From: Gemmatimonadales bacterium
Lineage (GTDB): Bacteria > Gemmatimonadota > Gemmatimonadetes > Gemmatimonadales > GWC2-71-9
DNA: 64,000 nt
Assembly (NCBI GenBank): GCA_045803515.1
Contig: JBJMOX010000341.1
Coordinates: 4,180-68,179 of the forward strand
Reading direction: 5' to 3'
Shown: positions 1 to 64,000 of the stretch, piece by piece
Position numbering within the stretch: the stretch's first letter is position 1
Layout: the number at the start of each line of letters is the position of its first letter
Made by a program: the position numbers and the translations under genes
The notes under the pieces: model-generated
The model's input: the letters and a program-made list of their open reading frames with translations, nothing else
Told to the model about the DNA's origin: nothing
Databases searched by the model: none

Positions 1-146
1 TTGGGTCCCGCCACGGCGAGGGCCTCGCCGGGCGCGAGCGTCAGGTCGATGCCGTGGAGGACCCGCACCCGCCCGAACGAGCGGCACAGGCCGCGTGCTT
101 CGAGCAGGGGAGCGGCTGGGTCGGCTGCCCCGTCACAGGAGGGCAT
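1..146 (-). CDS. ABC transporter ATP-binding protein, N-terminal fragment (continues beyond window start)
   Basis: Reverse-strand reading from ATG (146-144) gives MPSCDGAADPAAPLLEARGLCRSFGRVRVLHGIDLTLAPGEALAVAGP. This is the typical ABC ATPase N-terminus ending just before Walker A. It overlaps the receiver gene stop by 14 nt and is absent from the ORF track. Confidence 0.6.
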   Translation of the reverse strand, partial: MPSCDGAADPAAPLLEARGLCRSFGRVRVLHGIDLTLAPGEALAVAGP

Positions 147-501
147 CGATCCGCGCGCCGAGCTCGTCGAGGCGGAACGGTTTGACGATGTAGCCGGAAT
201 GGGGAAGATCGAGGACCTTGAGCTGGGGCTCGATGCTCATGTAGGCCGTGGTGATGATCACGGGCAACTTCGGCTGAACCATTCGGATTCTTCGAAGCAG
301 CTCGACGCCGTCGGTGTCCGGCAGCCGCATGTCGAGCACCGCCACATCCGGCTTGTGCTCATCCAGCAGGATCATGGCCTCCGCGCCGGTGGACGCGAAC
401 ACCAGATCGTACCTGGGCTGAAATGCCCGCTCGTAGCTGAGGCGGAGAGCGGGCTCATCCTCGACGATCAGGACGCGCCGGCGTCGCTGCGGCTGGGTCA
501 T
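133..501 (-). CDS. Stand-alone response regulator receiver (CheY-like)
   Basis: 122 aa. Contains VLIVEDEP, the phospho-acceptor context DVAVLDMRLPDTDG, and a conserved Lys in YIVKPF. No output domain. Confidence 0.85.
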   Translation of the reverse strand: MTQPQRRRRVLIVEDEPALRLSYERAFQPRYDLVFASTGAEAMILLDEHKPDVAVLDMRLPDTDGVELLRRIRMVQPKLPVIITTAYMSIEPQLKVLDLPHSGYIVKPFRLDELGARIDALL

Positions 502-596
502 ACGACATACCCCGCGGCCCTGCGGCGCCGCCGGAGAGGGAATAATTGGTCAAGCGCGTACACTAATCGGTTGCGGGGGGGGCGTCCATAGCACGG

Positions 597-623
597 CGGC
601 GCCGCGGCATAGCCGCGGCGCCG
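597..623 (-). terminator. Perfect GC hairpin between the STAS and receiver genes (intercistronic terminator or processing site candidate)
   Basis: GGCGCCGCGGC-ATA-GCCGCGGCGCC, 11-12 bp perfect stem with a 3-nt loop, immediately after the STAS stop. No U-tract follows. Confidence 0.35.
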
Positions 624-625
624 GT

Positions 626-943
626 TCACTCGTGCCCGAGCTCGAGGGTAAAGAGATCGTACAGCTTGGTGAGCACCAGGAGGAATCGGATCTCCTCGTT
701 GGGGTTCCGCAGGACCACGGCCTGGCGCCGCTCCGCGGCATGCCGCTGGATCAGCATCAGGGCGCCCAGTCCGGCCGAGTCGATCTGGCGCGTCCCGGTG
801 AGATCGATGACCAGTCGGCCACTGCCTTCCGGCATCTCCTCGAGCAGCTGAACCGCGCGCTGGCGAATCTCGATGCGCGATTCCAGCCCGAGATTCTCGG
901 GCGCGGCCAGGCCGCGTTCCAACTCCTGCGGGGACCTCATCAC
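626..943 (-). CDS. STAS-domain protein (anti-sigma-factor antagonist family)
   Basis: 105 aa. LVIDLTGTRQIDSAGLGALMLI matches the SpoIIAA/RsbV-type STAS core. AAGGAGGAG Shine-Dalgarno lies upstream of the ATG. Confidence 0.75.
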   Translation of the reverse strand: MMRSPQELERGLAAPENLGLESRIEIRQRAVQLLEEMPEGSGRLVIDLTGTRQIDSAGLGALMLIQRHAAERRQAVVLRNPNEEIRFLLVLTKLYDLFTLELGHE

Positions 944-1080
944 TCCTCCTTCGGCACCGAGCTATCTCACCATCCTCCGGTGAGACCTCTAGTTTTGCGG
1001 CCCCGGATCGCTCCGGGTGTGCTCTTATCGGGCGGATTGACGCCTCGCCGCAGGCCACTTCGCGGCTGCGCCCCTGAGAA

Positions 1081-1097
1081 AGGCGAGACTGGTGCCA
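1081..1097 (-). promoter_or_regulatory. Candidate sigma-54 (-24/-12) promoter upstream of the STAS-receiver-ABC genes
   Basis: Reverse strand reads TGGCACCAGTCTCGCCT. GG and GC are at canonical spacing but the -12 element is TCGC rather than TTGC. About 140 nt upstream of the STAS ATG. Confidence 0.3.
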
Positions 1098-1229
1098 GTA
1101 GACGCAAGCCATTGCTACCACATCGCTTGCGCCGGTAATCGGCCTCGGGGGTAGGCATGTCGCCGTCGTACTCTGCGAGATTCTACCGCAAAAGAACGAG
1201 GCTGGTAAGAGGAAGCCGGGAGGAGCGCC

Positions 1230-3260
1230 CTAGAACTGGATCTGCGCGCCCAGCTCCACCACCCGGTTGGGAGGCAGCCCGAAGAAGGCCGTGGCCGAGC
1301 GCGCGTTGCGGGTCATGAGGATGAAGAGCTTCTTCCGCCAGGAGGCCATCCGGGGCATTGTGGGAATCGCCCCGTCGGGCGGTGGGGGGCCCCGCCGCTT
1401 GGACGCGCTGGTGGCGATCAGCGTTTCGCGTCCCAGGTAGAAGGTGGTTTCCATCAGCTTCATCCCCACCGGGCGACGATTGCCGTCCGAGCGCCCGAGC
1501 GCCTGAAGCACGGCGGGCACATCGGGGGTTTCCATGAACCCGTAGTGCGCCACCACCTGATAAAACCCCTGGTCCAGCTCGCGACACTCCACCCGGTCAG
1601 TCGGGGGGACATGGGGAATCCCTTCGGTGGCAATCGACATCAGCACCACCTTCTCGTGCAGCACCTTATTGTGCTTGAGGTGATGCAGCAGGACCGGCGG
1701 CGCGCCGCTGGCATCGGAGGTGAGGAAGACCGCGGCCCCGGGCACCCGGTGCGGCTTCCACCGTCCCACGTCGGCCAGGAAGAGATCCATGGGAATGGTG
1801 TTCTCCCGCACGATCTCGAGCAGCCGCTGGCGCCCTCGTTTCCAGGTCGTCATCAGCACGCCGACGAAGGCGGCGACCGCCAGGGGAACCCAGCCGCCCT
1901 GCTCGATCTTGAGCGCATTGGCCCCCAGGAACGCGAAATCGAAGCTGAAGAAAAAGCCCGCGAGCGCCACCACCCGCCAGAGGGGCCAGTGCCAGCGTGC
2001 CCGGGCGATCACCGCGAAGAGCAGCGTGGTGATGGACATCGTGCCGGTGACCGCGATCCCGTATGCCGCGCCGAGCGCGGTGGTGGACTGAAAGCCGAAG
2101 ACGATCAGTAGCGTACCGATCATCAAGGCGCGGTTGATCTCGGGGACGTAGATCTGTCCCGCCTCCCGGGCCGAGGTGTGAACGATGGTCATCCGGGGGC
2201 TGTATCCCAGCTGCACCGACTGCCGCGCCAGGGAGAAGGCCCCGGAGATGAGCGCCTGGGAGGCCACGATGGCCGCCAGGGTCGAGATGACCAGCAGCGG
2301 GTAGAGCAGCGACCGCGGGGCGAGCAGATAGAACGGATTGACGATCGCCGCCGGGTCGCGCAGCACCAGCGCTCCCTGTCCGAAGTAGTTGAGCAACAGG
2401 CAGGGCAGCACCAGGGCGAAGAAGGCCAGCCGGATCGGGCGGGTCCCGAAATGTCCGATGTCCGCGTACAGCGCCTCGGCCCCGGTCACGGCCAGGAACA
2501 CGGCCCCCAACACCGCGAAGCCGGTGAATCCATGGATCAGGAAGAAGTGAACGGCGTAGGCCGGGTTGACCGCGGCCAGGATCTCGGGCGCCCGGACGAT
2601 CTCGATCCCGCCCAGCGTGCCGATCGTGAGGAACCACAGGAGGGTAATCGGACCGAACGTCCCGCCCACCCGCGCCGTTCCCAGCTTCTGGAACATGAAC
2701 AGCAGGAAGAGAATGCCCACCGTCGCCACGACGATGAAGTGTGCCAGCTCGGGCGCGGCCACCTGCAATCCTTCCATCGCGCCCAGAACGGACATGGCCG
2801 GCGTGATCACGCCGTCGCCGAACAGGAGGGCCGTGCCGAACACCCCCAGCAGGATGAGCAGCCGCCGCCGGCGTCCTCCGATCCGGTCCTCGCCGCCTTG
2901 CATGAGCAGGGCGAGCATGGCCAGGACGCCACCCTCTCCGCGATTGTCCGCGCGGAGAATGAAGACCAGATATTTGATCGCCACCACCAGGATGATCGAC
3001 CAGAAGATGAGCGAGAGAATGCCGTAGACGTTGACGGGGTTGGGAACCAGACCGTACTCCGGTCCGAAGCAGAGGCCGATGGTGTACAGCGGACTGGTGC
3101 CGATGTCGCCGTAGACCACGCCCAGCGCCGTGAGCGAGAGCACGGCGAGACGCTTCCCGGTCGGGGGCCGGGTCTCCGGATGTTGAAAGCGGCGTGCGGT
3201 TGGTGCCATGGCCGCTCCGGCGAGAGCGGCCGCGGACGATCGATCAGGATCGGCGGCCAT
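1230..3260 (-). CDS. kup: KUP/HAK/KT-family potassium uptake protein
   Basis: 676-aa ORF. N-terminal LTALGVVYGDIGTSPLY signature, polytopic hydrophobic core and a soluble C-terminal domain. The true start may be the internal Met at about 3209. Confidence 0.9.
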   Translation of the reverse strand: MAADPDRSSAAALAGAAMAPTARRFQHPETRPPTGKRLAVLSLTALGVVYGDIGTSPLYTIGLCFGPEYGLVPNPVNVYGILSLIFWSIILVVAIKYLVFILRADNRGEGGVLAMLALLMQGGEDRIGGRRRRLLILLGVFGTALLFGDGVITPAMSVLGAMEGLQVAAPELAHFIVVATVGILFLLFMFQKLGTARVGGTFGPITLLWFLTIGTLGGIEIVRAPEILAAVNPAYAVHFFLIHGFTGFAVLGAVFLAVTGAEALYADIGHFGTRPIRLAFFALVLPCLLLNYFGQGALVLRDPAAIVNPFYLLAPRSLLYPLLVISTLAAIVASQALISGAFSLARQSVQLGYSPRMTIVHTSAREAGQIYVPEINRALMIGTLLIVFGFQSTTALGAAYGIAVTGTMSITTLLFAVIARARWHWPLWRVVALAGFFFSFDFAFLGANALKIEQGGWVPLAVAAFVGVLMTTWKRGRQRLLEIVRENTIPMDLFLADVGRWKPHRVPGAAVFLTSDASGAPPVLLHHLKHNKVLHEKVVLMSIATEGIPHVPPTDRVECRELDQGFYQVVAHYGFMETPDVPAVLQALGRSDGNRRPVGMKLMETTFYLGRETLIATSASKRRGPPPPDGAIPTMPRMASWRKKLFILMTRNARSATAFFGLPPNRVVELGAQIQF

Positions 3261-3322
3261 GCAGCGCTTTCACGAATGCGGTCGCCATCATCGGCTGCCC
3301 TGCGGGCGGCTTCCCGGCAGGA

Positions 3323-3985
3323 TCATCGGGTGGCGTGGGGTGCCAGCGAGTCGACCAGCCGGGTGATCGCGTCGGAATCGAACCGGCCCTGGTAGAGCCG
3401 GCCTCCCACCAGCAGTGTCGGCGTGGAGCTCACGCCCAGGCGGACGCCCTCCTCGTAGCTCGCCTGGATCCGGCCCGCGTATTTCCCGGCCGCCATGCAC
3501 CCGTCGTAGCGGGTCAGGTCGAGGCCGTTCTCCTTGGCATAGCGTCGGAAGATCCCGGCCGCATCGCGCGCGCTGGCCCATTCCGCCTGACCCTCGTAGA
3601 TCCGCTGATGCTGCGTCCAGTACTTCCCCTGCTCGTCCGCGCAGGCGGCCGAATGGGCCGCCACCCGGGAAAAGCTATGCTGCTGCAGGGGGAAGTCCCG
3701 GTAGCGCCAGCGGAGCCGGCCGGTGTCGATCAGCCGCTGCTCGATGGTGGGCATCTGCAGGGTGGCGAAGGTCTGGCAGAAGGGGCATTGATAGTCCGCG
3801 AACTCGGTGATCTCCACCGGTGCGCTCTCCGAGCCCTTGACGTAGCCGTGGAAGCCCGCGGTGTCGGACGCCTGCACCGTGACATTCGCCGGGATGCTCA
3901 CCGTCGCGGGCTTCGCCAGCAGATAGCCCAGCACCCCGAGGCCCAGCACCGCCACGCCGGCGAGGATGGCGTAGAACCGATTCAT
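3323..3985 (-). CDS. DsbA-family thiol:disulfide oxidoreductase, membrane anchored
   Basis: CPFC active-site motif in a thioredoxin-like context (EFADYQCPFCQ) with an N-terminal TM helix. ATG at 3985 forms an ATGA overlap with the upstream ORF stop. An alternative start lies at 4006. Confidence 0.8.
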   Translation of the reverse strand: MNRFYAILAGVAVLGLGVLGYLLAKPATVSIPANVTVQASDTAGFHGYVKGSESAPVEITEFADYQCPFCQTFATLQMPTIEQRLIDTGRLRWRYRDFPLQQHSFSRVAAHSAACADEQGKYWTQHQRIYEGQAEWASARDAAGIFRRYAKENGLDLTRYDGCMAAGKYAGRIQASYEEGVRLGVSSTPTLLVGGRLYQGRFDSDAITRLVDSLAPHATR

Positions 3986-4287
3986 TCCGACGGGCGTCGC
4001 CGCCATGGCTCGTCATCCTCCGGGTCGTCTGGGAAGAGCGGGTCCTGCCGCTGAGCGTCCTCCACGATGCGCCGGCTCTCGGCGACATCGGGGGTATCGT
4101 AGGTGACCCGCACCTCGTAGTGGAACAGCTCGCTCCGCGCGTCGCCCATGAGCCGCAGCAGCTCAGGCCCTCCACGCAGCAGCTGGCCGGCGCGGTCGAG
4201 CTCCTGGATCCGCGCCGCCAGGGCGCGCAACAACGCGGAGAGGCGATCCGCCCTCGCGTCGTCGTACACCTCGTCATGCTCTGCCAT
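3982..4287 (-). CDS. Hypothetical acidic protein
   Basis: The ORF extends to 4356, but GAGG lies 5 nt upstream of the Met at 4287 (MAEHDEVYDD). Translationally coupled to the DsbA-like gene. No motif recognised. Confidence 0.45.
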   Translation of the reverse strand: MAEHDEVYDDARADRLSALLRALAARIQELDRAGQLLRGGPELLRLMGDARSELFHYEVRVTYDTPDVAESRRIVEDAQRQDPLFPDDPEDDEPWRRRPSE

Positions 4288-4470
4288 GGCTACCTCGAGG
4301 ACGGTCGCGCCGCCCCCGGTCAAGTTCATGTGTTTGCTGCCGATAAACATAATCAATGGCCCGCGTCCCAGGGAAAACGGCGGGTTTGCACCAAATGGTG
4401 CAACCGACTATACTTGAGCGTCGGAGTCCCGGGCATCCGCCCGGTGTATGGTACCCGAAAAGGAAGCTGA

Positions 4471-4737
4471 ATGAATAAGAAGAAAATCCGGCAAGACCCT
4501 GATGCGGTGTCCTTCGCGCAGGCCCGAGACGAGTTGTTCAGCCATGTCCTCCGCTGCGGCGTCATAGACGCGCTCCCGGAGCACCAGAAGGACTGGTTCG
4601 ACGACACGATGCTGTACCTGGCAGACCGGTATGAGAACCTGACGGAGGAGGAGCTGAGCCGGTTGCGCGTGCTCGGTGAGCGCTTCTGCCAGCCGGTCCA
4701 GCGGAAGGTCGAAACGGTCGAGACCGGCGCCGCATAA
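4471..4737 (+). CDS. Hypothetical protein (88 aa)
   Basis: Intact ORF preceded by an AT-rich divergent promoter region and followed by a strong terminator. No motif recognised. Confidence 0.5.
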   Translation: MNKKKIRQDPDAVSFAQARDELFSHVLRCGVIDALPEHQKDWFDDTMLYLADRYENLTEEELSRLRVLGERFCQPVQRKVETVETGAA

Positions 4738-4756
4738 GTCATCCGGATGAAATCAT

Positions 4757-4785
4757 CGCCCCGAGGCACCAAGTGCCTCGGGGCG
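4757..4785. terminator. Bidirectional intrinsic terminator between convergent genes
   Basis: CGCCCCGAGGCAC-CAA-GTGCCTCGGGGCG, 13-bp perfect stem, followed by TTTGTCATT on the plus strand. Confidence 0.8.
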
Positions 4786-4789
4786 TTTG

Positions 4790-5230
4790 TCATTCCAGGC
4801 CCGCTGCTCCCGCGGGACGCTTCCGCCAGCGGTATCCCGCGGCCAGGCGTACCCCGCCGCCGATTCCCCCCTCCAGAAACCATCCGGAGCGACTCCCTGG
4901 ACCCGCCTCCAGCCCGAGCGTGAGGACCAGATATCCTTCATCCGCCGGACCTCCCACCACCGCGAGGCCGCCCGCCCCGTACAGCGCCGCGCCCCGCTGC
5001 CGGTCGGGATTGAGGAGAAAATGCGCCAGGAGCTCGCCCCGCCACGCGAGGTCGCCCCCGCTGGCGCCGGCACCGGCCGCGACCGAGACGCGGGTCCGAA
5101 GCGAGGTGCGCAAAGCCGCGTAAGCTCCGCCGATCACCAGCGCGGGGTCGGAGGCGGTCGTGGTGGCCTGGAGCCCGATCTCACGCACCTGCTGAGCAGC
5201 CAGCGGCTGGGCGACGAGCAGCAGCGCCAT
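4790..5230 (-). CDS. Secreted Gly/Ala-rich protein (possible small outer-membrane beta-barrel)
   Basis: Start chosen at MALLLVAQPLAAQQ (signal-peptide-like). Alternating Gly/Ala/aromatic segments. The upstream part of the 212-aa ORF overlaps the OsmC gene region. Confidence 0.5.
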   Translation of the reverse strand: MALLLVAQPLAAQQVREIGLQATTTASDPALVIGGAYAALRTSLRTRVSVAAGAGASGGDLAWRGELLAHFLLNPDRQRGAALYGAGGLAVVGGPADEGYLVLTLGLEAGPGSRSGWFLEGGIGGGVRLAAGYRWRKRPAGAAGLE

Positions 5231-5240
5231 CGCCCAGCCG

Positions 5241-5651
5241 TCAGCCCAGGGTGAGCCCACGGGTGATCCGGATGTCGGGCGCGAGCGAATGCAGGACCGA
5301 ACAGTACTTCTCGATGGAGAGATCGATCGCGCGGAGGGCTTTGGGCTCATCCAGCCCCTCGCCCGCGAGGTGATACTGCAGGTGAATCGCGGTGTAGCGC
5401 CGCGGCTCTTCCTCCCGCCGCTCGCCACTCGCTTCCAGTCGGAACTCCGTGGGGCGCACCCGCATCTTTCCCAGGATGAGCACCACGTCCGCGCCGGTGC
5501 AGGCGGCGGCCGCGAGCAGGAGCGTCAGCATCGGGCCCGGAGCGACGGCGTTGTCGCCGTCGACGGTGGCCTCGGGTCCGCCCGGCTCGCCGCCGCGGAA
5601 CACCAGCCCCTCCTGCCAGCGGAGACTCACGCGTTTGGTCTCGGCCGTCAC
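5241..5651 (-). CDS. OsmC/Ohr-family peroxiredoxin-like protein
   Basis: The C-terminal 136 aa of the 304-aa ORF has an OsmC-like layout with two Cys (AAACTGADV and KYCSV). The GTG start forms a GTGA overlap with the upstream gene stop. Confidence 0.7.
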   Translation of the reverse strand: MTAETKRVSLRWQEGLVFRGGEPGGPEATVDGDNAVAPGPMLTLLLAAAACTGADVVLILGKMRVRPTEFRLEASGERREEEPRRYTAIHLQYHLAGEGLDEPKALRAIDLSIEKYCSVLHSLAPDIRITRGLTLG

Positions 5652-6214
5652 CGGCTCCCAACCGACTGCCCGGCGGTGCCCGCCGCGCGGTAGTAATCCC
5701 AAATCGCGTAGAGTGCCACCGCGGTCGTGGCCCAGGCGAGCTCTCTCAGGTGCGGCGAGTCCGCCAGGAACGCCACCAGCGTGAGCACCTGAGCCACCGT
5801 CACGGCCTTGCCGCCGGCTCGGGCGGGGATCGCTCTGGGACGCTTGGACACCAGGGTGACCACGAACGCGATGCTGGCCACGATGTCCCGCAGCAGCACG
5901 CCGACGATCTCGTAGGGCTCCAGCCGCCCGCTCAGCGCCACGACCCCGAACGCCGATGCCATGAACAGCTTGTCGGCCACCGGATCGATCACCGCCCCGA
6001 AGCGGGAGCTGCCGAACCGGCGGGCCAGTTGCCCATCCAGCAGATCGGTGGCCGCCGCCGTTGCCAGCACCACGAAGCGCCAGCTGTTGGACACCAGCGG
6101 GAACGCCACCGCCAGCGGAATCCGGACCATGGTCAGCAGATCGGCGATCGTCCAATCGCGTCGGTCTTGCTCCCCCCTCTGGCGCGGACTAGCTTCGGAC
6201 GGCATGGCGTGCAA
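5648..6214 (-). CDS. CDP-alcohol phosphatidyltransferase family protein
   Basis: DLLDGQLARRFGSSRFGAVIDPVADK matches D-G-x2-A-R-x8-G-x3-D-x3-D. Multiple TM segments. Confidence 0.85.
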   Translation of the reverse strand: MHAMPSEASPRQRGEQDRRDWTIADLLTMVRIPLAVAFPLVSNSWRFVVLATAAATDLLDGQLARRFGSSRFGAVIDPVADKLFMASAFGVVALSGRLEPYEIVGVLLRDIVASIAFVVTLVSKRPRAIPARAGGKAVTVAQVLTLVAFLADSPHLRELAWATTAVALYAIWDYYRAAGTAGQSVGSR

Positions 6215-6261
6215 GATACTCTGGTCCGTGGTGCGCCCTCCTCTCCCCGCCCCGCCACCCG

Positions 6262-7032
6262 ATGCTCGACACTGCGGTCATTCCCTGCGGCGGACGCGGC
6301 ACCCGGCTGCTGCCGATCACCCGGTGGTTCCCCAAGGAGCTGCTTCCGGTCGGGCTCAAGCCGATCCTCTACTGGGCCCTTGATGAAGCCGCCGACGCGG
6401 GACTGCTCCGCGCCGTCGTCGTGACCAATCCGCACAAGCCCATGCTCGAGGCCGCCGCGCGGAACTATCCCGGGCCGCTGGAGCTCGAGTTCGTACCGCA
6501 GGACCACCCCCGCGGGCTGGGCGACGCCTTGCTCCGCGTCCGTGACCACCTGGCCGGCTCGCCCTTCCTGGCCCTCCTGCCCGATAATCTCTTCAGCGGG
6601 GGGAACCCCAGCGCGCAGGTCGCGGAGGCCTATCGCGCGTCCGGCCTCGCCACCGTGCTCCTCGCCCAGATTCCGCGGGAGGCCGCCGCAACCAAGGGCG
6701 CCACCGGCCGGGCGGCGATTCGGCAGGCCGATGATGGTTCGTTGCGAGTGATCGAGATCGCCGACAAGAGCACCGGCCGCTTCGACACGGCGGGGCTCGA
6801 GGCGGCCGTCACTCCGATCGGCCGGATGGCGCTGCCGGCGGCAGTCTTCGAGGAGCTCGAAGAGCTCGGCCGCCAGCTGGAATCCGGCGCCGAGCTCGAC
6901 GACGTGCCGCTGCTCCAGCGGCTCGCCCGAAGGAACGCGCTGGCCGGCGTGATCAGCCCCGCGCGGTTCTTCGACGTGGGAGTGCCCGAAGGGTACCGGG
7001 AGGCGGTGGCCACCTTTCCCCCTAGCGCCTGA
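6262..7032 (+). CDS. Sugar-1-phosphate nucleotidyltransferase (GalU/UTP-glucose-1-P uridylyltransferase-like)
   Basis: N-terminal AVIPCGGRGTRLLPITRWFPKELLPV matches the G-x-G-T-R-x-LP nucleotide-binding signature. Confidence 0.75.
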   Translation: MLDTAVIPCGGRGTRLLPITRWFPKELLPVGLKPILYWALDEAADAGLLRAVVVTNPHKPMLEAAARNYPGPLELEFVPQDHPRGLGDALLRVRDHLAGSPFLALLPDNLFSGGNPSAQVAEAYRASGLATVLLAQIPREAAATKGATGRAAIRQADDGSLRVIEIADKSTGRFDTAGLEAAVTPIGRMALPAAVFEELEELGRQLESGAELDDVPLLQRLARRNALAGVISPARFFDVGVPEGYREAVATFPPSA

Positions 7033-7048
7033 CCGCCGAGACTCCCGC

Positions 7049-7369
7049 GTGCAGCCCGCCTTTAATCACCGCCTCCTCGAGCTCACCTCGCTTCCCGGCG
7101 CCCGCCTGGCCGACGCCCACGGCCTCTCGGCGATGGTCGTGGCGGCCGCGGGCGCGGTCGGGATGCCGACGCTGGGGCCGCCGGTGGTGCGGGACGGTCC
7201 CGCCGGGATCGTGATCGCGATGCTCTGCCGCGAGGGCCACATCGTGCTCCACACCGCGCCCGCGGAGGGACTCTGCGTGGTGGACATCGTGGCCCGCGCC
7301 CCGGCCGACGTGCGGAAGGGCGTGGAGGTGATCACGCGGCGCCTGGGCGTGCCGGCGGAGCCGGGCTAG
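7049..7369 (+). CDS. S-adenosylmethionine decarboxylase-like (SpeH/SpeD-fold) protein, apparently non-processing
   Basis: GIVIAMLCREGHIVLHTAPAEGLCVVDIV aligns by eye with the class-1 AdoMetDC core ([25 protein letters not shown]). It has Gly where the self-cleaving Ser is expected. Confidence 0.45.
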   Translation: MQPAFNHRLLELTSLPGARLADAHGLSAMVVAAAGAVGMPTLGPPVVRDGPAGIVIAMLCREGHIVLHTAPAEGLCVVDIVARAPADVRKGVEVITRRLGVPAEPG

Positions 7370-7449
7370 TGCGGGATTCACCGCAAAGGCGCATTGGCAT
7401 GGCAGCAGAGATCGGTTCCAGGGCCATGGGGTGAGCATGGCGCCTGCCG

Positions 7450-10101
7450 CTAGGTCTGAAGCGCAGCGAGCGTCGGCCGGCTGGTTCCGGTGCCCCGAAC
7501 GACGCCTTCTACCCGCCGGGACAGATCCAGAGACCGCGCCGCGACGCCCTGGACGTCCTCGGCGGTGACATTTCGAAACATTGCCGCCGGATCCACCAGC
7601 TCACCCAGGCCGCGGCCCGCTACCCAGGCGTCGAGGATCTCACCCGCGAGCGCAGCTCCGCTCTGCCGGCTCACCTCGGCCTGGCCTGCCAGATAGTTGA
7701 CGGCCTGCCTGAGCTCCGGCTCGCTGGCCGGCTCCCGGGTGAAGCGCTCGAGCTCCTCCAGCATTGCCTCCCGAGCCTCGTCCTCCCGCTCCGGTGACGT
7801 TGCGATGTAGGTCACCAGCGCTCCCGCCCGAGCCTTCTGCCAGGCGGAGGCGACGACGGTGTAGGCCAGCGATCGGCGATCGCGGAGCGACTCGAACAGC
7901 CTCCCTCCGAGGCCGCTCGCGACCGCCGCCCAGACCTGGGCCGCCGCGCGATCGGGATCCCCCCGGGCTGGCCCTGGGAACCCCATCGCTAGCGCGGCTT
8001 GTGCCTTGTCCCGCCGCACGACCCGGCTCGGCGGCCCTCCGGTCTCCCCGGCGATCCAGTCGATCCCCGGGAGCCGGCCGAGCGGCGGGCGGGTTGGGTG
8101 GTGCTGGAACACGCCGGAAAGCCTCGCGGCCGCATCGTCCGGCTCGACATCCCCCACCGCGATTACGACCGGCCGTACGGTCAGGAGGGAGCGGTTGTGC
8201 CAGGCCCTCACATCCGCCGGCGCGATGGCCGCCAGGGTATGCGGTAGCCCCATCACCGGGAGCCCGTAGCCCCGATCCCCGAATGCGATCTCGAAGGCCA
8301 GCTGGAAGGGGTACCGGAACATGTCGTCGGTTACCTGCTCCGCTTCCGCGATCATCAGCCCCCGCTCCCGCTCCACGTCGGTCCCCGACAGGATCGGCGC
8401 GGTGTACACCAGATCGATCAACCAAGCCGCTTCCGCCAGGTTCTCCGCCAGCACGGTGGTGCCCAGCCCGAGCCAGTCGGAGGCCGCAGCCGGGCTCAGG
8501 CTTCCGCCCAGTCGCTCGAAGGCGAAAGCCAGCCCTCCAGCGTCGAAGCCGTCTGCTCCCCGAACCGAGCTCCGCATCACCAGAGAGCCGAGGCCGGCCT
8601 GGGCGGGTGGATCGAGGTGCACTCGAGGGACGTAGAGGCCCAGGGTCACCAGCGGCACGCCCGGCTTCCGGCGCACCAGCAGATCCACGCCAGGCAAAGC
8701 CACGTGCAGGACGTCGGCCTCCTTGCGGCCAGGCACGGTCACGGGTGGACGGCGCTCTGGGAGAGTCGCGGGAACGGCAGGTAGAGGCTCGAGTCTCGAT
8801 ACCGCAAAGCGCCGGGCGAGGCCATCCGCCGTCACAGCGTTCCCTTCCTCTTCGGGAAGGTAGACCACGCCGGCCACCGCCTCCGGGTCGAGATACCGCG
8901 CGGCGACGAGCCGCACGTCCTCCGGCCGCACCGCACCGAGCGCCTGGTACTCGCGGTCCAGGAAGGCGAACCCGTCCAGCGCCTCTGCGGCGGCCAGGGA
9001 CGCGGCGCGGCCTTCCATCGCTTCCAGCCGGCGAGCCCAGCGGGCCCGGAGCAGCGTTCGGGCGCGCTCGAGGTCCTCGTCCGAGGGACCCGCCATCGCG
9101 AGGCGTGCGACCGACTCGGCGACGCCGTCGAGAGCGGCAGGCACCCGTTCGGGGGCGAGCTCGGCGGACGCGCTGAACACGCCCACCTCGGTCGGCGCAT
9201 AGTTGTGGGCGGCGGCCCAGGTCACGATGCCCGGCTCACGGAGCCGCCGGTACAGCCAGCTCCCCCGGCCGGAGCCCAGGATCCCAGCGGCGATGTCGAG
9301 GGCGGCGGAATCGGCATGGAGCGGCGGGACCGTGCGCCAGCCGAGCGTCAGCTCCGCCTGGGTGACGTCGCCCCGGAGCGTGCGCGCCCGCACCTCCCGG
9401 CGAGGCGGCTCCTCGGGAGAACGATCGACCGCGCCCGGACGAGCCGCCCAGTCCCCATACTTCGCCTCTGCCAGGCCGAGCGCCCGTTCCGGGTCCACCG
9501 CGCCCACGATAGCCACGATGATCCGCTCGGGCACGTAGCGCGACTGGTAATACTCCCACAGGTCGTCGCGGGTGAGCCGCGCCAGCTCCGGCTCGTGCCC
9601 GATCCGCCACCGGCGGATGCGGTGGCGGTCGAACATCACCTCGTGCAGGGTCTCGTAGGCGACCGAGGACGGCGTGTCCAGCTTGCGCTTGGCTTCCTGG
9701 ATGATGACCTGCAGCTCACGGGCGAGCTCACCCGGGTCGATGGTCGAGTGGCGCAGCGCGTCGGCCTGAATGTCGAGCGCGGCTTCGAGGCCGAGGGCGG
9801 GCAGGACGGCGAAGTAGCTGGTGTGATCGTAACTGGTGCTGGCGTTGAGATACCCACCAGCGCTCTTGGTCTCCCGGGCAATGGCACCGACGCCCCGGCG
9901 CTCGGTGCCTTTGAAGAACATGTGCTCCAGCACGTGGGAGATGCCGATCCAGCGGTCGGGCTCATCGAAGAATCCCGCCTTGACGTGGGTCACCACGGCC
10001 ACGACGGGCGCGGAGCGGTCCTCTTGGACCAGGAGCGTCAGCCCGTTGGGCAAGACGTGGCGGCGGACGCCGGCGGTCCACAGCGGCGATGCGGAGGACA
10101 C
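7450..10101 (-). CDS. M16-family zinc peptidase, fused double module (pitrilysin-like)
   Basis: 883 aa. Inverted zinc motif HVLEHMFFKG (HxxEH) in the N-terminal half. The second half looks like an M16 unit without the motif. Confidence 0.85.
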   Translation of the reverse strand: MSSASPLWTAGVRRHVLPNGLTLLVQEDRSAPVVAVVTHVKAGFFDEPDRWIGISHVLEHMFFKGTERRGVGAIARETKSAGGYLNASTSYDHTSYFAVLPALGLEAALDIQADALRHSTIDPGELARELQVIIQEAKRKLDTPSSVAYETLHEVMFDRHRIRRWRIGHEPELARLTRDDLWEYYQSRYVPERIIVAIVGAVDPERALGLAEAKYGDWAARPGAVDRSPEEPPRREVRARTLRGDVTQAELTLGWRTVPPLHADSAALDIAAGILGSGRGSWLYRRLREPGIVTWAAAHNYAPTEVGVFSASAELAPERVPAALDGVAESVARLAMAGPSDEDLERARTLLRARWARRLEAMEGRAASLAAAEALDGFAFLDREYQALGAVRPEDVRLVAARYLDPEAVAGVVYLPEEEGNAVTADGLARRFAVSRLEPLPAVPATLPERRPPVTVPGRKEADVLHVALPGVDLLVRRKPGVPLVTLGLYVPRVHLDPPAQAGLGSLVMRSSVRGADGFDAGGLAFAFERLGGSLSPAAASDWLGLGTTVLAENLAEAAWLIDLVYTAPILSGTDVERERGLMIAEAEQVTDDMFRYPFQLAFEIAFGDRGYGLPVMGLPHTLAAIAPADVRAWHNRSLLTVRPVVIAVGDVEPDDAAARLSGVFQHHPTRPPLGRLPGIDWIAGETGGPPSRVVRRDKAQAALAMGFPGPARGDPDRAAAQVWAAVASGLGGRLFESLRDRRSLAYTVVASAWQKARAGALVTYIATSPEREDEAREAMLEELERFTREPASEPELRQAVNYLAGQAEVSRQSGAALAGEILDAWVAGRGLGELVDPAAMFRNVTAEDVQGVAARSLDLSRRVEGVVRGTGTSRPTLAALQT

Positions 10102-10113
10102 GATGGGTGCTCC

Positions 10114-11232
10114 TTACATCACGATTCGCAGCACGCCGGCTTCGGCGCTACCACGAATGAAGGCCTCCGCGTCGGTGGTGGGGATGACGACCCCGGTCTC
10201 GGTCTGCCCCCGCCGAGCCAGGCTGGCCATGAAGTCGGTGAGTGATCCGTGAGCCCATTCGCGATCCGCGGCCTTCATCTGCAGCAGGATCTCGTCCCAG
10301 CTCCCCCGGATCGCCTGTCCTCCCAGCGTCACGACCAGGTGGGATTCGCCCTGGCCGGGCCGCTTCTGCATCGCGTGGAGCTCGCTGAGCAGGGTGCCGA
10401 ACAGCTCCAGCTGGTGCGGGTCGCGCACGCTGCCGTCGGGCTGCTGCGCCTCCACTTCGGCCAGCAGCATGTCGATCGCGTCGGGCTCGCCCGCCACCTC
10501 GCCCAGACGGGCCAGCCACGGGGTGAGCTCGGGATCTTCGTCGGGCAGCCGGTAGATCATCTTCTTGAGCTCGATGTTCCGCCAGATGCCCAGCTCGTCG
10601 AAATGATCCTCGGGCTGGGTCCGCTCCAACTGGTGCAGCGCCGCTTCGGTCTCCCCGCGATCGTAGAGCAGGTTCGCCAGGTAGATCCGCGCCTCGGCGT
10701 AGCTGGCGTCGATCTCGAGCGCGCGCCTGAGCCAGTAGAGCGAGCCCGCGTCGTTGCCCAGCCGATGCGAGGCATAGCCCAGGCAGGCCGCCGCGTCTGG
10801 CGAGTCGGGGTGGGCGGACGCGGCCAGATCGAAGAACCGGTGGGCCGGACCCACCAGCCCTTCACGGAACAGGGCGCGGCCGACCTGGAGCATCAGCTCA
10901 TGATCGTCCTGAAAGCCGAGCTGGAGGATCCGCTCGAAGGCCCGCATGGAGCCGGAGCGGTCGCCCACCTTGAGCAGGGTCTCTCCCAGGCCGGCCAGGC
11001 CGTCCTCATGGTCCGGGTCGAGGGACAGGGCCTGCTCGAAGCTCCGCCGGGCCCAGGCGTACTCCTCCCGGGCGAGGTGGGCATAGGCCCTTCCGACGTG
11101 GAGCTCGACTGCATGGGGGTAGAGCGAGATGCCTTCGTTGAGGATCGTCAGGGCTTCATCGTAGCGGCCTTCATTATAGAGGTGATGGGCTTGTTCGTCG
11201 AAGTCGTCGGAGCTGAGGAATGCGTCCGACAT
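10114..11232 (-). CDS. TPR-repeat protein
   Basis: 372 aa with repeated A-x3-Y/F-x2-A-L-x2-P tetratricopeptide-like units. Ends 12 nt upstream of the M16 gene. Confidence 0.7.
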   Translation of the reverse strand: MSDAFLSSDDFDEQAHHLYNEGRYDEALTILNEGISLYPHAVELHVGRAYAHLAREEYAWARRSFEQALSLDPDHEDGLAGLGETLLKVGDRSGSMRAFERILQLGFQDDHELMLQVGRALFREGLVGPAHRFFDLAASAHPDSPDAAACLGYASHRLGNDAGSLYWLRRALEIDASYAEARIYLANLLYDRGETEAALHQLERTQPEDHFDELGIWRNIELKKMIYRLPDEDPELTPWLARLGEVAGEPDAIDMLLAEVEAQQPDGSVRDPHQLELFGTLLSELHAMQKRPGQGESHLVVTLGGQAIRGSWDEILLQMKAADREWAHGSLTDFMASLARRGQTETGVVIPTTDAEAFIRGSAEAGVLRIVM

Positions 11233-11309
11233 TGGCGGGCCTCCGGCGGGTAGGTTACTGCAACTTAGGAACTTCCGCAGATGGGAGCAAGAGAAGTCCG
11301 GGAGCCGGG

Positions 11310-11351
11310 TTGACGGGGCCGAGTGCCGTCATATATTACTGACCCGTCAGT
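11310..11351 (+). promoter_or_regulatory. Sigma-70-like promoter with overlapping palindromic operator for the TetR-efflux operon
   Basis: TTGACG (11310-11315), 16-nt spacer, TATATT (11332-11337). This is directly followed by the palindrome ACTGACCCGTCAGT (11338-11351). A related inverted repeat TGACGG-N9-CCGTCA spans 11311-11330. Confidence 0.55.
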
Positions 11352-11377
11352 TAGTTACTTCACCAGCGAGGCACCGC

Positions 11378-12064
11378 TTGGCTACTCCCGATCCCGCCGA
11401 CACTACCACTCCCCGCTGGCAACGGCGCCCCGAGGCCCGCCCGGAGGAGATCATCGATGCCGCGCAGCAGGTGTTCGGGGAAACCGGCTTCGCCCGGACC
11501 AAGCTGGAGGACGTGGCCCGCATCGCCGGCGTGAGCAAGGGCACAGTCTATCTCTACTTCGACTCCAAAGAATCACTGTTCCGTGCGATGGTGCGGGCCA
11601 AGGTGGTCGCGGCCCTCACCGAGCTGGAGGAGATCGTCCGCGGCCACGAGGGTCCCGCCGGCGAGTTGCTGGCCAGCCTGATCCGGCGGATGTACCGCCG
11701 CATGCGCAACGATCAGATGGCCCGCATCAGCCGGCTGGTCCATGCGGAGCTGAGCAACTTCCCCGAGCTGGCCAAGTTCTACTTCGAGGAAGTGATCCTC
11801 CGCGCTCGCCGTCTGATCGAGGACGTGATCCGGCGGGGCGTCGAGGCCGGCGAGTTTCGCGCCGTCCCGAACGGGTTCGCCGCCCGGGGGCTCTGCTCTC
11901 TCCTGGTGCAGACCGCCCAGGTCCAGTGCTTCTTCCACGGCTACGATCCCGGCGCCCTGACCGAAGAGCAGGCGCTCGAAGGACTGATCGATCTGTACCT
12001 GAACGGAGTGCTCGCGCGCCCAACCGTCCGGATTCAGCTCCCGGCGCGACCGGCGGCCATCTGA
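11378..12064 (+). CDS. TetR/AcrR-family transcriptional regulator
   Basis: N-terminal HTH (FARTKLEDVARIAGVSKGTVYLYF) typical of TetR. TTG start. Confidence 0.9.
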   Translation: MATPDPADTTTPRWQRRPEARPEEIIDAAQQVFGETGFARTKLEDVARIAGVSKGTVYLYFDSKESLFRAMVRAKVVAALTELEEIVRGHEGPAGELLASLIRRMYRRMRNDQMARISRLVHAELSNFPELAKFYFEEVILRARRLIEDVIRRGVEAGEFRAVPNGFAARGLCSLLVQTAQVQCFFHGYDPGALTEEQALEGLIDLYLNGVLARPTVRIQLPARPAAI

Positions 12065-12076
12065 GGAATCGCCCGC

Positions 12077-13393
12077 ATGCCTCGCCTTCTGCTTGCCCTG
12101 ATGCTGGTCGCGCCGCTCCCCATCGGCCCCCTCGCCGCCCAGCAGCAGCCCGTGGCCCCCAGCGGCCCGCTCACCCTGTTGCAGGCCATCTCGCTCGGTC
12201 GCCAGCAGGGAGTCAACGCCGCCGTCGCGCGGCTCGAGCTGCGAGCGGCCAACGCCAAGGTGGCCGAGCGGCGGGCGGACCTGCTCCCCAACATCAGCGG
12301 CAACGCGTCGTACCTGCGGCAGACGGTCAACCTGGATCAGTTCGGGATCCCGATCGCCAGCGGGGTCACCGACCCGTTCAACATCTACACCCTGCAGCTC
12401 CGCGGCGAGCAGCTGCTCTTCGACGCGAGCACGATCACCCGGCTCCGGGCGGCACGGGATACGGCTCTCGCCTCCGGGCTCGACGCCCAGGCGGTAGGCG
12501 AGATCGCCGGCGCCACTGCGGGACTGGCGTATCTCCGCGCGCTCAGCGCCGACGAGACGGTGCGGGCCCGCCAGGCGGACAGCGTGGTGGCGGCGCAGCT
12601 GCTCGATCAGGCTCGTCAACTGGTCTCCGCCGGAGTCAGTCCCGCTATCGACGCCACCCGCAGCGAGGTGAGCTTCGCCTCGGTGCGGACCCAGCTCGAG
12701 CTCGCGCGCAACTCGGCCGACCGCGCCCGGCTCGATCTGCTGCGGACGCTCGACCTCTCCTCGGGCACCCGGCTCCAGCTGGCCGACTCGCTGGGCCTCG
12801 GCGCCCTCGACCTGCCGCTCGCGCCCGATACGGCAGCCGCGTTCGCCCGGGAACACCGTGCGGAGCTCGCCGCCGAGCGCAACCGGACCAAGGCCGCCCG
12901 GAGCTCGCTGAGCGCCATCCGCGAGGAGAACCTGCCCAGTCTGTCGCTCAACGGCTCGTATCAGCAGACTGGCCAGAAGACCAGCACCCTGGCCGGGAGT
13001 TACAACGTGCAATTGCTGCTCAGCGTGCCGATCCTCGACGGCTTCCGCCGCCAGAGTCGCGCGAAGGAGCAATCCGCCCGGCTCGAGGTGCAGCAGCTCC
13101 GGGAGCACGATCTGGTGAACCAGATCGAGACCGAGGCCCGGCAGTCGGTGCTCGATCTCGCCTCGGCCCAGCAGCAGGTCGCCATCGCCGGCGACCGGCT
13201 CCGCCTGGCCGAGCAGGAACTGTCCCAAGCCCAGGAGCGGTTTCAGAGTGGTGTCGCCAGCAGTGTGGAAACGACCAACGCCCAGAGCTCGGTGATCGCC
13301 GCGCGTGACGCGCTGATCCAGGCTCGGGTCAACTATGGCACCGCCCGGGTGAGCGCCTACCGCGCGCTGGGCGTCATCGATCAACTGAAGTAA
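12077..13393 (+). CDS. TolC-family outer-membrane efflux protein
   Basis: 438 aa. Signal peptide and a two-fold repeated coiled/beta pattern characteristic of OEP/TolC. First structural gene of the efflux operon. Confidence 0.85.
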   Translation: MPRLLLALMLVAPLPIGPLAAQQQPVAPSGPLTLLQAISLGRQQGVNAAVARLELRAANAKVAERRADLLPNISGNASYLRQTVNLDQFGIPIASGVTDPFNIYTLQLRGEQLLFDASTITRLRAARDTALASGLDAQAVGEIAGATAGLAYLRALSADETVRARQADSVVAAQLLDQARQLVSAGVSPAIDATRSEVSFASVRTQLELARNSADRARLDLLRTLDLSSGTRLQLADSLGLGALDLPLAPDTAAAFAREHRAELAAERNRTKAARSSLSAIREENLPSLSLNGSYQQTGQKTSTLAGSYNVQLLLSVPILDGFRRQSRAKEQSARLEVQQLREHDLVNQIETEARQSVLDLASAQQQVAIAGDRLRLAEQELSQAQERFQSGVASSVETTNAQSSVIAARDALIQARVNYGTARVSAYRALGVIDQLK

Positions 13394-13420
13394 ACCGCGG
13401 ATCAGGAACCGAGACCGAAC

Positions 13421-14518
13421 ATGTCGACCGATATCGCAATAGATGTCCCCGCGACCGCCGCGCCCGAGGCGACCAGGACCGGCTCCCGCCGCCTGACGAT
13501 CCTGGTGGCGGTCCTGCTGGTCCTTACGCTGGCCGGCTGGGGGGTGCGCCGCTACATCTTCTCCCGCCACCACGTGAACACGGACAACGCCCAGGTGGAC
13601 GGCCACATCACGGTGGTGAGCCCGCGGATCCAGGGCTTCATCGGCCGGGTGCTGGTGGAGGAGAATCAGCACGTGAAAGCCGGCGATACCCTGGTCGTGC
13701 TCGACGATCGCGATGTCCGGGTGCGGCTGCAGCAGGCGGAGGCGGAGCTGCGCGATGCGCAGACCTCCGTCAGCCTGCGCGGCCGGGCCGGCCAGGCCGA
13801 GTCACAGCTCCAGGCCACCCAGGCACAGGCGGCGTCGGCCCAGGCGGCGGTCTCGGCAGCCGAGGCGAACTTCCGGAAGGCCGCGTCCGACCTGGAGCGG
13901 TATCGCGGACTCGCGGCCAAGCAGATCGTCTCCGCCCAACAGCTCGACGCCGCCCAGGCGGCATACGATGCCGCGAACGCCAACCTCCTGGCCGCCCGGA
14001 AGCAGGCCGCCGCCGCCGGGAGCCAGGTGACCGCCTCGGGCGCCGCGGTCCGCGGAGCCGACGCCCGGGTGGCGGCCGCCCAGGCCGCGGTGGACAACGC
14101 CCGGCTGCAGCTCAGCTACACGGCGCTGCTCGCGCCGGTGGACGGAATGGTGGCCAAGCGCACCGCCGAGCCCGGCGCCCTGGTGCAGGTGGGGCAGAAC
14201 CTGATGTCAGTCGTCCCGGACAGGGACATCTGGGTCACCGCCAATCTCAAGGAGACCCAGCTCGACAAGGTCAGGGTCGGTGACCCGGTCGACTTCACCG
14301 TGGACGCGTACGACGACCTCACCTTCCATGGCAAGGTCGAGAGCCTGAGCCCGGCGACCGGGGCACGTTTCGCGCTGCTCCCGCCCGACAACGCCACCGG
14401 CAACTTCACCAAGGTGGTGCAGCGCGTGCCGGTGCGGATCGCGGTCGAGCAGTCGGGCGACCCGGCCCACCCGTTGCGGCCGGGCATGTCGGTCGACGTC
14501 ACAATCGCCACCGACTGA
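13421..14518 (+). CDS. HlyD/EmrA-family membrane fusion protein
   Basis: N-terminal TM anchor, long Ala/Gln coiled coil and C-terminal beta-barrel region (YTALLAPVDGMV). Sits between the TolC and MFS genes. Confidence 0.85.
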   Translation: MSTDIAIDVPATAAPEATRTGSRRLTILVAVLLVLTLAGWGVRRYIFSRHHVNTDNAQVDGHITVVSPRIQGFIGRVLVEENQHVKAGDTLVVLDDRDVRVRLQQAEAELRDAQTSVSLRGRAGQAESQLQATQAQAASAQAAVSAAEANFRKAASDLERYRGLAAKQIVSAQQLDAAQAAYDAANANLLAARKQAAAAGSQVTASGAAVRGADARVAAAQAAVDNARLQLSYTALLAPVDGMVAKRTAEPGALVQVGQNLMSVVPDRDIWVTANLKETQLDKVRVGDPVDFTVDAYDDLTFHGKVESLSPATGARFALLPPDNATGNFTKVVQRVPVRIAVEQSGDPAHPLRPGMSVDVTIATD

Positions 14519-14525
14519 GCCGGCG

Positions 14526-16112
14526 ATGGGCACCCTGGCACTTCCTTCGCCGGCCAGGCCACTGGGCCGTGACGTGGTCTTTCGCGCCCGCTACGTCATC
14601 GCGTTCGCGGTGACCCTGGCGAGCGTGCTCGAGCTGGTGGATACCAGCATCGTCAACGTGGCGATTCCCCACATGATGGGGAACCTCGGCGCGACCCTCG
14701 ACGAGGTAGCCTGGGTCAGCACCGGATACATCGTGGCCAACGTCATCGTGCTCCCGCTGACCAGCTGGCTTTCGGTCCGGTTCGGCCGGCGGAACTACTA
14801 CACCGGCTCGATCCTCCTCTTCACCACGGCCTCGTTCTTCTGCGGCAGCGCCGGGTCGCTCGAAAGCCTGGTGTTCTGGCGGGTGGTGCAGGGCATCGGC
14901 GGCGGCGCCCTCATCAGCACCGCGCAGGCCATTCTGTTCGACGTCTTTCCCCTGCACGAGCGCGCCAAGGCCATGGCGATCTTCGGTATGGGCGTCATGG
15001 TCGGCCCGACCCTCGGCCCCACGCTCGGCGGCTGGATCACCGACAACTACTCCTGGCCGTGGATCTTCTACATCAATGTGCCGCTGGGGCTGCTGGCCGG
15101 GTTCATGACCTGGCGCAACGTCCCCGAGCCGACGCACGCGGTGCAGCAGAGCGACGGCGTCGACTGGCTGGGACTGCTCTTCCTCATCATGGGCATCGGG
15201 GCGCTCCAGATTCTGCTCGAGCGCGGGGAGTCGAAGGATTGGTTCGAGTCCCGCGAGATCCTGGTCGAGAGCGTCATCGCGGGCCTCGGTCTGGTGCTCT
15301 TCGTCTGGCACGAGCTCCGCACCCCCAATCCGATCGTCGACCTTCGCATCCTCAAGAACCGCCAGCTGACCGCCGGGGTGATCTTCGGCTTGATGCTCGG
15401 GTTCGCGCTGTACGCCAGTGTCTTCGCGCTGCCGGTCTTCCTGCAGAATCTCCGGGGCTACACGGCCTGGGATACCGGGAAGGTGATTCTCCCTGGCGCG
15501 ATCGCGGCGGCCGTGACCATGGCCACGATGGGACGGCTCGCGCCCAGGTTCGACGCGCGGGGGTTGATCACCCTGGGCGTTTCCCTCTTCATGTGGTCGA
15601 TGTGGCTGCACGCCCATCTCACCACCCTGAGCGGCACCTCCGACCTGTTCTGGCCGATGATCCTCCGCGGCGTCGGCCTGGGCTTCATCTTTGTCCCCTT
15701 GACCGGTGTCGCCGTGGCCGACCTCAAGCCCAACCAGCTGGCGCAGGGCACCGGTCTCTTCAACCTCTCCCGCCAGCTGGGCGGCAGTTTCGGGATCGCC
15801 GTCACGGCTACCCTGCTCACCCGGTTCACCGAGCAGAGCCGGGAGGCGCTGCTGCCGCATCTCTCCTCCGGTGACACGGTGACCCGCGGCTGGCTGCAGC
15901 AGGTGACCGACCGGATGCTGGCCCAGGGCGGCACCCTGGCGCAGGCCCAGATGAAGGCGCACGCGGTGCTGGACAACGTGCTTCACGCCCAGGCGTCCAT
16001 GATCGCGTTCGAAAAGGTCTTCCTGACGATGGGAATCACCTTCGTCTGCGCCCTCCCGCTGCTGTTCCTCTTCCGAACCGGGCGTTCCCGCGGCGGCAGC
16101 GCGGCCCACTGA
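14526..16112 (+). CDS. MFS drug:H+ antiporter, DHA2 (EmrB/QacA) family
   Basis: 528 aa with about 14 TM segments. LDTSIVNVAIPHM and GWITD motifs are typical of EmrB. Confidence 0.9.
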   Translation: MGTLALPSPARPLGRDVVFRARYVIAFAVTLASVLELVDTSIVNVAIPHMMGNLGATLDEVAWVSTGYIVANVIVLPLTSWLSVRFGRRNYYTGSILLFTTASFFCGSAGSLESLVFWRVVQGIGGGALISTAQAILFDVFPLHERAKAMAIFGMGVMVGPTLGPTLGGWITDNYSWPWIFYINVPLGLLAGFMTWRNVPEPTHAVQQSDGVDWLGLLFLIMGIGALQILLERGESKDWFESREILVESVIAGLGLVLFVWHELRTPNPIVDLRILKNRQLTAGVIFGLMLGFALYASVFALPVFLQNLRGYTAWDTGKVILPGAIAAAVTMATMGRLAPRFDARGLITLGVSLFMWSMWLHAHLTTLSGTSDLFWPMILRGVGLGFIFVPLTGVAVADLKPNQLAQGTGLFNLSRQLGGSFGIAVTATLLTRFTEQSREALLPHLSSGDTVTRGWLQQVTDRMLAQGGTLAQAQMKAHAVLDNVLHAQASMIAFEKVFLTMGITFVCALPLLFLFRTGRSRGGSAAH

Positions 16113-16176
16113 GGGCCGCGGCCGCCTCACACACTCGACCGCTGGTGGGGGCGCCGGATTGGCGTAGCTTTCCGGC

Positions 16177-17634
16177 GTGACCTTCCAGCGTAAGCTCCTG
16201 TTCGGCTTCTCCCTCATGGTATTGCCCGCGCTCCTGGTCGGAGCGGAGGCCATCCGCAACAACGCGCTGGAGCGCCGGGCGCTCCAGGCGCTGGGCGAGA
16301 GCATGTCGCGCACCCGCACCTACGCGGAGCTGGAGACCGCGATGTTCAACCAGAGCGAGGTCATCTGGCGCTACCTGAGCGGCCTCGACCCCGGGGCGCG
16401 CCGGGAGTTTGAGCTGACCGGCGAGGTGGTCGACTACTGGCAGCAGCGCTGGCGGAGGGAGCTCCGGCCCGAGGAGATGCAACTGGCCGACGGCGTCGCC
16501 GGAATCCAGCGTCAGATCGTCCGGGTGGCGGACAGCATCTTCGTGCTGGATGACGCCGGGCAGCGGGAGGCCGCGTACCGCCTGGCGCAGCGCGATCTCA
16601 AGACCCGGCTGCTCCCCGCCCTGACCGCCATGAACCGAGAGATCTACCGCCGGGCCCGCGAGTCCAGTGTGCGGGGGGCCTACTCCCGGTTGCAGGAAAT
16701 CCTCGGGGCCGAAGCCCGGAGCCTGCTCGCGATCATCGTGCTCTCCCTGGCGCTCGGGCTGCTCGCGTCCTGGCTGATCTCGCGCAGCCTTGCCCGGCCG
16801 GTCAGCGAGCTCACCCGGGCGATGGCCATCGTCGGCTCGGGACAGCTCGAGCATCCGATCAGGGCCACCTCGCGAGACGAGATCGGGGACCTTGCCCGCG
16901 CGCTGGCCAGTATGACCGAGAACCTGCGGCAGTCCCGGGCGCAGCTGGTGCAGTCCGAGAAGCTGGCCTCCATCGGCGAGATGGCCGCGGCCGTGGCGCA
17001 CGGCCTCCGCAATCCGCTCGGCAGCCTGAGGGCCGCGGCCCAGCTGGTGCGCCGCCATCCCGAGTCTCCCTCGTCCGGCGAGCATCTGGACGCCATCATC
17101 GAGGAAGTCGATCGGCTCGACCGGCGGATCAGAGACCTCCTGAGCTTCAGCCGTCCGGCGCCCTATCGGCCGATGTCCGAGAGCCTGCCACGCCTGGTCG
17201 AGGGACTCCTGCCGGCCTTCACCCAGCCGCTCAGGGAGCACCGGGTCGAGCTGAAGGTGGCGATGGCTTCCAACCTGCCCGAAGTACAGGTGGATCCGAT
17301 GCAACTGGAGCAGGCGGTCGTGGAGGTGGTCTCCAACGCGCTGGACGCGATGCCCGCGGGCGGGCACCTCAGAATCACCGGCTCGACCGAGGATGGAGCG
17401 GTCGGTCCCGCCGAGGTGACCCTGGAGGTGAGCGACACCGGCCCCGGAATTCCCGAACAGGTCCTCGCCTCGGTCTGCGAGCCGTTCTTCACCACGCGCC
17501 AGGAGGGCACCGGCCTGGGGCTGGCGATCGCCAAGCGGTACGTCGAGCAGAACGGCGGACGCCTGGAGATCGAAAGCCGGATCGGTGAGGGGACCACGGT
17601 GCGGATCCGGCTGCCGGCGAGGCATTCGTCGTGA
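16177..17634 (+). CDS. Sensor histidine kinase with HAMP domain
   Basis: TM-periplasmic-TM-HAMP architecture. H-box AHGLRNPL, N-box VVSNALDAM, G-boxes DTGPGIP and GTGLGLAIA. GTG start. Confidence 0.9.
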   Translation: MTFQRKLLFGFSLMVLPALLVGAEAIRNNALERRALQALGESMSRTRTYAELETAMFNQSEVIWRYLSGLDPGARREFELTGEVVDYWQQRWRRELRPEEMQLADGVAGIQRQIVRVADSIFVLDDAGQREAAYRLAQRDLKTRLLPALTAMNREIYRRARESSVRGAYSRLQEILGAEARSLLAIIVLSLALGLLASWLISRSLARPVSELTRAMAIVGSGQLEHPIRATSRDEIGDLARALASMTENLRQSRAQLVQSEKLASIGEMAAAVAHGLRNPLGSLRAAAQLVRRHPESPSSGEHLDAIIEEVDRLDRRIRDLLSFSRPAPYRPMSESLPRLVEGLLPAFTQPLREHRVELKVAMASNLPEVQVDPMQLEQAVVEVVSNALDAMPAGGHLRITGSTEDGAVGPAEVTLEVSDTGPGIPEQVLASVCEPFFTTRQEGTGLGLAIAKRYVEQNGGRLEIESRIGEGTTVRIRLPARHSS

Positions 17635-19067
17635 GCGGCTCGACCGTGTTGATCGTGGACGACGAGCGGACGCTGGCCCGGGCGGTGAAGGGCTTTTTCA
17701 CGGAATCGGGGTACGAGGCCGAGGTCGCCGGGGACGCGGAGCAGGCACTCGCCCTGCTGGAGACCCTGCGCCCCGACGTGGTCTTTACCGACGTCCGGCT
17801 GCCGGGCATGAGCGGCATCGACCTGCTGCGCCGGATCCGGGAGTTCGACGCCGCGATCCCGGTGATCATCATGACCGCCCACGGCACCATCGAGGGCGCG
17901 GTCGAGGCCGTGAAGCTCGGCGCCTTCGACTACCTCAAGAAGCCGGTGGATCTGGAGGAGCTCAAGCTTCTGGCCGACCGGGCCCGCGAGACCTCCCAAA
18001 TCAAACAGGAGCTGTCGTATTACCGGCGCCGTGCCGCCGCGCCCGATCTCCCCCTGGCCGGCCTGGTGGGCGATTCCGCCGGGCTCCGTGCAGTGGTGGA
18101 ACAGGCTCGGCAGATCGCCGCCCTGCAGGAGACTCCGCCGGTGCTCATCATGGGCGAGACCGGGACCGGCAAAGGGCTGATCGCCCACACCATTCACGGA
18201 GCGAGCCCGCGGGCCAATCGCCCGTTCATCGAGGTGAACTGCACCGCGCTTCCGGCCAACCTCATGGAGGCCGAGCTCTTCGGCCATGAGCGCGGGGCCT
18301 TCACCGACGCCAAGGAATCCAGGATGGGGTTGTTCGAGGCGGCGGAGGGAGGATTCCTCTTCCTGGACGAGGTGGGTGACCTGGAGCTGGCGCTCCAGGG
18401 AAAGCTCCTCAAGGCGGTCGAGGAGCGAACCGTCCGCCGAGTCGGGGGGGTGCGGGATCGCCGGATCGACGTCCGCATTCTGGCCGCCACCAATCGCGAC
18501 CTCGAGCGCGAGGCCCAGCGCGAGCAGTTCCGGCGTGATCTCTACTTCCGGCTCGCGGTGATCATCCTCCACCTCCCGCCACTCCGGGAGCGGGGCAATG
18601 ACATCCTGATCCTGGCGGAGCACTTTCTCAAGCGCTTCAATGCCAAGTACGGCAAGCAGGTCCGTACCATCGACGCACGGGCTCGGGAACTGCTGCTGAC
18701 GTACCCCTGGCCGGGGAACGTTCGCGAGCTAAGCCACGTGATGGAGCGCGCCGTACTCTGGAGCCGAGGCTCCGCCATGCTCGATGTCGAGCACCTCTCG
18801 TTGGGAAACCCGCTCCAGTCCACCCCGGCGGCCGAACCCGTAGTGCCGGAGCCGGGACCACTGGCGGAGCGGGTCCCCAACACAGGCTCGCCGGTGCTGC
18901 CGCCGCCCGGGGTGGATCTCGAGGGGTGGGAGAAGTCGCTGATCGAGCAGGCACTGCGAGAAGCGGATGGCAATCAGACGCGGGCGGCGCAACGCCTGGG
19001 CATCAGTCGCGACACGCTCCGCTACCGTCTGAAGAAGCACGGAATCCAAGGTTATGGGATTTCGTGA
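17631..19067 (+). CDS. Sigma-54-dependent response regulator (NtrC/Fis family bEBP)
   Basis: Receiver domain, AAA+ Walker A GETGTGKG, sigma-54 contact loop present as GAFTDA, and a C-terminal Fis HTH (TRAAQRLGISRDTLRYRLKKHGI). 4-nt overlap with the kinase gene. Confidence 0.9.
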   Translation: MSGSTVLIVDDERTLARAVKGFFTESGYEAEVAGDAEQALALLETLRPDVVFTDVRLPGMSGIDLLRRIREFDAAIPVIIMTAHGTIEGAVEAVKLGAFDYLKKPVDLEELKLLADRARETSQIKQELSYYRRRAAAPDLPLAGLVGDSAGLRAVVEQARQIAALQETPPVLIMGETGTGKGLIAHTIHGASPRANRPFIEVNCTALPANLMEAELFGHERGAFTDAKESRMGLFEAAEGGFLFLDEVGDLELALQGKLLKAVEERTVRRVGGVRDRRIDVRILAATNRDLEREAQREQFRRDLYFRLAVIILHLPPLRERGNDILILAEHFLKRFNAKYGKQVRTIDARARELLLTYPWPGNVRELSHVMERAVLWSRGSAMLDVEHLSLGNPLQSTPAAEPVVPEPGPLAERVPNTGSPVLPPPGVDLEGWEKSLIEQALREADGNQTRAAQRLGISRDTLRYRLKKHGIQGYGIS

Positions 19068-19069
19068 GG

Positions 19070-19085
19070 TGGGTGAGATCACCCA
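19070..19085. promoter_or_regulatory. Palindrome TGGGTG-N4-CACCCA, copy 1 (candidate enhancer/UAS or terminator hairpin)
   Basis: TGGGTGAGATCACCCA starts 3 nt after the bEBP stop. Its centre is about 128 bp upstream of the -24 GG. Confidence 0.5.
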
Positions 19086-19203
19086 ACTGGGGGTAATGCC
19101 CCCGCCCGGGCCACCCTTCACCGGGTTCGCCAAGGGCTCGATATCATCTGGTAATTCTTCAGAGCACAACAGCTTGGGCAGCTACGTCGGATCGTGCCGA
19201 TTG

Positions 19204-19219
19204 TGGCACGGCGACTGCA
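19204..19219 (+). promoter_or_regulatory. Sigma-54 (-24/-12) promoter of the pqq operon
   Basis: TGGCACGGCGACTGCA versus consensus TGGCACG-N4-TTGCW: a single mismatch with exact GG/GC spacing. 110 nt upstream of the pqqA ATG, in an intergenic region next to a bEBP gene. Confidence 0.7.
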
Positions 19220-19256
19220 TAGTGGAGGGCGTCGTCGGGTCAGTGAAGGGCCCGGC

Positions 19257-19272
19257 TGGGTGGAATCACCCA
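19257..19272. promoter_or_regulatory. Palindrome TGGGTG-N4-CACCCA, copy 2 (in the pqqA leader)
   Basis: TGGGTGGAATCACCCA, 14/16 identical to copy 1. Located between the -12 element and the pqqA Shine-Dalgarno. Confidence 0.5.
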
Positions 19273-19327
19273 CAGTCGAAGTGCGGGGCCGACCCGGCCC
19301 AACCCATCACACCACGGAGGATGGAAC

Positions 19328-19402
19328 ATGAAGTGGACCAAGCCCGAAGCTGAAGTTGTGGCCGTCACGATGGAAGTGACCGCCTACGTCGCGACGCTCT
19401 AA
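19328..19402 (+). CDS. pqqA: PQQ precursor peptide PqqA
   Basis: 24 codons, MKWTKPEAEVVAVTMEVTAYVATL, with the conserved Glu-x3-Tyr (EVTAY). GGAGG lies 7 nt upstream. Immediately precedes pqqB. Too short for the ORF track. Confidence 0.9.
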   Translation: MKWTKPEAEVVAVTMEVTAYVATL

Positions 19403-19418
19403 GCCGCAGCACTGACTC

Positions 19419-19444
19419 GAGGGGCTCGCGAAAGCGGGCCCTTC
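19419..19444 (+). terminator. pqqA-pqqB intergenic stem-loop (attenuator or mRNA stabiliser)
   Basis: GGGCTCGC-GAAA-GCGGGCCC: 8 bp including one G-U, GAAA tetraloop, extendable to 11 bp. Followed by GTGTTTTC. 12 nt before the pqqB GTG. Confidence 0.55.
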
Positions 19445-19455
19445 AGTGTTTTCAG

Positions 19456-20361
19456 GTGCAGGTCATCCTCCTCGGTACCGCCGCTGGCGGCGGCTTTCCC
19501 CAATGGAACTGCTGGTGCCCCTCCTGTCGTGTGGCGCGGGCTGACCCCCGGCGTGCCCTTCCGCGATCACAATCCTCGGCCGCGGTGAGCTCGGACGGGG
19601 AGCGCTGGTTTCTGTTGAATGCCTCGCCCGACGTCCACGCCCAGCTCAGCCGTGTGCCGACGCAGCCCGCGGGCGTGCGCCACGTACCCGTCGAGGGAAT
19701 CGTCCTGACCGATGCCGAGCTGGACCATACCCTGGGCATCGTCCTGCTCCGGGAGGCGAGACAGCTGCAGGTCTGCGCCACCCACGCGGTCCGTCAGGTG
19801 CTGGAGGCCGATTCACGCATCCTTCCGGTCACCCGGGCCTTCGCCGAGGTGCGCGTGACCGATCTGCCCTCCCACGGCGCCATGGCCCTGTGTTATCGTG
19901 ACGGACGCGACAGCGGGATTGCCGTTTCCAGCTTCGAGGTGCCCGCCGGCCCCCCGCGGTTCGCCCGCGAGGAGCTGCCGGGCCATACCGTGGGTCTGGT
20001 GCTGACCGATCAGGCCAGCGGCGCCTCCTGTGCGTTCGTGCCGGGCTGTGGCGGTCTGGACGACCATCTGCTGGAGCTCCTCGCCGGGACCGACCTCGTC
20101 CTGTTCGATGGCACCTTCTGGACGGACGACGAGCTGATCCAGCTTGGCATAGGCGAGCGGACCGCGCGGCAGATGGACCACCTGCCGGTCTCCGGCCCCG
20201 ACGGCAGCCTCGAGCGGCTGGCTACGCTGCCCTCGAGACACCGGGTGTACACCCACATCAACAACACCAATCCCATGCTTCTGGAAGACTCTCCGGAGCG
20301 GGCCCTGGTGGAGCGCCGCGGCTGGCGGGTTGGGGCCGACGGCATGGCATTCACCCTCTGA
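19456..20361 (+). CDS. pqqB: PQQ biosynthesis protein PqqB (metallo-beta-lactamase fold)
   Basis: The N-terminus LLGTAAGGGFPQWNCWCPSC is the hallmark PqqB motif. 301 aa, GTG start. Confidence 0.92.
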   Translation: MQVILLGTAAGGGFPQWNCWCPSCRVARADPRRALPRSQSSAAVSSDGERWFLLNASPDVHAQLSRVPTQPAGVRHVPVEGIVLTDAELDHTLGIVLLREARQLQVCATHAVRQVLEADSRILPVTRAFAEVRVTDLPSHGAMALCYRDGRDSGIAVSSFEVPAGPPRFAREELPGHTVGLVLTDQASGASCAFVPGCGGLDDHLLELLAGTDLVLFDGTFWTDDELIQLGIGERTARQMDHLPVSGPDGSLERLATLPSRHRVYTHINNTNPMLLEDSPERALVERRGWRVGADGMAFTL

Positions 20362-20372
20362 CCGGCACCCCG

Positions 20373-21125
20373 ATGACCGCGACCCTTCTGGCCTCGAAGC
20401 TGGCGACCCCACCGGCCCCGCCGTTCCCCCGATTGGAGCGGGCGCTCGGTCCGGGTGAGCTGGAGGACGCCCTCCGGTCGTTCAACGGCTCGTACTACGT
20501 CGAGCACCCGTTTCACCAGCTGATGTATGAGGGGCGACTCACCCAGCGCCAGTTCCAGGGCTGGGTGGCGAACCGCCTGGCGTACCAGCGGGTGGTGCCC
20601 CGGAAGGACGCGGCCATTCTGTCGAACTGTCCCGATCCCCAGGTCCGCCGGGAGTGGATCCAGCGGATCATCGACCACGATGGCACCGAGCCGGGAACCG
20701 GCGGGATCGAGCTCTGGGTGCGACTGGGCGTCGCCCTCGGCGTTCCTCGGCAGGAGATGGAGGACGAGCGGCACGTGCTGCCGGCCGTGCGGCTGATCTG
20801 CGAGTCGTACGTGACCTTCTGCAGGAACAGGCCATGGCAGGAAGCGGTCGCCTCCTCGTTGACCGAGCTGTTCGCGCCCAAGATCCATCAGCAGCGGATC
20901 CAGTCGTTTCCGCTGCACTATCCCTGGATCCCGCCGGAGGCGCTCGACTACTTCAAGAGCCGCCTGGTCCAGGCACCTCGGGACGTGAGTCACGGGCTCA
21001 GCATCGTGAAGACCTGGGCCACCACTCCGGAGCGGCAGCAGAAGGTGTTCGAGGCGCTGGCCTTCAAGCTCGAGATGCTGTGGGCCATGATAGACACCAT
21101 CCACAACGCGTACCGCGAGGAATGA
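20373..21125 (+). CDS. pqqC: Pyrroloquinoline-quinone synthase PqqC
   Basis: 250 aa. Length, position in the operon and a heme-oxygenase-like helical sequence (YYVEHPFHQLM) match PqqC. Confidence 0.9.
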   Translation: MTATLLASKLATPPAPPFPRLERALGPGELEDALRSFNGSYYVEHPFHQLMYEGRLTQRQFQGWVANRLAYQRVVPRKDAAILSNCPDPQVRREWIQRIIDHDGTEPGTGGIELWVRLGVALGVPRQEMEDERHVLPAVRLICESYVTFCRNRPWQEAVASSLTELFAPKIHQQRIQSFPLHYPWIPPEALDYFKSRLVQAPRDVSHGLSIVKTWATTPERQQKVFEALAFKLEMLWAMIDTIHNAYREE

Positions 21126-21394
21126 GCGGCGTGACGATCTCGCTCGACAACGTGCCCCGGCTCTGGCGGCTGGCCCGGCTCGATTACGACCCGGCGCGGC
21201 AACGGCCGGTGCTGTTGTATCCCGAGGGGGCGGTGCTGCTCAACGACACCGGCCGCGCCATCCTGGAGCTGGTGGATGGCAGCCGAAGCGTCGCCCAGAT
21301 CGCGGCGGAGCTGAGCGCGCGGTACGAGACCGACGTGACCGCCGACGTGACCGCATACCTCTCGCATCTGGCGGAGAGAGAGCTGATCCAATGA
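21122..21394 (+). CDS. pqqD: PqqA-binding chaperone PqqD
   Basis: 90 aa. LLYPEGAVLLNDTGRAILELVDGSRSVAQIAAELS matches the PqqD/RRE fold signature. ATGA overlaps with both pqqC and pqqE. Confidence 0.9.
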   Translation: MSGVTISLDNVPRLWRLARLDYDPARQRPVLLYPEGAVLLNDTGRAILELVDGSRSVAQIAAELSARYETDVTADVTAYLSHLAERELIQ

Positions 21395-22478
21395 CCACTG
21401 AGCGCCCCACGACTTTGCTTGCGGAGATCACCCACCGCTGTCCCTTGCATTGCCCCTACTGCTCCAACCCGCTGGATCTTCTCCGGGCGGACAGCGAGAT
21501 CGGCACCGAGGACTGGAAGCGAGTCTTCAGCGAGGCCCGCGAGCTCGGGGTGCTGCAGCTCGGCCTGTCGGGCGGCGAGCCGCTGGTGCGCAAGGACCTC
21601 GAGGAGCTGGCGATCCACGCCAGGAGTCTGGGGCTCTACACCACCCTGGTGACCTCCGGGCTCGGTCTCACCCGAAAGCGGGCGGAAGCGCTGCGTGCGG
21701 CCGGGCTGGAGCACGTGCAGATCTCGATCCAGGATTCGGATCCAGTGTCGGCCGAGCGGATCGCGGGAGTGAGCTCGGTCAAGCAGAAGCTGGCGGCAAT
21801 CGCTCTGGTGAAGGAGCTAGGCTTCGCGTTCTCGGTCAACGTGGTGCTGCATCGCGCCAACCTCGACCGGATCGGGGAGATCATCGATCTCGCGGCGAGC
21901 CATGGCGCGGACCGCCTCGAGCTCGCCAACACCCAGTACTACGGGTGGGGGCTCAAGAACCGGAGCTCGCTGATGCCGTCCAGGGAGCAGGTGCTGGCCG
22001 CGAAGGAGATCGCCCAGGATCGGATGCAGCGCTACAAGGGACGGATGCAGATCACCTTCGTGCTGCCCGATTACTTCGAGGAGCTGCCCAAGGCCTGCTA
22101 CGGCGGGTGGGGTCGGTACTACATCGTGGTCTCTCCCGACGGGAAGGCGCTGCCGTGCCACGGGGCTTACGCGATTCCCTCGCTCGAGCTCCCCAGCGTG
22201 CGGGAGCACTCGGTGCGGTGGATCTGGCACGAATCGTCCGCCTTCCAGGCGTTCCGGGGCGATTCGTGGATGAAGGAGCCGTGTCGCAGTTGTCCTCGAA
22301 AGGCCATCGACTTCGGGGGCTGCCGCTGCCAGGCACTCGCGCTCACGGGCGACGCGGCGAACGCCGATCCGGTCTGCACGCTGAGCCCCTTCCGCCATCT
22401 GATCGACGAGGCGCTTGAGGGGCACGCCGGCGCCGACGAGTACGCTTACCGGGAAATCGCGGCCGAGCCCCTGCGCGC

Positions 22479-22482
<4 letters not shown>
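21391..22482 (+). CDS. pqqE: Radical SAM/SPASM enzyme PqqE
   Basis: The CPLHCPYC cluster motif (CxxxCxxC) lies near the N-terminus. C-terminal auxiliary Cys cluster (CRSCPRKAIDFGGCRCQA). 363 aa. Confidence 0.92.
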
Positions 22483-23401
<919 letters not shown>

Positions 23402-23405
<4 letters not shown>

Positions 23406-24211
23406 GCGTGGCGAGCACCATCTACGGGATCGTCGCCCGTGATCTCGCGCGAACCACCCGCCAGACCAGTCGCCTCCTGGGTGGCCTGGCGCGTCCCTTC
23501 ATGTGGCTCCTGCTGGTCGGCACGGGGTACAACGCGATCGCCCGGTTGGAGAACGGCATCTCCTACCGGGCGTTCGTCTTTCCCGGGGTCGTCATCATGG
23601 CGTCCCTCTTCGGTGCCATGTTGACGGCGATCGCGACGGTCTACGACCGCGAGTTCGGGATGCTCCGTCTCATGCTGGCGAGTCCCGCGGGTGTGCCCGC
23701 GGTCCTCATGGGCCGGGCTCTCGCCGCGGCGCTGATCGGATTCACCCAGGGAGCCGTCGTGCTCCTCTTCGCGCCTTTGGTCGTGCCGGGGTCGGGATCG
23801 GCACTGCTCGCCGGGGCTGCGGCGCTGGCCCTCTCCTCCGCCAGCAGTGCGATGCTGGGATTGCTTGTGGCCGCCCGGTTGACCTCGGTGGAGAACTTCG
23901 CCGGAGTGATCAACGTGGTGCTGTTTCCACTGCTGTTCGTAAGCGGCGCGCTCTATCCGACCAGCGGAATGCCCCGCGTCCTTCGCGCGCTCGCCCGGGT
24001 GAACCCGGTGACCTTCCAGGTCGATCTCATGCGACATGCCTTCCACCAGCCGGTGGAGTTCAGCCCGACGACGGGGGTGCTGGTGCTGGCGGCGACGATC
24101 ATCGTGGCGTTCGGACTCACCGCGTGGCTGTTCGATCCGGAGCAGCGGTTTGTCGGGAGAGTGACTAGGGGCAGGCCGTCGGCTGGGGCGCAGCCAGGCG
24201 GGAAAGCGTGA
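23402..24211 (+). CDS. ABC-2 type transporter permease
   Basis: 269 aa with about 6 TM segments. The ATG overlaps the ATPase stop (ATGA). Typical ABC-2 layout. Confidence 0.8.
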
Positions 24212-24977
24212 CGTCCTGCTCCAGACTCGAGCGCACTGCCTGAGGGATCGGACCACCCGCGGGAATCGTACTCTCGACCACGATGTGCCGGACCCACCGA
24301 ACCAATCCGACTCGAGGGTTCCAGTCCAGCTGACCCTCTTCCAGCGTCACCTGGTGTGCCGGAACCGAGAGGGTGTCCCCCCGGAGCGGGGCCGCCTGGG
24401 CCTCGGTGCGGCTCCGCAACCGAAGCCGGTGTACCAACCGGCCCGCAGCCCCGCTGTCGGGCAGTCGCCTGAGCTCGAGTCCGATCGCGTCACCCCAGCG
24501 CTGCCCGACCCCGATCGGCGCGGTGGGCAGCGGGGGCAGCAGATCCTCGAGCGCCCCTCCCAGCTCCGCCACTTCGGCCACCTCATCGGGAATGAACGGA
24601 CGCGCCACCGTGGCATAGCGCCCCGCCGGGGTAAGCACGCCCCGGTAGCGGCCGCCCAGGAGCCCGTCGGTGTCCGGCATGCTCTTGCCCGACGGACCCT
24701 CGCGCCACACCGACAGCGAGTCATACCACGCCTCGAGCGCGACGCCGGCCGTGGTGTCACGGGCGCGAAGGCTCCAGCGGCCGACGCGGCCGACGGTTTC
24801 CTGTCGCCTCCGTCCGGCGCTCTCCACCAGGACTCGTCCGCGGGACGTTTCCTCGAACCGGGTGCACTGCAGTTGCGCGGCGGTGTAGCGGAATTCAACG
24901 GGCGTCTGGACCGACTGAGCCTGGGAGAGGCCCGGAAGCGCGGCCGCCGCGGCCGCCGTAACGGCGGTGGCCCTCAT
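24165..24977 (-). CDS. Secreted hypothetical protein
   Basis: Start chosen at MRATAVTAAAAAALPGLSQAQS (signal peptide), 22 nt downstream of the P5C dehydrogenase stop. No motif recognised. The 3' end overlaps the convergent permease gene by 47 nt. Confidence 0.5.
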   Translation of the reverse strand: MRATAVTAAAAAALPGLSQAQSVQTPVEFRYTAAQLQCTRFEETSRGRVLVESAGRRRQETVGRVGRWSLRARDTTAGVALEAWYDSLSVWREGPSGKSMPDTDGLLGGRYRGVLTPAGRYATVARPFIPDEVAEVAELGGALEDLLPPLPTAPIGVGQRWGDAIGLELRRLPDSGAAGRLVHRLRLRSRTEAQAAPLRGDTLSVPAHQVTLEEGQLDWNPRVGLVRWVRHIVVESTIPAGGPIPQAVRSSLEQDVTLSRLAAPQPTACP

Positions 24978-24999
24978 GATCGCAGGGAGAATGGCCTGC

Positions 25000-26628
25000 T
25001 CAGGCTTCCAGCATGAACGGGTAGCGATAGTCCTTCGGAGGCGCGAGAGTCTCCTTGATGCTCCGAGGTGAAACCCAGCGCAGCAGGTTGAGGATGGAGC
25101 CCGCCTTGTCGTTGGTCCCGCTGGCGCGCGCGCCGCCGAACGGCTGCTGTCCGACCACGGCACCGGTGGGCTTGTCGTTGACGTAGTAGTTCCCGGCAGC
25201 GTTGCGAAGCGCACGATCGGCCTGGACCAGGGCGCCACGGTCCTGCGCGAAGACGGCGCCGGTGAGGGCGTAGGGGCTGGTCCGATCCACCAGGCCGAGC
25301 GTCTCGCTCCAGCGAGTCTCGGGATAGACGTGCACCGTGAGCACCGGCCCGAAAATCTCCTCGCACATGAGCCGGTACGAGGGGTCCTCGGCCTGGAGCA
25401 GGGTGGGTTGAACGAACCAGCCCACGCTGTCGTCCGTGCCGCCGCCCGCCACGACCTGGACGCCGGGGTCGCGCCTGGCCTCCGCGAGATGGTCGCGGAG
25501 CCGATTGAAGGCGCGTTGGTCGATCACCGCGCCCATGAAGTTCCGGAAGTCGGCGACGTCGCCCATGCGGATGTCCTCGATCATCCCCACCACGCGATCG
25601 CGCACGGCCGGCCAGATCGTGTCGGGAATGTACGCCCGTGAGGCGGCGCTGCACTTCTGCCCCTGGTACTCGTAGGCGCCGCGCACCATCGCCACGGCCA
25701 GCGCGTCCACCTCGGCACTCGGGTGGGCCAGGATGAAGTCCTTGCCACCCGTCTCCCCCACGATGCGGGGATAGGCGCGGTAGCCCTCCAGGTTGTCCCC
25801 GATCGTCCGCCAGAGGCTCTGGAACACCGTGGTCGAGCCGGTGAAGTGAATGCCGGCGAGATGGGGGCTCCCGAGGAGCGTCCGGCTGATCTCGATGGCG
25901 TCTCCCGGCACGAAGTTGATCACGCCCGGAGGCAGGCCGGCCTCCTGAAGGAGCCGGTAGAAATGCCAGTTGCTCAGCGCGGCCGAGTGGGCGGGCTTCC
26001 AGACCACCGTGTTCCCCATGAGCGCGGGAGCGGTGGGAAGATTGCCGCCGATCGCGGTGAAGTTGAACGGCGTGATCGCGTAGACGAAGCCTTCGAGCGG
26101 GCGGTGGTCCATCCGGTTCCAGGTGCCCGGCGACGAGTCAGGCTGCTCCCGGTAGATCCGTTCGGCGAAATGCACGTTGAATCGGAGGAAGTCGATCAGC
26201 TCGCAGGCACTGTCGATCTCCGCCTGGAACGCGGTCTTGCTCTGGCCGAGCATGGTGGCTGCGTTGAGCCGTTGCCGCCAGGTGGTGGCCAGGAGGTCGG
26301 CCGCCTTGAGGAACACTCCGGCGCGGTCCTCGAACCGCCAGTGCGCCCAGTCGCGCTGGGCTTCGACCGCGGAGGTCACCGCGGCGTCGATCGTCGCGCG
26401 GTCGGCGTGATGGAGAGTGCCCAGCACCCGCGCGTGGCAGTGGGGCGAGATCACGGGCTCGGTGACGCCGCTACGGATCTCCCGTCCGCCGACCACCGCT
26501 GGGATCTCCGGACGCTCGCCCCCGACCGCGGTGAGCGCGCCTTTGAGCGCCGTTCGCTCAGGGCTGCCGGGAGCGTAGCCCAGGACGGGTTCGTTGCGGG
26601 GCTGGGGAATGTTCGCGAAACCGCTCAT
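25000..26628 (-). CDS. pruA: L-glutamate gamma-semialdehyde (1-pyrroline-5-carboxylate) dehydrogenase
   Basis: 542-aa aldehyde dehydrogenase. Catalytic context EYQGQKCSAASR and the N-terminal FANIPQPRNEPVLGYAPGSPER are typical of stand-alone P5CDH. Confidence 0.85.
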   Translation of the reverse strand: MSGFANIPQPRNEPVLGYAPGSPERTALKGALTAVGGERPEIPAVVGGREIRSGVTEPVISPHCHARVLGTLHHADRATIDAAVTSAVEAQRDWAHWRFEDRAGVFLKAADLLATTWRQRLNAATMLGQSKTAFQAEIDSACELIDFLRFNVHFAERIYREQPDSSPGTWNRMDHRPLEGFVYAITPFNFTAIGGNLPTAPALMGNTVVWKPAHSAALSNWHFYRLLQEAGLPPGVINFVPGDAIEISRTLLGSPHLAGIHFTGSTTVFQSLWRTIGDNLEGYRAYPRIVGETGGKDFILAHPSAEVDALAVAMVRGAYEYQGQKCSAASRAYIPDTIWPAVRDRVVGMIEDIRMGDVADFRNFMGAVIDQRAFNRLRDHLAEARRDPGVQVVAGGGTDDSVGWFVQPTLLQAEDPSYRLMCEEIFGPVLTVHVYPETRWSETLGLVDRTSPYALTGAVFAQDRGALVQADRALRNAAGNYYVNDKPTGAVVGQQPFGGARASGTNDKAGSILNLLRWVSPRSIKETLAPPKDYRYPFMLEA

Positions 26629-26705
26629 CGTGGGTCCTGGATCGAAGAGGGCGAAAGCTAATGGGATTCAGGGGATTCGGTCACGTCCTTGCCGGAGTCA
26701 CCCTT

Positions 26706-26958
26706 GCTGGAACAATTCACCACGAGGACGCGAACGTTGAAGTTCATCAGCAAACCAGGGGACAAGCGCTGGGGCACAGGCGGAATGGCCGCTCCTAACA
26801 TTCTCGCTGACAGGTTGTTGGGATACCTATATGAGCCCCTTGGCCTTCCCGGAAGGCGTACTTGCTTTTCCATCCTAGAAAGGTTGAGAACGTCCATCCT
26901 ATCCCGTAGTCCGTGCGACCTCCGTGAACTCCGTGTCTCCGTGGTGAATTGTTCTGGC
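26706..26958. repeat. Long-range inverted repeat closing a 253-nt low-GC intergenic element (candidate structured RNA or MITE-like element)
   Basis: Perfect 15-nt arms GAACAATTCACCACG (26710-26724) and CGTGGTGAATTGTTC (26940-26954). Pairing extends to 19 bp plus a further 7 bp if G-U pairs on the plus strand are allowed. Internal hairpin GCCTTC-CCG-GAAGGC at 26843-26857. Confidence 0.6.
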
Positions 26959-27018
26959 TGGAAACCCGACCCAACTATCCCAAGCCGGAGGGGTGAACCT
27001 CAATAGATGGCCTCGCTC

Positions 27019-27972
27019 CTATCTCCCCACGCCTGTGGGAGGCTTTCCCGGACCCCCGATGACGGGCGGGCCCAGAGTCGTGAGTCCGTCAGCCGTGAGC
27101 GTGGCGCGTCCTTCCTCCGAGAGAATGAACCGGACGAAGGCGAGAGCGGTGGCCGGGTGGGGAGCCGCGGTGGGTATCGTCAACGCATAGACGATCGGCT
27201 CCCCCCGAAACTCGACCGAGTCGGCCCCCGGCCCACCGGCTCCCGGGACCCGCACCGATGCTTGAGCGTACCACGAGGCGAGGTGCGGATCGCTCAGGTC
27301 GACTTGGGGCGGGAGATCCACGTGCTCGAGCCCGGCCGTCTTGGCGATGGAAACGTAGGACCACGCGTAGTCCAGCTCCCCGCTCTGCACCAGGGCGGTC
27401 AGGTCCGCCTCCTTGGGGCGGAGGTATCTCGGCGGCTCCGCCCGGTCCAGCCGGGCTGCCAATCCGGGCTGGTGATAGAACTTCTCGGCCAGCTGGAAGA
27501 CCATCAGTGTGCGATACCCGTTCGGGTCCAGCGCCGGATTGGAATGGCCGCTCCGCACCCCTGGCCGGAGGAGCACCTGCCACCAGTTCCGCCCGTTGAT
27601 CTCCTTGGCACCGGCCGACTGCTCGGTGTACACCAGCACCATCGCGTTCTTGGCGAAGCTGGCGTACCAGGTGGCGTACTTGGGGACGAGCAGCTTGGGA
27701 ATGATTCCGTAGTCCGCGACCCCGAGCACGTCGGGGACCTTGCCCAGCTCGGTCAGCTTCCGGGCCGCCTCGACGCTGCCGGAGTTCTCCTGGGCCGGTT
27801 GCACACCCGGGTGCCGCGCGACAAACGCCCGCAGCAGGTCGCTGAACGGGCGTGCGAGGCTCCCGGCGTTATAGACCACCAGCGGGCCGCTGAGCGGCTC
27901 CTGCGCTTGCAGGAGCGGCGAGGTGATGGTCAGCAGGAATGGCAGCGGACCGAGCAGCCGAGGAATGCGCAT
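27019..27972 (-). CDS. Periplasmic molybdate/tungstate-type (ModA/WtpA-like) substrate-binding protein
   Basis: Signal peptide MRIPRLLGPLPFLLTITSPLLQAQ. LVVYNAGSL, GSVEAARK and DYAWSYVS resemble oxyanion-binding PBPs. The start overlaps the porin stop (TGATG). Confidence 0.65.
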   Translation of the reverse strand: MRIPRLLGPLPFLLTITSPLLQAQEPLSGPLVVYNAGSLARPFSDLLRAFVARHPGVQPAQENSGSVEAARKLTELGKVPDVLGVADYGIIPKLLVPKYATWYASFAKNAMVLVYTEQSAGAKEINGRNWWQVLLRPGVRSGHSNPALDPNGYRTLMVFQLAEKFYHQPGLAARLDRAEPPRYLRPKEADLTALVQSGELDYAWSYVSIAKTAGLEHVDLPPQVDLSDPHLASWYAQASVRVPGAGGPGADSVEFRGEPIVYALTIPTAAPHPATALAFVRFILSEEGRATLTADGLTTLGPPVIGGPGKPPTGVGR

Positions 27973-28916
27973 CAGAACCTCACCTGTAGCTGTGAGAGAA
28001 GGAGACCCGTCGTGGTGGCGGGCGTCCCGCTCTTTCGGGACAGGTAATCGAGCATGAGCTTCGCCTTCCCGGCGGCGAAGAACAGGTTCGTGCCGGCTCC
28101 CCACGCGGATGGGGTCTGCGCGCCCGGCGCGCTGGTACGCTCGAACTCCTCGTAGCGCGCCACGAGCTGAATCAGCGGGTTCACCTGGTAGGCACCCAGG
28201 GCGTACCACCCGTGATCGTCACCCACCTGCTGATCGCGGTGTTGTCCCACGTACTCCGTGCGGAGGGAGAGATGGGCACCCTCGTAGTTGGCTTCGAGCC
28301 CATAGCGGGTGCTGTCAGCGAAGTACCGCGCGCCCTCCACGCCGAGGGCCAGGCGCGGCACCGGACGCACCACCAGCCGTCCAACGCCGAGCGCGCTGGA
28401 ATCGCGATTGGCGGTGACATTCTGACCCTCGCCGTTGAAGACGCCCAGCCACATCGTCACCGCCTTCCGCACGCGGTACTCCACCATCGCTCCGATGTCC
28501 CGCTTCGGGGCGAGCGAATCCACGACCATCGTGCGGTCGGGCATCTCGAGATCGGCGAGGGAAGTGACGAACTCCCGGGTGAACGGGGTCTTGAACTGAC
28601 CGGCCTGCAGCGCCCAGGCGTCGCGCGCGTACCGGGCGTAGGCGTCCTGCAGCGAGACGCTCGCCTTTCCGGTACCGACGGAGCCGGTGCGGAACTCGCC
28701 TTGGATGCGCCAGGTCAGCGCCGGCGTCACCTCACCGTAGGCCGCGAGCCGGGCGCGATTGATCGACGCCGTGAGGCCGACCCGGTGCTGATACGTCTCC
28801 CGCACCTGCAGGTATCCGGTGAAGCGAACGGCGGGACCGGCCGCAGGCGATTGCGCGCCGAGACTCCCCGGGACCAGCAGACCGAACACCAGCGGCAGGA
28901 CTCGGCAGGGGAGCAT
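27972..28916 (-). CDS. Outer-membrane porin (phosphate-selective porin O/P-like)
   Basis: Signal peptide, alternating beta-strand pattern and C-terminal aromatic residue (QLQVRF). Resembles OprO/OprP-type anion porins. Confidence 0.65.
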   Translation of the reverse strand: MLPCRVLPLVFGLLVPGSLGAQSPAAGPAVRFTGYLQVRETYQHRVGLTASINRARLAAYGEVTPALTWRIQGEFRTGSVGTGKASVSLQDAYARYARDAWALQAGQFKTPFTREFVTSLADLEMPDRTMVVDSLAPKRDIGAMVEYRVRKAVTMWLGVFNGEGQNVTANRDSSALGVGRLVVRPVPRLALGVEGARYFADSTRYGLEANYEGAHLSLRTEYVGQHRDQQVGDDHGWYALGAYQVNPLIQLVARYEEFERTSAPGAQTPSAWGAGTNLFFAAGKAKLMLDYLSRKSGTPATTTGLLLSQLQVRF

Positions 28917-28941
28917 CCCGCGAACCTATCACGCCCAAGGT

Positions 28942-28965
28942 CGATAGGCAATTACCTGCCTATCG
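28942..28965. promoter_or_regulatory. Perfect 9-bp inverted repeat between the ModE-like gene and the porin gene (operator or attenuator candidate)
   Basis: CGATAGGCA-ATTACC-TGCCTATCG. The right arm overlaps the ModE-like stop codon. 26 nt upstream of the porin ATG. Confidence 0.45.
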
Positions 28966-29346
28966 CTCGAGCGCCCGCTCGAACGCGGCGCGGCCCAGCC
29001 GGTCGACCTCCCGCCGCCACCGGGCGAAGACCCTGACCAGTCGCCGCGCCTCCGGGGTGAGCCGGGCACTTCCTCCCGACTTCCCGCCTCGGCTCGTGGT
29101 CAGGACCTCATGTCCAAGCACCTGCTCCATTCGCCGGATGCGGTTGAGGCAGGTGCGATAGCTCCATCCCACGGCCTTCCCGCCTCCGCGGATGGTGCCG
29201 CTCTCGTCCACCCCGGCGAGAAAACGAAGGTAGTTCGGTCCCATGAGAAAGACCCCGTCCCAGGTCAGCCACACCTTGTGCTTGGGGGCGAGGTGTGCCG
29301 CCAGGCCGGCCGAGGACTTGCCACGAGACCCCGGTAGAGTCGGCAC
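28960..29346 (-). CDS. ModE N-terminal-like winged-helix regulator without Mop/TOBE domains
   Basis: 128 aa. GTIRGGGKAVGWSYRTCLNRIRRMEQVLGHEVLTTSRGGKSGGSARLTPEARRL parallels the ModE HTH region. No C-terminal molybdate-binding domain. Confidence 0.6.
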   Translation of the reverse strand: MPTLPGSRGKSSAGLAAHLAPKHKVWLTWDGVFLMGPNYLRFLAGVDESGTIRGGGKAVGWSYRTCLNRIRRMEQVLGHEVLTTSRGGKSGGSARLTPEARRLVRVFARWRREVDRLGRAAFERALER

Positions 29347-29350
29347 CGGA

Positions 29351-30088
29351 TCAGAAGGAGGCCTGCCAGCCGAGCCCCATTCCGCTCGGGGTCGCGACCA
29401 TACCGGGTACGCGTATGTTGAAGATGCGCCAGCGACCCGAGGCCAGTTTAGCGGAGGTGATCCCTATCAGCGCGCCGGCAGCGACGTCGCTCAACCAATG
29501 GCGATTGTCGTGAATCCTGGACCAGCCGACACTGGTGGCCAGGCCGTAGAGGCCTACCGTGGCCAGCGGATGATGAATCTCATCCGCGAGCGTTGTGGCC
29601 CACGCGAATGCCATCGCCGTGTGGCCCGACGGCATGGAGGCCTGACCGGAGAAGGGACTGTAGCCATCAGCATCGAGACTCTGGTCCGGTCGGGGCCGGC
29701 CGAAGGCCAACTTGGCCCCCTGATTGGCCGCCCCGGCCAGCAGAAGTGCGACTCCCATCCGCGCTCCGAGTCGGGCCACCCGATCGTGGTGAGTCGCCAG
29801 ACCGGCGACAATGAGGCCGGCGGTAAGCGTGCCGTACACCTCGGGTTGACCGAAATGGCGCACCGCTCCGGCGACAGTGTTGGACCCTGTACCCTGATTG
29901 TCCTGCGCGAAGCGCTGCATCGGATGATCGAGCAGCATCAGGGCCGAGATACCCCCAACGGCGACGGCACCATGCCACCAGTGGAGCACCGATCCGTCCT
30001 GCTGCTGAGCAGCGAGCGGCGCCGGCCGCGTCATGGCCGAGACGGAGAAAAGGACGAGGCAGGCAGCTGCAGGCGTGGCAAATCGCAT
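29351..30088 (-). CDS. PAP2-family phosphatase
   Basis: Motifs FGRPRPD, PSGHT and SRIHDNRHWLSDV (KxxxxxxRP / PSGH / SRxxxxxHxxxD). Signal peptide from MRFATPAAACLVLF. Confidence 0.8.
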   Translation of the reverse strand: MRFATPAAACLVLFSVSAMTRPAPLAAQQQDGSVLHWWHGAVAVGGISALMLLDHPMQRFAQDNQGTGSNTVAGAVRHFGQPEVYGTLTAGLIVAGLATHHDRVARLGARMGVALLLAGAANQGAKLAFGRPRPDQSLDADGYSPFSGQASMPSGHTAMAFAWATTLADEIHHPLATVGLYGLATSVGWSRIHDNRHWLSDVAAGALIGITSAKLASGRWRIFNIRVPGMVATPSGMGLGWQASF

Positions 30089-30146
30089 CGGAGTCGTTAC
30101 CTTCGGGCGTAGCTTTTTTGGGTATCTGTTGAGCACAGAGGACCTG

Positions 30147-30548
30147 ATGATCCCACGCGCGGGCATACTACTGGCCATACTGGCACTCGCCTCCTGCCGG
30201 ACGTACGAGCTCGACAAGCGATTGAGCAACGAATCCGGTCTGGTCCCACCCGACCAGTTCGCCCGGTATGGGCACGAGCAGGGCGAGGCGATTGCCATTG
30301 CACGCGAGTTCGGCCGGGCCGCGCGGGGAGATTCTCCTGAGGCGCTGCGGCAGCAGGCCGATTCGGCCGTCGCCTATGCGCGGACGATGGCCGACGTGGC
30401 GGACGTCGTGGCGGATCCGCTGGGGTACCGGCTGACGATCACCTTCAAGAGCGGTTGGCGCGTGGCGGTCAACCCGCTGTCGGACGGCAAGCGCGGTGCC
30501 GAGACTCCGGGCCTCGCCGCCGCCCCCAGTGCGCCGGAGAAACGCTAG
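30147..30548 (+). CDS. Lipoprotein, unknown function
   Basis: MIPRAGILLAILALASC lipobox. 133 aa. Confidence 0.55.
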   Translation: MIPRAGILLAILALASCRTYELDKRLSNESGLVPPDQFARYGHEQGEAIAIAREFGRAARGDSPEALRQQADSAVAYARTMADVADVVADPLGYRLTITFKSGWRVAVNPLSDGKRGAETPGLAAAPSAPEKR

Positions 30549-30598
30549 AAGGTCGCTCGGGGGCGAGTCAATATAGCGGGGGTGAGGGGGGAGCGCAC

Positions 30599-30934
30599 AT
30601 GACCGGGTGCTGTCAGGTCACGACCACCCTCCCGGACCGGGAGAGCGCCCAGCGCATCGCCGCCGAGCTGGTCGGCGCGCGCCTTGCAGCATGCGGCCAG
30701 GTGCAGGGGCCGATCGACAGCACGTACTGGTGGGAGGACCGGGTGGCCAGCGCCGCCGAGTGGTACTGTCATCTCAAGACGACGCTGTCACGGCTCCCCG
30801 CGTTGCGGATGCGGCTCCGGGAAGTGCATCCGTATCAAGTCCCGGAAATCATCGCGGTCCCCATCGTCGACGGCGATCCGGCCTACCTCCGCTGGGTCGA
30901 AGAGTCGGTCAGCAGCCCCTCGACGACTGGGTGA
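30599..30934 (+). CDS. cutA: Divalent-cation tolerance protein CutA
   Basis: 111 aa. ACGQVQGPIDSTYWWEDRV and HPYQVPEIIAVPI are characteristic CutA1 segments. Confidence 0.85.
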   Translation: MTGCCQVTTTLPDRESAQRIAAELVGARLAACGQVQGPIDSTYWWEDRVASAAEWYCHLKTTLSRLPALRMRLREVHPYQVPEIIAVPIVDGDPAYLRWVEESVSSPSTTG

Positions 30935-30958
30935 CTCCGCTCCGCTCCGGAGGTCACC

Positions 30959-32350
30959 ATGCCCACCCTGCCGGCCCCGCCCTCGCCCGAGCTGCTCTAT
31001 CTCCTTGCCGGCGACGCGGAGGACCTCCTCGCCGCCTGCGAGAACCTGCGACCGGCGGATGTCGCGGAGGCGCTCAACCAGCTGCCGGTCGAGGCCGCGG
31101 CCCGGGTAGTGGCCGCGCTCCCCTTCAATCTGGCCGTCCAGCTCCTCGACGAGCCCGAGCTCGATCGGCGGGGCGAGATCTTCGAGCGGCTCGACGAGCA
31201 GACCGCCGTCCCCCTGATCGAGGCGATCTCCTCGGACCAGCAGGTCGAGCTCTTCCGGACGCTCAAGCACACCGACCGCGCCCGCCTCTTCCACCGCCTC
31301 GACGCCCCGACCCGCGACGCGCTCAAGCTGCTCCTTGCCTACCCCCCGGCCAGCGCGGGCGGAATCATGAGCACGGAGTTCGTCGGGGTGCCATCCACCT
31401 GGACGGTCGATCAGGTCAAGCGGCACATCAGTGAGGTCGGTCAGGCCAAGGAGACGGTCTATGCCATCTATGTCCTGAACCCCAAGGACCAGCGGCTGGA
31501 CGCCGTGGTCTCGCTCCGGGAGATCATGCTGGCCAACCCGGCCTACCGGGTCATCGCGGTGGCCGATTCGCGGCGCCCGGTCACCGTGGGTCCGCTGACC
31601 GATCGAGAGGATGTGGCCCGGCTCATCTCCAAGTACAATCTGCTCGCCATCCCGGTGGTCGACGACGCGAACCACGTCCTCGGCATCGTGACGGTGGACG
31701 ACGTCATTGATGCGTTGATCAGCGAGCAGACCGAGGATGTCCAGAAGTTCGGCGGCATGGCGGCCACCGACGAGCCGTACATGCAGATCAGCCTGGGCGC
31801 GATGATCCGGAAGCGGGCCGGGTGGCTCTGCGCCCTCTTTCTCGGCGAAATGCTCACCGCCGGGGCCATGGGCCATTTCCAGACGGAGATCAGCCGGGCG
31901 GTGGTGCTGGCACTCTTCATCCCGCTCATCATCAGCTCCGGAGGCAACTCCGGCTCCCAGGCCACCTCCCTCATCATCCGCGCGATGGCGCTCCGGGAAG
32001 TGCAGTTGCGGGACTGGTGGCGGGTCGCGGCGCGGGAGCTCCCGGCGGGACTCGCGCTGGGCTCGATCCTCGGGATCATCGGCCTGCTTCGGATTCTCCT
32101 GTGGCAGCACCTGGGGTGGTACGACTACGGGCCGCACCATCTGCTGATCGCCCAGACGGTGGCCATGGCACTCGTCGGGGTTGTGCTGTTCGGCTCGCTG
32201 GCGGGCTCGATGCTGCCCTTCGTGCTCCGGCGCATCGGCTTCGATCCGGCCAGCGCCTCCGCGCCGTTCGTCGCGACGCTGGTGGATGTGACCGGACTGG
32301 TGATCTACTTCACCGTCGCGCTGCTGGTGCTGCGGGGGACTCTGCTCTAG
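30959..32350 (+). CDS. mgtE: Magnesium transporter MgtE
   Basis: 463 aa. N-domain, tandem CBS domains and a 5-TM C-terminal domain with GGNSGSQ and PFVATLVDVTGLVIYF. Confidence 0.92.
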   Translation: MPTLPAPPSPELLYLLAGDAEDLLAACENLRPADVAEALNQLPVEAAARVVAALPFNLAVQLLDEPELDRRGEIFERLDEQTAVPLIEAISSDQQVELFRTLKHTDRARLFHRLDAPTRDALKLLLAYPPASAGGIMSTEFVGVPSTWTVDQVKRHISEVGQAKETVYAIYVLNPKDQRLDAVVSLREIMLANPAYRVIAVADSRRPVTVGPLTDREDVARLISKYNLLAIPVVDDANHVLGIVTVDDVIDALISEQTEDVQKFGGMAATDEPYMQISLGAMIRKRAGWLCALFLGEMLTAGAMGHFQTEISRAVVLALFIPLIISSGGNSGSQATSLIIRAMALREVQLRDWWRVAARELPAGLALGSILGIIGLLRILLWQHLGWYDYGPHHLLIAQTVAMALVGVVLFGSLAGSMLPFVLRRIGFDPASASAPFVATLVDVTGLVIYFTVALLVLRGTLL

Positions 32351-32379
32351 GGCTCGAACGCAGGGCGGGGAGCAATCGC

Positions 32380-32604
32380 CTACGAGTTCAGCCGGATGCG
32401 GACGGCACGGGAAAGCGTGGGGGGAGCGCCGGGTCGTGCAGCCGCGCAGCGCGCCAGCAGGGCCAGCAGGGCCCGATCGCAGCAGTAGGCCGGCCGGCAG
32501 TGGCCACAGTCGATCAGATGAGCCTGGACCGACGCGGCCTCTTCCGCGCCGAGCTCCTGATCCAGATATTCCCAGAGACAACGCCTGACCTCCGGACACC
32601 CCAT
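32380..32604 (-). CDS. Zinc-binding anti-sigma factor (ZAS, RsrA-like), orphan
   Basis: CPEVRRCLWEYLDQEL followed by HLIDCGHC (H-x3-C-x2-C). Soluble, 74 aa from MGCPEV; the ORF extends to 32637. No adjacent sigma gene. Confidence 0.65.
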   Translation of the reverse strand: MGCPEVRRCLWEYLDQELGAEEAASVQAHLIDCGHCRPAYCCDRALLALLARCAAARPGAPPTLSRAVRIRLNS

Positions 32605-32715
32605 CAGCGGAACTCCTCTCCTGGCGACACGACCCACGATCCCTTGCTACGCTGGTGAACAGGGGTCGTCTCGTCCGGGTTCCGCGCCGGTCCGTCCGCC
32701 AACCTGGAGCGTGTC

Positions 32716-32988
32716 ATGATCGCCCGCGGCAGGGCCCTGGTCGTGGCCGTGGTACTCGCCTTCGCCGCGTTCCTGCTCTGGACCACCCTCTCGAGCCAGC
32801 GGGCCGAGTGCACCGTGGCCGTCGAGTTCCAGGGGCGATCCCAAACGGGCAGCGCCTCGGGCGCCTCGGAGCCGGACGCGCTCCGGGAGGCTCAGACCGC
32901 CGCGTGCGGACCGATCACCGGCTCGATGAACGACCGCATCGCCTGCTCCAAGACGCCGCCGGTCACCCGGCATTGCCGGACGCTCTGA
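32716..32988 (+). CDS. Small membrane-anchored Cys-containing hypothetical protein
   Basis: 90 aa. N-terminal TM helix and 4 Cys in the exported part. Ends 5 nt before the YfcC gene. Confidence 0.4.
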   Translation: MIARGRALVVAVVLAFAAFLLWTTLSSQRAECTVAVEFQGRSQTGSASGASEPDALREAQTAACGPITGSMNDRIACSKTPPVTRHCRTL

Positions 32989-32993
32989 CCGGC

Positions 32994-34358
32994 ATGCCGG
33001 CGAGCGCGCGGATCCGGTTCCCTCACCCGTTGATTCTGCTGGTCGCCTGCACGCTGGTGGCGGCGGCACTGACCCACCTGCTGCCGGCCGGCCAGTTCGA
33101 ACGCCACGAGGACCCCGCTACCGGCAGGAGTGTCGTGATCGCCGGGACGTACACGCGGGTGGAGGCGCGACCGGTTGGCCTCTTTCCGGCGCTCGTCGCC
33201 ATTCCCAAGGGGATGGCCGATGCCGCGGGGGTGATCTTCTACGTGTTTCTCGTAGGCGGCGCCTTCGCGGTGGTGGAGCGCACCGGGGCGCTCGCGGCGC
33301 TGGTGAACTGGCTGGCGGCCCGGCTTGCACGTCGCGGTATCTGGGTGGTTCCGGCGGCGGGCCTCGCATTCGGGCTGGGGGGAGTGCTCATCCAGATGCA
33401 GGAGGAACTGATCGCCTTTGTGCCGGTGCTCCTGCTCCTGAGCCGGCAGCTCGGTTTCAATCCGCTAACAGCGGTGGCGATGAGCCTCGGCGCCTCCGCC
33501 ATCGGGGCGGCCTTCAGCTTTATCGACCCCTTCCAGGTGGGGATCGCCCAGAAGGTGGCGCAGCTTCCCTTGCTCTCCGGCTGGCAGTTCCGGATCGCCT
33601 TCCTGGTTCCCGCCTGGCTGATCTGGATCGCCGGAACCGTGCTCTTCGCCCGGCGCACCCGCGGGCTGCCGGCGACACCCACCGAAGCATCCGGCCCGGC
33701 TCCCCTGGACTCCGCCGGATGGCGTCAGACGGCGGTGCTGAGCGTCGTCCTGGTCACCTTCGCGATGTTCATCCTTGGCGTGCTGCGGCTGGGCTGGGAT
33801 TTCGACCAGCTCTCGGCACTGTTCTTCGTCATGGGGGTCGCGGCCGGCCTGCTTGGGGGGCTGCGTCTGGCGGATACGGCGGAGGCCTTCGTCGAAGGCT
33901 TCCGTTCGATGGCCTTTGCGGCGCTTCTCATCGGGTTCGCCCGGGGAATCTACGTTGTCCTCGATGAGGGTCACATCGTGGACACTATTGTCCAGGGATT
34001 GTTCTCCCCGATCGCGGGCCTGCCGATCGCGCTGGCGGCTCTGGGCATGATGGCAATGCACACCCTGGTTCACTTCCCCGTGCCGAGCACCAGCGGACAG
34101 GCGGTCCTGACGCTCCCCCTCCTGGTCCCGCTCTCCGACCTCATCGGCCTCTCCCGCCAGGTGACCGTGCTGGCGTATCAGTACGGCGCGGGTCTCTGTG
34201 AGATCGTCACCCCCACCAACGGCGCGCTCATGGCCATGCTTGCCGCCGCGGGCGTGCGGTTCGAGGACTGGCTTCGGTTCGTCCTGCCGCTCTTCGCCTT
34301 GCTGCTGGCGCTCGGCGCGCTGGGGATCGGCGTTGCCATCGCCACCGGGCTGCGGTAG
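32994..34358 (+). CDS. YfcC-family (DcuC/ArsB-superfamily-like) membrane transporter
   Basis: 454 aa from MPASARIRFPHPLILL. Polytopic. The N-terminal FPHP, HLLPAGQFER and YVFLVGGAF pattern is typical of YfcC proteins. Confidence 0.7.
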   Translation: MPASARIRFPHPLILLVACTLVAAALTHLLPAGQFERHEDPATGRSVVIAGTYTRVEARPVGLFPALVAIPKGMADAAGVIFYVFLVGGAFAVVERTGALAALVNWLAARLARRGIWVVPAAGLAFGLGGVLIQMQEELIAFVPVLLLLSRQLGFNPLTAVAMSLGASAIGAAFSFIDPFQVGIAQKVAQLPLLSGWQFRIAFLVPAWLIWIAGTVLFARRTRGLPATPTEASGPAPLDSAGWRQTAVLSVVLVTFAMFILGVLRLGWDFDQLSALFFVMGVAAGLLGGLRLADTAEAFVEGFRSMAFAALLIGFARGIYVVLDEGHIVDTIVQGLFSPIAGLPIALAALGMMAMHTLVHFPVPSTSGQAVLTLPLLVPLSDLIGLSRQVTVLAYQYGAGLCEIVTPTNGALMAMLAAAGVRFEDWLRFVLPLFALLLALGALGIGVAIATGLR

Positions 34359-34496
34359 ACCGGGCCGACCAGCCCTAGGCAGCCGACCTGTCCCCAAGCT
34401 CACTGAGACGGTGCTTCGCCTTCACCAGGCCTACGCCGATCAGACCCAGATACGGGCGACACGACCCGGCAGGCTGCGCCCCGCCAGGTGCTTGCG

Positions 34497-34946
34497 TCAG
34501 CCAAGTCCGACCAGTCCCTCCAGGGTCCGGAGGTCCGCGGCTCCGACATGTCTGCCGCGCTCGCGCCCGTCCTGAAAGGCGATGATGGTCGGAATGCCTC
34601 TGATGCCGAACCGGGCCGTCACGGCCGGATTGGCATCGGTGTCGAGCTTAAGGACCAGGAGCTGGCCGGCGTACCGCCGGGAGAAGTCGTCCAGCGTCGG
34701 CGCCATGATCTTGCAGGGGCCGCACCAATCGGCATAGAAGTCGACCAGCACCGGCGCGCTCGCCCCCTGGAGCGTCTGGTCGAAATCCGCTTCGCTCACC
34801 TTGTGCGGACGATCGAGCAGGATAGGGCGGCCGCACTCGGCGCACTTGGGGCCGGCGGACAATCGTGTAAGGTCCACTCGATTCGGCGTCCCGCAGAAGA
34901 CGCAGCGCACGACGACCGGACGGGCGGGTCGGGGTCCTTCAGGCAT
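34497..34946 (-). CDS. trxC: Thioredoxin 2-type protein with N-terminal zinc-finger
   Basis: CVFCGTPN and CAECGRP (two CxxC pairs) followed by a thioredoxin domain with WCGPC. Confidence 0.85.
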   Translation of the reverse strand: MPEGPRPARPVVVRCVFCGTPNRVDLTRLSAGPKCAECGRPILLDRPHKVSEADFDQTLQGASAPVLVDFYADWCGPCKIMAPTLDDFSRRYAGQLLVLKLDTDANPAVTARFGIRGIPTIIAFQDGRERGRHVGAADLRTLEGLVGLG

Positions 34947-34986
34947 GTTTGCTCCTCGGCCGAGCGCTCGAGCCCCGAACTGGGCT

Positions 34987-35024
34987 CTTGCAGTGCAAAG
35001 TAGGGTCCTGAACCTTGCAGGCAA
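34987..35024. promoter_or_regulatory. Two CTTGCAG(T/G)GCAA imperfect palindromes (candidate bEBP sites)
   Basis: CTTGCAGTGCAA (34987-34998) and CTTGCAGGCAA (35014-35024), 27 nt apart, 145-180 nt upstream of the 35167 -24 element. The region is shared with the divergent trxC promoter. Confidence 0.3.
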
Positions 35025-35166
35025 CCGTTGGCCAGGCTACGAGTTGGCCTCCAACCCGGGTCCGGTGGACTCAGCCTCCCTTCCTCCCGGCCGATACTTT
35101 CCTGGGGGCGAGGCGACCGACGGCCAGACTCGGGTGATCATCTTCACAGACAGGAACCTTTTCGCC

Positions 35167-35182
35167 TGGCATTAGTGTTGCT
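35167..35182 (+). promoter_or_regulatory. Sigma-54 (-24/-12) promoter upstream of the GNAT/desaturase genes
   Basis: TGGCATTAGTGTTGCT versus TGGCAC-N5-TTGCW: one mismatch (C to T at -21, a common variant) with exact spacing. 43 nt before the GNAT ATG, which has a GGAGG Shine-Dalgarno. Confidence 0.6.
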
Positions 35183-35224
35183 GCGTACAGAGGGACGCGT
35201 TTCCTCTCGGAGGCGGGTGACCAC

Positions 35225-35659
35225 ATGAGCGAACTCACGATTCGGGAAATGGAACAGGACGAGGACTTCTCCTCCTGGTTCTCGGATCTGCTCGACCAGG
35301 AGGAGGATCCCAACGGCGGACCCGCCGGCTTGGACGAGCACTATCTCGTCCTGAGCAACGAGATTGGTGACTGGATCGGCGGCCTGCGCTACTGGCTGAG
35401 GGGCGGCGTGGCGCACCTGGTCGATGTGGTGGTCCTGCCGCAGGAGCGGCACCAGGGCCACGCCCATCGGCTGCTGGCGGCGTTTGAGGAGCGGGCCGGG
35501 AGTACCGGGGGACATATCGCGGAGTTCTGGACCGATGACCTCCGTTCGGAAGCCCTGCTGGCGGCCCTGGGGTGGCGGCGTATCTTTCAGCGGGACGACT
35601 ACATCGGGCACCGAAGCTGGTACCTGATGGAGAAGCAGATCGGACCAGACACCCCCTGA
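35225..35659 (+). CDS. GNAT-family N-acetyltransferase
   Basis: 144 aa. VVVLPQERHQGHAHRLL matches the acetyl-CoA-binding motif A region (Q/R-x-x-G-x-G/A). Confidence 0.7.
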   Translation: MSELTIREMEQDEDFSSWFSDLLDQEEDPNGGPAGLDEHYLVLSNEIGDWIGGLRYWLRGGVAHLVDVVVLPQERHQGHAHRLLAAFEERAGSTGGHIAEFWTDDLRSEALLAALGWRRIFQRDDYIGHRSWYLMEKQIGPDTP

Positions 35660-35767
35660 TTTCCCCGGCCAGCGCAGTGCCGTCGCTGTTGGCATTCTTC
35701 GGACCAGCCCCGCTATCTTTCGTGGCTGGTCCTCTGCTTACAGCGATACCTGCCATGAAGGAACGAC

Positions 35768-36745
35768 ATGGGCGCAGCCACCGATCCGGCCATTGAGCTG
35801 GCTTCCAAAGTGGAAGTGTTGCGGGACCTGGAGGGGCCGGTCCAGGAGCTGATGGAAGCGCATGAGCGCAAGCGTGAACTCTGGTTCCCCTCGGACCTCA
35901 TCCAGCCCGAAGGTGACGCCTCCCCGGAAGAGTTCTTTCAACGCCTCCGGGCCCAGGCCGAAGCCATCCCGGACCCGATCCGGGCCGCGCTCGCCCTCAA
36001 CATGCTCACCGAAGAAGGGCTGCCTCACTTTCACCGGCTTCTGGCCGTGTATCTGGGTGACAACAGCCACTGGCGCAGCTGGAACAATCTGTGGACTGCG
36101 GAAGAGGACCGGCACGGCCAGGTCCTCCACGATTACGCGCGCGACACCCGGCTGTTCGATCAGCGCAAGATCGAGGAGATGCAGTTCGAGTACATTCGGC
36201 GCGGCTTCCACCCTGAGTGGGACCGCGACCCCTACCGGGTATTCGTGTACACCACGGTCCAGGAGCGTGCCACCCAATTCTCCCATGGTGAGACGGGGCG
36301 CATCGTGTCAGAATACGAGCCCCGACTGGGTGGCATGCTCGGCCACGTGGCGAAGGACGAGGCCCGGCACTACGCCTTTTACCGGAGCGTCTTCGAGCTG
36401 ATCCTGGAGCGGGATCCCAACCAGGCACTGCACTCCGCCTCGTTCATCCTGCCCGCCATCGACATGCCGGGTGTCACCATGCCCGGCTTCAAGGAGCTGG
36501 CCGACGTGATCCGCCGGGCGGGCATCTACGGCCCGAGGGACTACCTGCGCATCGTGCAGGAGCAGATCCGCTATTGGAAGATCGAGAGCCTTCAGGGACT
36601 CAACGAGCTCGGCCGGATGGCCCAGGAGAAGATCATGGGCATCCCGGCCCGACTGAGACGGATCGCGGAGCTCATGGAGACGCGGAGCCGGGCCAAGACG
36701 TTCAGCTTCGAGGTGGTGTTCAACCGCGAATTCGCGATGGAATGA
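35768..36745 (+). CDS. Soluble acyl-ACP (stearoyl-ACP type) desaturase, di-iron
   Basis: 325 aa. Di-iron ligand motifs WTAEEDRHG and AKDEARHYAFY (ExxH pairs), plus TEEGLP and ERATQFSHG, as in plant/actinobacterial DesA-type enzymes. Confidence 0.8.
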   Translation: MGAATDPAIELASKVEVLRDLEGPVQELMEAHERKRELWFPSDLIQPEGDASPEEFFQRLRAQAEAIPDPIRAALALNMLTEEGLPHFHRLLAVYLGDNSHWRSWNNLWTAEEDRHGQVLHDYARDTRLFDQRKIEEMQFEYIRRGFHPEWDRDPYRVFVYTTVQERATQFSHGETGRIVSEYEPRLGGMLGHVAKDEARHYAFYRSVFELILERDPNQALHSASFILPAIDMPGVTMPGFKELADVIRRAGIYGPRDYLRIVQEQIRYWKIESLQGLNELGRMAQEKIMGIPARLRRIAELMETRSRAKTFSFEVVFNREFAME

Positions 36746-37188
36746 GGCGGCGGACCTCCTGGGTCTCCGCGGTGCTGATGGTGCTCGCCGCGTGCGGCAG
36801 CAAGGACTCGGACCGGCCGGCGGCGGCCCAAGGCCGGGCCCATCTCCCGACGGGTGACGCCGACGTGCTGGGGCGGGAGATCTTCGAGCTGGTGGACCGC
36901 GCCATCGACTACCGCGGCTCCCACATGGGCCGGCCGGCCGGCTCCTTTCGACAGATGGGGATCGACAGTCTGACGGGAGCCACCGTGCGCCGCCTGGAGA
37001 ATCTCGAGCGCGAACCGGTCGTGACCGTCGCGTTCCGCAAGCCGGGGACGCACCAGATCACCTCCTGTCGAGGCGACAGCCAGATCCTGGAGGAAGCCTC
37101 TCTCAACGGCGGCCGCTTCACCCTCATGTGTACCTCCGCCTCGGGGGCCCAGCGTCCCATCCGCGTCGGCGAGCCGCCGGATCGCTGA
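36742..37188 (+). CDS. Lipoprotein, unknown function
   Basis: MRRRTSWVSAVLMVLAAC lipobox. The ATG overlaps the desaturase stop (ATGA). Confidence 0.55.
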   Translation: MRRRTSWVSAVLMVLAACGSKDSDRPAAAQGRAHLPTGDADVLGREIFELVDRAIDYRGSHMGRPAGSFRQMGIDSLTGATVRRLENLEREPVVTVAFRKPGTHQITSCRGDSQILEEASLNGGRFTLMCTSASGAQRPIRVGEPPDR

Positions 37189-37197
37189 GTCCATCAC

Positions 37198-37773
37198 ATG
37201 CTTTTCGCCACGCTCGACCTCATCGCTCGGGTGCTCGTCGTCTGTGCCCTGGCATACGCCTCGACGGTTGGCCTGACCCACTGGGCGGTCCGCACTCGCC
37301 GGCTGAACCCCTTCGGCGCGTGGCCCCGGCTGGTCCGCCGGGCTAGTGATCCCGTTCTCCAGCCGCTCGAGCGCCGGATCGTGCGATCCGGCGGGAGCCC
37401 GCAGGATGCCTCTCTCTGGCTGGTGGGAATCGTCATCCTGGGCGGGCTGCTCCTGATCACCTTGCTCCACTGGCTCGCCGGGGTCGTGGTCTCACTCAGG
37501 AGCGTGGCGTACGCCGGGCCGCGCGCGGTGGCCCGCCTCCTGGTCGATACGGTCTTCTCCCTGCTGATGGGCGCCATCTTCGTCCGGGTGATCGCCTCCT
37601 GGTTCGGCGTGTCGCCCTACAGCCGCTGGATGCGGCCGATCATCGTCGCCACAGACTGGATCATCGAGCCGATCCGGCGGATCCTGCCGCCCCTGGGAAT
37701 GATCGACATGAGCCCGATGGTAGCGTGGCTGGTCCTGTACGTGGTCCGGGGGCTGGTGGTCTCGTGGATGTGA
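37198..37773 (+). CDS. yggT: YggT-family membrane protein
   Basis: 191 aa. Two YggT repeats with PxxR-x-x-P motifs (DPVLQPLERRIVR and IIEPIRRILPP). Followed by a DUF167 gene, as in yggT-yggU loci. Confidence 0.75.
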   Translation: MLFATLDLIARVLVVCALAYASTVGLTHWAVRTRRLNPFGAWPRLVRRASDPVLQPLERRIVRSGGSPQDASLWLVGIVILGGLLLITLLHWLAGVVVSLRSVAYAGPRAVARLLVDTVFSLLMGAIFVRVIASWFGVSPYSRWMRPIIVATDWIIEPIRRILPPLGMIDMSPMVAWLVLYVVRGLVVSWM

Positions 37774-38081
37774 TCGAGCGGACGGCGACCGGTATCCGGC
37801 TCCGGCTGCATGTGCAGCCCCGGGCCTCCCGGACCGAGCTCGCCGGCCGGCACGGAGATGCCATCAAGGTCCGGCTCACGGCGCCTCCGGTGGATGGCGC
37901 CGCCAACGAGGCGCTGCTCCGGTTTCTTGCCGCACGGCTGCAGGTGCCCCTGAGTGCGCTGAGCCTCGTTGCCGGCGGCGGCGGCCGTTCGAAGATGGTG
38001 GCGGTCGAAGCGATCACCCCGGAGCTCGCGAGCCGCCGTCTGGGGCTCGTTGACCCTTGCCGCACCGCGCACCCTGGTTAG
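37764..38081 (+). CDS. DUF167 (YggU-like) protein
   Basis: IRLRLHVQPRASRTELAGRHGDAIKVRLTAPPVDGAANEALLRFLA matches the YggU core. The GTG start (37764 or 37770) overlaps the yggT end. Confidence 0.75.
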   Translation: MDVIERTATGIRLRLHVQPRASRTELAGRHGDAIKVRLTAPPVDGAANEALLRFLAARLQVPLSALSLVAGGGGRSKMVAVEAITPELASRRLGLVDPCRTAHPG

Positions 38082-38106
38082 CTTTAAGACGTTGGACAAT
38101 CGACTT

Positions 38107-38173
38107 GTGGCGATTTGCGCTGCTTGCGGGCCACGTTAAACAACCGCTAAAACGCTCACCCTTGAGGCGTTTT
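38107..38173 (+). promoter_or_regulatory. Structured metH leader: stem-loop plus mutually exclusive terminator-like hairpin (riboswitch/attenuator candidate)
   Basis: GTGGC (38107-11) pairs with GCCAC (38130-34) around an 18-nt loop. AAAACGC (38149-55) can pair either with GCGATTT (38110-16) or with GCGTTTT (38167-73). The latter forms a 10-bp bulged hairpin followed by a T-run. Confidence 0.35.
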
Positions 38174-38209
38174 GGCTTCAGGGGCTTTTTCATTCCCCCG
38201 GAGACCTGA

Positions 38210-41200
38210 GTGCTCGTCGATCACATCCCCACTGCGGACACCCGAACCACACTCTGGACCCGCGCCCGCCGGCTCACCGAGCTGGAGGCGTTGCTGGCCC
38301 GGCGCATTCTGGTGCTGGACGGTGCCATGGGGACGATGATCCAGACCTACGGACTGGGCGAGCGCGACTATCGCGGTGAGCGCTTTGCCGACTGGCCCCG
38401 GGAGCTCCGGGGCCATAGTGACCTGCTGACTCTCACCCAGCCCGGCATCATCGGCGCGATCCACGGCGCCTATCTCGATGCCGGGGCTGACATCATCGAG
38501 ACCAATTCCTTCACCTCCAACGCCATGTCCCTGGCCGACTATGGGATGGAGGGGCTGGTCTACGAGCTGAATCGTGCCGCGGCCCGCGTGGCCCGCGACA
38601 CCGCCGACGCGTACGAGCTTCGCGACCCGGACACGCCCCGGTTCGTGGCGGGCGTGCTCGGACCGACCAATCGCAGCGCGTCGCTCTCCCCGGACGTGAA
38701 TGACCCCGGATTCCGAAACGTGAACTTCGATGAGCTGGTGGCCACGTACACGGACGGGGCGCGCGGCCTGATCGACGGTGGGGCGGACCTGCTGATGGTG
38801 GAGACCATCTTCGATACGCTCAACGCCAAGGCGGCGCTCTTCGCCGTCGACCAGGTGCTCGAGGCGGCGGGCATCCGGCTGCCGGTCATGATCTCCGGCA
38901 CCATCGTGGACGCCAGCGGGCGGACGCTCTCGGGCCAGACCACGGAGGCGTTCTGGCACTCGGTCGCGCACGGGCGCCCGCTGAGCGTGGGCCTCAATTG
39001 CGCGCTCGGCGCCGAGGCACTCCGGCAGTACGTGCAGGAGCTCTCCCGGGTGGCGCCCGTGTTCGTGAGCACGCACCCCAATGCCGGCCTGCCGAACGAG
39101 TTCGGCCAGTACGACGACACGCCCGAGCACATGGCCCGAGTGCTTCGGGAGTTTGCCGAGAGCGGCCTGGTGAACTTCGTGGGGGGCTGCTGCGGGACCA
39201 CGCCGGCCCACATTCGCGCCATCGCGGAGGCCGTGCGCGGCCTGCCGCCGAGGAAGCGGCCGGTGGTCGAGCCCAAGTGCCGCTTGAGCGGACTCGAGCC
39301 GCTCACCATCGGACCGGAGAGCATCTTCGCCAACGTGGGGGAGCGGACCAACGTCACCGGGTCGCGGAAGTTCGCCCGGTTGATCCTGTCCGGCGACTAC
39401 GAGGCCGCCGTCGAGATCGCGCGCCAGCAGGTGGAGAGTGGCGCGCAGATGATCGACATCAACATGGACGAAGGGATGCTGGATTCGCAGCAGGCGATGG
39501 TGAAGTTCCTGCAGCTCATCGCAGCCGAGCCGGACATCAGCCGGGTGCCGGTGGTGCTCGACTCCTCCAAGTGGTCGGTCGTCGAGGCGGGGCTCAAGTG
39601 CGTACAGGGAAAGGGTATCGTCAACTCGATCAGCCTCAAGGAGGGCGAGGAGGCGTTCGTCCAACACGCCACGCTGGTCCGGCGCTACGGTGCCGCGGTG
39701 ATCGTGATGGCGTTCGACGAGCGCGGCCAGGCGGACACGGCCGAGCGGAAGGTCGACATCTGTAGCCGATGCTACCGGATCCTGACCCAGCGGGTGGGCT
39801 TCCCGCCGGAAGACATCGTCTTCGATCCGAACATCTTCGCGATCGGGACCGGGATCGAGGAGCACAACAACTACGCGGTCGAGTACATCGAGGCCACCCG
39901 CCGGATCAAGGCGGCCCTGCCCCATGTGCTGGTGAGCGGCGGGGTCAGCAACGTCTCCTTCTCCTTCCGAGGCAACGATCCGGTGCGTGAAGCGATTCAC
40001 GCCGTGTTCCTCTACCATGCGATCGAGGCGGGCATGGACATGGGGATCGTGAACGCCGGGCAGCTGCCGATCTATGCCGACATCCCTCCGGACCTGCTCG
40101 AGCGGGTGGAGGACGTGGTGCTCAACCGCCGGCCCGACGCCACGGACCGCCTCCTCGCGGTCGCCGACTCGGTCCAGGGACAGGCCGCGGCGCAGGCCAA
40201 CGATCTGAGCTGGCGCAATGCACCGGTCAACGAACGGCTGGCCCACGCGCTGGTCGAAGGCATCGCGGACTTCGTCGTCGAGGACACGGAAGAGGCGCGC
40301 CACCAGGCCGAGCGGCCGATCCACGTGATCGAGGGTCCGCTCATGGCCGGCATGAACATCGTCGGGGACCTCTTCGGGGCGGGGAAGATGTTCCTGCCGC
40401 AGGTCGTCAAGAGTGCCAGGGTGATGAAGAAAGCGGTGGCGCACCTGATCCCTTACATCGAGGCGGAGCGGGACCCGAGCGCCGTGGCCAAGCCCAACGG
40501 CCGGGTGCTGCTGGCCACCGTGAAAGGGGACGTCCACGATATCGGCAAGAACATCGTCGGCGTGGTGCTCCAGTGCAACAACTACGACGTCATCGATCTC
40601 GGCGTGATGGTGCCGTGCGCCAAGATCCTGGAGACCGCCCGGCGCGAGCGGGTGGACATCATCGGGTTGAGCGGCCTGATCACCCCGTCGCTGGAGGAGA
40701 TGTCGTTCGTGGCGAGCGAGATGCAGCGCGAGGGATTCGAGATCCCGCTGCTCATCGGCGGCGCCACGACCTCGCGGGTGCACACGGCCGTCAAGATCCA
40801 GCCGCAGTACCAGGGGCCCACGGTCCACGTGCTCGATGCCTCCCGCGCGGTCGGGGTGGCTGGAAGCCTGCTCAGCGATACTCTGCGGGACGAGTTCGCT
40901 TCCGGTATCCGCACCGAGTACCAGGAGCTGCGGGAAGAGCGGAGCCAGCGCCGGCCGGAACAGCGACGGCAGTCCATCGCCGACGCCCGGCGGAACCGAC
41001 TGGCCATCGACTGGTCCGGAGTGGCTCCGCCCGAGCCCTGCGCTCCCCGGCTGACGGTCCTGGACGACTACCCGCTGGATGACCTGGTGCCCCGGATCGA
41101 CTGGACGCCGTTCTTCCAGACCTGGGAGTTGGCGGGCCACTATCCGGACATTCTCCAGGACCCGGTTCTGGGCGTGGCGGCCACGAGCCTCTTCCGTGAC

Positions 41201-41947
41201 GCGCAGGAGCTGCTCGAGCGGATGGTGCGGGAGCGGCTGGTGCGGGCCCGGGGAGTGTTCGCCTTTTTCCGGGCGAACAGCGTCGGCGACGACATCGAGC
41301 TCTTTGCTGACGCCGACCGGAGCCGATCGGTGGCGGTCATCCACACCTTGCGCCAGCAGATGCTCAAGCCGCCTGGCCGGCCCAATCTTGCGCTGGCGGA
41401 TTTCGTCGCTCCGCGGGAGACCGGCGTGGCCGATTGGGTCGGCGGGTTCGCGGTCACGACGGGGGTCGGGCTCGACCGCCTGGTGGCCGAGTTCGAGGCG
41501 GCGAGCGACGACTACTCCGCGATCCTGGCGAAGGCCCTGGCGGACCGGCTGGCCGAGGCGTTCGCGGAACGGCTGCACGAGCGGGTACGGAAAGAGTTCT
41601 GGGGATACGCCCGGGACGAGTCGCTGGACAACAGCGCGTTGATCCATGAGAAATATCAGGGAATCCGGCCGGCGCCCGGGTATCCCGCCTGTCCGGACCA
41701 CACCGAGAAGCGCACCCTGTTCGACCTGCTGCAGGCCGAGTCCAATGTGGGCATCTCGCTCACCGAGAGCTTCGCGATGCTGCCCGCGGCGGCGGTCAGC
41801 GGCTACTACTTCTGGCATCCGCAGGCCCAGTACTTCGGCGTGGGCAAGATCGAGCGCGACCAGGTCGAGGACTACGCCCGCCGGAAAGGGATGGACGTGG
41901 CGACAGTGGAGCGCTGGCTGGCCCCGAACCTGAACTACGAGCGTTAG
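38210..41947 (+). CDS. metH: Cobalamin-dependent methionine synthase MetH
   Basis: 1245 aa. Contains Hcy-binding, pterin-binding, B12-binding ([11 protein letters not shown], the DxHxxG motif) and AdoMet-activation domains. GTG start with GGAG 6 nt upstream. Confidence 0.95.
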
Positions 41948-41948
41948 C

Positions 41949-43823
41949 GTGCCGAGCCTGCGCGATCTCCTGGCCGACGGACGGGTCCACGTGGTGGACG
42001 GGGCGATGGGCACCATGCTCTACGGGCGCGGCGTCTTTCTCAATGTCTGCTACGACGAGCTCAACCTCAAACAGCCCGGCCTGGTGCGCGATATCCACCG
42101 GGAGTACGTCCGTGCCGGGGCCGAGCTGCTGGAGACCAATACCTTCGGCGCCAACCCGGTGAAGCTCGCCGTTCACGGGCTGGCCGCCGAGACCGAGCGG
42201 ATCAACACGGAGGCGGCGGGGCTGGCCCGCGAGGCCGCTGGCAGCCGGGCCGCGGTAGCCGGCGCCATCGGGCCACTGGGAGTGCGTATCGAGCCGTTCG
42301 GCGAGATGTCGGTGTCGGAGGCGCGGGACGCGTTTGCCGTTCAGGTACGCGGGCTGCTGGCCGGCGGCGTCGATGGGTTCATCCTGGAGACCTTCAGCGA
42401 CGTGGCCGAGCTGGGTGCCGCCTTTCAGGCGGTCCGGAGCCTCTCGGACCTGCCGGTCATCGCCCAGATGACCGTCGGCACCGATGGGAAGACCCATTAC
42501 GGCACCGATCCGGTGGTCTTCGGTCCCGAGCTCGGGGTCATGGGCGCGGATGTGATCGGAGTCAACTGCTCCGTAGGGCCCCACGGCGTGCTGGAGGCGG
42601 TGGAAAAGCTCGCGCGCGTGGTTACCCTGCCGCTCTCGGCCCAGCCGAACGCCGGATTGCCGCGCGAGGTCGCCGACCGGAAGATCTACATGGCTTCGCC
42701 GGAGTACATGGCGAGCTACGCGCGCCGCATGGTCGAAGCCGGGGCACGCTTCGTGGGTGGCTGCTGCGGGACGACGCCGGACCACATCCGGGCGATCGTG
42801 GGGTTCGTCCAGAGCGTGTCGCCCCGGCACGTGCACACCGTCGGGGCGGTCCCGATCACGGCGACCGCGGTCGATCCCGTGCCCTTGGCGGAGCGCTCCT
42901 TGATCGGCGCCAAGCTGGCCGAGGGGCGGTTCATCACCACGGTCGAGATCGTCCCGCCCAAGGGGGTGGACCCTGCGCCGATGTTCGCCCAGGTGCGGCA
43001 GCTCAAGGCCGCGGGCGTGGACGCGGTGAACGTGCCGGACGGTCCCCGGGCCCAGAGCCGGATGGGCGCCCTGCTCTCCGCCCTCATGATCCAGCGCGAG
43101 GTCGGCCTCGAGGCGGTGGTGCACTATGCCTGCCGGGACCGGAATCTGCTCGGCATGCTCTCGGACCTGCTCGGGGCGGCGGGCGCGGGAATCCGAAACC
43201 TGCTGATCATCACCGGAGACCCGCCCAAGATGGGGCCCTATCCCGAGGCCACGGCGGTCTTCGACATCGACAGCATCGGCTTGGCCAACCTGGTGTCCCG
43301 ACTGAACCGCGGACTGGATCCGGGGGGGAACCCCATCGGTCAGCCGACTCGATTTGTCGTCGGCGTAGGCGTAAATCCGGCGGCTCCGGATCTCGAGCGG
43401 GAGCTCAAGCGGTTCGCCTGGAAGGTCGAGGCGGGGGCCGAGTTCGCGATCACTCAGCCGGTCTTCGACCTGGCTCAGCTGGATCGCTTTCTCAGCCGGG
43501 TGGAGAGCTTCCGAATCCCGATCGTGGCCGGCATCTGGCCGCTCGTCTCGCTCCGCAACGCCGAGTTTCTGGCCAACGAGGTGCCGGGCATCAGCGTGCC
43601 GGACAGCATTCTGGAGCGGATGCGGCGGGCCAGCAGCAAGGGCAAGGAGGAGGCGCTGGCCGAAGGCGTGCGGATTTCCCAGGAGATGCTCGCGGCCGCG
43701 GCGGAGCGGCTGCAGGGTGCGCAGGTCTCGGCACCGCTCGGGCGAGTGGCAGTGGCGTTGGACGTGCTGCAGGCGGCGCCGATTGAACCGGTGGCAAGCC
43801 CGGGGTATACTCCCCCCACCTGA
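41949..43823 (+). CDS. Bifunctional homocysteine S-methyltransferase-domain / 5,10-methylenetetrahydrofolate reductase (YitJ-like)
   Basis: The N-terminal 290 aa parallels the MetH Hcy domain ([22 protein letters not shown]). The C-terminal 300 aa is MetF-like (FAITQPVFD). Starts 1 nt after the metH stop. Confidence 0.85.
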   Translation: MPSLRDLLADGRVHVVDGAMGTMLYGRGVFLNVCYDELNLKQPGLVRDIHREYVRAGAELLETNTFGANPVKLAVHGLAAETERINTEAAGLAREAAGSRAAVAGAIGPLGVRIEPFGEMSVSEARDAFAVQVRGLLAGGVDGFILETFSDVAELGAAFQAVRSLSDLPVIAQMTVGTDGKTHYGTDPVVFGPELGVMGADVIGVNCSVGPHGVLEAVEKLARVVTLPLSAQPNAGLPREVADRKIYMASPEYMASYARRMVEAGARFVGGCCGTTPDHIRAIVGFVQSVSPRHVHTVGAVPITATAVDPVPLAERSLIGAKLAEGRFITTVEIVPPKGVDPAPMFAQVRQLKAAGVDAVNVPDGPRAQSRMGALLSALMIQREVGLEAVVHYACRDRNLLGMLSDLLGAAGAGIRNLLIITGDPPKMGPYPEATAVFDIDSIGLANLVSRLNRGLDPGGNPIGQPTRFVVGVGVNPAAPDLERELKRFAWKVEAGAEFAITQPVFDLAQLDRFLSRVESFRIPIVAGIWPLVSLRNAEFLANEVPGISVPDSILERMRRASSKGKEEALAEGVRISQEMLAAAAERLQGAQVSAPLGRVAVALDVLQAAPIEPVASPGYTPPT

Positions 43824-43857
43824 CGCCCGCTTCCGGCCAATTTCGGAGCATGCCGCT

Positions 43858-45021
43858 ATGCAGGACCTCCGCACCGCCTCACCCGCGCTCACCTCCCTCT
43901 CCGAAGAAGAGACGATGTTCCAGGACTCGGTCCGGGAGTTCGCCGAGAGCGAGGTGAAGCCGCACGTTCAGGCCATGGACGAGGCGGCCCAGTTCCGCCC
44001 GGATCTGCTCCCCAGATTCTTCGAGCTCGGCCTCATGGGCATCGAGGTCCCGGAACAGTTCGGTGGCGCCGGCGGTGGGATCTTCATGTCGGTGCTCGCC
44101 ATCGAGGAGCTGGCCCGGGTGGATGCCTCGGCCGCGATCTACGTGGACGTGCAGAACACGCTGGTCAACAACGCGCTGCTCCGCTGGGGCAACCCGGAGC
44201 AGCAGGCCCGTTATTTCCCCCGGGTCACCAGCGACCTGCTCGGCGCGTTCGCGCTCTCCGAGCCCGGGAGCGGGAGCGATGCCTTCGCGCTCGCCACGCG
44301 CGCCGAGCGGAAGACCGGACACTGGGAGCTCACGGGCCGCAAGTTCTGGATCACCAACGGCGCCGAGGCTGGGGTGTTCATCGTCTTCGCCAATGCCGAC
44401 GTGTCGAAGGGCTACAAAGGGATCACCGCGTTCATGGTCGATCGGACGTCCGCGGGGTTCAGTGTCGGGAAAAAGGAGAACAAGCTCGGGATCCGGGCCT
44501 CGAGCACGACCGAGCTGATCCTGGAGCAATGCGTGGTGCCGGAGGAGAACGTGCTGGGACCGGTCGGCCAGGGATACAAGATCGCCATCGAGACGCTGAA
44601 CGAAGGGCGCATCGGCATCGGCGCCCAGATGATCGGTGTGGCGCGTGGGGCGCTGGAGGCGGCGACCACCTACGTGAAGGAGCGGCGGCAGTTCGGGAAG
44701 GCCATCGCGGATTTTCAGGGAGTCCAGTTTCAGCTGGCCCAGATGCTGACCGACCTGGAGGCGGCCCGGCTCATGGTCTACAATGCCGCGCGGCTCAAGG
44801 ACGCGGGTCATCCGTTTGCCCACCAGGCGGCCATGGCCAAGCTGTTCAGCTCTCAGGTGGCGGACCGCACGACCTCCAACTGCCTTGAGCTCTTCGGAGG
44901 GTATGGGTACTCGAAGGAATATCCCGCGGAGAAGTATTACCGGGACGCGAAGATCGGCACGATCTACGAAGGGACCAGCAACATGCAACTGCAGACCATC
45001 GCGAAGACCCTGCTCAAGTAG
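43858..45021 (+). CDS. Acyl-CoA dehydrogenase (short/branched-chain type)
   Basis: 387 aa from MQDLRTA. ALSEPGSGSDA, WITNG and the C-terminal YEGTSNMQLQTIAK (catalytic Glu context) are ACAD signatures. Confidence 0.9.
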   Translation: MQDLRTASPALTSLSEEETMFQDSVREFAESEVKPHVQAMDEAAQFRPDLLPRFFELGLMGIEVPEQFGGAGGGIFMSVLAIEELARVDASAAIYVDVQNTLVNNALLRWGNPEQQARYFPRVTSDLLGAFALSEPGSGSDAFALATRAERKTGHWELTGRKFWITNGAEAGVFIVFANADVSKGYKGITAFMVDRTSAGFSVGKKENKLGIRASSTTELILEQCVVPEENVLGPVGQGYKIAIETLNEGRIGIGAQMIGVARGALEAATTYVKERRQFGKAIADFQGVQFQLAQMLTDLEAARLMVYNAARLKDAGHPFAHQAAMAKLFSSQVADRTTSNCLELFGGYGYSKEYPAEKYYRDAKIGTIYEGTSNMQLQTIAKTLLK

Positions 45022-45877
45022 GCTGGCGGCGGGCCGGGCGGGGGGCGGGTGGACGCACCCTGGTCACCGTGTCCGGCGCCAGCGCCCGGTCAATCCCCTG
45101 CAGCATCCCATTTCGCGCCATCAGGTCGGGCTGAACCACCTTCGCATCCTCCGCGCGCAGGCTCCCGCTGGCCGAGTCGCGGGTGAAGCGCACGATCCTG
45201 CCGCTCTCTGCCGTGTCCTGCCCCGCACTCAGAAGGTCGGCGGTCCGGAGACTCCCGGGGAAGACATGGTCGCCCACCCAGCGATTGAGCAGCAGCGAGT
45301 CGCCCTCCACCCGAGCCAAGAGCGGGGCCGGCAGCCGGCGGAGGGCAAGATCATTAGGCGCCAGCAAGGTGTAGGACCTGGCACCGGAAAGGCGCGGGGC
45401 CCACCCCGAACGCTCCACCAGGCGAAGGAAACGCCCATACTGCCTGGTGAGCGCGGCGGACTGCATCAGATCGGGGAACTCGGAGCGGGGGAGCCCGCCG
45501 CCCCGGCGAACATCCATCCGAGCGGTGAGGCTGGTATCGTCGGGCGGCGGCGAGGTCGGCTTGAGCGTGTCGGACCGACGCGCGGTGGTGTCCGCTCGGG
45601 CGGCAGCGGCGGCGCGAGCGGCGGAATCGCGCCGCACACTCGAGTCGCGGCCGCTGGAGTCGCGCCGCGTCGAATCGTTCCGGGTCGAGTCACCTCGCGC
45701 GCTGCTGTCGCGCGAAGACGCGCTTCCTGTCCGGATGCTGTCTCCGGCTCGCGTCGTATCGGTTGCCTGTTGACCTCGAAGCGGGGAGGTCGCGATCAGC
45801 GATAGAAGCAGGAGCCAACGTGAATCGGGGGCGCGATGGCGCCCCCGACCTCGATTCCGTGGTTGCATGTCCTGCAC
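45014..45877 (-). CDS. Fasciclin (FAS1) domain protein with Arg/Asp/Ser-rich linker
   Basis: The C-terminal YTLLAPNDLALRRLP and NGMLQGIDRAL match FAS1 H1/H2 motifs. N-terminal signal peptide, then repeated R-x-D-S units. 8-nt convergent overlap with the ACAD gene. Confidence 0.75.
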   Translation of the reverse strand: MQDMQPRNRGRGRHRAPDSRWLLLLSLIATSPLRGQQATDTTRAGDSIRTGSASSRDSSARGDSTRNDSTRRDSSGRDSSVRRDSAARAAAAARADTTARRSDTLKPTSPPPDDTSLTARMDVRRGGGLPRSEFPDLMQSAALTRQYGRFLRLVERSGWAPRLSGARSYTLLAPNDLALRRLPAPLLARVEGDSLLLNRWVGDHVFPGSLRTADLLSAGQDTAESGRIVRFTRDSASGSLRAEDAKVVQPDLMARNGMLQGIDRALAPDTVTRVRPPAPRPARRQPT

Positions 45878-45880
45878 GCC

Positions 45881-46282
45881 TCAGCGCGAAGTTGAGTCGG
45901 GCGGCTGCGCGCGATCATATCCGGTGGTGTCGCGGGGCACGGCACCGGCGCTGGCGGAATCAGCCGCGGTGATGCCCGTAGAGTCCTGCGGGCCAGCAGG
46001 CGGCGGGATCGTGTCCCGCTCGATCCGGGTGTAGTCCGAAGTATCGTGGGTGGCCCCGGTGCCCTGGCGCTGAAGTAACGTGTCCACTGGTGTCTTGGCG
46101 CTGGTCGGAGTCGTTGCGGTATCCCGCGGCATGCCCTGATACCCCGGGGGGTTCTGGACCGTGGAGGTGTCACGAGCCGTCGTAACGGTGCCGTCATCCA
46201 GTCGCGCGGTGGTGCTCGAGCATGCCAGGCCGAGGGGCAGAAGCGCAAGCGCCGCGAGGGGCAGGGAAAGGTGAGCTCGCAT
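45881..46282 (-). CDS. Thr/Asp/Pro-rich lipoprotein, probably disordered
   Basis: MRAHLSLPLAALALLPLGLAC lipobox. Low-complexity remainder. Confidence 0.5.
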   Translation of the reverse strand: MRAHLSLPLAALALLPLGLACSSTTARLDDGTVTTARDTSTVQNPPGYQGMPRDTATTPTSAKTPVDTLLQRQGTGATHDTSDYTRIERDTIPPPAGPQDSTGITAADSASAGAVPRDTTGYDRAQPPDSTSR

Positions 46283-46638
46283 GTCGACCTCCTCAGATCG
46301 CGTTCGGACGAGCCGATAACAGGTTGGCAGATCGGAGCTCTGCAGACTCAGACGGTACCGGCGCGTCACAGGCACTGCCGTGACCACAGTCACCGGTGGA
46401 AACGCGCCAGGGGGCCCGGGAATTGCTAAGCTCTTCCAGCGGTCAGCAGCATTTGCCGCCGAGCCGCGGCCAGTGGGCGATTACCTGAGATAAATTGCTG
46501 GCGAGTATGGCCTTAAGCCTTGACATAGCCGCGGGGCCAAAGGCATACATACAGGATTATAGCGGAATCTCCGCAGCGTGCTCGCCACAGCAGCACCCGG
46601 ATGCATCACGTTACTGCGAACCCACAGGTGGGAACCTC

Positions 46639-48192
46639 GTGCTCTCCTTGCAGTCCCTTGCCCGATTCAGCATGGCCCTGGCCCTCATGGGCTCCATGGG
46701 GAGCCACGTCCTTCCCCTGCAAGCGCAGACCGATCCACAGTGGGTGGGCGAGCGGATGTCCCCCTGGTACCAGCGGGCGCTGCGCACCTCCCCCGGCGAA
46801 TGGGGCATCGCGGTGGCCGATCAGTCGGGCCGGATGCTGTGGAGCGTGAATCCGGAACAGCCACTCATGCCGGCCTCCACCGTGAAGCTGTTCACCACCG
46901 GGTTCGCCCGGAGCGTTCTCGGAGGCGGCGCCCGCCGGCCCACCCGCGTGGTCGGCGTCGGGTCGCTGGAACCGGGCACCGGGGAGTGGATCGGAAGCTG
47001 GGCGCTCGAGTTGAACGGCGACCCTTCGCTCGAGCGGGCCGAGGGGTCGGGGCCCACCCTCTATGACCTGGCGCTTCAGCTCGCCGGCGGCGGGGTTCGC
47101 AAGCTCACCGGCCCCCTTCAGGTCCAGAGCACCGACGGACCCGCCACTGCGGTGTATCCGGCGGCGTGGTCCTCCCGGCACCAGGGCCGGATCTTCGCCC
47201 CGCTCATCGGCCCGCTCACGCTGCACGAGAACGTCGTGTGGCTCACGGTCGTGCCCGGTGCCAAGCCGGGACAGCGCGTCCGGCTCATCGATACGGCACC
47301 GAGCGGCATCGGCTCGATGGTCAGCATCACCGCCAAGACCCGTACGGGACGGCGGTCGCGGCTGGTCCTGCGGACCCGCCTGGACGGCGGATGGGTGGTC
47401 AGCGGCACCATCGGCGTCCGAGCCCGTGCGCGCCGGCTGACCGGGGTCGCCGCGGACCCACGCGCGCTGCTGAACGCCGTCTGGGGTACGGCTCTCACCC
47501 GGGCGGGAATCCGTTGGAATGCTTCTCCCTTCATCGGCGCGCCACCCACCGGCGGGGTCCAGATCCTGGCCGAAGTGGCGTCGCCGTCGCTCGACTCCCT
47601 GGCCAGCGAAATCAATCGCCGCAGCCTCAACTTCGGCGCCGAGCTGCTGCTGCAATGGGCCGGGGGGCGCGAGCGCGGCCCGGAGCTCCTGACCGACCAC
47701 GTGCGCCAGGTGATCGGGTCCCAGGACGGGGTCTATCTGGTAGACGGGAGCGGGCTCTCCTATGATGACCGGGTCACCCCGGCGGCGTTCGTCTCCTATC
47801 TCGCGCGGTTCCCTACCACGCCGGCCGGCAGGAACTTCCCGCAACTGCTGCCGGCCAACGGCAGCGGCACCCTTCACCGGCTCAACAGCGGCTTTCCCGG
47901 TGTGGGAGTGGTGCGCGCGAAGACGGGCACACTGGGAACGGTGTCCACGATCGCGGGCTATCTGGGCCGCCCGGAAGGCACCCTCCTGGTGGCGCTGATG
48001 TACAACGGCAGCCGGCCCTGGGCGGCGCGCCAGGCCCAGTGGAAGCTCTTCCGGGAGCTCGGCGCCAACGGCGTCGTCATTCCGAGCGATACCCTTCCGG
48101 AGACACCTGCCCAGCTGGGCGGCGAAGAGACCTCTCATCCGGCCTGGTGGCCGGACACGGCGGCCGCCGTCGACTCCACCCCGGAGCACTGA
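46639..48192 (+). CDS. D-alanyl-D-alanine carboxypeptidase/endopeptidase (PBP4, S13 family)
   Basis: SxxK motif in PASTVKLFTTG, a DGSGLS segment (S13 second motif, SxN-type, not clearly identified) and KTG in AKTGTLG. Start uncertain: the ORF opens at 46495, with GTG at 46639 or ATG at 46672. Confidence 0.8.
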   Translation: MLSLQSLARFSMALALMGSMGSHVLPLQAQTDPQWVGERMSPWYQRALRTSPGEWGIAVADQSGRMLWSVNPEQPLMPASTVKLFTTGFARSVLGGGARRPTRVVGVGSLEPGTGEWIGSWALELNGDPSLERAEGSGPTLYDLALQLAGGGVRKLTGPLQVQSTDGPATAVYPAAWSSRHQGRIFAPLIGPLTLHENVVWLTVVPGAKPGQRVRLIDTAPSGIGSMVSITAKTRTGRRSRLVLRTRLDGGWVVSGTIGVRARARRLTGVAADPRALLNAVWGTALTRAGIRWNASPFIGAPPTGGVQILAEVASPSLDSLASEINRRSLNFGAELLLQWAGGRERGPELLTDHVRQVIGSQDGVYLVDGSGLSYDDRVTPAAFVSYLARFPTTPAGRNFPQLLPANGSGTLHRLNSGFPGVGVVRAKTGTLGTVSTIAGYLGRPEGTLLVALMYNGSRPWAARQAQWKLFRELGANGVVIPSDTLPETPAQLGGEETSHPAWWPDTAAAVDSTPEH

Positions 48193-48206
48193 GCTCCACC
48201 GGCCGG

Positions 48207-48932
48207 CTAGAACGTCACATGGGCCAGCTGCTGCCCTTGAGGCTCCGAGGAGCGATTCAGTGCGGGCTCCACGGTGAGCGCGGCACCCATCACGGGTGAC
48301 CGTACCGGGGGCATCCCAAGAGTGAAGAACGCGGGGCGGGCCGTGTCGGCGTTCACGGTGACCGAGCGCACCATGCCGCTCTCGGTGATGAACCAGAACT
48401 GATAGACGTTGCCGGCGGGGGCCGGCGGGAGCCCGTGGACCACCACGCACCAGCGGTGCGAGGCTGGGTCCTGGAAGATCAACAGGCCTCCGCGCCGGCC
48501 TTCCATCGCGATCGGCAGCTGCACCACCTGCCGGGCGCCGCGTAGCACCGAGAGCGTGTCCTCCAGCGCCACCAGCCGGTACTCCCGGTCGGCCAGAACC
48601 GAACGCAACACCTGCCGCTCCTCCCCGCTCCGATACCCGATTCCGATGGCGACCAGTAGACTGGCGGCCGCCAGGCCGTACGGCACCCACAGCCGCCAGC
48701 GTCCGCGGCGGTTCAGGACCTGCTCCGCGGTACGCCGGGCGAAGCCCGGCGGCGGGTCTTGGGGGGTGACTGCCATGGGAAGCCAGGCGAGGTCGCGCTC
48801 CATGCGTGCAACTTCGGCGGTGCACTCCGCGCATCCGGCCAGGTGGTCGCGAAAGGCCCGCTCCTCCCCCGCTTCGAGGCTGCGCGCCACGAATCCCGCG
48901 CGGTTCTCGACGTACCAGTCGTGCGCGTTCAT
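48207..48932 (-). CDS. Membrane-spanning anti-sigma factor (zf-HC2 N-terminus, RskA-like C-terminus)
   Basis: HLAGCAECTAEV (H-x3-C-x2-C), a central TM helix (WVPYGLAAASLLVAIGIGY), and an ATGA overlap with the ECF sigma stop. Confidence 0.8.
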   Translation of the reverse strand: MNAHDWYVENRAGFVARSLEAGEERAFRDHLAGCAECTAEVARMERDLAWLPMAVTPQDPPPGFARRTAEQVLNRRGRWRLWVPYGLAAASLLVAIGIGYRSGEERQVLRSVLADREYRLVALEDTLSVLRGARQVVQLPIAMEGRRGGLLIFQDPASHRWCVVVHGLPPAPAGNVYQFWFITESGMVRSVTVNADTARPAFFTLGMPPVRSPVMGAALTVEPALNRSSEPQGQQLAHVTF

Positions 48933-49576
48933 AGCACCCAATCCTTGATGGAGGCCAGCGAGACCCGAAGCTTCTCGAACGCCAGACGAAGCCGGGTCTT
49001 CACCGTGCCCATGGGGATCCCGAGCTGGCGCGCGATCTCCGAATGAGTGAGGCCCTGGAAGTAGGCGAGACGGACCGCCTCGCGTTGCTCGGCCGGCAGG
49101 GTGGCCAGGGCGGCGTGCACCGACTCGTGGACGTGCCATCCAGGCTTGGCGGACTCATCCAGCTCACCCCCGACCCGCCCGACCGGCAAGGCATCGAAGG
49201 TCTCGGCCCGGGCGTGCTTCACCTGCCACCGCCGGCGGCGCCGCAGCCGGTCGATCGCCCGATTGCGAGCGATGCGCAGCAGCCAGGGCATCAGCGCCCC
49301 ACCTTCCTCACCCAACCGGCCGATGCGATCCCAGGCGGTGGCGAACACTTCCAGAACCACCTCTTCGGCCTCGTCGGGATCGGCCAGCATGGACTGGGTC
49401 AGACCCAGCAGCCAGGGACTCGCCATCTCGATCAGCTGGGCCAGGGCCTGCTCGTCCCGCGCGAGGAGCCGCGCGCGGAGCGAACGCTCGGCTTCCGGTG
49501 CGAGCACCTCCCGCACCGGCCGCTCTTGCTCGGGCTGGCCGGCCTTCTTTCCGGGGTGGGATTCGGATCGGGCCAC
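48929..49576 (-). CDS. ECF (group 4) sigma-70 family factor
   Basis: Region 2 (VFATAWDRI, WLLRIARNRAIDRLR) and region 4 HTH (LTHSEIARQLGIPMGTVKTRL). Confidence 0.9.
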   Translation of the reverse strand: MARSESHPGKKAGQPEQERPVREVLAPEAERSLRARLLARDEQALAQLIEMASPWLLGLTQSMLADPDEAEEVVLEVFATAWDRIGRLGEEGGALMPWLLRIARNRAIDRLRRRRRWQVKHARAETFDALPVGRVGGELDESAKPGWHVHESVHAALATLPAEQREAVRLAYFQGLTHSEIARQLGIPMGTVKTRLRLAFEKLRVSLASIKDWVL

Positions 49577-49696
49577 GCCTATGACTGCATCGACAGCCCG
49601 CCGAGCGCAAGCGGCGGCCAGCGGCCGGGCGTGCTCGAACTAAGAACGTCCCGGTGCAGATTCCGGTTTGGGCGGGAAGGAAACGAGAACGGCGGC

Positions 49697-49720
49697 GGCC
49701 GCAGAGAGGCCCCTGCGGCC
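49697..49720 (-). terminator. Hairpin downstream of the small membrane-protein genes
   Basis: GGCCGCAG-N8-CTGCGGCC, 8-bp perfect stem, 7 nt after the stop at 49728. No clear U-tract. Confidence 0.35.
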
Positions 49721-49727
49721 GGTCGGC

Positions 49728-49949
49728 TCAGGCGCGGCGCGCGCCCGAGGCCAGCAAGACGACACCACCCACGATGGCGAGGGCACCGAGGATCGGGGGC
49801 ACCGGGAGAGACTCCTTCTTCTCGGTGGTCGCCTGAATCGGCCCGACGTCGAGTACCTTCTCCCTGCGGGTGAAGGAGAACCCGCCGTAGGCGAGCCCTG
49901 CGATCCCCACGATGATCAGCAGGATGCCAACGATCGTGGCAGCCTTCAT
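49728..49949 (-). CDS. Small two-TM membrane protein
   Basis: 73 aa from MKAATIVGILLIIVGIAGLAYGG, with a second helix ILGALAIVGGVVLLASG. ATGA overlap with the upstream small gene. Confidence 0.55.
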   Translation of the reverse strand: MKAATIVGILLIIVGIAGLAYGGFSFTRREKVLDVGPIQATTEKKESLPVPPILGALAIVGGVVLLASGARRA

Positions 49950-50095
49950 ACGACTCGTCGTCCCTGGATCAGCTGGATGATCGCGATGACGATGGCGACG
50001 ACCAGCAGGACGTGGATGAATCCTCCGAGGGTGTAGGAGGACACCATCCCCAGCAACCATAGCACCAGCAGAATGACGAAGATCGTCCACAGCAT
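49946..50095 (-). CDS. lmo0937-family small membrane protein
   Basis: MLWTIFVILLVLWLLGMVSSYTLGGFIHVLLVVAIVIAIIQLIQGRR matches the widely conserved lmo0937-type two-helix peptide as I recall it. Confidence 0.6.
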   Translation of the reverse strand: MLWTIFVILLVLWLLGMVSSYTLGGFIHVLLVVAIVIAIIQLIQGRRVV

Positions 50096-50391
50096 GTTAT
50101 CCCCCGGTGAAGGCGTTGATCTAAACATCTGAAGCGCCGCCTCCTCACGCGGTGAGGGCCGTCACGGTGATCTATCTCACCGGTAAGGAGACGAACGCCC
50201 CTGTCAGGGCCGGAGCGCCGGCTCCACTTCAGATTGTCAGGCTCCCGATCGACAGGTATGTTAGGAAGCCTCTAAGGCACGAGTGCGGGAGTGCCATCGG
50301 AATCCGCTTCAGAGCGTACGGTGCGTCCGCCCTCGCCCGCAGCCGTCAGTGCCTCTCAGCCTCTGCCCACCCCTGTCAGGGAGCTCATGCC

Positions 50392-51819
50392 ATGCGGCGT
50401 TCCTTCCTTCTGTTGAGCACTCTCGCAGCCGCCGCCCTTGCGGCTTGTTCAGAACAGTCTGTTGCCCCAGAGAACAGCCAGACCCCCTCGCTATCGAGCA
50501 GGAAGGCGGTCCAGCCCGGCGAGACCGGTCGCCACATCGTGTCCTTCGTGGGGCACGCCCCACGCGATTTCGCGTCACGCATCAGGGCACTCGGCGGCAA
50601 GATCGACTGGGTGAACAGCGACGCCGGTCTCGCGACAGTCAGCGGACTCCGCGCCACCGCCGCCGCCTCGCTCGCCAAGCAATCCGGCATCGCCTCGGTG
50701 GACCAAGACCTGGCCTTCGCGCTCGATCTGCCCACCTCGGGGCTGCAGGCCAAACCGGCCCGTGCCAGGGTGCAGAGCACCAACGATCCGGCGTCCGCGT
50801 TCTTCTTTGGACTCCAGTGGAACATGCTCGCGATCCACGCGGATCAGGCCTGGGCGGCCGGCAAGCTCGGAAGCAGCGATGTGAACGTCTTCCTCCTCGA
50901 TACCGGCATCGACTACCTGCATGCCGATCTCGCCGGACTGGTGGATCTGACCCGGTCGACCGATCTGCTGGGCACCTTCGACGTCGATGGCGTGCCGTTC
51001 ACCGAAGCGGATACCGTCGCCAAGTACTTTCCCGGGCGTGCGCCGTTCACGGATCTCTTCTTTCACGGCACCCACGTCGGCGCGACCATCAGCAGCAATG
51101 CCGTGGTGGCGGCGGGAGTGACATCGAAGTCGACGCTGGTGGCCGTGAAGGTGTGCGCCTATCTCAACATCTGCCCCTTCAGTTCGGTGCTCAACGGCCT
51201 CCTCTACGCCGCAAGCAACGGCGCGGATGTGATCAACATGAGCCTTGGCGGTGGTTTCGTGAAGGCAGGGAACGGCAGATTTGTCGGCCTGATCAACAAG
51301 ACATTCAACTATGCGCGATCCAAGGGGGCCACCATCGTGGTTGCAGCCGGCAACGCCGCCGCCGACCTGGACCACGTCGGCAATGTCTTCGTCACCTACT
51401 GCGACAGCCCCGGCGTCATCTGTGTTTCCGCGACGGGGCCGACCTCGCAGGTGTCGGACTTCGGCCCCTGGACCGACGTCGACCACTTCGCGTCCTACAG
51501 CAACTTCGGCCGATCTGCCATCAGCGTGGCGGCACCTGGTGGCGACAACGATTCGTTCGTGTGGGCGGCCTGCAGCCAGACCAGCCTCCTCATTCCCGCC
51601 TGTGCCGCCTCGCCCACCTTCGTCGTCGGCGCGCAGGGGACGAGCATGTCGACCGCGCACGTTTCCGGAGCGGCCGCGTCGCTGGTGGCGGAGCTGGGAC
51701 GCCACCACAGCCAGATCAAGCACGGCATTCAGCAGGGGGCGGATGACCTGGGTAAGCCCGGAACCGATCCCTTTTACGGGAAGGGTCGTCTGAACGTGGC
51801 TGGCGCACTCGGGCTCTGA
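50392..51819 (+). CDS. Subtilisin-like (S8) serine protease, lipoprotein
   Basis: Lipobox LAAC. Catalytic triad contexts LLDTGID (Asp), HGTHVGATI (His) and GTSMSTAHVSG (Ser). Confidence 0.88.
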   Translation: MRRSFLLLSTLAAAALAACSEQSVAPENSQTPSLSSRKAVQPGETGRHIVSFVGHAPRDFASRIRALGGKIDWVNSDAGLATVSGLRATAAASLAKQSGIASVDQDLAFALDLPTSGLQAKPARARVQSTNDPASAFFFGLQWNMLAIHADQAWAAGKLGSSDVNVFLLDTGIDYLHADLAGLVDLTRSTDLLGTFDVDGVPFTEADTVAKYFPGRAPFTDLFFHGTHVGATISSNAVVAAGVTSKSTLVAVKVCAYLNICPFSSVLNGLLYAASNGADVINMSLGGGFVKAGNGRFVGLINKTFNYARSKGATIVVAAGNAAADLDHVGNVFVTYCDSPGVICVSATGPTSQVSDFGPWTDVDHFASYSNFGRSAISVAAPGGDNDSFVWAACSQTSLLIPACAASPTFVVGAQGTSMSTAHVSGAAASLVAELGRHHSQIKHGIQQGADDLGKPGTDPFYGKGRLNVAGALGL

Positions 51820-51951
51820 GCCTGTCGGCGCTCGGCCGAGCCCGCTCCGCCGCCGCGTCCCAGCGGCGGAGTAGGCTGTCTCCGCTGGACGCTCCCCACC
51901 CGGCTCGGTAGCTTCAGGGCAACGTCTTATCCCCACTCCCAACGGACTTCC

Positions 51952-54144
51952 ATGGCGACACTGACACGCCCGAGCGCTCCACCGGAGACGCCCGTACACA
52001 GACCCTTCGTTGGGCCTGACCAGTCTCCGGCCGAGCTCACCGCCCGGGCCCTGATCCTGGGCGCGCTCCTCGGGGTCGTCTTCGCCGCCTCGAGCGTCTA
52101 TCTCGCGCTCAAGATCGGACTCACCGTTTCCGCGTCCATTCCCATCGCGGTGCTCTCGGTGGCGTTCTTCCGGACCCTGGGCCGGTCGACCATCCTGGAG
52201 AACAACATCGTCCAGACCACGGGCTCGGCCGGCGAATCGATCGCGGCCGGGACCGTCTTCACGCTCCCGGCGATTCTGCTCATGGGCTACGATCTGACGG
52301 TCGGCAAGGTCGCCGTCATCGCCGTGGTGGGCGGGCTGCTGGGCATCCTGCTCATGATCCCGCTCCGGCGGGCGCTCATCGTCAAGGAGCATGGGCGCCT
52401 CACCTACCCCGAAGGGACGGCCTGCGCCGAGGTGCTGGTGGCCGGCGAGAAGGGCGGACTTGAGGCGCGGCGGCTGTTCCAGGCATTCGGGCTCGCCTTC
52501 GCGTACAAGTTCCTGATGTCGGGCCTCAAGGCCTGGAAGGAGTACCCCGGCTGGGTCTCCCGCTCCTATACCGGTGCCTCGATCTCGGCCGAGGTGTCGC
52601 CAGAGCTGCTGGGGGTGGGCTACATCATCGGGCCCAGGATCGCGGGGTACCTCTTCTCCGGCGGCTGCATCGCCTACCTGGTGCTCATTCCGGCAATCAA
52701 GCTCTTCGGCGCCGGCCTCACCAAGCCGATCTTCGCCGAAACCAAGCTCATTGCCGACATGAGCCCGGGCGAGGTCCGGGCGAATTTCGTCTTCTACATC
52801 GGCGCGGGCGCGGTGGCGACGGCGGGCATCATCGCGCTGATCCGGGCGCTCCCCACGATCGTCGGCGCGTTCCGTTCGGGGTTCCAGGACCTCCGGGGCA
52901 GCATGGGCGACATGGCCACCCGGCTCCGTACCGACCTCGACCTGCCGATCTGGGTGACGCTCGCGGGCGCGGTGCTGCTCGCGCTGCTCCTCACCATACT
53001 CCCGCAGCTCGCGGTGAATCTCCTGGGCGCCGTGCTGATCGTGATCTTCGGGTTCTTCTTCGTCGTGGTGTCCTCTCGCATTACCGGCGAGATCGGGGTG
53101 AGCGCCAACCCGGTCTCCGGAATGACCATCGCCGCCCTCATCGGCACGACGACGATCTTTCTCCTGATCGGGTGGACCGGGGTGGACCACCGGGTGGGTG
53201 CGATTTCCATCGCCGGGGTCATCGCCGTGGCCGCGAGCAACGCGGGGGCCACCAGCCAGGACCTCAAGACCGGCTTTCTGGTCGGCGCCACGCCGCGGCG
53301 GCAGCAGATCGCCATCATGGTCGGGGCGGTGACGTCCGCCCTCGCCATCGGCTGGACGCTCGCGCTGCTCAACAGCACCTACACCAACATCGTGCCGGAG
53401 CGGCATCCGGGAGTGACCCTGCAGGCGTCGGCACCGGGTACGGCGGACCGGTCCACCACCACTCTCGGTGAGCGGATGACGCACGACGGACGCGCCTGGG
53501 ACGTGGTGCGGGTCAACCTGCCGATCCAGGGCGTGCAACCGGGCAAGTACCTGGTCGAGCCGAGCACGCGGGAGATCGCCTACCTGGTCGACCCGGGAAT
53601 CGGCGGGCGGATCCGGGAGATCGACGGGCGGCCGATCACCAAGCTGGACTCGCCCAAAGCGACGATCATGGCGCTGGTGACCGATGGGATCCTGACCCAG
53701 AAGCTTCCCTGGGGACTGGTGCTGATCGGGGTGTTTCTCACCTTCGCGATCGAGCTGATGGGACTCCAGTCGCTGCCGATCGCGGTCGGCGTCTACCTGC
53801 CGATCTCCACTTCGTCGGCCATGTTCGCGGGCGGGGTGGTCCGCTGGCTGGTCGAGCGACGGACTCGCGGGAGCAATCGATCGATCGCGGAGGTCGAGTC
53901 GGGGCCCGGCGTCCTGTTCTCCAGCGGACTGATCGCCGGCGGGGCGCTCGCGGGGGTGGCGATCGCGGGGATCGCCGCGGCCCTGGTGCAGCGGGCCGAT
54001 GCCGTTCAGGTGCCCGCGGCGGACTATCTGGCCTACGTAGCGGGACTGCAGAAGGCGCTGGGATCGGTCCCTCAGAGCGATCTGGTGGCGCTGCTCCTCT
54101 TCGCCGGCCTGGCAGCGGTGCTGCACCGGGTCGCGAGTCGCTGA
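51952..54144 (+). CDS. OPT-family oligopeptide transporter
   Basis: 730 aa with about 16 TM segments. ALKIGLTVSASIP, IVQTTGSAGESIAAG and SQDLKTGFLVGATPR are typical of bacterial OPT proteins. Confidence 0.88.
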   Translation: MATLTRPSAPPETPVHRPFVGPDQSPAELTARALILGALLGVVFAASSVYLALKIGLTVSASIPIAVLSVAFFRTLGRSTILENNIVQTTGSAGESIAAGTVFTLPAILLMGYDLTVGKVAVIAVVGGLLGILLMIPLRRALIVKEHGRLTYPEGTACAEVLVAGEKGGLEARRLFQAFGLAFAYKFLMSGLKAWKEYPGWVSRSYTGASISAEVSPELLGVGYIIGPRIAGYLFSGGCIAYLVLIPAIKLFGAGLTKPIFAETKLIADMSPGEVRANFVFYIGAGAVATAGIIALIRALPTIVGAFRSGFQDLRGSMGDMATRLRTDLDLPIWVTLAGAVLLALLLTILPQLAVNLLGAVLIVIFGFFFVVVSSRITGEIGVSANPVSGMTIAALIGTTTIFLLIGWTGVDHRVGAISIAGVIAVAASNAGATSQDLKTGFLVGATPRRQQIAIMVGAVTSALAIGWTLALLNSTYTNIVPERHPGVTLQASAPGTADRSTTTLGERMTHDGRAWDVVRVNLPIQGVQPGKYLVEPSTREIAYLVDPGIGGRIREIDGRPITKLDSPKATIMALVTDGILTQKLPWGLVLIGVFLTFAIELMGLQSLPIAVGVYLPISTSSAMFAGGVVRWLVERRTRGSNRSIAEVESGPGVLFSSGLIAGGALAGVAIAGIAAALVQRADAVQVPAADYLAYVAGLQKALGSVPQSDLVALLLFAGLAAVLHRVASR

Positions 54145-54145
54145 A

Positions 54146-54565
54146 TTGGCGGGCTCGGGTCCGGTCTCTCCCACGGCCAGCGCCCGGCTCATTCACGCGG
54201 CGCTGGTCCTCGGCGTGGTGCTGTTCTGCCTGGTGGCCTGGGCCGTGAGGGACGCCGTGCCATCGGCGGAGCTCCCCAACCGACGGGTATTGTACATCTG
54301 CCTGGCGGTGGTCAGCGCCGCCTTGTTTGGAGCCGCCGCCTTCACGGCCAACCGCATGCCCCCTCCCGGACCGGGACAATCGGCGGACGATTGGTGGCAC
54401 ATCAACCTGGGGCGCGCGGTATTCATCTGGGCGCTGGTCGACACGCCCGCGATGCTTGGTACCATTGGGTACCTGCTCACGCGGGATTTTCGCGCGCTGC
54501 TCGCGCCGTTCATCGGCCTGCTGCTGTTCGCCAACTATCGACCAACCCGCCTGACCGGAAGCTGA
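54146..54565 (+). CDS. Four-TM membrane protein, unknown function
   Basis: 139-aa ORF with a TTG start 1 nt after the OPT stop and hydrophobic helices. No motif recognised. Confidence 0.45.
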   Translation: MAGSGPVSPTASARLIHAALVLGVVLFCLVAWAVRDAVPSAELPNRRVLYICLAVVSAALFGAAAFTANRMPPPGPGQSADDWWHINLGRAVFIWALVDTPAMLGTIGYLLTRDFRALLAPFIGLLLFANYRPTRLTGS

Positions 54566-55453
54566 ATGAGGGTCATGACCCTGCTGCCGGCCGCCACCGA
54601 GATGGTCGCGGCGCTGGGCGGCGCGGACCAGCTCGTGGGGATCTCGCATGAATGTGACTTCCCGCCGACCCTAGGCGAGATCCCTCGCGTCACCACCACT
54701 CCGATCGATCCGACCGCACCTAGCGCCACCATCGACGCCGAGGTCCGCGCTCTCCGCGAGGCGGGCCGACCGGTCATCGCGGTAGACGCCGCCCTGCTCC
54801 AGCGCCTCGCGCCCGATCTCATCGTGACGCAGGATCTCTGCGAGGTCTGCGCCGTCGCTGGCGGAGAGGTCCACCGGCTGGCGTCCGCGCTGCCGCGACA
54901 GCCGGTGGTGCTCTCGCTGAGCGGCCGGACACTCGAGGGGGTGTGGGAGGACCTCCGGCGGGTGAGCCGGGCCCTTGGGCGGGAGGACGAGGGCAACGCC
55001 CTTCTCGCGCGCCTGGTGGGTCGGCTGGAGCGACTCGCGAGCAGGGCGCCGCCGCACCGGCCCCGCACGGTATGCGTCGAATGGCTCGACCCGCCCTTCC
55101 TCGCTGGCCATTGGATCCCCGAGCTGGTGGAAGCGGCGGGAGGCAGGGACGTCGGAGCCCGGCCCGGCGCCCATTCAATGCGCACCACCTGGCGCGACGT
55201 CGTGGCCCTTCGTCCCGACCTGGTGATCGTGATGCTCTGCGGCTTTGGCGTCGAGCGATCAGTCGTGGAGCTGCAAGAGCTGCTCGACGCCGAGGGCCGG
55301 CGACTGCTCAGCAATGCCCCAACCTGGGTCATGGACGGCAACGCGTACACCTCGCGCCCGGGACCACGATTGGTGGACGGGGCGGAGCGCCTGCAATCCG
55401 CCATGCTGGGACGGGAGATGGACGGCCTGGTGCGATGGCGCCCCTCGGCGTGA
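54566..55453 (+). CDS. BtuF/FhuD-class (cluster A-II) binding protein homologue without signal peptide
   Basis: MRVMTLLPAATEMVAALGGADQLVGISHECDFP and DLIVTQDLCEVC resemble cobalamin/siderophore PBPs. The N-terminus lacks a signal sequence. Confidence 0.65.
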   Translation: MRVMTLLPAATEMVAALGGADQLVGISHECDFPPTLGEIPRVTTTPIDPTAPSATIDAEVRALREAGRPVIAVDAALLQRLAPDLIVTQDLCEVCAVAGGEVHRLASALPRQPVVLSLSGRTLEGVWEDLRRVSRALGREDEGNALLARLVGRLERLASRAPPHRPRTVCVEWLDPPFLAGHWIPELVEAAGGRDVGARPGAHSMRTTWRDVVALRPDLVIVMLCGFGVERSVVELQELLDAEGRRLLSNAPTWVMDGNAYTSRPGPRLVDGAERLQSAMLGREMDGLVRWRPSA

Positions 55454-55926
55454 CGCGGATCTTGCCGGCTCGCGGCCAGGACATCGACGTCGCACGCGAG
55501 CTGTTCCGGGAATACGCCGCCTCGCTCGGCGTCGACCTCGAGTTTCAGGGATTCTCCGACGAGCTCGCCACGTTGCCCGCAGGCTATGCTCCGCCGGGGG
55601 GAGGGCTCCTCCTGGCGTGGGAGGGAGGGGACGCGGCGGGCTGCGTGGCCTTTCGCCCGCTCGAGCCGGGGATCTGCGAGATGAAGCGGCTCTACGTGCG
55701 CCCGGCCTACCGGGGCACCGGGCTCGGCCGGCGGCTGGCCGAGCGGGTGGTCCGCGAGGCGAGGGATGCGGGCTACGGCAGGATGCGACTCGACACCCTT
55801 CCGGCGATGGCCGGGGCCCGGGCCCTCTACCAGGCACTGGGTTTCCGTCCCATCCCGCCCTACCGCGCGAATCCGATCGATGGCGCCGCCTTCCTGGAGC
55901 TGACGCTGTATCCGGACCAGGGGTAG
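55435..55926 (+). CDS. GNAT-family N-acetyltransferase
   Basis: LYVRPAYRGTGLGRRLAERVV is the canonical R-x-x-G-x-G motif A. 19-nt overlap with the preceding gene. Confidence 0.8.
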   Translation: MAPLGVTRILPARGQDIDVARELFREYAASLGVDLEFQGFSDELATLPAGYAPPGGGLLLAWEGGDAAGCVAFRPLEPGICEMKRLYVRPAYRGTGLGRRLAERVVREARDAGYGRMRLDTLPAMAGARALYQALGFRPIPPYRANPIDGAAFLELTLYPDQG

Positions 55927-55978
55927 ACATCGGGGGCCCTCGCCGCGACCTTTGGCGATTCCCTTTCCAGACGCCGCC

Positions 55979-57052
55979 ATGCGAGCCGAATCCCTCACCT
56001 TTCTCAAAAACCTCCTGGATACCCCGGGGCCCTCCGCCTTCGAGGCTGCACCTGCCAGGCTCTGGCGCACCGAGGCCGGCCGATTCGCCGGGCAGGTGGA
56101 GGCCGATGTGAGCGGCAATTCCCTGGCGACGGTCAATCCGGACGGCTGTCCCCGGGTGATGTTCGCCGGCCACATCGACGAGATCGGGGTCATGGTCACC
56201 CACATCGACGACGACGGGTTCCTCAGCTTCGACGCGATCGGCGGATGGGATGCCCAGGTCTTCGTCGGGCAGCGGGTGCGGCTGCTCGGTCGAGACGGAC
56301 CGGTGATCGGCGTGGTCGGAAAGAAGGCCATCCACATCATGGACAAAGAGGATCGGGAGAAGGTGTCGAAGGTGGAGGATCTCTGGATCGACGTCGGCGC
56401 CACCAGCCGGGGCGAGGCGGAGCGGCGCCTTCGGATCGGCGACCCCGGCGTGCTGGCGGCGGGGGTCATGGAGTTCCCCAACGACCGCCTGGTGAGCCGG
56501 TCGATCGACAATCGGATCGGTGCTTTCGTGGTGTTGGAGGCCCTCCGGCTGCTCGCGGAGGAGAGTGCCGGCCTGGCCGCGTCGGTCACCGCCGTGGCGA
56601 CTACCCGGGAGGAGATCGCCGCGCATGGCGGAGGTGCCCGCTCTTCCGCCGTGGCGCTGGAGCCGCACGTCGCCATCGTCATCGACGTCACCCATGCCAC
56701 CGATTATCCGGGCATCGAGAAGCGGCGGCATGGAGACTACCGGCTGGGCAGCGGTCCGGTGCTCTCGCGCGGAGCATCGGTGAGCGAGCTGGTCTTCGAG
56801 CTCCTGGCTGCCGCGGCGGAGGCGGAGAAGATCCCCTACAGCATCGAAGCCGCGTCGCGAGACACCCACACCGACGCGGAAGCCATCTTCAACGCCCACC
56901 GTGGCGTGGCGACCGCCCTGGTCTCCGTCCCCAACCGCTACATGCACAGTCCCAACGAGATGATTGCGCTGGTGGATCTCGAGCGGACGGCGCGTCTTCT
57001 CGCGGCCTTCGCCCGGCGGCTTCGCCCCGACACCGACTTCGTACCGCGCTAG
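55979..57052 (+). CDS. M42-family aminopeptidase (FrvX/glutamyl aminopeptidase-like)
   Basis: FLKNLLDTPGPSAFE at the N-terminus, HIDEIG, and SRSIDNRIG are M42 signatures. ATG at 55979 is preferred over the TTG at 55952. Confidence 0.8.
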   Translation: MRAESLTFLKNLLDTPGPSAFEAAPARLWRTEAGRFAGQVEADVSGNSLATVNPDGCPRVMFAGHIDEIGVMVTHIDDDGFLSFDAIGGWDAQVFVGQRVRLLGRDGPVIGVVGKKAIHIMDKEDREKVSKVEDLWIDVGATSRGEAERRLRIGDPGVLAAGVMEFPNDRLVSRSIDNRIGAFVVLEALRLLAEESAGLAASVTAVATTREEIAAHGGGARSSAVALEPHVAIVIDVTHATDYPGIEKRRHGDYRLGSGPVLSRGASVSELVFELLAAAAEAEKIPYSIEAASRDTHTDAEAIFNAHRGVATALVSVPNRYMHSPNEMIALVDLERTARLLAAFARRLRPDTDFVPR

Positions 57053-57077
57053 CCGGAGTGGTATTCTTCGGTCTGGT

Positions 57078-58385
57078 ATGCTGAGACCTCCGCCCGTCCT
57101 CGCCGGCATCTTCCTCCTGCTCACGGTTCCCGCCGTCCGGCTCGAGGCACAGTTCGGTGTGCCAAGCTATCCGGAGCGGCGGGTCACGCCCCCGCCGCTC
57201 CAGGCAATCGACGACATCAGGTACCTGAGTGACGACCGGCTGGCCGGGCGCATGACCGGCTCGCCCGGCGCCGACTCGGCCGCGGCCTACCTGGCGCGCC
57301 GGTTCGCCCAGGTGGGTCTGCAGCCGGGAGCGGGAGGCTGGTTTCAGGTGTTTACGGTGGCCAAGACGGCTCCGGTCGCGCAGCAGGCCCATATCGGCGG
57401 ACTCCGGGGGAACAACGTCATCGGCGTGCTGCCCGGCCGGGATCCGGTGCTCCGGAACGAGGCGATCATCGTGGGAGCCCACTACGACCACCTCGGCCTG
57501 GGTGGGTTCGGCAGCCTCGATCCGGACAGCACCGGACGAGTGCACAACGGGGCGGACGACAACGCGTCGGGCGCGGCGATGCTGATTCAGATCGCCGCTC
57601 GGCTGGCCGTGGCGCCGCCTGCCCGGACGGTGGTCTTCATCGCGTTCAGCGGCGAGGAGCTGGGGCTCCTGGGTTCCTCCTATTATGTGAAGCAGCCGGT
57701 GTACCCCCTCTCGACCACCCGGGCCATGATCAACCTCGACATGGTGGGGCGACTGCGGCAGAGTCGCCTCATCGTCTACGGCAGCCAGACCGCCAAGGAG
57801 TTTCCCGCCCTGCTCGACTCGCTCAACTGGTACGCCGGCTTCGACCTCAAGCGCCAGGGCGACGGCTATGGACCGAGCGATCAGTCGTCGTTCTACGCGG
57901 CGGGACTGCCGGTGCTGCACCTGTTCACCGATCTGCACGAGGACTATCACCGGTCGACCGACGATTGGGAGAAGATCAACCTCGATGGATTCAAGCGGGT
58001 GAGCGACTTTGCCGCCGGCCTGGTGACGGCGCTGGCCAATCGTCCGCGGCCGCTCACGATCGTGACCACGGTGCCACCGATCGAAGCGGACACCACCCGG
58101 ATGAGTGGCTCGGCCGAGGGCGCCTACCTGGGCACGGTGCCGGACATGATCGATACTCCGGGAGGCGTCCGCCTGGTGGGGGTGCGCGCCGGGAGCCCGG
58201 CGGAGCGCGCGGGGCTCCGCGGCGACGACGTCATCACCCGGATCGGCACCATGGAGATTCCGAATCTCGAGGCCATGTGGGCGGCCCTCCGCAGCCACCA
58301 GCCGGGGGACGTGGTGGAGATCGTGGTTCGGCGCGGGGACCAGGTCACCACCTTGCGCGCGACGCTCGGACTCAGGAGAGGGTGA
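57078..58385 (+). CDS. M28-family aminopeptidase with C-terminal PDZ domain
   Basis: Signal peptide. Zinc-ligand contexts VGAHYDHLG, GADDNASG, FSGEELGLLGS and YHRSTD. C-terminal PDZ (GVRLVGVRAGSPAERAGLRGDDVI). Confidence 0.82.
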   Translation: MLRPPPVLAGIFLLLTVPAVRLEAQFGVPSYPERRVTPPPLQAIDDIRYLSDDRLAGRMTGSPGADSAAAYLARRFAQVGLQPGAGGWFQVFTVAKTAPVAQQAHIGGLRGNNVIGVLPGRDPVLRNEAIIVGAHYDHLGLGGFGSLDPDSTGRVHNGADDNASGAAMLIQIAARLAVAPPARTVVFIAFSGEELGLLGSSYYVKQPVYPLSTTRAMINLDMVGRLRQSRLIVYGSQTAKEFPALLDSLNWYAGFDLKRQGDGYGPSDQSSFYAAGLPVLHLFTDLHEDYHRSTDDWEKINLDGFKRVSDFAAGLVTALANRPRPLTIVTTVPPIEADTTRMSGSAEGAYLGTVPDMIDTPGGVRLVGVRAGSPAERAGLRGDDVITRIGTMEIPNLEAMWAALRSHQPGDVVEIVVRRGDQVTTLRATLGLRRG

Positions 58386-58388
58386 CTC

Positions 58389-58844
58389 ATGCCGGCACTG
58401 GATGCGGACAAGGTGATCGCCTCGTTGCGCGGCGGATTCGCCCGCGAGGTCGGACGGGCGCAGCTGCTGCGCATCGCGGCCGAGCGGATCCAGGCAGCGG
58501 GGGCGCCCTACACGTCGGTCTACCTCTACATGCTCCAGGGCGGAGAGCTGGTGCTCGAGGCCCACGCCGGCCGGGAGACCGAGCACACCCGGATCGCGGT
58601 GGGCCAGGGGGTCTGCGGGACCGCCGTCGCCACCGGTCAGGACCAGAACGTCGCCGACGTGCGGGCGGTCTCCAACTACATCGCCTGCAACGCGTGGACC
58701 CGGTCGGAGCTGGTCGTGCTGATCCGGCGCGGGAGCACCATTCTGGGCCAGATCGACATCGACAGCGACGTGCCCGACCCGTTCACACCGGACGAGGAGG
58801 CATCCGTCCGCCGGGTGGCCGACGCGCTGGCGGTCCTCTTGTAA
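58389..58844 (+). CDS. GAF-domain protein (free methionine-R-sulfoxide reductase-like)
   Basis: 151 aa. GVCGTAVATGQ, YIACN and SELVVLI follow the fRMsr/YebR GAF pattern with conserved Cys positions. Confidence 0.65.
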   Translation: MPALDADKVIASLRGGFAREVGRAQLLRIAAERIQAAGAPYTSVYLYMLQGGELVLEAHAGRETEHTRIAVGQGVCGTAVATGQDQNVADVRAVSNYIACNAWTRSELVVLIRRGSTILGQIDIDSDVPDPFTPDEEASVRRVADALAVLL

Positions 58845-59654
58845 TTGCCTACCCCGGTCGAGCTTTTCGTCCGCCGGATCGGCACCGGCCCGCCAACCGT
58901 CGTGCTCCACGGCGGGCCCGGCGCCCACCACGACTATCTCCTCCCCGGTTTCGACGCGCTCGCCCGCGGGCGCGAGCTGATCTACTACGATCAGCGTGGT
59001 GGCGGACGCTCACCGGTGGCGCGTGACGTGCCGGTTGGCTGGCGCGAGCACGTGGCCGACCTGGACATGCTTCGGGAGGAGTGGGGACTCTCCACGCTCA
59101 CCCTCGCGGGGTACTCCTGGGGCGGACTGCTGGCGTTGCTGTACGCGCTCGAGCATACCGAGCGCGTCGCCCGGCTGGCGCTGGTCTCTCCCGCGCCGGC
59201 CTGGCGCGCCGCCCGCGAGCAATTCGAGCAGGGCTTTACCCACCGGACCCTCGACCCGGTCTTCCAGAACGCGCGGCGACGGCTTCGCGAGAGCGGTCTC
59301 CGCGAACGGGACCCGGCCGCCTACCAGCAGCGCATCTTCGAGTTGTCGGTGGCCCCTTACTTCTTCGATCCCGATCGGGCGCACGAGCTCACCCCATTCC
59401 GGGTCACCGGCCGGACCCAGGAGGAGGTCTGGGCCAGTCTTGGCGACTACGACATCCGACCCCCGCTCGAGACGCTGCGGGGCATTCCGTCGATCGTGCT
59501 CCATGGCGAGAACGACCCGATTCCCATCGCTTCGGCGCGGGTGACGGCCGAGCTGATCGGAGCGGAGTTCCAGGCCTTGCCGCGCTGCGGCCACGTACCG
59601 TATGTGGAGGCGTTCGAGAGCTTTGTCACGTTGCTGGACGGCTTTCTCCCCTGA
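58845..59654 (+). CDS. Alpha/beta hydrolase (proline iminopeptidase-like)
   Basis: HGGPG oxyanion motif, nucleophile elbow GYSWGG and C-terminal CGHVP (His). TTG start directly after the upstream stop. Confidence 0.75.
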   Translation: MPTPVELFVRRIGTGPPTVVLHGGPGAHHDYLLPGFDALARGRELIYYDQRGGGRSPVARDVPVGWREHVADLDMLREEWGLSTLTLAGYSWGGLLALLYALEHTERVARLALVSPAPAWRAAREQFEQGFTHRTLDPVFQNARRRLRESGLRERDPAAYQQRIFELSVAPYFFDPDRAHELTPFRVTGRTQEEVWASLGDYDIRPPLETLRGIPSIVLHGENDPIPIASARVTAELIGAEFQALPRCGHVPYVEAFESFVTLLDGFLP

Positions 59655-59695
59655 GGGCCAGGGACCGCGCCGGCCGGGGGGTTACCTTTCTCGAC

Positions 59696-60370
59696 ATGCC
59701 CCGTCCCACCCCGTTCGACCTCGTCTTCAGTCAGATCGCCGAGCGCACGTTCCCGGAGATCCGGGGCTCCATCGAGCGGGCAGGGTACGAGCCGACCGAT
59801 CGGGATGCCTTCCTTATGATCCCCGAAGTGGTCAGCCTGCTGCGCGAGCTCAGGCCGGAGGAGGGAGTCGGCGAGGGGATGGATCAACTGGTGGCCCTGC
59901 TGCACCACGTCTACGTTCTCTGGGACGCCGGAGGATTGACCCTGCCGGTGCTGGAGGACCGGCTCGCCGAGCTGCTCGGCTCCTCATTTCCCGCTACTAC
60001 GTCCACTCCCCCCGAGCCGCCGCGGGCGTACTACGCTCAATTCCCCCAGCACCAGGTGTGGGCGGAGGTGTTGGAGGGCGAATCCCACGAGCCGCTGGAC
60101 GGCTGCTTCGTCCACTCGATGACAGGCGGCAATCTCCGGGTCCTCGGAGTGTTCGGAGTCCGCCCGGAGCGGCTGGGGTTCAGCGTGGTCGAGGCGGAAG
60201 GGCCCTGGGCTCCTGACCTCCGCCGCCCCGACGGAAGCAGGCTGTTTTCGCCGGTGCTTCCGGGCGGCGTCTCGGCAGGTCTCCATTCCATCGCCGGCGG
60301 CGAAGAGCTACTCGAGCTCGGCTGGCGCACTCGCGCGATGGCAACCGAACTGTTGGCTCCGGCTCGCTAG
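59696..60370 (+). CDS. Hypothetical protein coupled to polX
   Basis: 224 aa from MPRPTPFDLVF. No motif recognised. Ends 2 nt before the polX ATG. Confidence 0.5.
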   Translation: MPRPTPFDLVFSQIAERTFPEIRGSIERAGYEPTDRDAFLMIPEVVSLLRELRPEEGVGEGMDQLVALLHHVYVLWDAGGLTLPVLEDRLAELLGSSFPATTSTPPEPPRAYYAQFPQHQVWAEVLEGESHEPLDGCFVHSMTGGNLRVLGVFGVRPERLGFSVVEAEGPWAPDLRRPDGSRLFSPVLPGGVSAGLHSIAGGEELLELGWRTRAMATELLAPAR

Positions 60371-60372
60371 CC

Positions 60373-62118
60373 ATGGAGAGCGTCAAGAGCTTCATGGACA
60401 AGAAGGCGGTGGCCCACGTCCTGGAGCAGATCGCCGCCTTTCTCGAGCTCAAGAGCGAGAATCCCTTCCGGATCCGCGCGTTCCGGACCGCCGCGCGGGC
60501 GGTGGGGAGCTTCCCCGGCGACCTGCGAGATGCCCTGGAGGATGGCTCGCTCGCCGCGGCGAAGGGCATCGGTCCGGCGACGCTCCAGATCATCGCCGAG
60601 CTGGTCAATACCGGTCGCGCCGGCACGCTGGAAGAGCTGCGGGAGCAGATCCCTCCCGGCTTGGTCGAGATGCTCGCCATCTCCGGTCTCGGCGTGGCCA
60701 AGATCCGGCAGATCCACGAGGTGCTCGACGTCGATTCCCTGCCCGAGCTGGAGGCGGCGGCCCTCGATGGCCGCCTGGCCAAGCTGCCCCGGTTCGGGGC
60801 GAAGACCTCGGAGAACATCCTCAAGGGCATCGCGTTCCTGCGCCAGGCGAGCGCCTTCCGGCTCTCCCATCACGCCGCCGAGGAGGCGGAGGGGCTGCGC
60901 GTGGCGCTGGAGCGGCTTCCGGGTGTGCTCGCGGCGGTGGTCGCCGGAGACGTCCGGCGGCGGGCGGAAGTGGTCAAGGACCTGGTCGTGGTGCTGGTGG
61001 CCGCGGTCGCCCCGGGCGAGCTGTTCAAGCGGCTGAACCAGTTGCCGGGGATTCACGAATTCGCCGGTCAGGACGACCGGCGGCTGACCCTCAGGTTCGC
61101 CGGCGGCGCCAGCGCGCAGATCGTGGTCACCACGCCGGTGAACGCTGGTGCCGTGCTGGTGCAGGCCACCGGCAGCGAGGCCCACCTGCAGCAGCTCGCG
61201 GAGTACGCGGCCGGCCGTGGGTTCGCCTTGACCGGCGCGGCTCTCTGGCGAGGCAGCGAATTCGTGCCCACGCCGGATGAGCAGCACTTTTACGAGGCCC
61301 TGGGACTGAGCCTCATTCCGCCCGAGCTCCGCGAGGGGCAAGGCGAGATCGCCGCCGCGGCGTCCGGGCATCTCCCCCGCCTGCTCGAGCCGGGCGACCT
61401 GCAGGGGTTCCTGCACTGCCACACCACCTATTCGGACGGCTCCAACTCGGTGGAGCAGCTGGCCCTCGCCTGCCGGGCCGCCGGGTACGGCTGGATCGGC
61501 ATCACCGACCACAGTCAGGCGGCGGCATACGCCGGCGGGCTCCGGCCGGACGACCTGGCGCGGCAGTCCGACGAGATCGATGAGGTCAACCAGAGGGTCG
61601 AGGGGATCAGGGTGCTGAAAGGCGTGGAAGCCGACATCCTGCAGGATGGGAGGATCGACTTCGACGAGAGCATCCTCGCACGGTTGGACTTCGTGATCGC
61701 CTCGGTCCACAGCCGGTTCAACATGGGCGAGCAGGAGATGACGGCCCGCCTGCTCGCGGCCATGGACAACCCCTATCTGACCATCATCGGCCATCCCACT
61801 GGCCGGCTGCTCCTCTCACGAGACCCCTATGGCCTGGATCTCGACGCCGTGATCGAGAAGGCCGCCGCCACCGGCGTCGCGCTGGAGATCAACGCCGATC
61901 CCCACCGGCTCGACCTGGACTGGCGTGCGGTGCGCCGGACCCGCGACCACCGGGTGCGGGTCTCGATCGGTGCCGATGCCCACAGCGTGGCCGGGATCAA
62001 GTACGTGGAATTCGGCGTGGCTGTGGCGCGGAAGGGCTGGCTGGGACCCGAGGATGTCCTGAACGCCCGACCGGTGGAGGGCTTCCTCGCACTGGCCGCG
62101 AAGAGAAGACCGAGGTGA
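60373..62118 (+). CDS. polX: DNA polymerase X family protein with C-terminal PHP domain
   Basis: 581 aa. N-terminal HhH/8-kDa region ([25 protein letters not shown]), a Pol beta-like core, and a PHP domain ([19 protein letters not shown]). Confidence 0.88.
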
Positions 62119-62804
62119 AGCGGGTCCCGGCCCGATCCGGACCCGGGCTCAAGCGAAAGACCGCGCGACCCCGCGGTACAGCGGCCCGCGCGCCCGCGAT
62201 CGTACAACGCCTCGAGCGGGCCTATCCTGACGCGGCCTGCGCCCTCCGGCACGGCAACGCCTTCGAGCTGCTCTGCGCGACGATCCTCTCCGCCCAGTGC
62301 ACCGACGCCCGAGTCAATCTGGTCACCCCGACCCTGTTCGCCCGGTACCCCACAGCGGAGGCGCTCGCGCGGGCGTCCCAAGCGGAGGTCGAGGAGATCA
62401 TCAAGTCCACCGGCTTTTTCCGGAACAAGGCCAAGAGCCTCATCGGCATGGCCCAGGCGATCGCGGCGAATCACCGGGGAGAGGTGCCCCGCACGATGGC
62501 GGAGCTCCGCATGCTCCCCGGCGTCGGCCGGAAAACCGCGAACGTGATCCTGGGGAATGCCTTCGGCCTCAATGAGGGAATTACGGTCGACACCCATGTT
62601 GCCCGTCTGAGCCAGCTCCTCGGGCTCACCCAACAGGCCGACCCGGCCAAGATCGAGCAGGACCTGATGTCCCTCTTTCCCCGGGAAAAGTGGGCCCTGC
62701 TTTCGCACCTGCTCATCTTCCACGGCCGCCAGGTGTGCATCGCGCGCCGCCCGCGATGCGGCCAGTGCGTGCTGTCCGATATCTGCCCATCGAGCCTGGT
62801 CTGA
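62115..62804 (+). CDS. nth: Endonuclease III
   Basis: HhH-GPD motif ([13 protein letters not shown]) with catalytic Lys, and the C-terminal 4Fe-4S cluster [17 protein letters not shown]. 4-nt overlap with polX. Confidence 0.92.
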
Positions 62805-62971
62805 GGTCTACGGGCAGGAAACTTGCTCCCGCCAGTCTTTCGGTTTTCCCTTCCTATTACTGGCAATCTTTCGCGCCTGCCTGCCTGGACGCCCCGGGCT
62901 GAGCGGGTGATTGGGAGTCGCTGTGCGCCTAGGCTCTATTTGCATGTACATCAACAGCTTAAGATGACTCC

Positions 62972-64000
62972 ATGGACTTGGTGAAGCCGGTCGCCATGGG
63001 GAGCGTCCCCGCGGGGGTGCTTCAAGGTGCCGGCGCCAACTGGTCCGCGGGCCGCGAAGCGGCCGCTTGGGGTTCCGAGAGGAGTATCGCGGAACCCCTG
63101 TGCCGGCGCATCCTGTTTGTGGCACCCCAGCCCTTTTATGAGGACCGGGGGACGCCCATCGCCATTCGCCAGGTGCTTCAGGCCCTGGGGCAGCTCGGCT
63201 ATGCGGTGGACCTGCTGACGTACCCGGTGGGAATTGATGTGGCCATCCCGGGTCTCCGCATTTTCCGGGGCGCCAACCCGTTCGGCTTCCGCAGTGTCCC
63301 GGTCGGCCTCTCGGTTCGGAAGCTGCTGCTCGATATCTCGCTTGCCGCCGCGCTCCGGGCCCACCTGCGGAGTCAATCGTACACCTGCGTGCATGCCGTC
63401 GAGGAAATGGCGTTTCCGGCCTCCCTCCTCGGCCGCCGCTACGGCGTCCCCGTGCTGTACGACATGCAGTCGAGTCTGCCGGAGCAGCTTTCGCGCAGGG
63501 TGCCGTTCCGGTGGGCGCCGGTGCGGTGGATGCTCGAGCGACTGGAGCGCTGGCTGATCGACCGGTCGGACCTGATCGTCAGCAGTGCCGGTCTCGCGGC
63601 GAAGATCCAGCGGGCCGCACCCGGTGCGCCGGTGCGGGAATGGCACTTCCCCAGCGCCCCGATCGAGGTGGAGGCGCCCGATGTGGGTGCGCTGCGCGTG
63701 CGGCTCGGCCTCTCGGCCGAGGAGCCGGTGATCCTCTACAGCGGCACCTTCGAGGCGTATCAGGGTCTTCCCGAGCTCATCGCCGCCATTCCGATGGTCC
63801 GGGCACAGGTCCCGTCGGCCACGTTCGTGCTGGTGGGGGCGGACCGTGCGAACGGCCTCGCCACCCAGGAGGGCACCGAGGCCCTGCTCCGGAGCGGAGC
63901 GCTGCGGATAGTCGAGCGGCAGCCGCGGTCGGAGATGGCGGCCTACCTCACCATGGCCGATGTCCTGGTTTCGCCGCGCGCGTACGGGGGCAACCTGCCG
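62972..64000 (+). CDS. Glycosyltransferase family 4 (GT-B, group 1), 3'-truncated by window end
   Basis: My own translation runs open from 62972 to the window end: RILFVAPQPFYEDRGTPIAIRQVL, ILYSGTFEAYQGLPELI, FVLVGAD, ADVLVSPR. Absent from the ORF track. Start uncertain (ATG 62972/62996 or GTG 63017). Confidence 0.75.
   Translation, partial: MDLVKPVAMGSVPAGVLQGAGANWSAGREAAAWGSERSIAEPLCRRILFVAPQPFYEDRGTPIAIRQVLQALGQLGYAVDLLTYPVGIDVAIPGLRIFRGANPFGFRSVPVGLSVRKLLLDISLAAALRAHLRSQSYTCVHAVEEMAFPASLLGRRYGVPVLYDMQSSLPEQLSRRVPFRWAPVRWMLERLERWLIDRSDLIVSSAGLAAKIQRAAPGAPVREWHFPSAPIEVEAPDVGALRVRLGLSAEEPVILYSGTFEAYQGLPELIAAIPMVRAQVPSATFVLVGADRANGLATQEGTEALLRSGALRIVERQPRSEMAAYLTMADVLVSPRAYGGNLP

Follow-up and report, generated by a model that had tools for sequence, protein, structure and literature searches.

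The window, meaning the whole stretch of DNA that was analysed, spans 64,000 nt and belongs to a Gemmatimonadales soil bacterium. Genes encoding a sensor kinase and a response regulator lie in it directly upstream of pqqABCDE, and the space between the two gene sets is filled by candidate control elements. The features are as follows.

16177..17634, plus strand: sensor histidine kinase (Pfam HAMP, HisKA, HATPase)
17631..19067, plus strand: NtrC-family enhancer-binding response regulator (bEBP), hereafter the activator, stop codon at 19065-19067 (Pfam Response_reg, Sigma54_activat, AAA_lid_14, HTH_8)
19070..19085, no strand: UAS-1, TGGGTGAGATCACCCA, a perfect palindrome read in the window and kept in orthologues (consensus TGGGTGA-nn-TCACCCA)
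19088..19103, no strand: UAS-2, TGGGGGTAATGCCCCC, a degenerate palindrome centred 18 bp downstream of UAS-1
19167..19176, no strand: weak, putative IHF-like core, CAACAGCTTG (CAA-N4-TTR), 38 bp upstream of the -24 GG
19204..19219, plus strand: candidate sigma-54 promoter, TGGCACGGCGACTGCA, with the -24 GG at 19205-19206 and the -12 GC at 19217-19218 (consensus match and conservation)
19234..19256, plus strand: leader hairpin 1, GTCGGGTC (19234-19241) pairing with GGCCCGGC (19249-19256) (RNAalifold and pair counts)
19257..19272, no strand: downstream palindrome Pal2, TGGGTGGAATCACCCA, proposed third activator site, which would also fold as an RNA hairpin
19286..19300, plus strand: possible leader hairpin 3, GGGCCG-ACC-CGGCCC (from gappy alignments, in part of the clade only)
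19316..19320, plus strand: Shine-Dalgarno sequence GGAGG, between possible hairpin 3 and pqqA
19328..19402, plus strand: pqqA, 24-residue PQQ precursor peptide MKWTKPEAEVVAVTMEVTAYVATL (Pfam PqqA)
19419..19453, plus strand: hairpin GAGGGGCTCGC-GAAA-GCGGGCCCTTC with a T-rich tail, candidate terminator or attenuator (terminator scan)
19456..20361, plus strand: pqqB (Pfam Lactamase_B_2)
20373..21125, plus strand: pqqC (Pfam TENA/PQQC)
21122..21394, plus strand: pqqD (Pfam PqqD), ATGA overlap with pqqC
21391..22482, plus strand: pqqE (Pfam Radical_SAM and SPASM)
22479..24211, plus strand: ABC-2 type transporter, ATPase at 22479-23405 and permease at 23402-24211 (Pfam)

The end of the kinase ORF overlaps the start of the activator ORF by 4 nt. 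Together with the Pfam domains of the two products, this bears out the first-pass annotation, which had placed an NtrC-type activator paired with a HAMP histidine kinase upstream of pqqA. The kinase is made up of TM1, a periplasmic four-helix bundle (residues ~25-178), TM2, HAMP, HisKA and HATPase. Its AlphaFold2 model is all-helical (mean pLDDT 85), and the top matches of a fold search are NarQ- and Tar-type four-helix-bundle sensors; the same search defines the sensor domain only as a generic four-helix-bundle sensor, with no clue to a ligand. Pfam and PDB sequence searches with the sensor domain gave no match, and the homologues retrieved by a large protein search were orthologues only. In the activator, translation and Pfam reveal an intact receiver with the phospho-acceptor D54, an AAA+ sigma-54 interaction domain with Walker A (GETGTGKG) and Walker B (FLFLDEVG) motifs, and a C-terminal Fis-type HTH, as typical of NtrC-type proteins. 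Among the NCBIfam models AtoC and NtrC come closest, and the best solved relative is Aquifex NtrC1, but all equivalog cut-offs are missed (AtoC 447 of 714 bits, NtrC 400 of 559, ZraR 344 of 760). Judged by these scores, the protein is a member of the NtrC family and the orthologue of no named regulator.

The sigma-54 contact loop of the activator reads GAFTDA in place of GAFTGA, as previously noticed. The variant is invariant in all 49 orthologues, which share 68-86% identity and all belong to Gemmatimonadales, and is found also in 31 homologues from Acidobacteriota. GAFTDA is listed among the loop variants expected to keep activator function, and DVU2106 of Desulfovibrio vulgaris is a GAFTDA activator with an assigned regulon (PMC4641369); for VfmH of Dickeya the effect of GAFTDA is stated as unknown (PMC10714721). 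Invariance and the published list of variants suggest that GAFTDA is a natural variant rather than a defect. The Acidobacteriota homologues (L050-L080; 43-46% identity) share the loop, but were discarded as instances of the same system, as neither pqqA nor the palindrome nor the promoter is found downstream of them.

The assignment of pqqA relies on Pfam PF08042 (23.0 bits, cut-off 21.1), on the E-X3-Y motif, here EVTAY, and on the presence of pqqBCDE downstream. The terminator-like, GC-rich hairpin sits between pqqA and pqqB. A strong hairpin follows pqqA in 42 of 42 loci, and its T-run is longer where pqqA stands alone. The ABC transporter, found after pqqE in many orthologous loci, probably marks the end of the operon. 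Its subunits resemble the ABC ATPase of the PQQ-alcohol-dehydrogenase system (TIGR03864) and the PedC-type permease (TIGR03861), both scoring below the NCBIfam cut-offs.

Sigma-54 enhancers are dyad-symmetric, usually paired, and located ~80-150 bp from the promoter. UAS-1 lies immediately past the activator gene, the gap between stop codon and palindrome being 2 nt, and not 3 nt as first reported. Its centre precedes the -24 GG by 127.5 bp, in agreement with the earlier estimate of about 128 bp. The first-pass annotation had recognized an upstream enhancer in this palindrome; the site holds, its being single does not, as UAS-1 and UAS-2 form a tandem pair centred at ~-128 and ~-110 relative to the -24 GG. 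In orthologues the second site follows UAS-1 at 17-22 bp, mostly 18-21 bp. The GGGG/CCCC half-site variant seen in UAS-2 is found in pqqU promoters as well. The 64-kb window contains two exact palindromes and one with a single mismatch, against 0.11 expected, and none of 100 shuffled sequences reached three. The one-mismatch copy, at 36054, falls inside an acyl-ACP desaturase gene, and was taken as a chance match. The exact core GGGTG-N4-CACCC occurs also at position 45047. A terminator function of UAS-1 for the activator gene was discarded, because the palindrome lacks a T-run and travels with the pqqA promoter across insertions: in two loci (L005 and L020) inserted DNA separates the activator gene from the upstream sites and pqqA, and UAS-1 stays with the pqqA promoter, the order of the module being kept. 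Dyad symmetry, pairing, distance from the promoter and specificity to pqqA and pqqU are all found at the upstream sites, from which we infer that they are bound by the activator.

The proposed promoter matches TGGCAC-N5-TTGCW at all but one position, and its GG and GC are exactly 10 nt apart, as claimed at first reading; from the position of the -12 element, transcription is predicted to start at ~19229-19231. By itself the match has no significance: three one-mismatch matches occur in the 64-kb window, where 1.3 are expected, and three were reached in 12 of 100 shuffled sequences. Its significance comes from conservation. The pattern GGCAY-N5-NTGC is found within 200 nt upstream of pqqA in 42 of the 42 pqqA genes adjoining activator orthologues, amid flanks which diverge, with only 28 matches elsewhere on both strands of 545 kb. 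The -12 element reads CTGC in most orthologues, versus the canonical TTGC. An exact CAA-N4-TTR core occurs at -37 to -41 in 11 of the 42 loci. No rpoN gene is present in the 64-kb window; RpoN is recorded in the sole finished Gemmatimonadetes genome surveyed (PMC3372290).

The GG-N10-GC might still not be a working promoter; transcription of pqqA would then come from the kinase/activator operon by read-through, or start at a housekeeping promoter that escaped recognition. The poor significance of the single match is in line with this hypothesis, and a sigma-70-like promoter, which a scan of 18900-19600 did not reveal, may escape detection, housekeeping promoters of Gemmatimonadota being uncharacterised and the scan correspondingly weak. 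Yet, the promoter is conserved in 42 of 42 cases, with constant spacing to the leader elements and amid divergent flanks, the element is retained where pqqBCD or a foreign gene splits the activator gene from pqqA, and it recurs upstream of pqqU. In light of this, we deem the absence of a working promoter very improbable.

The organization of the module was monitored in the loci carrying activator orthologues. In the 49 Gemmatimonadales species, every contig of sufficient length shows the order kinase-activator-pqqA. A kinase gene adjoins the activator gene in every Gemmatimonadales locus whose contig reaches upstream of it, and pqqA is found downstream in 41 of 49 GTDB loci, the remaining 8 residing on contigs without pqqA, most of which end too early. 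The module survives rearrangements. In the L023 group the order is activator-pqqBCD-[promoter]-pqqA-pqqE, and in four loci (L030, L031, L042 and L044) pqqA alone follows the activator gene, next to unrelated genes. The palindromes are sharply confined to the same places. Of 51 exact copies of GGGTG-N4-CACCC, 50 lie within 300 nt upstream of pqqA, as do 70 of the 72 copies of the relaxed motif TGGG[TG]-N6-[AC]CCCA in 590 kb; the other two are on a contig which ends before pqqA. The search for palindrome and -24/-12 element upstream of pqqA in related genomes, which had been proposed as a check, thus had a positive outcome on both counts. Metagenomes were scanned blindly for a palindrome followed, after 90-120 nt, by GGCAC-N6-TGC, a query holding no information on pqqA. 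The scan retrieved 80 loci; pqqA follows within 250 nt in 41 of them, and another 3 are orthologous loci cut short. Most of the matches away from pqqA fall inside long ORFs, and were taken as chance hits.

The same signals mark genes for the PQQ importer PqqU. In 9 of 11 distinct Gemmatimonadota PqqU lineages the promoter is found 65-93 nt upstream of the start codon, and in 7 of these 9 a clear palindrome of the same family precedes the promoter by 93-117 bp; in L213 and L214 only degenerate copies are seen. In 81 kb of pqqU loci all 8 copies of the relaxed motif lie upstream of pqqU. The identity of the receptors is supported by the residues F, K, R, R and R, which all 12 Gemmatimonadota proteins checked carry at positions 99, 274, 304, 365 and 536 of E. 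coli PqqU; Y/F/W99, R304 and R365, together with K274 and R536, are the published signature (PMC12124388). NF041535 is by a wide margin their best NCBIfam model, at full-length scores of 297-328 bits against an equivalog cut-off of 1200, and the best PDB matches are 9c4o/6v81. Given the shared signals, the circuit is probably not limited to PQQ synthesis. The notion of a circuit dedicated to PQQ synthesis, put forward in the first-pass annotation, would therefore be widened: the link to PQQ stands, the restriction to synthesis probably does not. The activator probably runs a small PQQ acquisition regulon comprising synthesis and scavenging, motif-bearing pqqU genes and the module being known here from separate contigs. 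Independent regulation of pqqU and pqq had been inferred from their lack of synteny (PMC12124388); the shared cis-elements suggest that the two are co-regulated in Gemmatimonadota.

Palindromes of this family reside also beside kinase/activator pairs 43-45% identical to the one described here, with other targets and in other taxa (L105 and L137), so that this activator is not alone in having the motif. In addition, in L205, L206 and L212 pqqU adjoins a PAS-kinase/activator pair, the activator of which is 39% identical, carries GAFTGA and could be the regulator of pqqU in these loci. Both observations leave room for the palindromes being bound by some other regulator (a repressor, or else an enhancer-binding paralogue), in which case the adjacent pair would control something else or act only indirectly. 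We hold this improbable. The sites are found directly downstream of the gene of this activator in ~40 species, the classic enhancer distance to the sigma-54 promoter is maintained, and the kinase-activator-pqqA unit persists while all other neighbours change; the activator adjoining pqqU, in turn, has a different HTH, with a different recognition helix. Synteny across the 49 species, the conserved GG-N10-GC element and the specificity of the palindromes strongly favour the original proposal of a sigma-54-dependent pqqA promoter with the palindromes as enhancer for the adjacent pair. It is likely, on these comparative grounds, that pqqA is transcribed from a sigma-54 promoter switched on by the adjacent two-component system.

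Pal2 lies past the promoter. As reported at first, it is a 14/16-identical copy of UAS-1; its centre is 59.5 bp after the -24 GG, at ~+34 from the predicted start. Pal2 is present in 37 of 82 distinct promoters, all from one clade. As most pqqA promoters lack it, it cannot be required for activation. Where present, it is invariably centred at +57.5 to +59.5 (37 of 37 promoters). UAS-1 and Pal2 are separated by either 186-190 or 176-180 bp, no intermediate distance being seen, and the two classes differ by one helical turn. Palindromes related to Pal2 are found in some non-homologous pqqU leaders.

Leader hairpin 1 begins ~4-6 nt past the predicted start and abuts Pal2. In the alignment 98.5% of its cells are paired, 4 of 8 pairs have changed on both sides, and G.U pairs are frequent. 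Such pairs are valid only in RNA of the plus strand, which indicates that the region past the promoter is transcribed rightwards. Covariation was relied upon for the leader structure, because single-sequence folding yielded a minimum-energy structure unlike the comparative one and no better than shuffled sequences (z = -0.84). An Rfam search of 18900-19500 returned chance-level matches only (E >= 0.5).

Pal2 had originally been read as either a DNA site or a 5'-UTR hairpin. Were it an RNA element only, it would make with hairpin 1 a double stem-loop at the 5' end of the pqqA mRNA that lends stability to the transcript or adjusts its translation, and the resemblance to the UAS would be a by-product, for example of a duplication. 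If the promoter is real Pal2 is transcribed, and its 6-bp GC-rich stem directly abuts the covarying hairpin 1; leaders devoid of Pal2 still have 5' hairpins, and the one compensatory change observed, T-A to C-G in L014 only, preserves pairing and breaks the motif. By contrast, the core of Pal2 is 94-100% invariant over 37 distinct promoters and has no wobble pairs, while the adjacent hairpin drifts freely although its mutational regime is the same. Moreover, Pal2 has the same sequence as the upstream half-sites, no Rfam family matches it, and the pqqU leader of L206 carries at +57.5 a hybrid, TGGGTG...CCCCCA, in which RNA pairing would be incomplete. A role restricted to RNA therefore looks doubtful, though it deserves some weight. 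Fixed position and invariant sequence argue for a third activator site rather than for an RNA hairpin only, so that of the two original readings the DNA site is probably the correct one, and the hairpin-only version is disfavoured.

A plausible scenario can be drawn from these elements. The membrane kinase, sensing through its periplasmic four-helix bundle, would phosphorylate the activator on D54. Activator dimers bound to the tandem TGGG(T/G)N-N4-N(A/C)CCCA sites at ~-128 and ~-110 would assemble the AAA+ ring, and bending of the DNA, possibly at the IHF-like core at ~-38, may help the ring contact the sigma-54 holoenzyme at TGGCAC-N5-CTGCA and open the promoter. The product would be an RNA of ~210 nt, extending from the covarying 5' hairpin to the terminator-like hairpin after pqqA, and read-through past the latter would supply pqqBCDE and the ABC transporter. 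With a short pqqA RNA, and the remaining genes dependent on read-through, control would be exerted on precursor-peptide supply. Most likely, the palindrome at ~+34 gives the same activator an additional site on the DNA, one that may either aid assembly of the ring or limit output. What the kinase perceives is a matter of speculation. The four-helix bundle might sense the periplasmic PQQ status, as free PQQ or as cofactor-less quinoproteins; a single sensor would then set both synthesis and scavenging through pqqU, with the +34 site acting as a ceiling or feedback device. We regard this extension as unlikely, and put it forward as a tentative idea.

To our knowledge, the timing of PQQ production in bacteria is poorly understood outside Pseudomonas and methylotrophs, and we know of no sensor devoted to PQQ supply. 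Gemmatimonadota, which abound in soil, possess lanthanide-dependent PQQ enzymes (PMC10875860) and rank among the chief groups endowed with PqqU (PMC12124388). If the scenario is correct, a compact module made of a kinase, an activator, three operator sites and a 210-nt target RNA would control the precursor peptide, and not the enzymes. One regulator would join synthesis and scavenging of a "public good" cofactor, at variance with the published inference of independent regulation. If PQQ status were indeed the signal, the module would be a cofactor-homeostasis circuit hosting the first dedicated PQQ sensor. Finally, the DNA motif could serve to map the regulon and, when the signal has been identified, as the basis of a biosensor.

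The system recalls NtrB/NtrC at glnAp2 and AtoS/AtoC of Enterobacteria, in which a kinase and a REC-AAA+-HTH_8 activator are encoded together, and a tandem dyad-symmetric enhancer is located ~100-150 bp upstream of a -24/-12 promoter. It differs from both in the GAFTDA loop, the sensor domain, the targets, pqqA and pqqU, and the scores below equivalog cut-offs; the binding sites of NtrC and AtoC also differ from TGGGTG-N4-CACCCA. A precedent for the palindrome at +34 is offered by FlrB/FlrC of Vibrio cholerae, where a sigma-54 activator has sites past the transcription start. These act as true enhancers, according to a statement in PMC6504787 which cites Correa and Klose 2005. FlrC sites are, however, typically only downstream, and the regulon is flagellar; here two upstream sites make the conserved core, and the downstream site is an accessory of one clade.

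PqqU (YncD) of E. coli is a TonB-dependent PQQ importer, and the Gemmatimonadota receptors keep its residues F/Y99, K274, R304, R365 and R536, unlike it in scoring ~300-330 bits against the cut-off of 1200. Activation of the PQQ biosynthesis operon by a response-regulator cascade is known from Pseudomonas, where it involves AgmR, a LuxR-type regulator. In that genus pqqFABCDE is dependent on AgmR (ErbR) and controlled together with PQQ-dependent functions; a review names AgmR as the pqq regulator and leaves RpoN unmentioned, its sole sigma-54 entry being CbrB (PMC12997753). The effect of CbrAB on pqq is described as mostly indirect (PMC3480352), and pqqA of Azospirillum depends on the ECF sigma factor RpoE6 (PMC12826043). 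Literature searches for a sigma-54 or two-component circuit at pqqA, or for PQQ synthesis, retrieved none, in agreement with the first-pass annotation. Taken with the conserved arrangement of genes and sites, the comparison points to a previously undescribed circuit for PQQ supply.

The predicted sigma-54 promoter of pqqA is very probably switched on by the kinase/activator pair encoded next to it. This reading was already put forward in the first-pass annotation; the support for it is entirely comparative, and four of its details have been corrected. The pair would act through the UAS palindromes on the pqqA promoter, and the reading is here extended to a probable PQQ-acquisition regulon, in which the gene for the TonB-dependent PQQ importer PqqU would be an added target. 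The elements involved, in window positions, are as follows.

16177-17634: membrane histidine kinase with HAMP, HisKA and HATPase domains (ORF, domain matches)
17631-19067: response regulator (the activator) with receiver, sigma-54 interaction (AAA+) and Fis-type HTH domains; ORF, its start overlapped over 4 nt by the kinase stop
19070-19085: palindrome UAS-1, TGGGTGAGATCACCCA, beginning 2 nt past the activator stop codon
19088-19103: UAS-2, degenerate here, TGGGGGTAATGCCCCC (alignment with orthologous loci)
19167-19176: IHF-like core CAA-N4-TTR (pattern match)
19204-19219: sigma-54 element TGGCACGGCGACTGCA, GG-to-GC gap exactly 10 nt
19234-19241, pairing with 19249-19256: leader hairpin 1, + strand RNA (covariation)
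19257-19272: downstream palindrome TGGGTGGAATCACCCA, directly abutting hairpin 1
between downstream palindrome and pqqA: possible third leader hairpin and GGAGG (alignments)
19328-19402: pqqA, with pqqB-E and an ABC-2 transporter 3' of it
19419-19453: GC-rich hairpin GAGGGGCTCGC-GAAA-GCGGGCCCCTC with T-rich tail, 3' of pqqA
22479-24211: ABC-2 transporter, after pqqE

Direct reading of the sequence bore out the elements as first described, save that the gap between activator stop and first palindrome had been put at 3 nt. The ABC-2 transporter, found after pqqE in many orthologous loci, weakly resembles the ABC ATPase of the PQQ-alcohol-dehydrogenase system (TIGR03864) and a PedC-type permease (TIGR03861), both under cut-off. 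The efflux operon directly 5' of the kinase (11378-16112; TetR regulator, outer-membrane factor, membrane-fusion protein and MFS pump) is shared by closer relatives only, and therefore probably lies outside the module. Neither a PQQ-dependent dehydrogenase gene nor rpoN occurs within the 64,000-nt window; a survey that included one finished Gemmatimonadetes genome lists RpoN for it (PMC3372290).

The palindrome is clearly non-random in the window (3 matches at ≤1 mismatch vs 0.11 expected). The -24/-12 matches (3 vs 1.3 expected) are not by themselves beyond chance, so that the argument has to be made from other genomes. Intergenic DNA at 35167-35182 holds a further sigma-54-like element, TGGCATTAGTGTTGCT, with one mismatch. 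The gene 43 nt downstream of it encodes a GNAT acetyltransferase (35225-35659) and the next one an acyl-ACP desaturase (35768-36745); this element has no TGGGTG-type palindrome upstream.

Scanning one genome per species identified 49 loci with an activator 68-86% identical, all in Gemmatimonadales; the next-best matches, from Acidobacteriota, fall to ≤46%. In 41 of these 49 the activator gene has pqqA downstream; on the other 8 contigs, most of which end too early, pqqA was not seen. Including the window, GGCAY-N5-NTGC is present ≤200 nt upstream of pqqA in 42/42 loci, and elsewhere occurs only 28 times on both strands of 545 kb. Exact GGGTG-N4-CACCC has 51 copies in the same DNA, 50 of them ≤300 nt upstream of pqqA. 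Relaxing the motif to TGGG[TG]N6[AC]CCCA yields 72 copies in 590 kb, 70 upstream of pqqA and two on a contig broken off just before it. A blind metagenome scan, in which the pattern (palindrome, 90-120 nt, GGCAC-N6-TGC) held no pqqA information, returned 80 loci: 41 have pqqA ≤250 nt downstream, 3 are truncated orthologous loci, and most of the remainder sit inside long ORFs.

The kinase-activator-pqqA unit is kept where all other neighbours change. One family (L023, L024, L027-L029, L041) has the order activator-pqqBCD-palindromes and promoter-pqqA-pqqE; in four species (L030, L031, L042, L044) pqqA alone follows the activator, with unrelated genes beyond, and three of these loci (L030, L042, L044) have a short, 51-52-nt pqqA leader; in one species (L039) pqqB is found 5' of the kinase gene instead. 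Survival of the unit through such rearrangements indicates that the predicted regulated target is pqqA itself, whose product the pathway consumes stoichiometrically. In two loci (L005, L020) foreign DNA lies between activator gene and palindromes, and the palindromes remain with the pqqA promoter; by this comparison they are part of that promoter, not of the activator gene 3' end. The L005 insertion (7819-8844) holds an ORF of 341 residues with a copper-site-like HC...H...M motif. Upstream of pqqA in two other loci, L003 (~7470-7580) and L004, a palindromic REP/MITE-like repeat, GTCATCCTGAGCGGAGCGAAGGA...TCCTTCGCTCGCTCAGGATGAC, lies between activator gene and upstream sites.

A single upstream enhancer palindrome had been proposed. 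UAS-1 is indeed there (consensus TGGGTGA-nn-TCACCCA), and alignments of orthologous loci add a tandem site, UAS-2, 18-21 bp after it. In 11/42 loci the IHF-like core lies 37-41 bp before the GG. Hairpin 1 starts 4-6 nt past the predicted transcription start. It shows covariation, with 98.5% of cells paired and both sides changed in 4 of its 8 pairs. Its many G.U pairs are functional only in + strand RNA, which shows independently that the DNA following the promoter is transcribed rightwards. A strong GC hairpin with T-rich tail follows pqqA in 42/42 loci, the T-run being longer where pqqA is alone. The hairpin resembles a terminator or attenuator that would set the ratio of pqqA to pqqBCDE transcript, and points to a predicted primary transcript of ~210 nt covering pqqA, with read-through supplying pqqB-E.

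The second candidate target emerged from an intergenic non-pqqA match of the metagenome scan (L081), which precedes a TonB-dependent receptor gene (6667-9012). The best NCBIfam model of the receptor is PqqU (312 bits over full length; next model 141), and its closest solved structures are those of E. coli YncD/PqqU. The five PQQ-contacting residues defining PqqU (F at position 99, K274, R304, R365, R536) are all kept in it and 11 relatives, and every homologue for which a source is named is labelled Gemmatimonadota. Among 11 distinct lineages with retrievable upstream DNA, 9 carry GGCAY-N5-NTGC 65-93 nt before the pqqU start codon; a clear TGGG-N8-CCCA palindrome stands 93-117 bp upstream of this element in 7 of these 9, and L213 and L214 have degenerate copies only. 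The pqqU loci concerned are L081, L201, L203-L209 and L212-L214. Within 81 kb of such loci the relaxed motif occurs 8 times, each time upstream of pqqU. PqqU has been found in 183 Gemmatimonadetes genomes, and its regulation independent of pqq was inferred from their lack of synteny (PMC12124388). The shared cis-elements suggest the opposite, namely that pqqU and pqq may be co-regulated in Gemmatimonadota. Among the loci compared, no motif-bearing pqqU was found paired with the pqq module in one genome. Directly downstream of pqqU in L205 (5319-7755), L206 (5244-7686) and L212 (3819-5148) lie genes for a cytoplasmic PAS-kinase and for another sigma-54 activator (39% identical to that of the window, GAFTGA, different HTH), a pair that could regulate pqqU instead.

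Of 82 distinct pqqA promoters, 37 have the downstream palindrome, and these 37 belong to one clade. Measured from the first G of the -24 GG, its centre always falls 57.5-59.5 bp downstream, at ~+34 relative to the predicted start, and its core TGGGTG/CACCCA is 94-100% invariant. Distances from UAS-1 form two groups, 186-190 and 176-180 bp, with none between, differing by one helical turn. Palindromes of the same family occur in several otherwise unrelated pqqU leaders. Fixed position, invariant core, helical-turn spacing and pqqU-leader copies make it probable, in our reading, that the activator binds the palindrome as a third DNA site. Its main rival, a role purely at the RNA level, appears rather unlikely: the core is invariant, with no G.U pairs and a single compensatory change (in L014), while the abutting hairpin 1 drifts freely in sequence, and a pqqU-leader copy, also at +57.5, has mixed half-sites which would not pair fully as RNA. 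DNA and RNA roles could coexist. The putative third activator site may either aid ring assembly or cap output; FlrC is a precedent for downstream enhancers (PMC6504787).

Sequence searches with the periplasmic domain of the kinase gave orthologues only. Its structure is confidently predicted to be a NarQ/Tar-type four-helix bundle, a class of sensor that usually recognises small ligands. Besides HTH_8, the activator has D54 and the Walker A and B motifs, and is nearest AtoC and NtrC (NCBIfam), under every equivalog cut-off. Its sigma-54 contact loop reads GAFTDA in place of GAFTGA, as had been noticed, and is invariant in all orthologues. GAFTDA is among the loop variants expected to retain activator function, and one of these variants is found in an activator of Desulfovibrio to which a regulon has been assigned (PMC4641369); in VfmH of Dickeya its effect is stated as unknown (PMC10714721). 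The variant is also found in 31/31 homologues at 43-46% identity from Acidobacteriota and Binatia (L050-L080), where neighbouring activators carry GAFTGA; by this distribution, GAFTDA is a putative mark of a cross-phylum activator subfamily. Neither pqqA nor the palindrome was found downstream of the homologue in these loci.

TGGGTG-N4-CACCCA with a sigma-54 promoter also directly follows kinase/activator pairs only 43-45% identical in two metagenome loci, the next gene encoding a SCO1/SenC-like protein (L105) or a small secreted repeat protein (L137), identities assigned by eye from N-terminal translations. In a third (L110) the same elements precede a gene with a pyruvate:ferredoxin oxidoreductase-like N-terminus, likewise by eye from translation. 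The occurrence beside such distant pairs, with other targets and in other taxa, argues that the predicted DNA-binding specificity is that of a wider activator subfamily.

A literature search found no description of a sigma-54 or two-component circuit at pqqA, and the window pair is orthologous to none of the named two-component sigma-54 systems. In mechanism the candidate circuit would be of the classic two-component/enhancer-binding-protein/sigma-54 type. It differs from the known modes of pqq control, which is exerted by AgmR in Pseudomonas (PMC12997753), indirectly by CbrAB (PMC3480352), and by the ECF sigma factor RpoE6 in Azospirillum (PMC12826043).

Follow-up and report, generated by a model that had tools for sequence, protein, structure and literature searches.

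The wtpA-P5CDH spacer

The window (the whole stretch of DNA analysed here, i.e., 64,000 nucleotides of a contig from a Gemmatimonadales bacterium) contains a 390-bp spacer between two genes of the minus strand. The upstream flank is wtpA (27019-27972), which encodes a WtpA-type tungstate/molybdate binding protein of 317 aa counted from the Met at 27972. The downstream flank (25000-26628) encodes a 542-aa aldehyde dehydrogenase (1-pyrroline-5-carboxylate / L-glutamate gamma-semialdehyde dehydrogenase), called P5CDH after the names given in the sources. An earlier description of this DNA (hereafter, the sequence-only reading) had placed the start of a P5C dehydrogenase gene and the end of a Mo/W-binding protein gene at the borders of the spacer, both on the minus strand, and these identities agree with ours. 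It had also described the spacer as AT-richer than its surroundings, and we obtained a GC content of ~0.55 (0.545-0.585) against ~0.68 around it.

The spacer carries an exact 15-nt inverted repeat (26710-26724 and 26940-26954) with 215 nt between its arms. The two arms are the only sites of this 15-mer in the 64-kb window, and the chance expectation for an exact inverted repeat of 15 nt within 390 nt is ~7e-5 by our own arithmetic. When extended from these 15 nt, the repeat gives the left (26706-26732) and right (26932-26958) halves of a long-range stem, both with strand unassigned. The repeat and the stem had been singled out by the sequence-only reading, and both stand, far beyond chance. 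At 26708/26956, 26709/26955, 26726/26938 and 26730/26934, the plus strand of the stem has G opposite T, and at the only mismatch, 26725/26939, it has A opposite C; read on the minus strand, this last position would be a G-U pair. The former claim that the non-Watson-Crick positions are G-T on the plus strand is thus right for four of them, but the fifth favours the minus strand. The smaller features listed previously were all recovered in place: the hairpin GCCTTC-CCG-GAAGGC (26843-26857), the direct repeat TCCATCCTA present twice (26869-26877 and 26893-26901), the run of CCGTG pentamers (26911-26943), and the pair AGTTCA/TGAACT.

Filled and empty sites in relatives

The comparison set comprised 17 fetched loci of Gemmatimonadales relatives with wtpA directly upstream of the P5CDH gene. 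The spacer measures 31-51 bp in 14 of them and is long only in the window (390 bp), L005 (506 bp) and L006 (532 bp), whose inserts are homologous and can be aligned along their full length. The site is empty in L131 and L134, where the binding protein is 90-91% identical to that of the window, and the gene map around P0128, one of the closest binding proteins, implies a wtpA-P5CDH spacer of 46 nt. The closest P5CDH relatives (L001 and L002, 92-93% identity) lack the whole 2.7-kb segment 26662-29348, i.e., the spacer, wtpA, a porin gene and a modE-like gene.

Because a long spacer occurs in only three of the 17 loci and those three are homologous, the low-GC spacer is an insertion of ~345 bp confined to one sub-lineage. 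It takes up nearly the whole spacer (roughly 26661-27005, minus strand), as placed by the alignment of empty and filled junctions, and the homology with L001 ends at 26661. Its outermost ends, ATTGAGGTTCA... and ...TGAATCCCAT, are partly complementary to each other. The inserted DNA runs 35-65 nt past the conserved arms described below on both sides, so that the arms need not mark the bounds of the mobile unit. Whether or not the insert is present, the ~45 nt that directly precede the P5CDH start codon are conserved.

Arms and a nuclease-gene remnant

An inverted repeat of 39-40 nt, 92-95% complementary, delimits the insert in L006 and L005. The arm of this repeat reads (A)TTCACCACGGAGACACGGAG-NN-CA(C/T)GGAGGT(C/T)GCACGGA, with the mirror image at the other end. 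Within the repeat, and on the same strand as the flanking genes, are fragments of a PDDEXK_3 (GxxExxY) nuclease gene. The ORF of L006 matches PF13366 with E=3.5e-17 (profile positions 55-108 of 117) and TIGR04256 with E=5.3e-18, and L005 retains the N-terminal part of the nuclease (E=0.008 against Pfam, 4.8e-4 against a purpose-built family HMM). The function of the GxxExxY family is listed as unknown (PMC3424549).

One arm of the window element is intact. It lies on the wtpA side (26910-26948, minus strand), and its reverse complement, TTCACCACGGAGACACGGAGTTCACGGAGGTCGCACGGA, reads directly as TTCAC and then three CACGGAG heptamers. The arm of L005 is identical to it, and that of L006 nearly so. 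The triple hexamer array occurs once in the 64-kb window, in this arm, which gives the element a copy number of one there. The CCGTG pentamers of the sequence-only reading correspond to the CTCCGTG heptamers that this intact arm contains in three copies. The other arm, on the P5CDH side (26716-26735, plus strand, TTCACCACGAGGACGCGAAC), was read directly against the family consensus and the alignment, and is eroded. Only its first 9 nt are canonical (TTCACCACG, 26716-26724); past these it carries four transitions and one transversion relative to the consensus, and ~65-70 nt are deleted on this side relative to L005 and L006.

Between the arms, tblastn with intact family members and DNA homology to L006 locate a remnant of the PDDEXK_3 gene at 26724-26813 of the minus strand. 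Its N-terminal motif, LSARMLGAAIPPVPQRLSPGLL (26813-26748), is 54% identical to the protein of L120 by tblastn. The C-terminal motif GLLMNFNVRVL (26756-26724), also found by tblastn, is in the same frame, and both fall within a 79-codon minus-strand ORF (26658-26897). We do not regard this ORF as a functional gene; it corresponds to the truncated remnant, contrary to the previous statement that the spacer holds no credible ORF. Around 77 central codons, including the catalytic core, are absent, and the window copy is therefore a pseudogene fragment. The remnant and its ORF gave no significant match to Pfam, NCBIfam or the purpose-built family HMM. Judging from the DNA homology to L005 and L006 and from the short tblastn matches, the remnant is that of a PDDEXK_3 gene. 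A further match, 'RMEKQVRLPGRPRG' at 26876-26835, is probably due to chance, being out of order and with E = 0.09. We also considered the spacer as a pseudogenised wtpB and rejected this, since PDDEXK_3 is present in the homologous copies.

The window and L005 align without gaps across the deletion junction, and therefore probably share the deletion. The three homologous copies (window, L005 and L006) otherwise decay in different ways. In comparison with L006, the window has a shorter stem with more mismatches; neither L005 nor L006 conserves the interior or the central hairpin (26843-26857), and the pair AGTTCA/TGAACT joins the heptamer spacer to the NFN codons of the nuclease remnant.

A dispersed family of hairpins

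The exact 20-mer TTCACCACGGAGACACGGAG of the arm was found in at least 120 stretches of GTDB representative genomes from more than ten phyla, against a chance expectation of about one (our own estimate). According to the record titles, the hosts include Acidobacteriota, Planctomycetota, Chloroflexota, Gemmatimonadota, Armatimonadota, Nitrospirota, Cyanobacteria, Bacteroidota, Alpha-, Beta- and Gammaproteobacteria, Polyangiaceae, Geobacteraceae, Lentisphaeria, Kiritimatiellia, Marinimicrobia and SAR324, and among them are two cultured isolates, Geothrix limicola and Longilinea arvoryzae. The similarity between family members starts exactly at TTCACC, and the flanks upstream of this point are unrelated.

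A mirror arm lies within 2.5 kb in 91 of the 132 matches to the 20-mer that were listed. Among these listed matches, 70 unique elements of 60-260 nt are gene-less, and elements of 445-583 nt enclose a PDDEXK_3 gene. A 596-nt element (L125) encloses an ORF without a Pfam match, and L109 is an internally deleted form of an element of the L099 type, as is seen in the window copy. Several genomes have two or three copies of the exact 20-mer at unrelated sites; e.g., two copies in one MAG (L028 and L044) are 87% identical and have unrelated flanks. Purines tend to predominate in the 5' flanks of the 70 short elements and pyrimidines in the 3' flanks, and the two flanks are often mutually complementary. 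No target-site duplication is visible in these 70 elements or at the empty/filled junction of the window. We also observed hairpins built on other heptamers nested with these elements (e.g., in L125, L024 and L021). Some hairpins of the family extend ORFs or create spurious ones, with peptide tails such as HHGDTE... and ...SVSPW.

Searches of other resources returned little. Rfam at gathering scores had no match in 18 loci of the family, and it has no family for these hairpins. A literature search by element sequence retrieved no paper giving the sequence, and the literature on GxxExxY / PDDEXK_3 yielded incidental mentions only. There was no blastn match among plasmids for the spacer or for an intact element. 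A metagenome scan with the 20-mer and a conserved interior word gave 0 matches, in a collection that evidently does not hold the samples of L005 and L006. We found no S23p-like motif in ~1 Mb of family loci, and no match in a PDB sequence search with intact PDDEXK_3.

GxxExxY genes found independently of the 20-mer

PDDEXK_3 genes that were not chosen through the 20-mer have equivalent arms in eight loci. Two are on genome contigs, with CACAGAG arms in L059 (3605-4018) and CACCGAT arms in L050. Viral contigs had only two PDDEXK_3 loci, one with TTCACCAC plus CACAAAG (L162) and the other with TTCCCGCAGAT arrays (L163). The plasmid set (L164-L171) consists of all eight plasmid records with a match, six of which are annotated 'GxxExxY protein'. 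The Bacteroides plasmid (L164) has arms of 30 nt that are 90% complementary (TTCACCACAGAGGACGCAGAGGACACGGAG), and a bracketing inverted repeat is present in the plasmids of Bernardetia (L166), Sphingomonas (L167) and Treponema (L169). The gene of the Gemmatirosa plasmid (L165) is adjoined by a hairpin, and in three of the eight plasmid-borne GxxExxY genes (L168, L170 and L171) no bracketing repeat was found. The heptamer varies from element to element, while the two arms within each element stay complementary.

In the window, the nuclease remnant has the orientation of its neighbours, and in all six annotated records the GxxExxY gene likewise points the same way as each annotated neighbour. 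Some elements split an operon, e.g., fabD-GxxExxY-fabG in L167.

Wobble pairs and folding

The sequence-only reading had taken the wobble pairs of the stem as a sign of selection on a plus-strand RNA. We found that all five non-Watson-Crick positions are transitions. At the three inner ones, the right arm still has the base of the family consensus and the eroded left arm departs from it, and the two outer ones also deviate from the state common to L005 and L006. The split of four wobbles on the plus strand against one on the minus strand is not significant. In the 40-nt repeat of L006, both G-T positions are on the opposite (sense) strand, and the stems of 12 gene-bearing elements have 13 transitions giving a wobble on the sense strand and 18 giving one on the antisense strand, i.e., no strand bias. 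Five transitions, erosion in one arm and an unbiased 13/18 split therefore give no pointer to selection on a plus-strand RNA, and we abandon that argument.

Thermodynamic folding is favourable on the plus strand (-104.6 kcal/mol, z = -3.85, with 0 of 200 shuffles as good). The minus strand also folds better than shuffled sequences (z = -2.63), because a long inverted repeat yields such a result on either strand. The z-score of the whole insert, folded on the minus strand, is -1.7.

Alternative readings of the stem

The sequence-only reading had mainly proposed an sRNA of the plus strand, 6S-like or novel, with a structure closed by the long stem and a sequence antisense to the two flanking genes. 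The z-score of -3.85, which none of 200 shuffles equalled, and the four of five non-Watson-Crick positions that are G-T on the plus strand are what such an RNA would be expected to display. Yet the z-score is driven by the inverted repeat, as the value for the minus strand shows, and the G-T positions of L006 fall on the other strand, in a family that splits 13 to 18 and with a whole-insert z-score of only -1.7. An Rfam search of the spacer and a look for conservation in related genomes had been suggested as checks on this proposal, and both went against it. Rfam gave no match at the element, either for the whole window at gathering scores or for the spacer at E up to 10, and the element occupies only three of the 17 wtpA-P5CDH loci, being absent from 14. 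Neither a promoter-like (sigma-70-like) site nor an intrinsic-terminator-like site was found in the spacer, and the interior and the central hairpin vary between the window, L005 and L006. We therefore consider this sRNA very improbable. The stem being a relic, there is no new RNA gene to annotate at this locus.

A stem without an RNA gene of its own might still serve its neighbours. Once inserted, it could have been co-opted as an RNA hairpin on the minus strand, within the wtpA-P5CDH transcript, where it would be cut by RNase III, act as a terminator or attenuator, or, as a stabiliser, uncouple the two genes. Hairpins that work in this manner are known from mRNAs, in the form of REP and Correia elements, and from rRNA, as intervening sequences (IVSs). 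The element is co-oriented with both genes, as GxxExxY is with its neighbours in all six annotated records; the purine-rich 5' and pyrimidine-rich 3' flanks of the family resemble those of bidirectional terminators; and the analogous stem of a Coxiella IVS is cleaved by RNase III (PMC4990558). However, signs of selection are lacking at the locus, where the window, L005 and L006 decay differently and the window has a shorter stem, with more mismatches, than L006. Moreover, most relatives do without the element, and the search for an intrinsic-terminator-like site was negative. This co-option thus appears unlikely. A role at the DNA level, with two inverted copies of an operator 230 bp apart on which a regulator would loop the DNA upstream of the P5CDH gene, is scarcely credible. 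Two identical sites of 15-19 bp upstream of a catabolic gene do have the look of operators, but the same sequence ends many unrelated elements, in many phyla, adjoining unrelated genes. The relatives with a 31-51-bp spacer lack both sites, and in filled and empty sites alike, what is conserved is the ~45 nt adjoining the start codon on its upstream side.

Origin of the spacer

We conclude that the spacer is most probably (with a probability of roughly 0.85) what decay has left of a small selfish element, namely a hairpin-bounded PDDEXK_3 nuclease gene, MITE-like and of the IVS type. The stem of the sequence-only reading is the residue of an original stem of ~40 bp. The original element would have consisted of a PDDEXK_3 (GxxExxY) gene enclosed by long inverted repeats with TTCAC and three tandem CACGGAG heptamers. 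It lies between wtpA and the P5CDH gene, co-oriented with both; a deletion has removed the catalytic core of the nuclease gene, and point changes and a deletion have eroded one arm. By analogy with the IVS of the Coxiella 23S rRNA, we infer that the element would be transcribed within the wtpA-P5CDH transcript (minus strand), that its stem is a putative RNase III substrate, and that the remnant is likely neutral or nearly so at this locus.

How such elements move is a matter for hypothesis. The targets of the nuclease might be the heptamer arrays of its own element or the extruded hairpin, so that it mobilises hairpins, and insertion might prefer hairpin loops. We tentatively suggest, as a possibility rather than a probable conclusion, that hairpins with TTCAC and three heptamers, with or without PDDEXK_3, make up a largely undescribed class of mobile palindromic elements spanning many phyla. 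They would be intergenic relatives of the rRNA IVSs, in which the nuclease mobilises both itself and gene-less copies and insertion favours hairpin loops in transcribed operons. On this view, mobilisation by the nuclease and insertion into hairpin loops of transcribed operons would account for the flanks being complementary, the elements being nested and the gene being in sense orientation.

The feature of the window is an ordinary relic, and it is its family that looks under-described. The architecture of the rRNA IVSs is now seen outside rRNA, in more than ten phyla. Because it has nested copies, a nuclease as cargo, gene-less derivatives in abundance and sites that are empty in some close relatives and filled in others, the family lends itself to comparative and biochemical tests. 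The spurious ORFs and split operons caused by the hairpins of the family matter for genome annotation.

Comparison with known systems

The predicted fold of the window element has a long closing helix with internal loops, as do 6S RNA and other sRNAs of Rfam, but the element differs from these in having no covariance-model match, no conservation at orthologous loci, and no promoter-like or terminator-like site. Within the GxxExxY family (TIGR04256 / PF13366), the window copy retains the N-terminal motif LS..IGAAI...GPGLL and the C-terminal motif GLL.NFN. Unlike members with a whole domain, it is without the ~77 central codons.

MITEs, Correia elements, and REP/BIME with RAYT genes are small elements bounded by inverted repeats, with many dispersed copies that are intergenic and co-transcribed. 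Each REP or Correia family is restricted to one genus or family. The present family resembles them in being mostly gene-less, with a minority of elements carrying a gene for an enzyme that acts on DNA. As in REP/RAYT, the sequence of the arms varies by sub-family while the two arms are kept complementary. In contrast with REP and Correia elements, the arm is conserved in more than ten phyla, at 20 of 20 nt, and the associated gene belongs to PD-(D/E)XK rather than to the Y1 (IS200/IS605-like) transposases of REP/RAYT. The window element has terminal inverted repeats, a small size and no functional transposase, as MITEs do. A MITE was the alternative offered by the sequence-only reading, and it is close to the mark, since what remains is a decayed copy, non-autonomous and with inverted repeats, from a dispersed family. 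Target-site duplications were not observed, and the family does not look like one of the classical MITEs derived from a transposase. The enclosed nuclease domain has ~120 aa, and PDDEXK_3 / GxxExxY has no known transposase activity (PMC3424549). We did not class the element as a classical MITE because neither a target-site duplication nor a transposase was found.

The closest parallel in construction that we considered further is that of the rRNA IVSs. These sit in helix 9, 25 or 45 of the 23S or 16S rRNA gene, are transcribed within the pre-rRNA, and are excised by RNase III without religation. Those that bear an ORF encode S23p, a four-helix-bundle protein. Their origin and mobility have been open questions since about 1990, with hypotheses set out in PMC4990558. 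The likeness discussed here rests on the description in that one paper, of an IVS in helix 45 of the 23S rRNA of Coxiella burnetii. The Coxiella IVS is a selfish element of 428 nt, with a 28-bp stem formed by terminal inverted repeats (PMC4990558). An AG-rich leader and then three tandem GACAGAT heptamers precede a small ORF (S23p), which is in the sense orientation of the host transcript and is decaying through deletions; the GC content is below that of the genome, and RNase III cuts at the first repeat (PMC4990558).

The present family has the same arrangement of three tandem heptamers (CACGGAG, CACAGAG or CGCAGAT) after a purine-rich leader. In the window this part reads GAACAA, then TTCAC, then CACGGAG three times (26910-26954, minus strand). 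The termini are complementary in both groups over ~28-40 bp, the window having an imperfect stem of 27 positions and L005 and L006 a stem of 39-40 nt. The enclosed ORF of ~120 aa is likewise in sense orientation and decays by deletions, and the family is likewise low in GC relative to its hosts, with a sporadic distribution that suggests horizontal spread. The differences concern location and cargo. The window element lies between wtpA and the P5CDH gene, in a window where Rfam finds no rRNA, and the family carries a PD-(D/E)XK nuclease (PDDEXK_3) instead of the S23p four-helix bundle. Hence, because its location is not that of an rRNA IVS, we do not file the element as one. By description, it is built like an IVS and behaves like a MITE.

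A variable segment around the spacer

The spacer belongs to a variable segment (window 26662-29348) that also carries wtpA and two further minus-strand genes, one for a porin (27972-28916) and a short one that is modE-like (28960-29346; TIGR00637, E = 5.7e-20). This segment was found in the close relatives L005 and L006 and is missing from four others (L001-L004), where PAP2 directly adjoins the P5CDH gene. Neither wtpB nor wtpC is among the neighbours of wtpA in the window. In the gap from the modE-like stop codon to the porin start is a perfect palindrome, CGATAGGCA-ATTACC-TGCCTATCG (28942-28965), through which a ModE-type regulator may act on the porin gene and wtpA; we regard it as a candidate operator.

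Inner repeats, a solitary arm and reading frames

Hairpins of the CACGGAG type frequently have inside them another inverted pair, or other heptamers in tandem arrays, e.g., GCAAAAT, TGTTGAT, CACAGAT, CACTGAT and GTGGTCA (among the compared loci, L125 at about 5000-5614, L024, L021, L050 and L080). These inner pairs and arrays suggest either nesting of the elements or a preference for insertion into hairpin loops. A solitary arm also occurs: in the compared locus L127 (about 6400-7065), a lone TTCACCACGGAG arm lacks a partner within 900 nt and immediately precedes a gene for a putative endonuclease of the Uma2 family (PF05685).

In many of the loci L011-L130, stop-to-stop reading frames traverse the arms, which gives the encoded peptides characteristic N-terminal (FTTETRR, SPRRHG or HHGDTE) or C-terminal tails (LRVSVV, SVSPW or PCLRGE). 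We expect predicted proteomes to be contaminated by such arm-derived tails. On a plasmid of Sphingomonas parapaucimobilis (L167, NZ_CP155749.1), the annotated coding sequence of a GxxExxY gene with TTCACGCGAAGG... arms (482837-483265) extends through the 3' arm. This gene is flanked by fabD and fabG, and all three are on the same strand.

Other features of the window

The window also holds riboswitch matches. A c-di-GMP-I aptamer at 950-1033 (minus strand) scored 48.4 bits, where the gathering score is 35, and a SAM_alpha match at 38097-38171 (plus strand), here in a non-alphaproteobacterial host, barely exceeded its gathering score (37.6 vs 36). The latter directly precedes an ORF of 1245 aa (38210-41947), which synteny with the close relative L001 suggests is a MetH-type methionine synthase.

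A conserved cluster (19456-24211) encodes Lactamase_B_2, TENA/THI-4, PqqD and radical SAM-SPASM proteins, as well as an ABC transporter (ATPase and permease). With its genes assigned by synteny with L001, L004 and a further compared locus, L008, this cluster resembles those for peptide maturation (RiPP-type).
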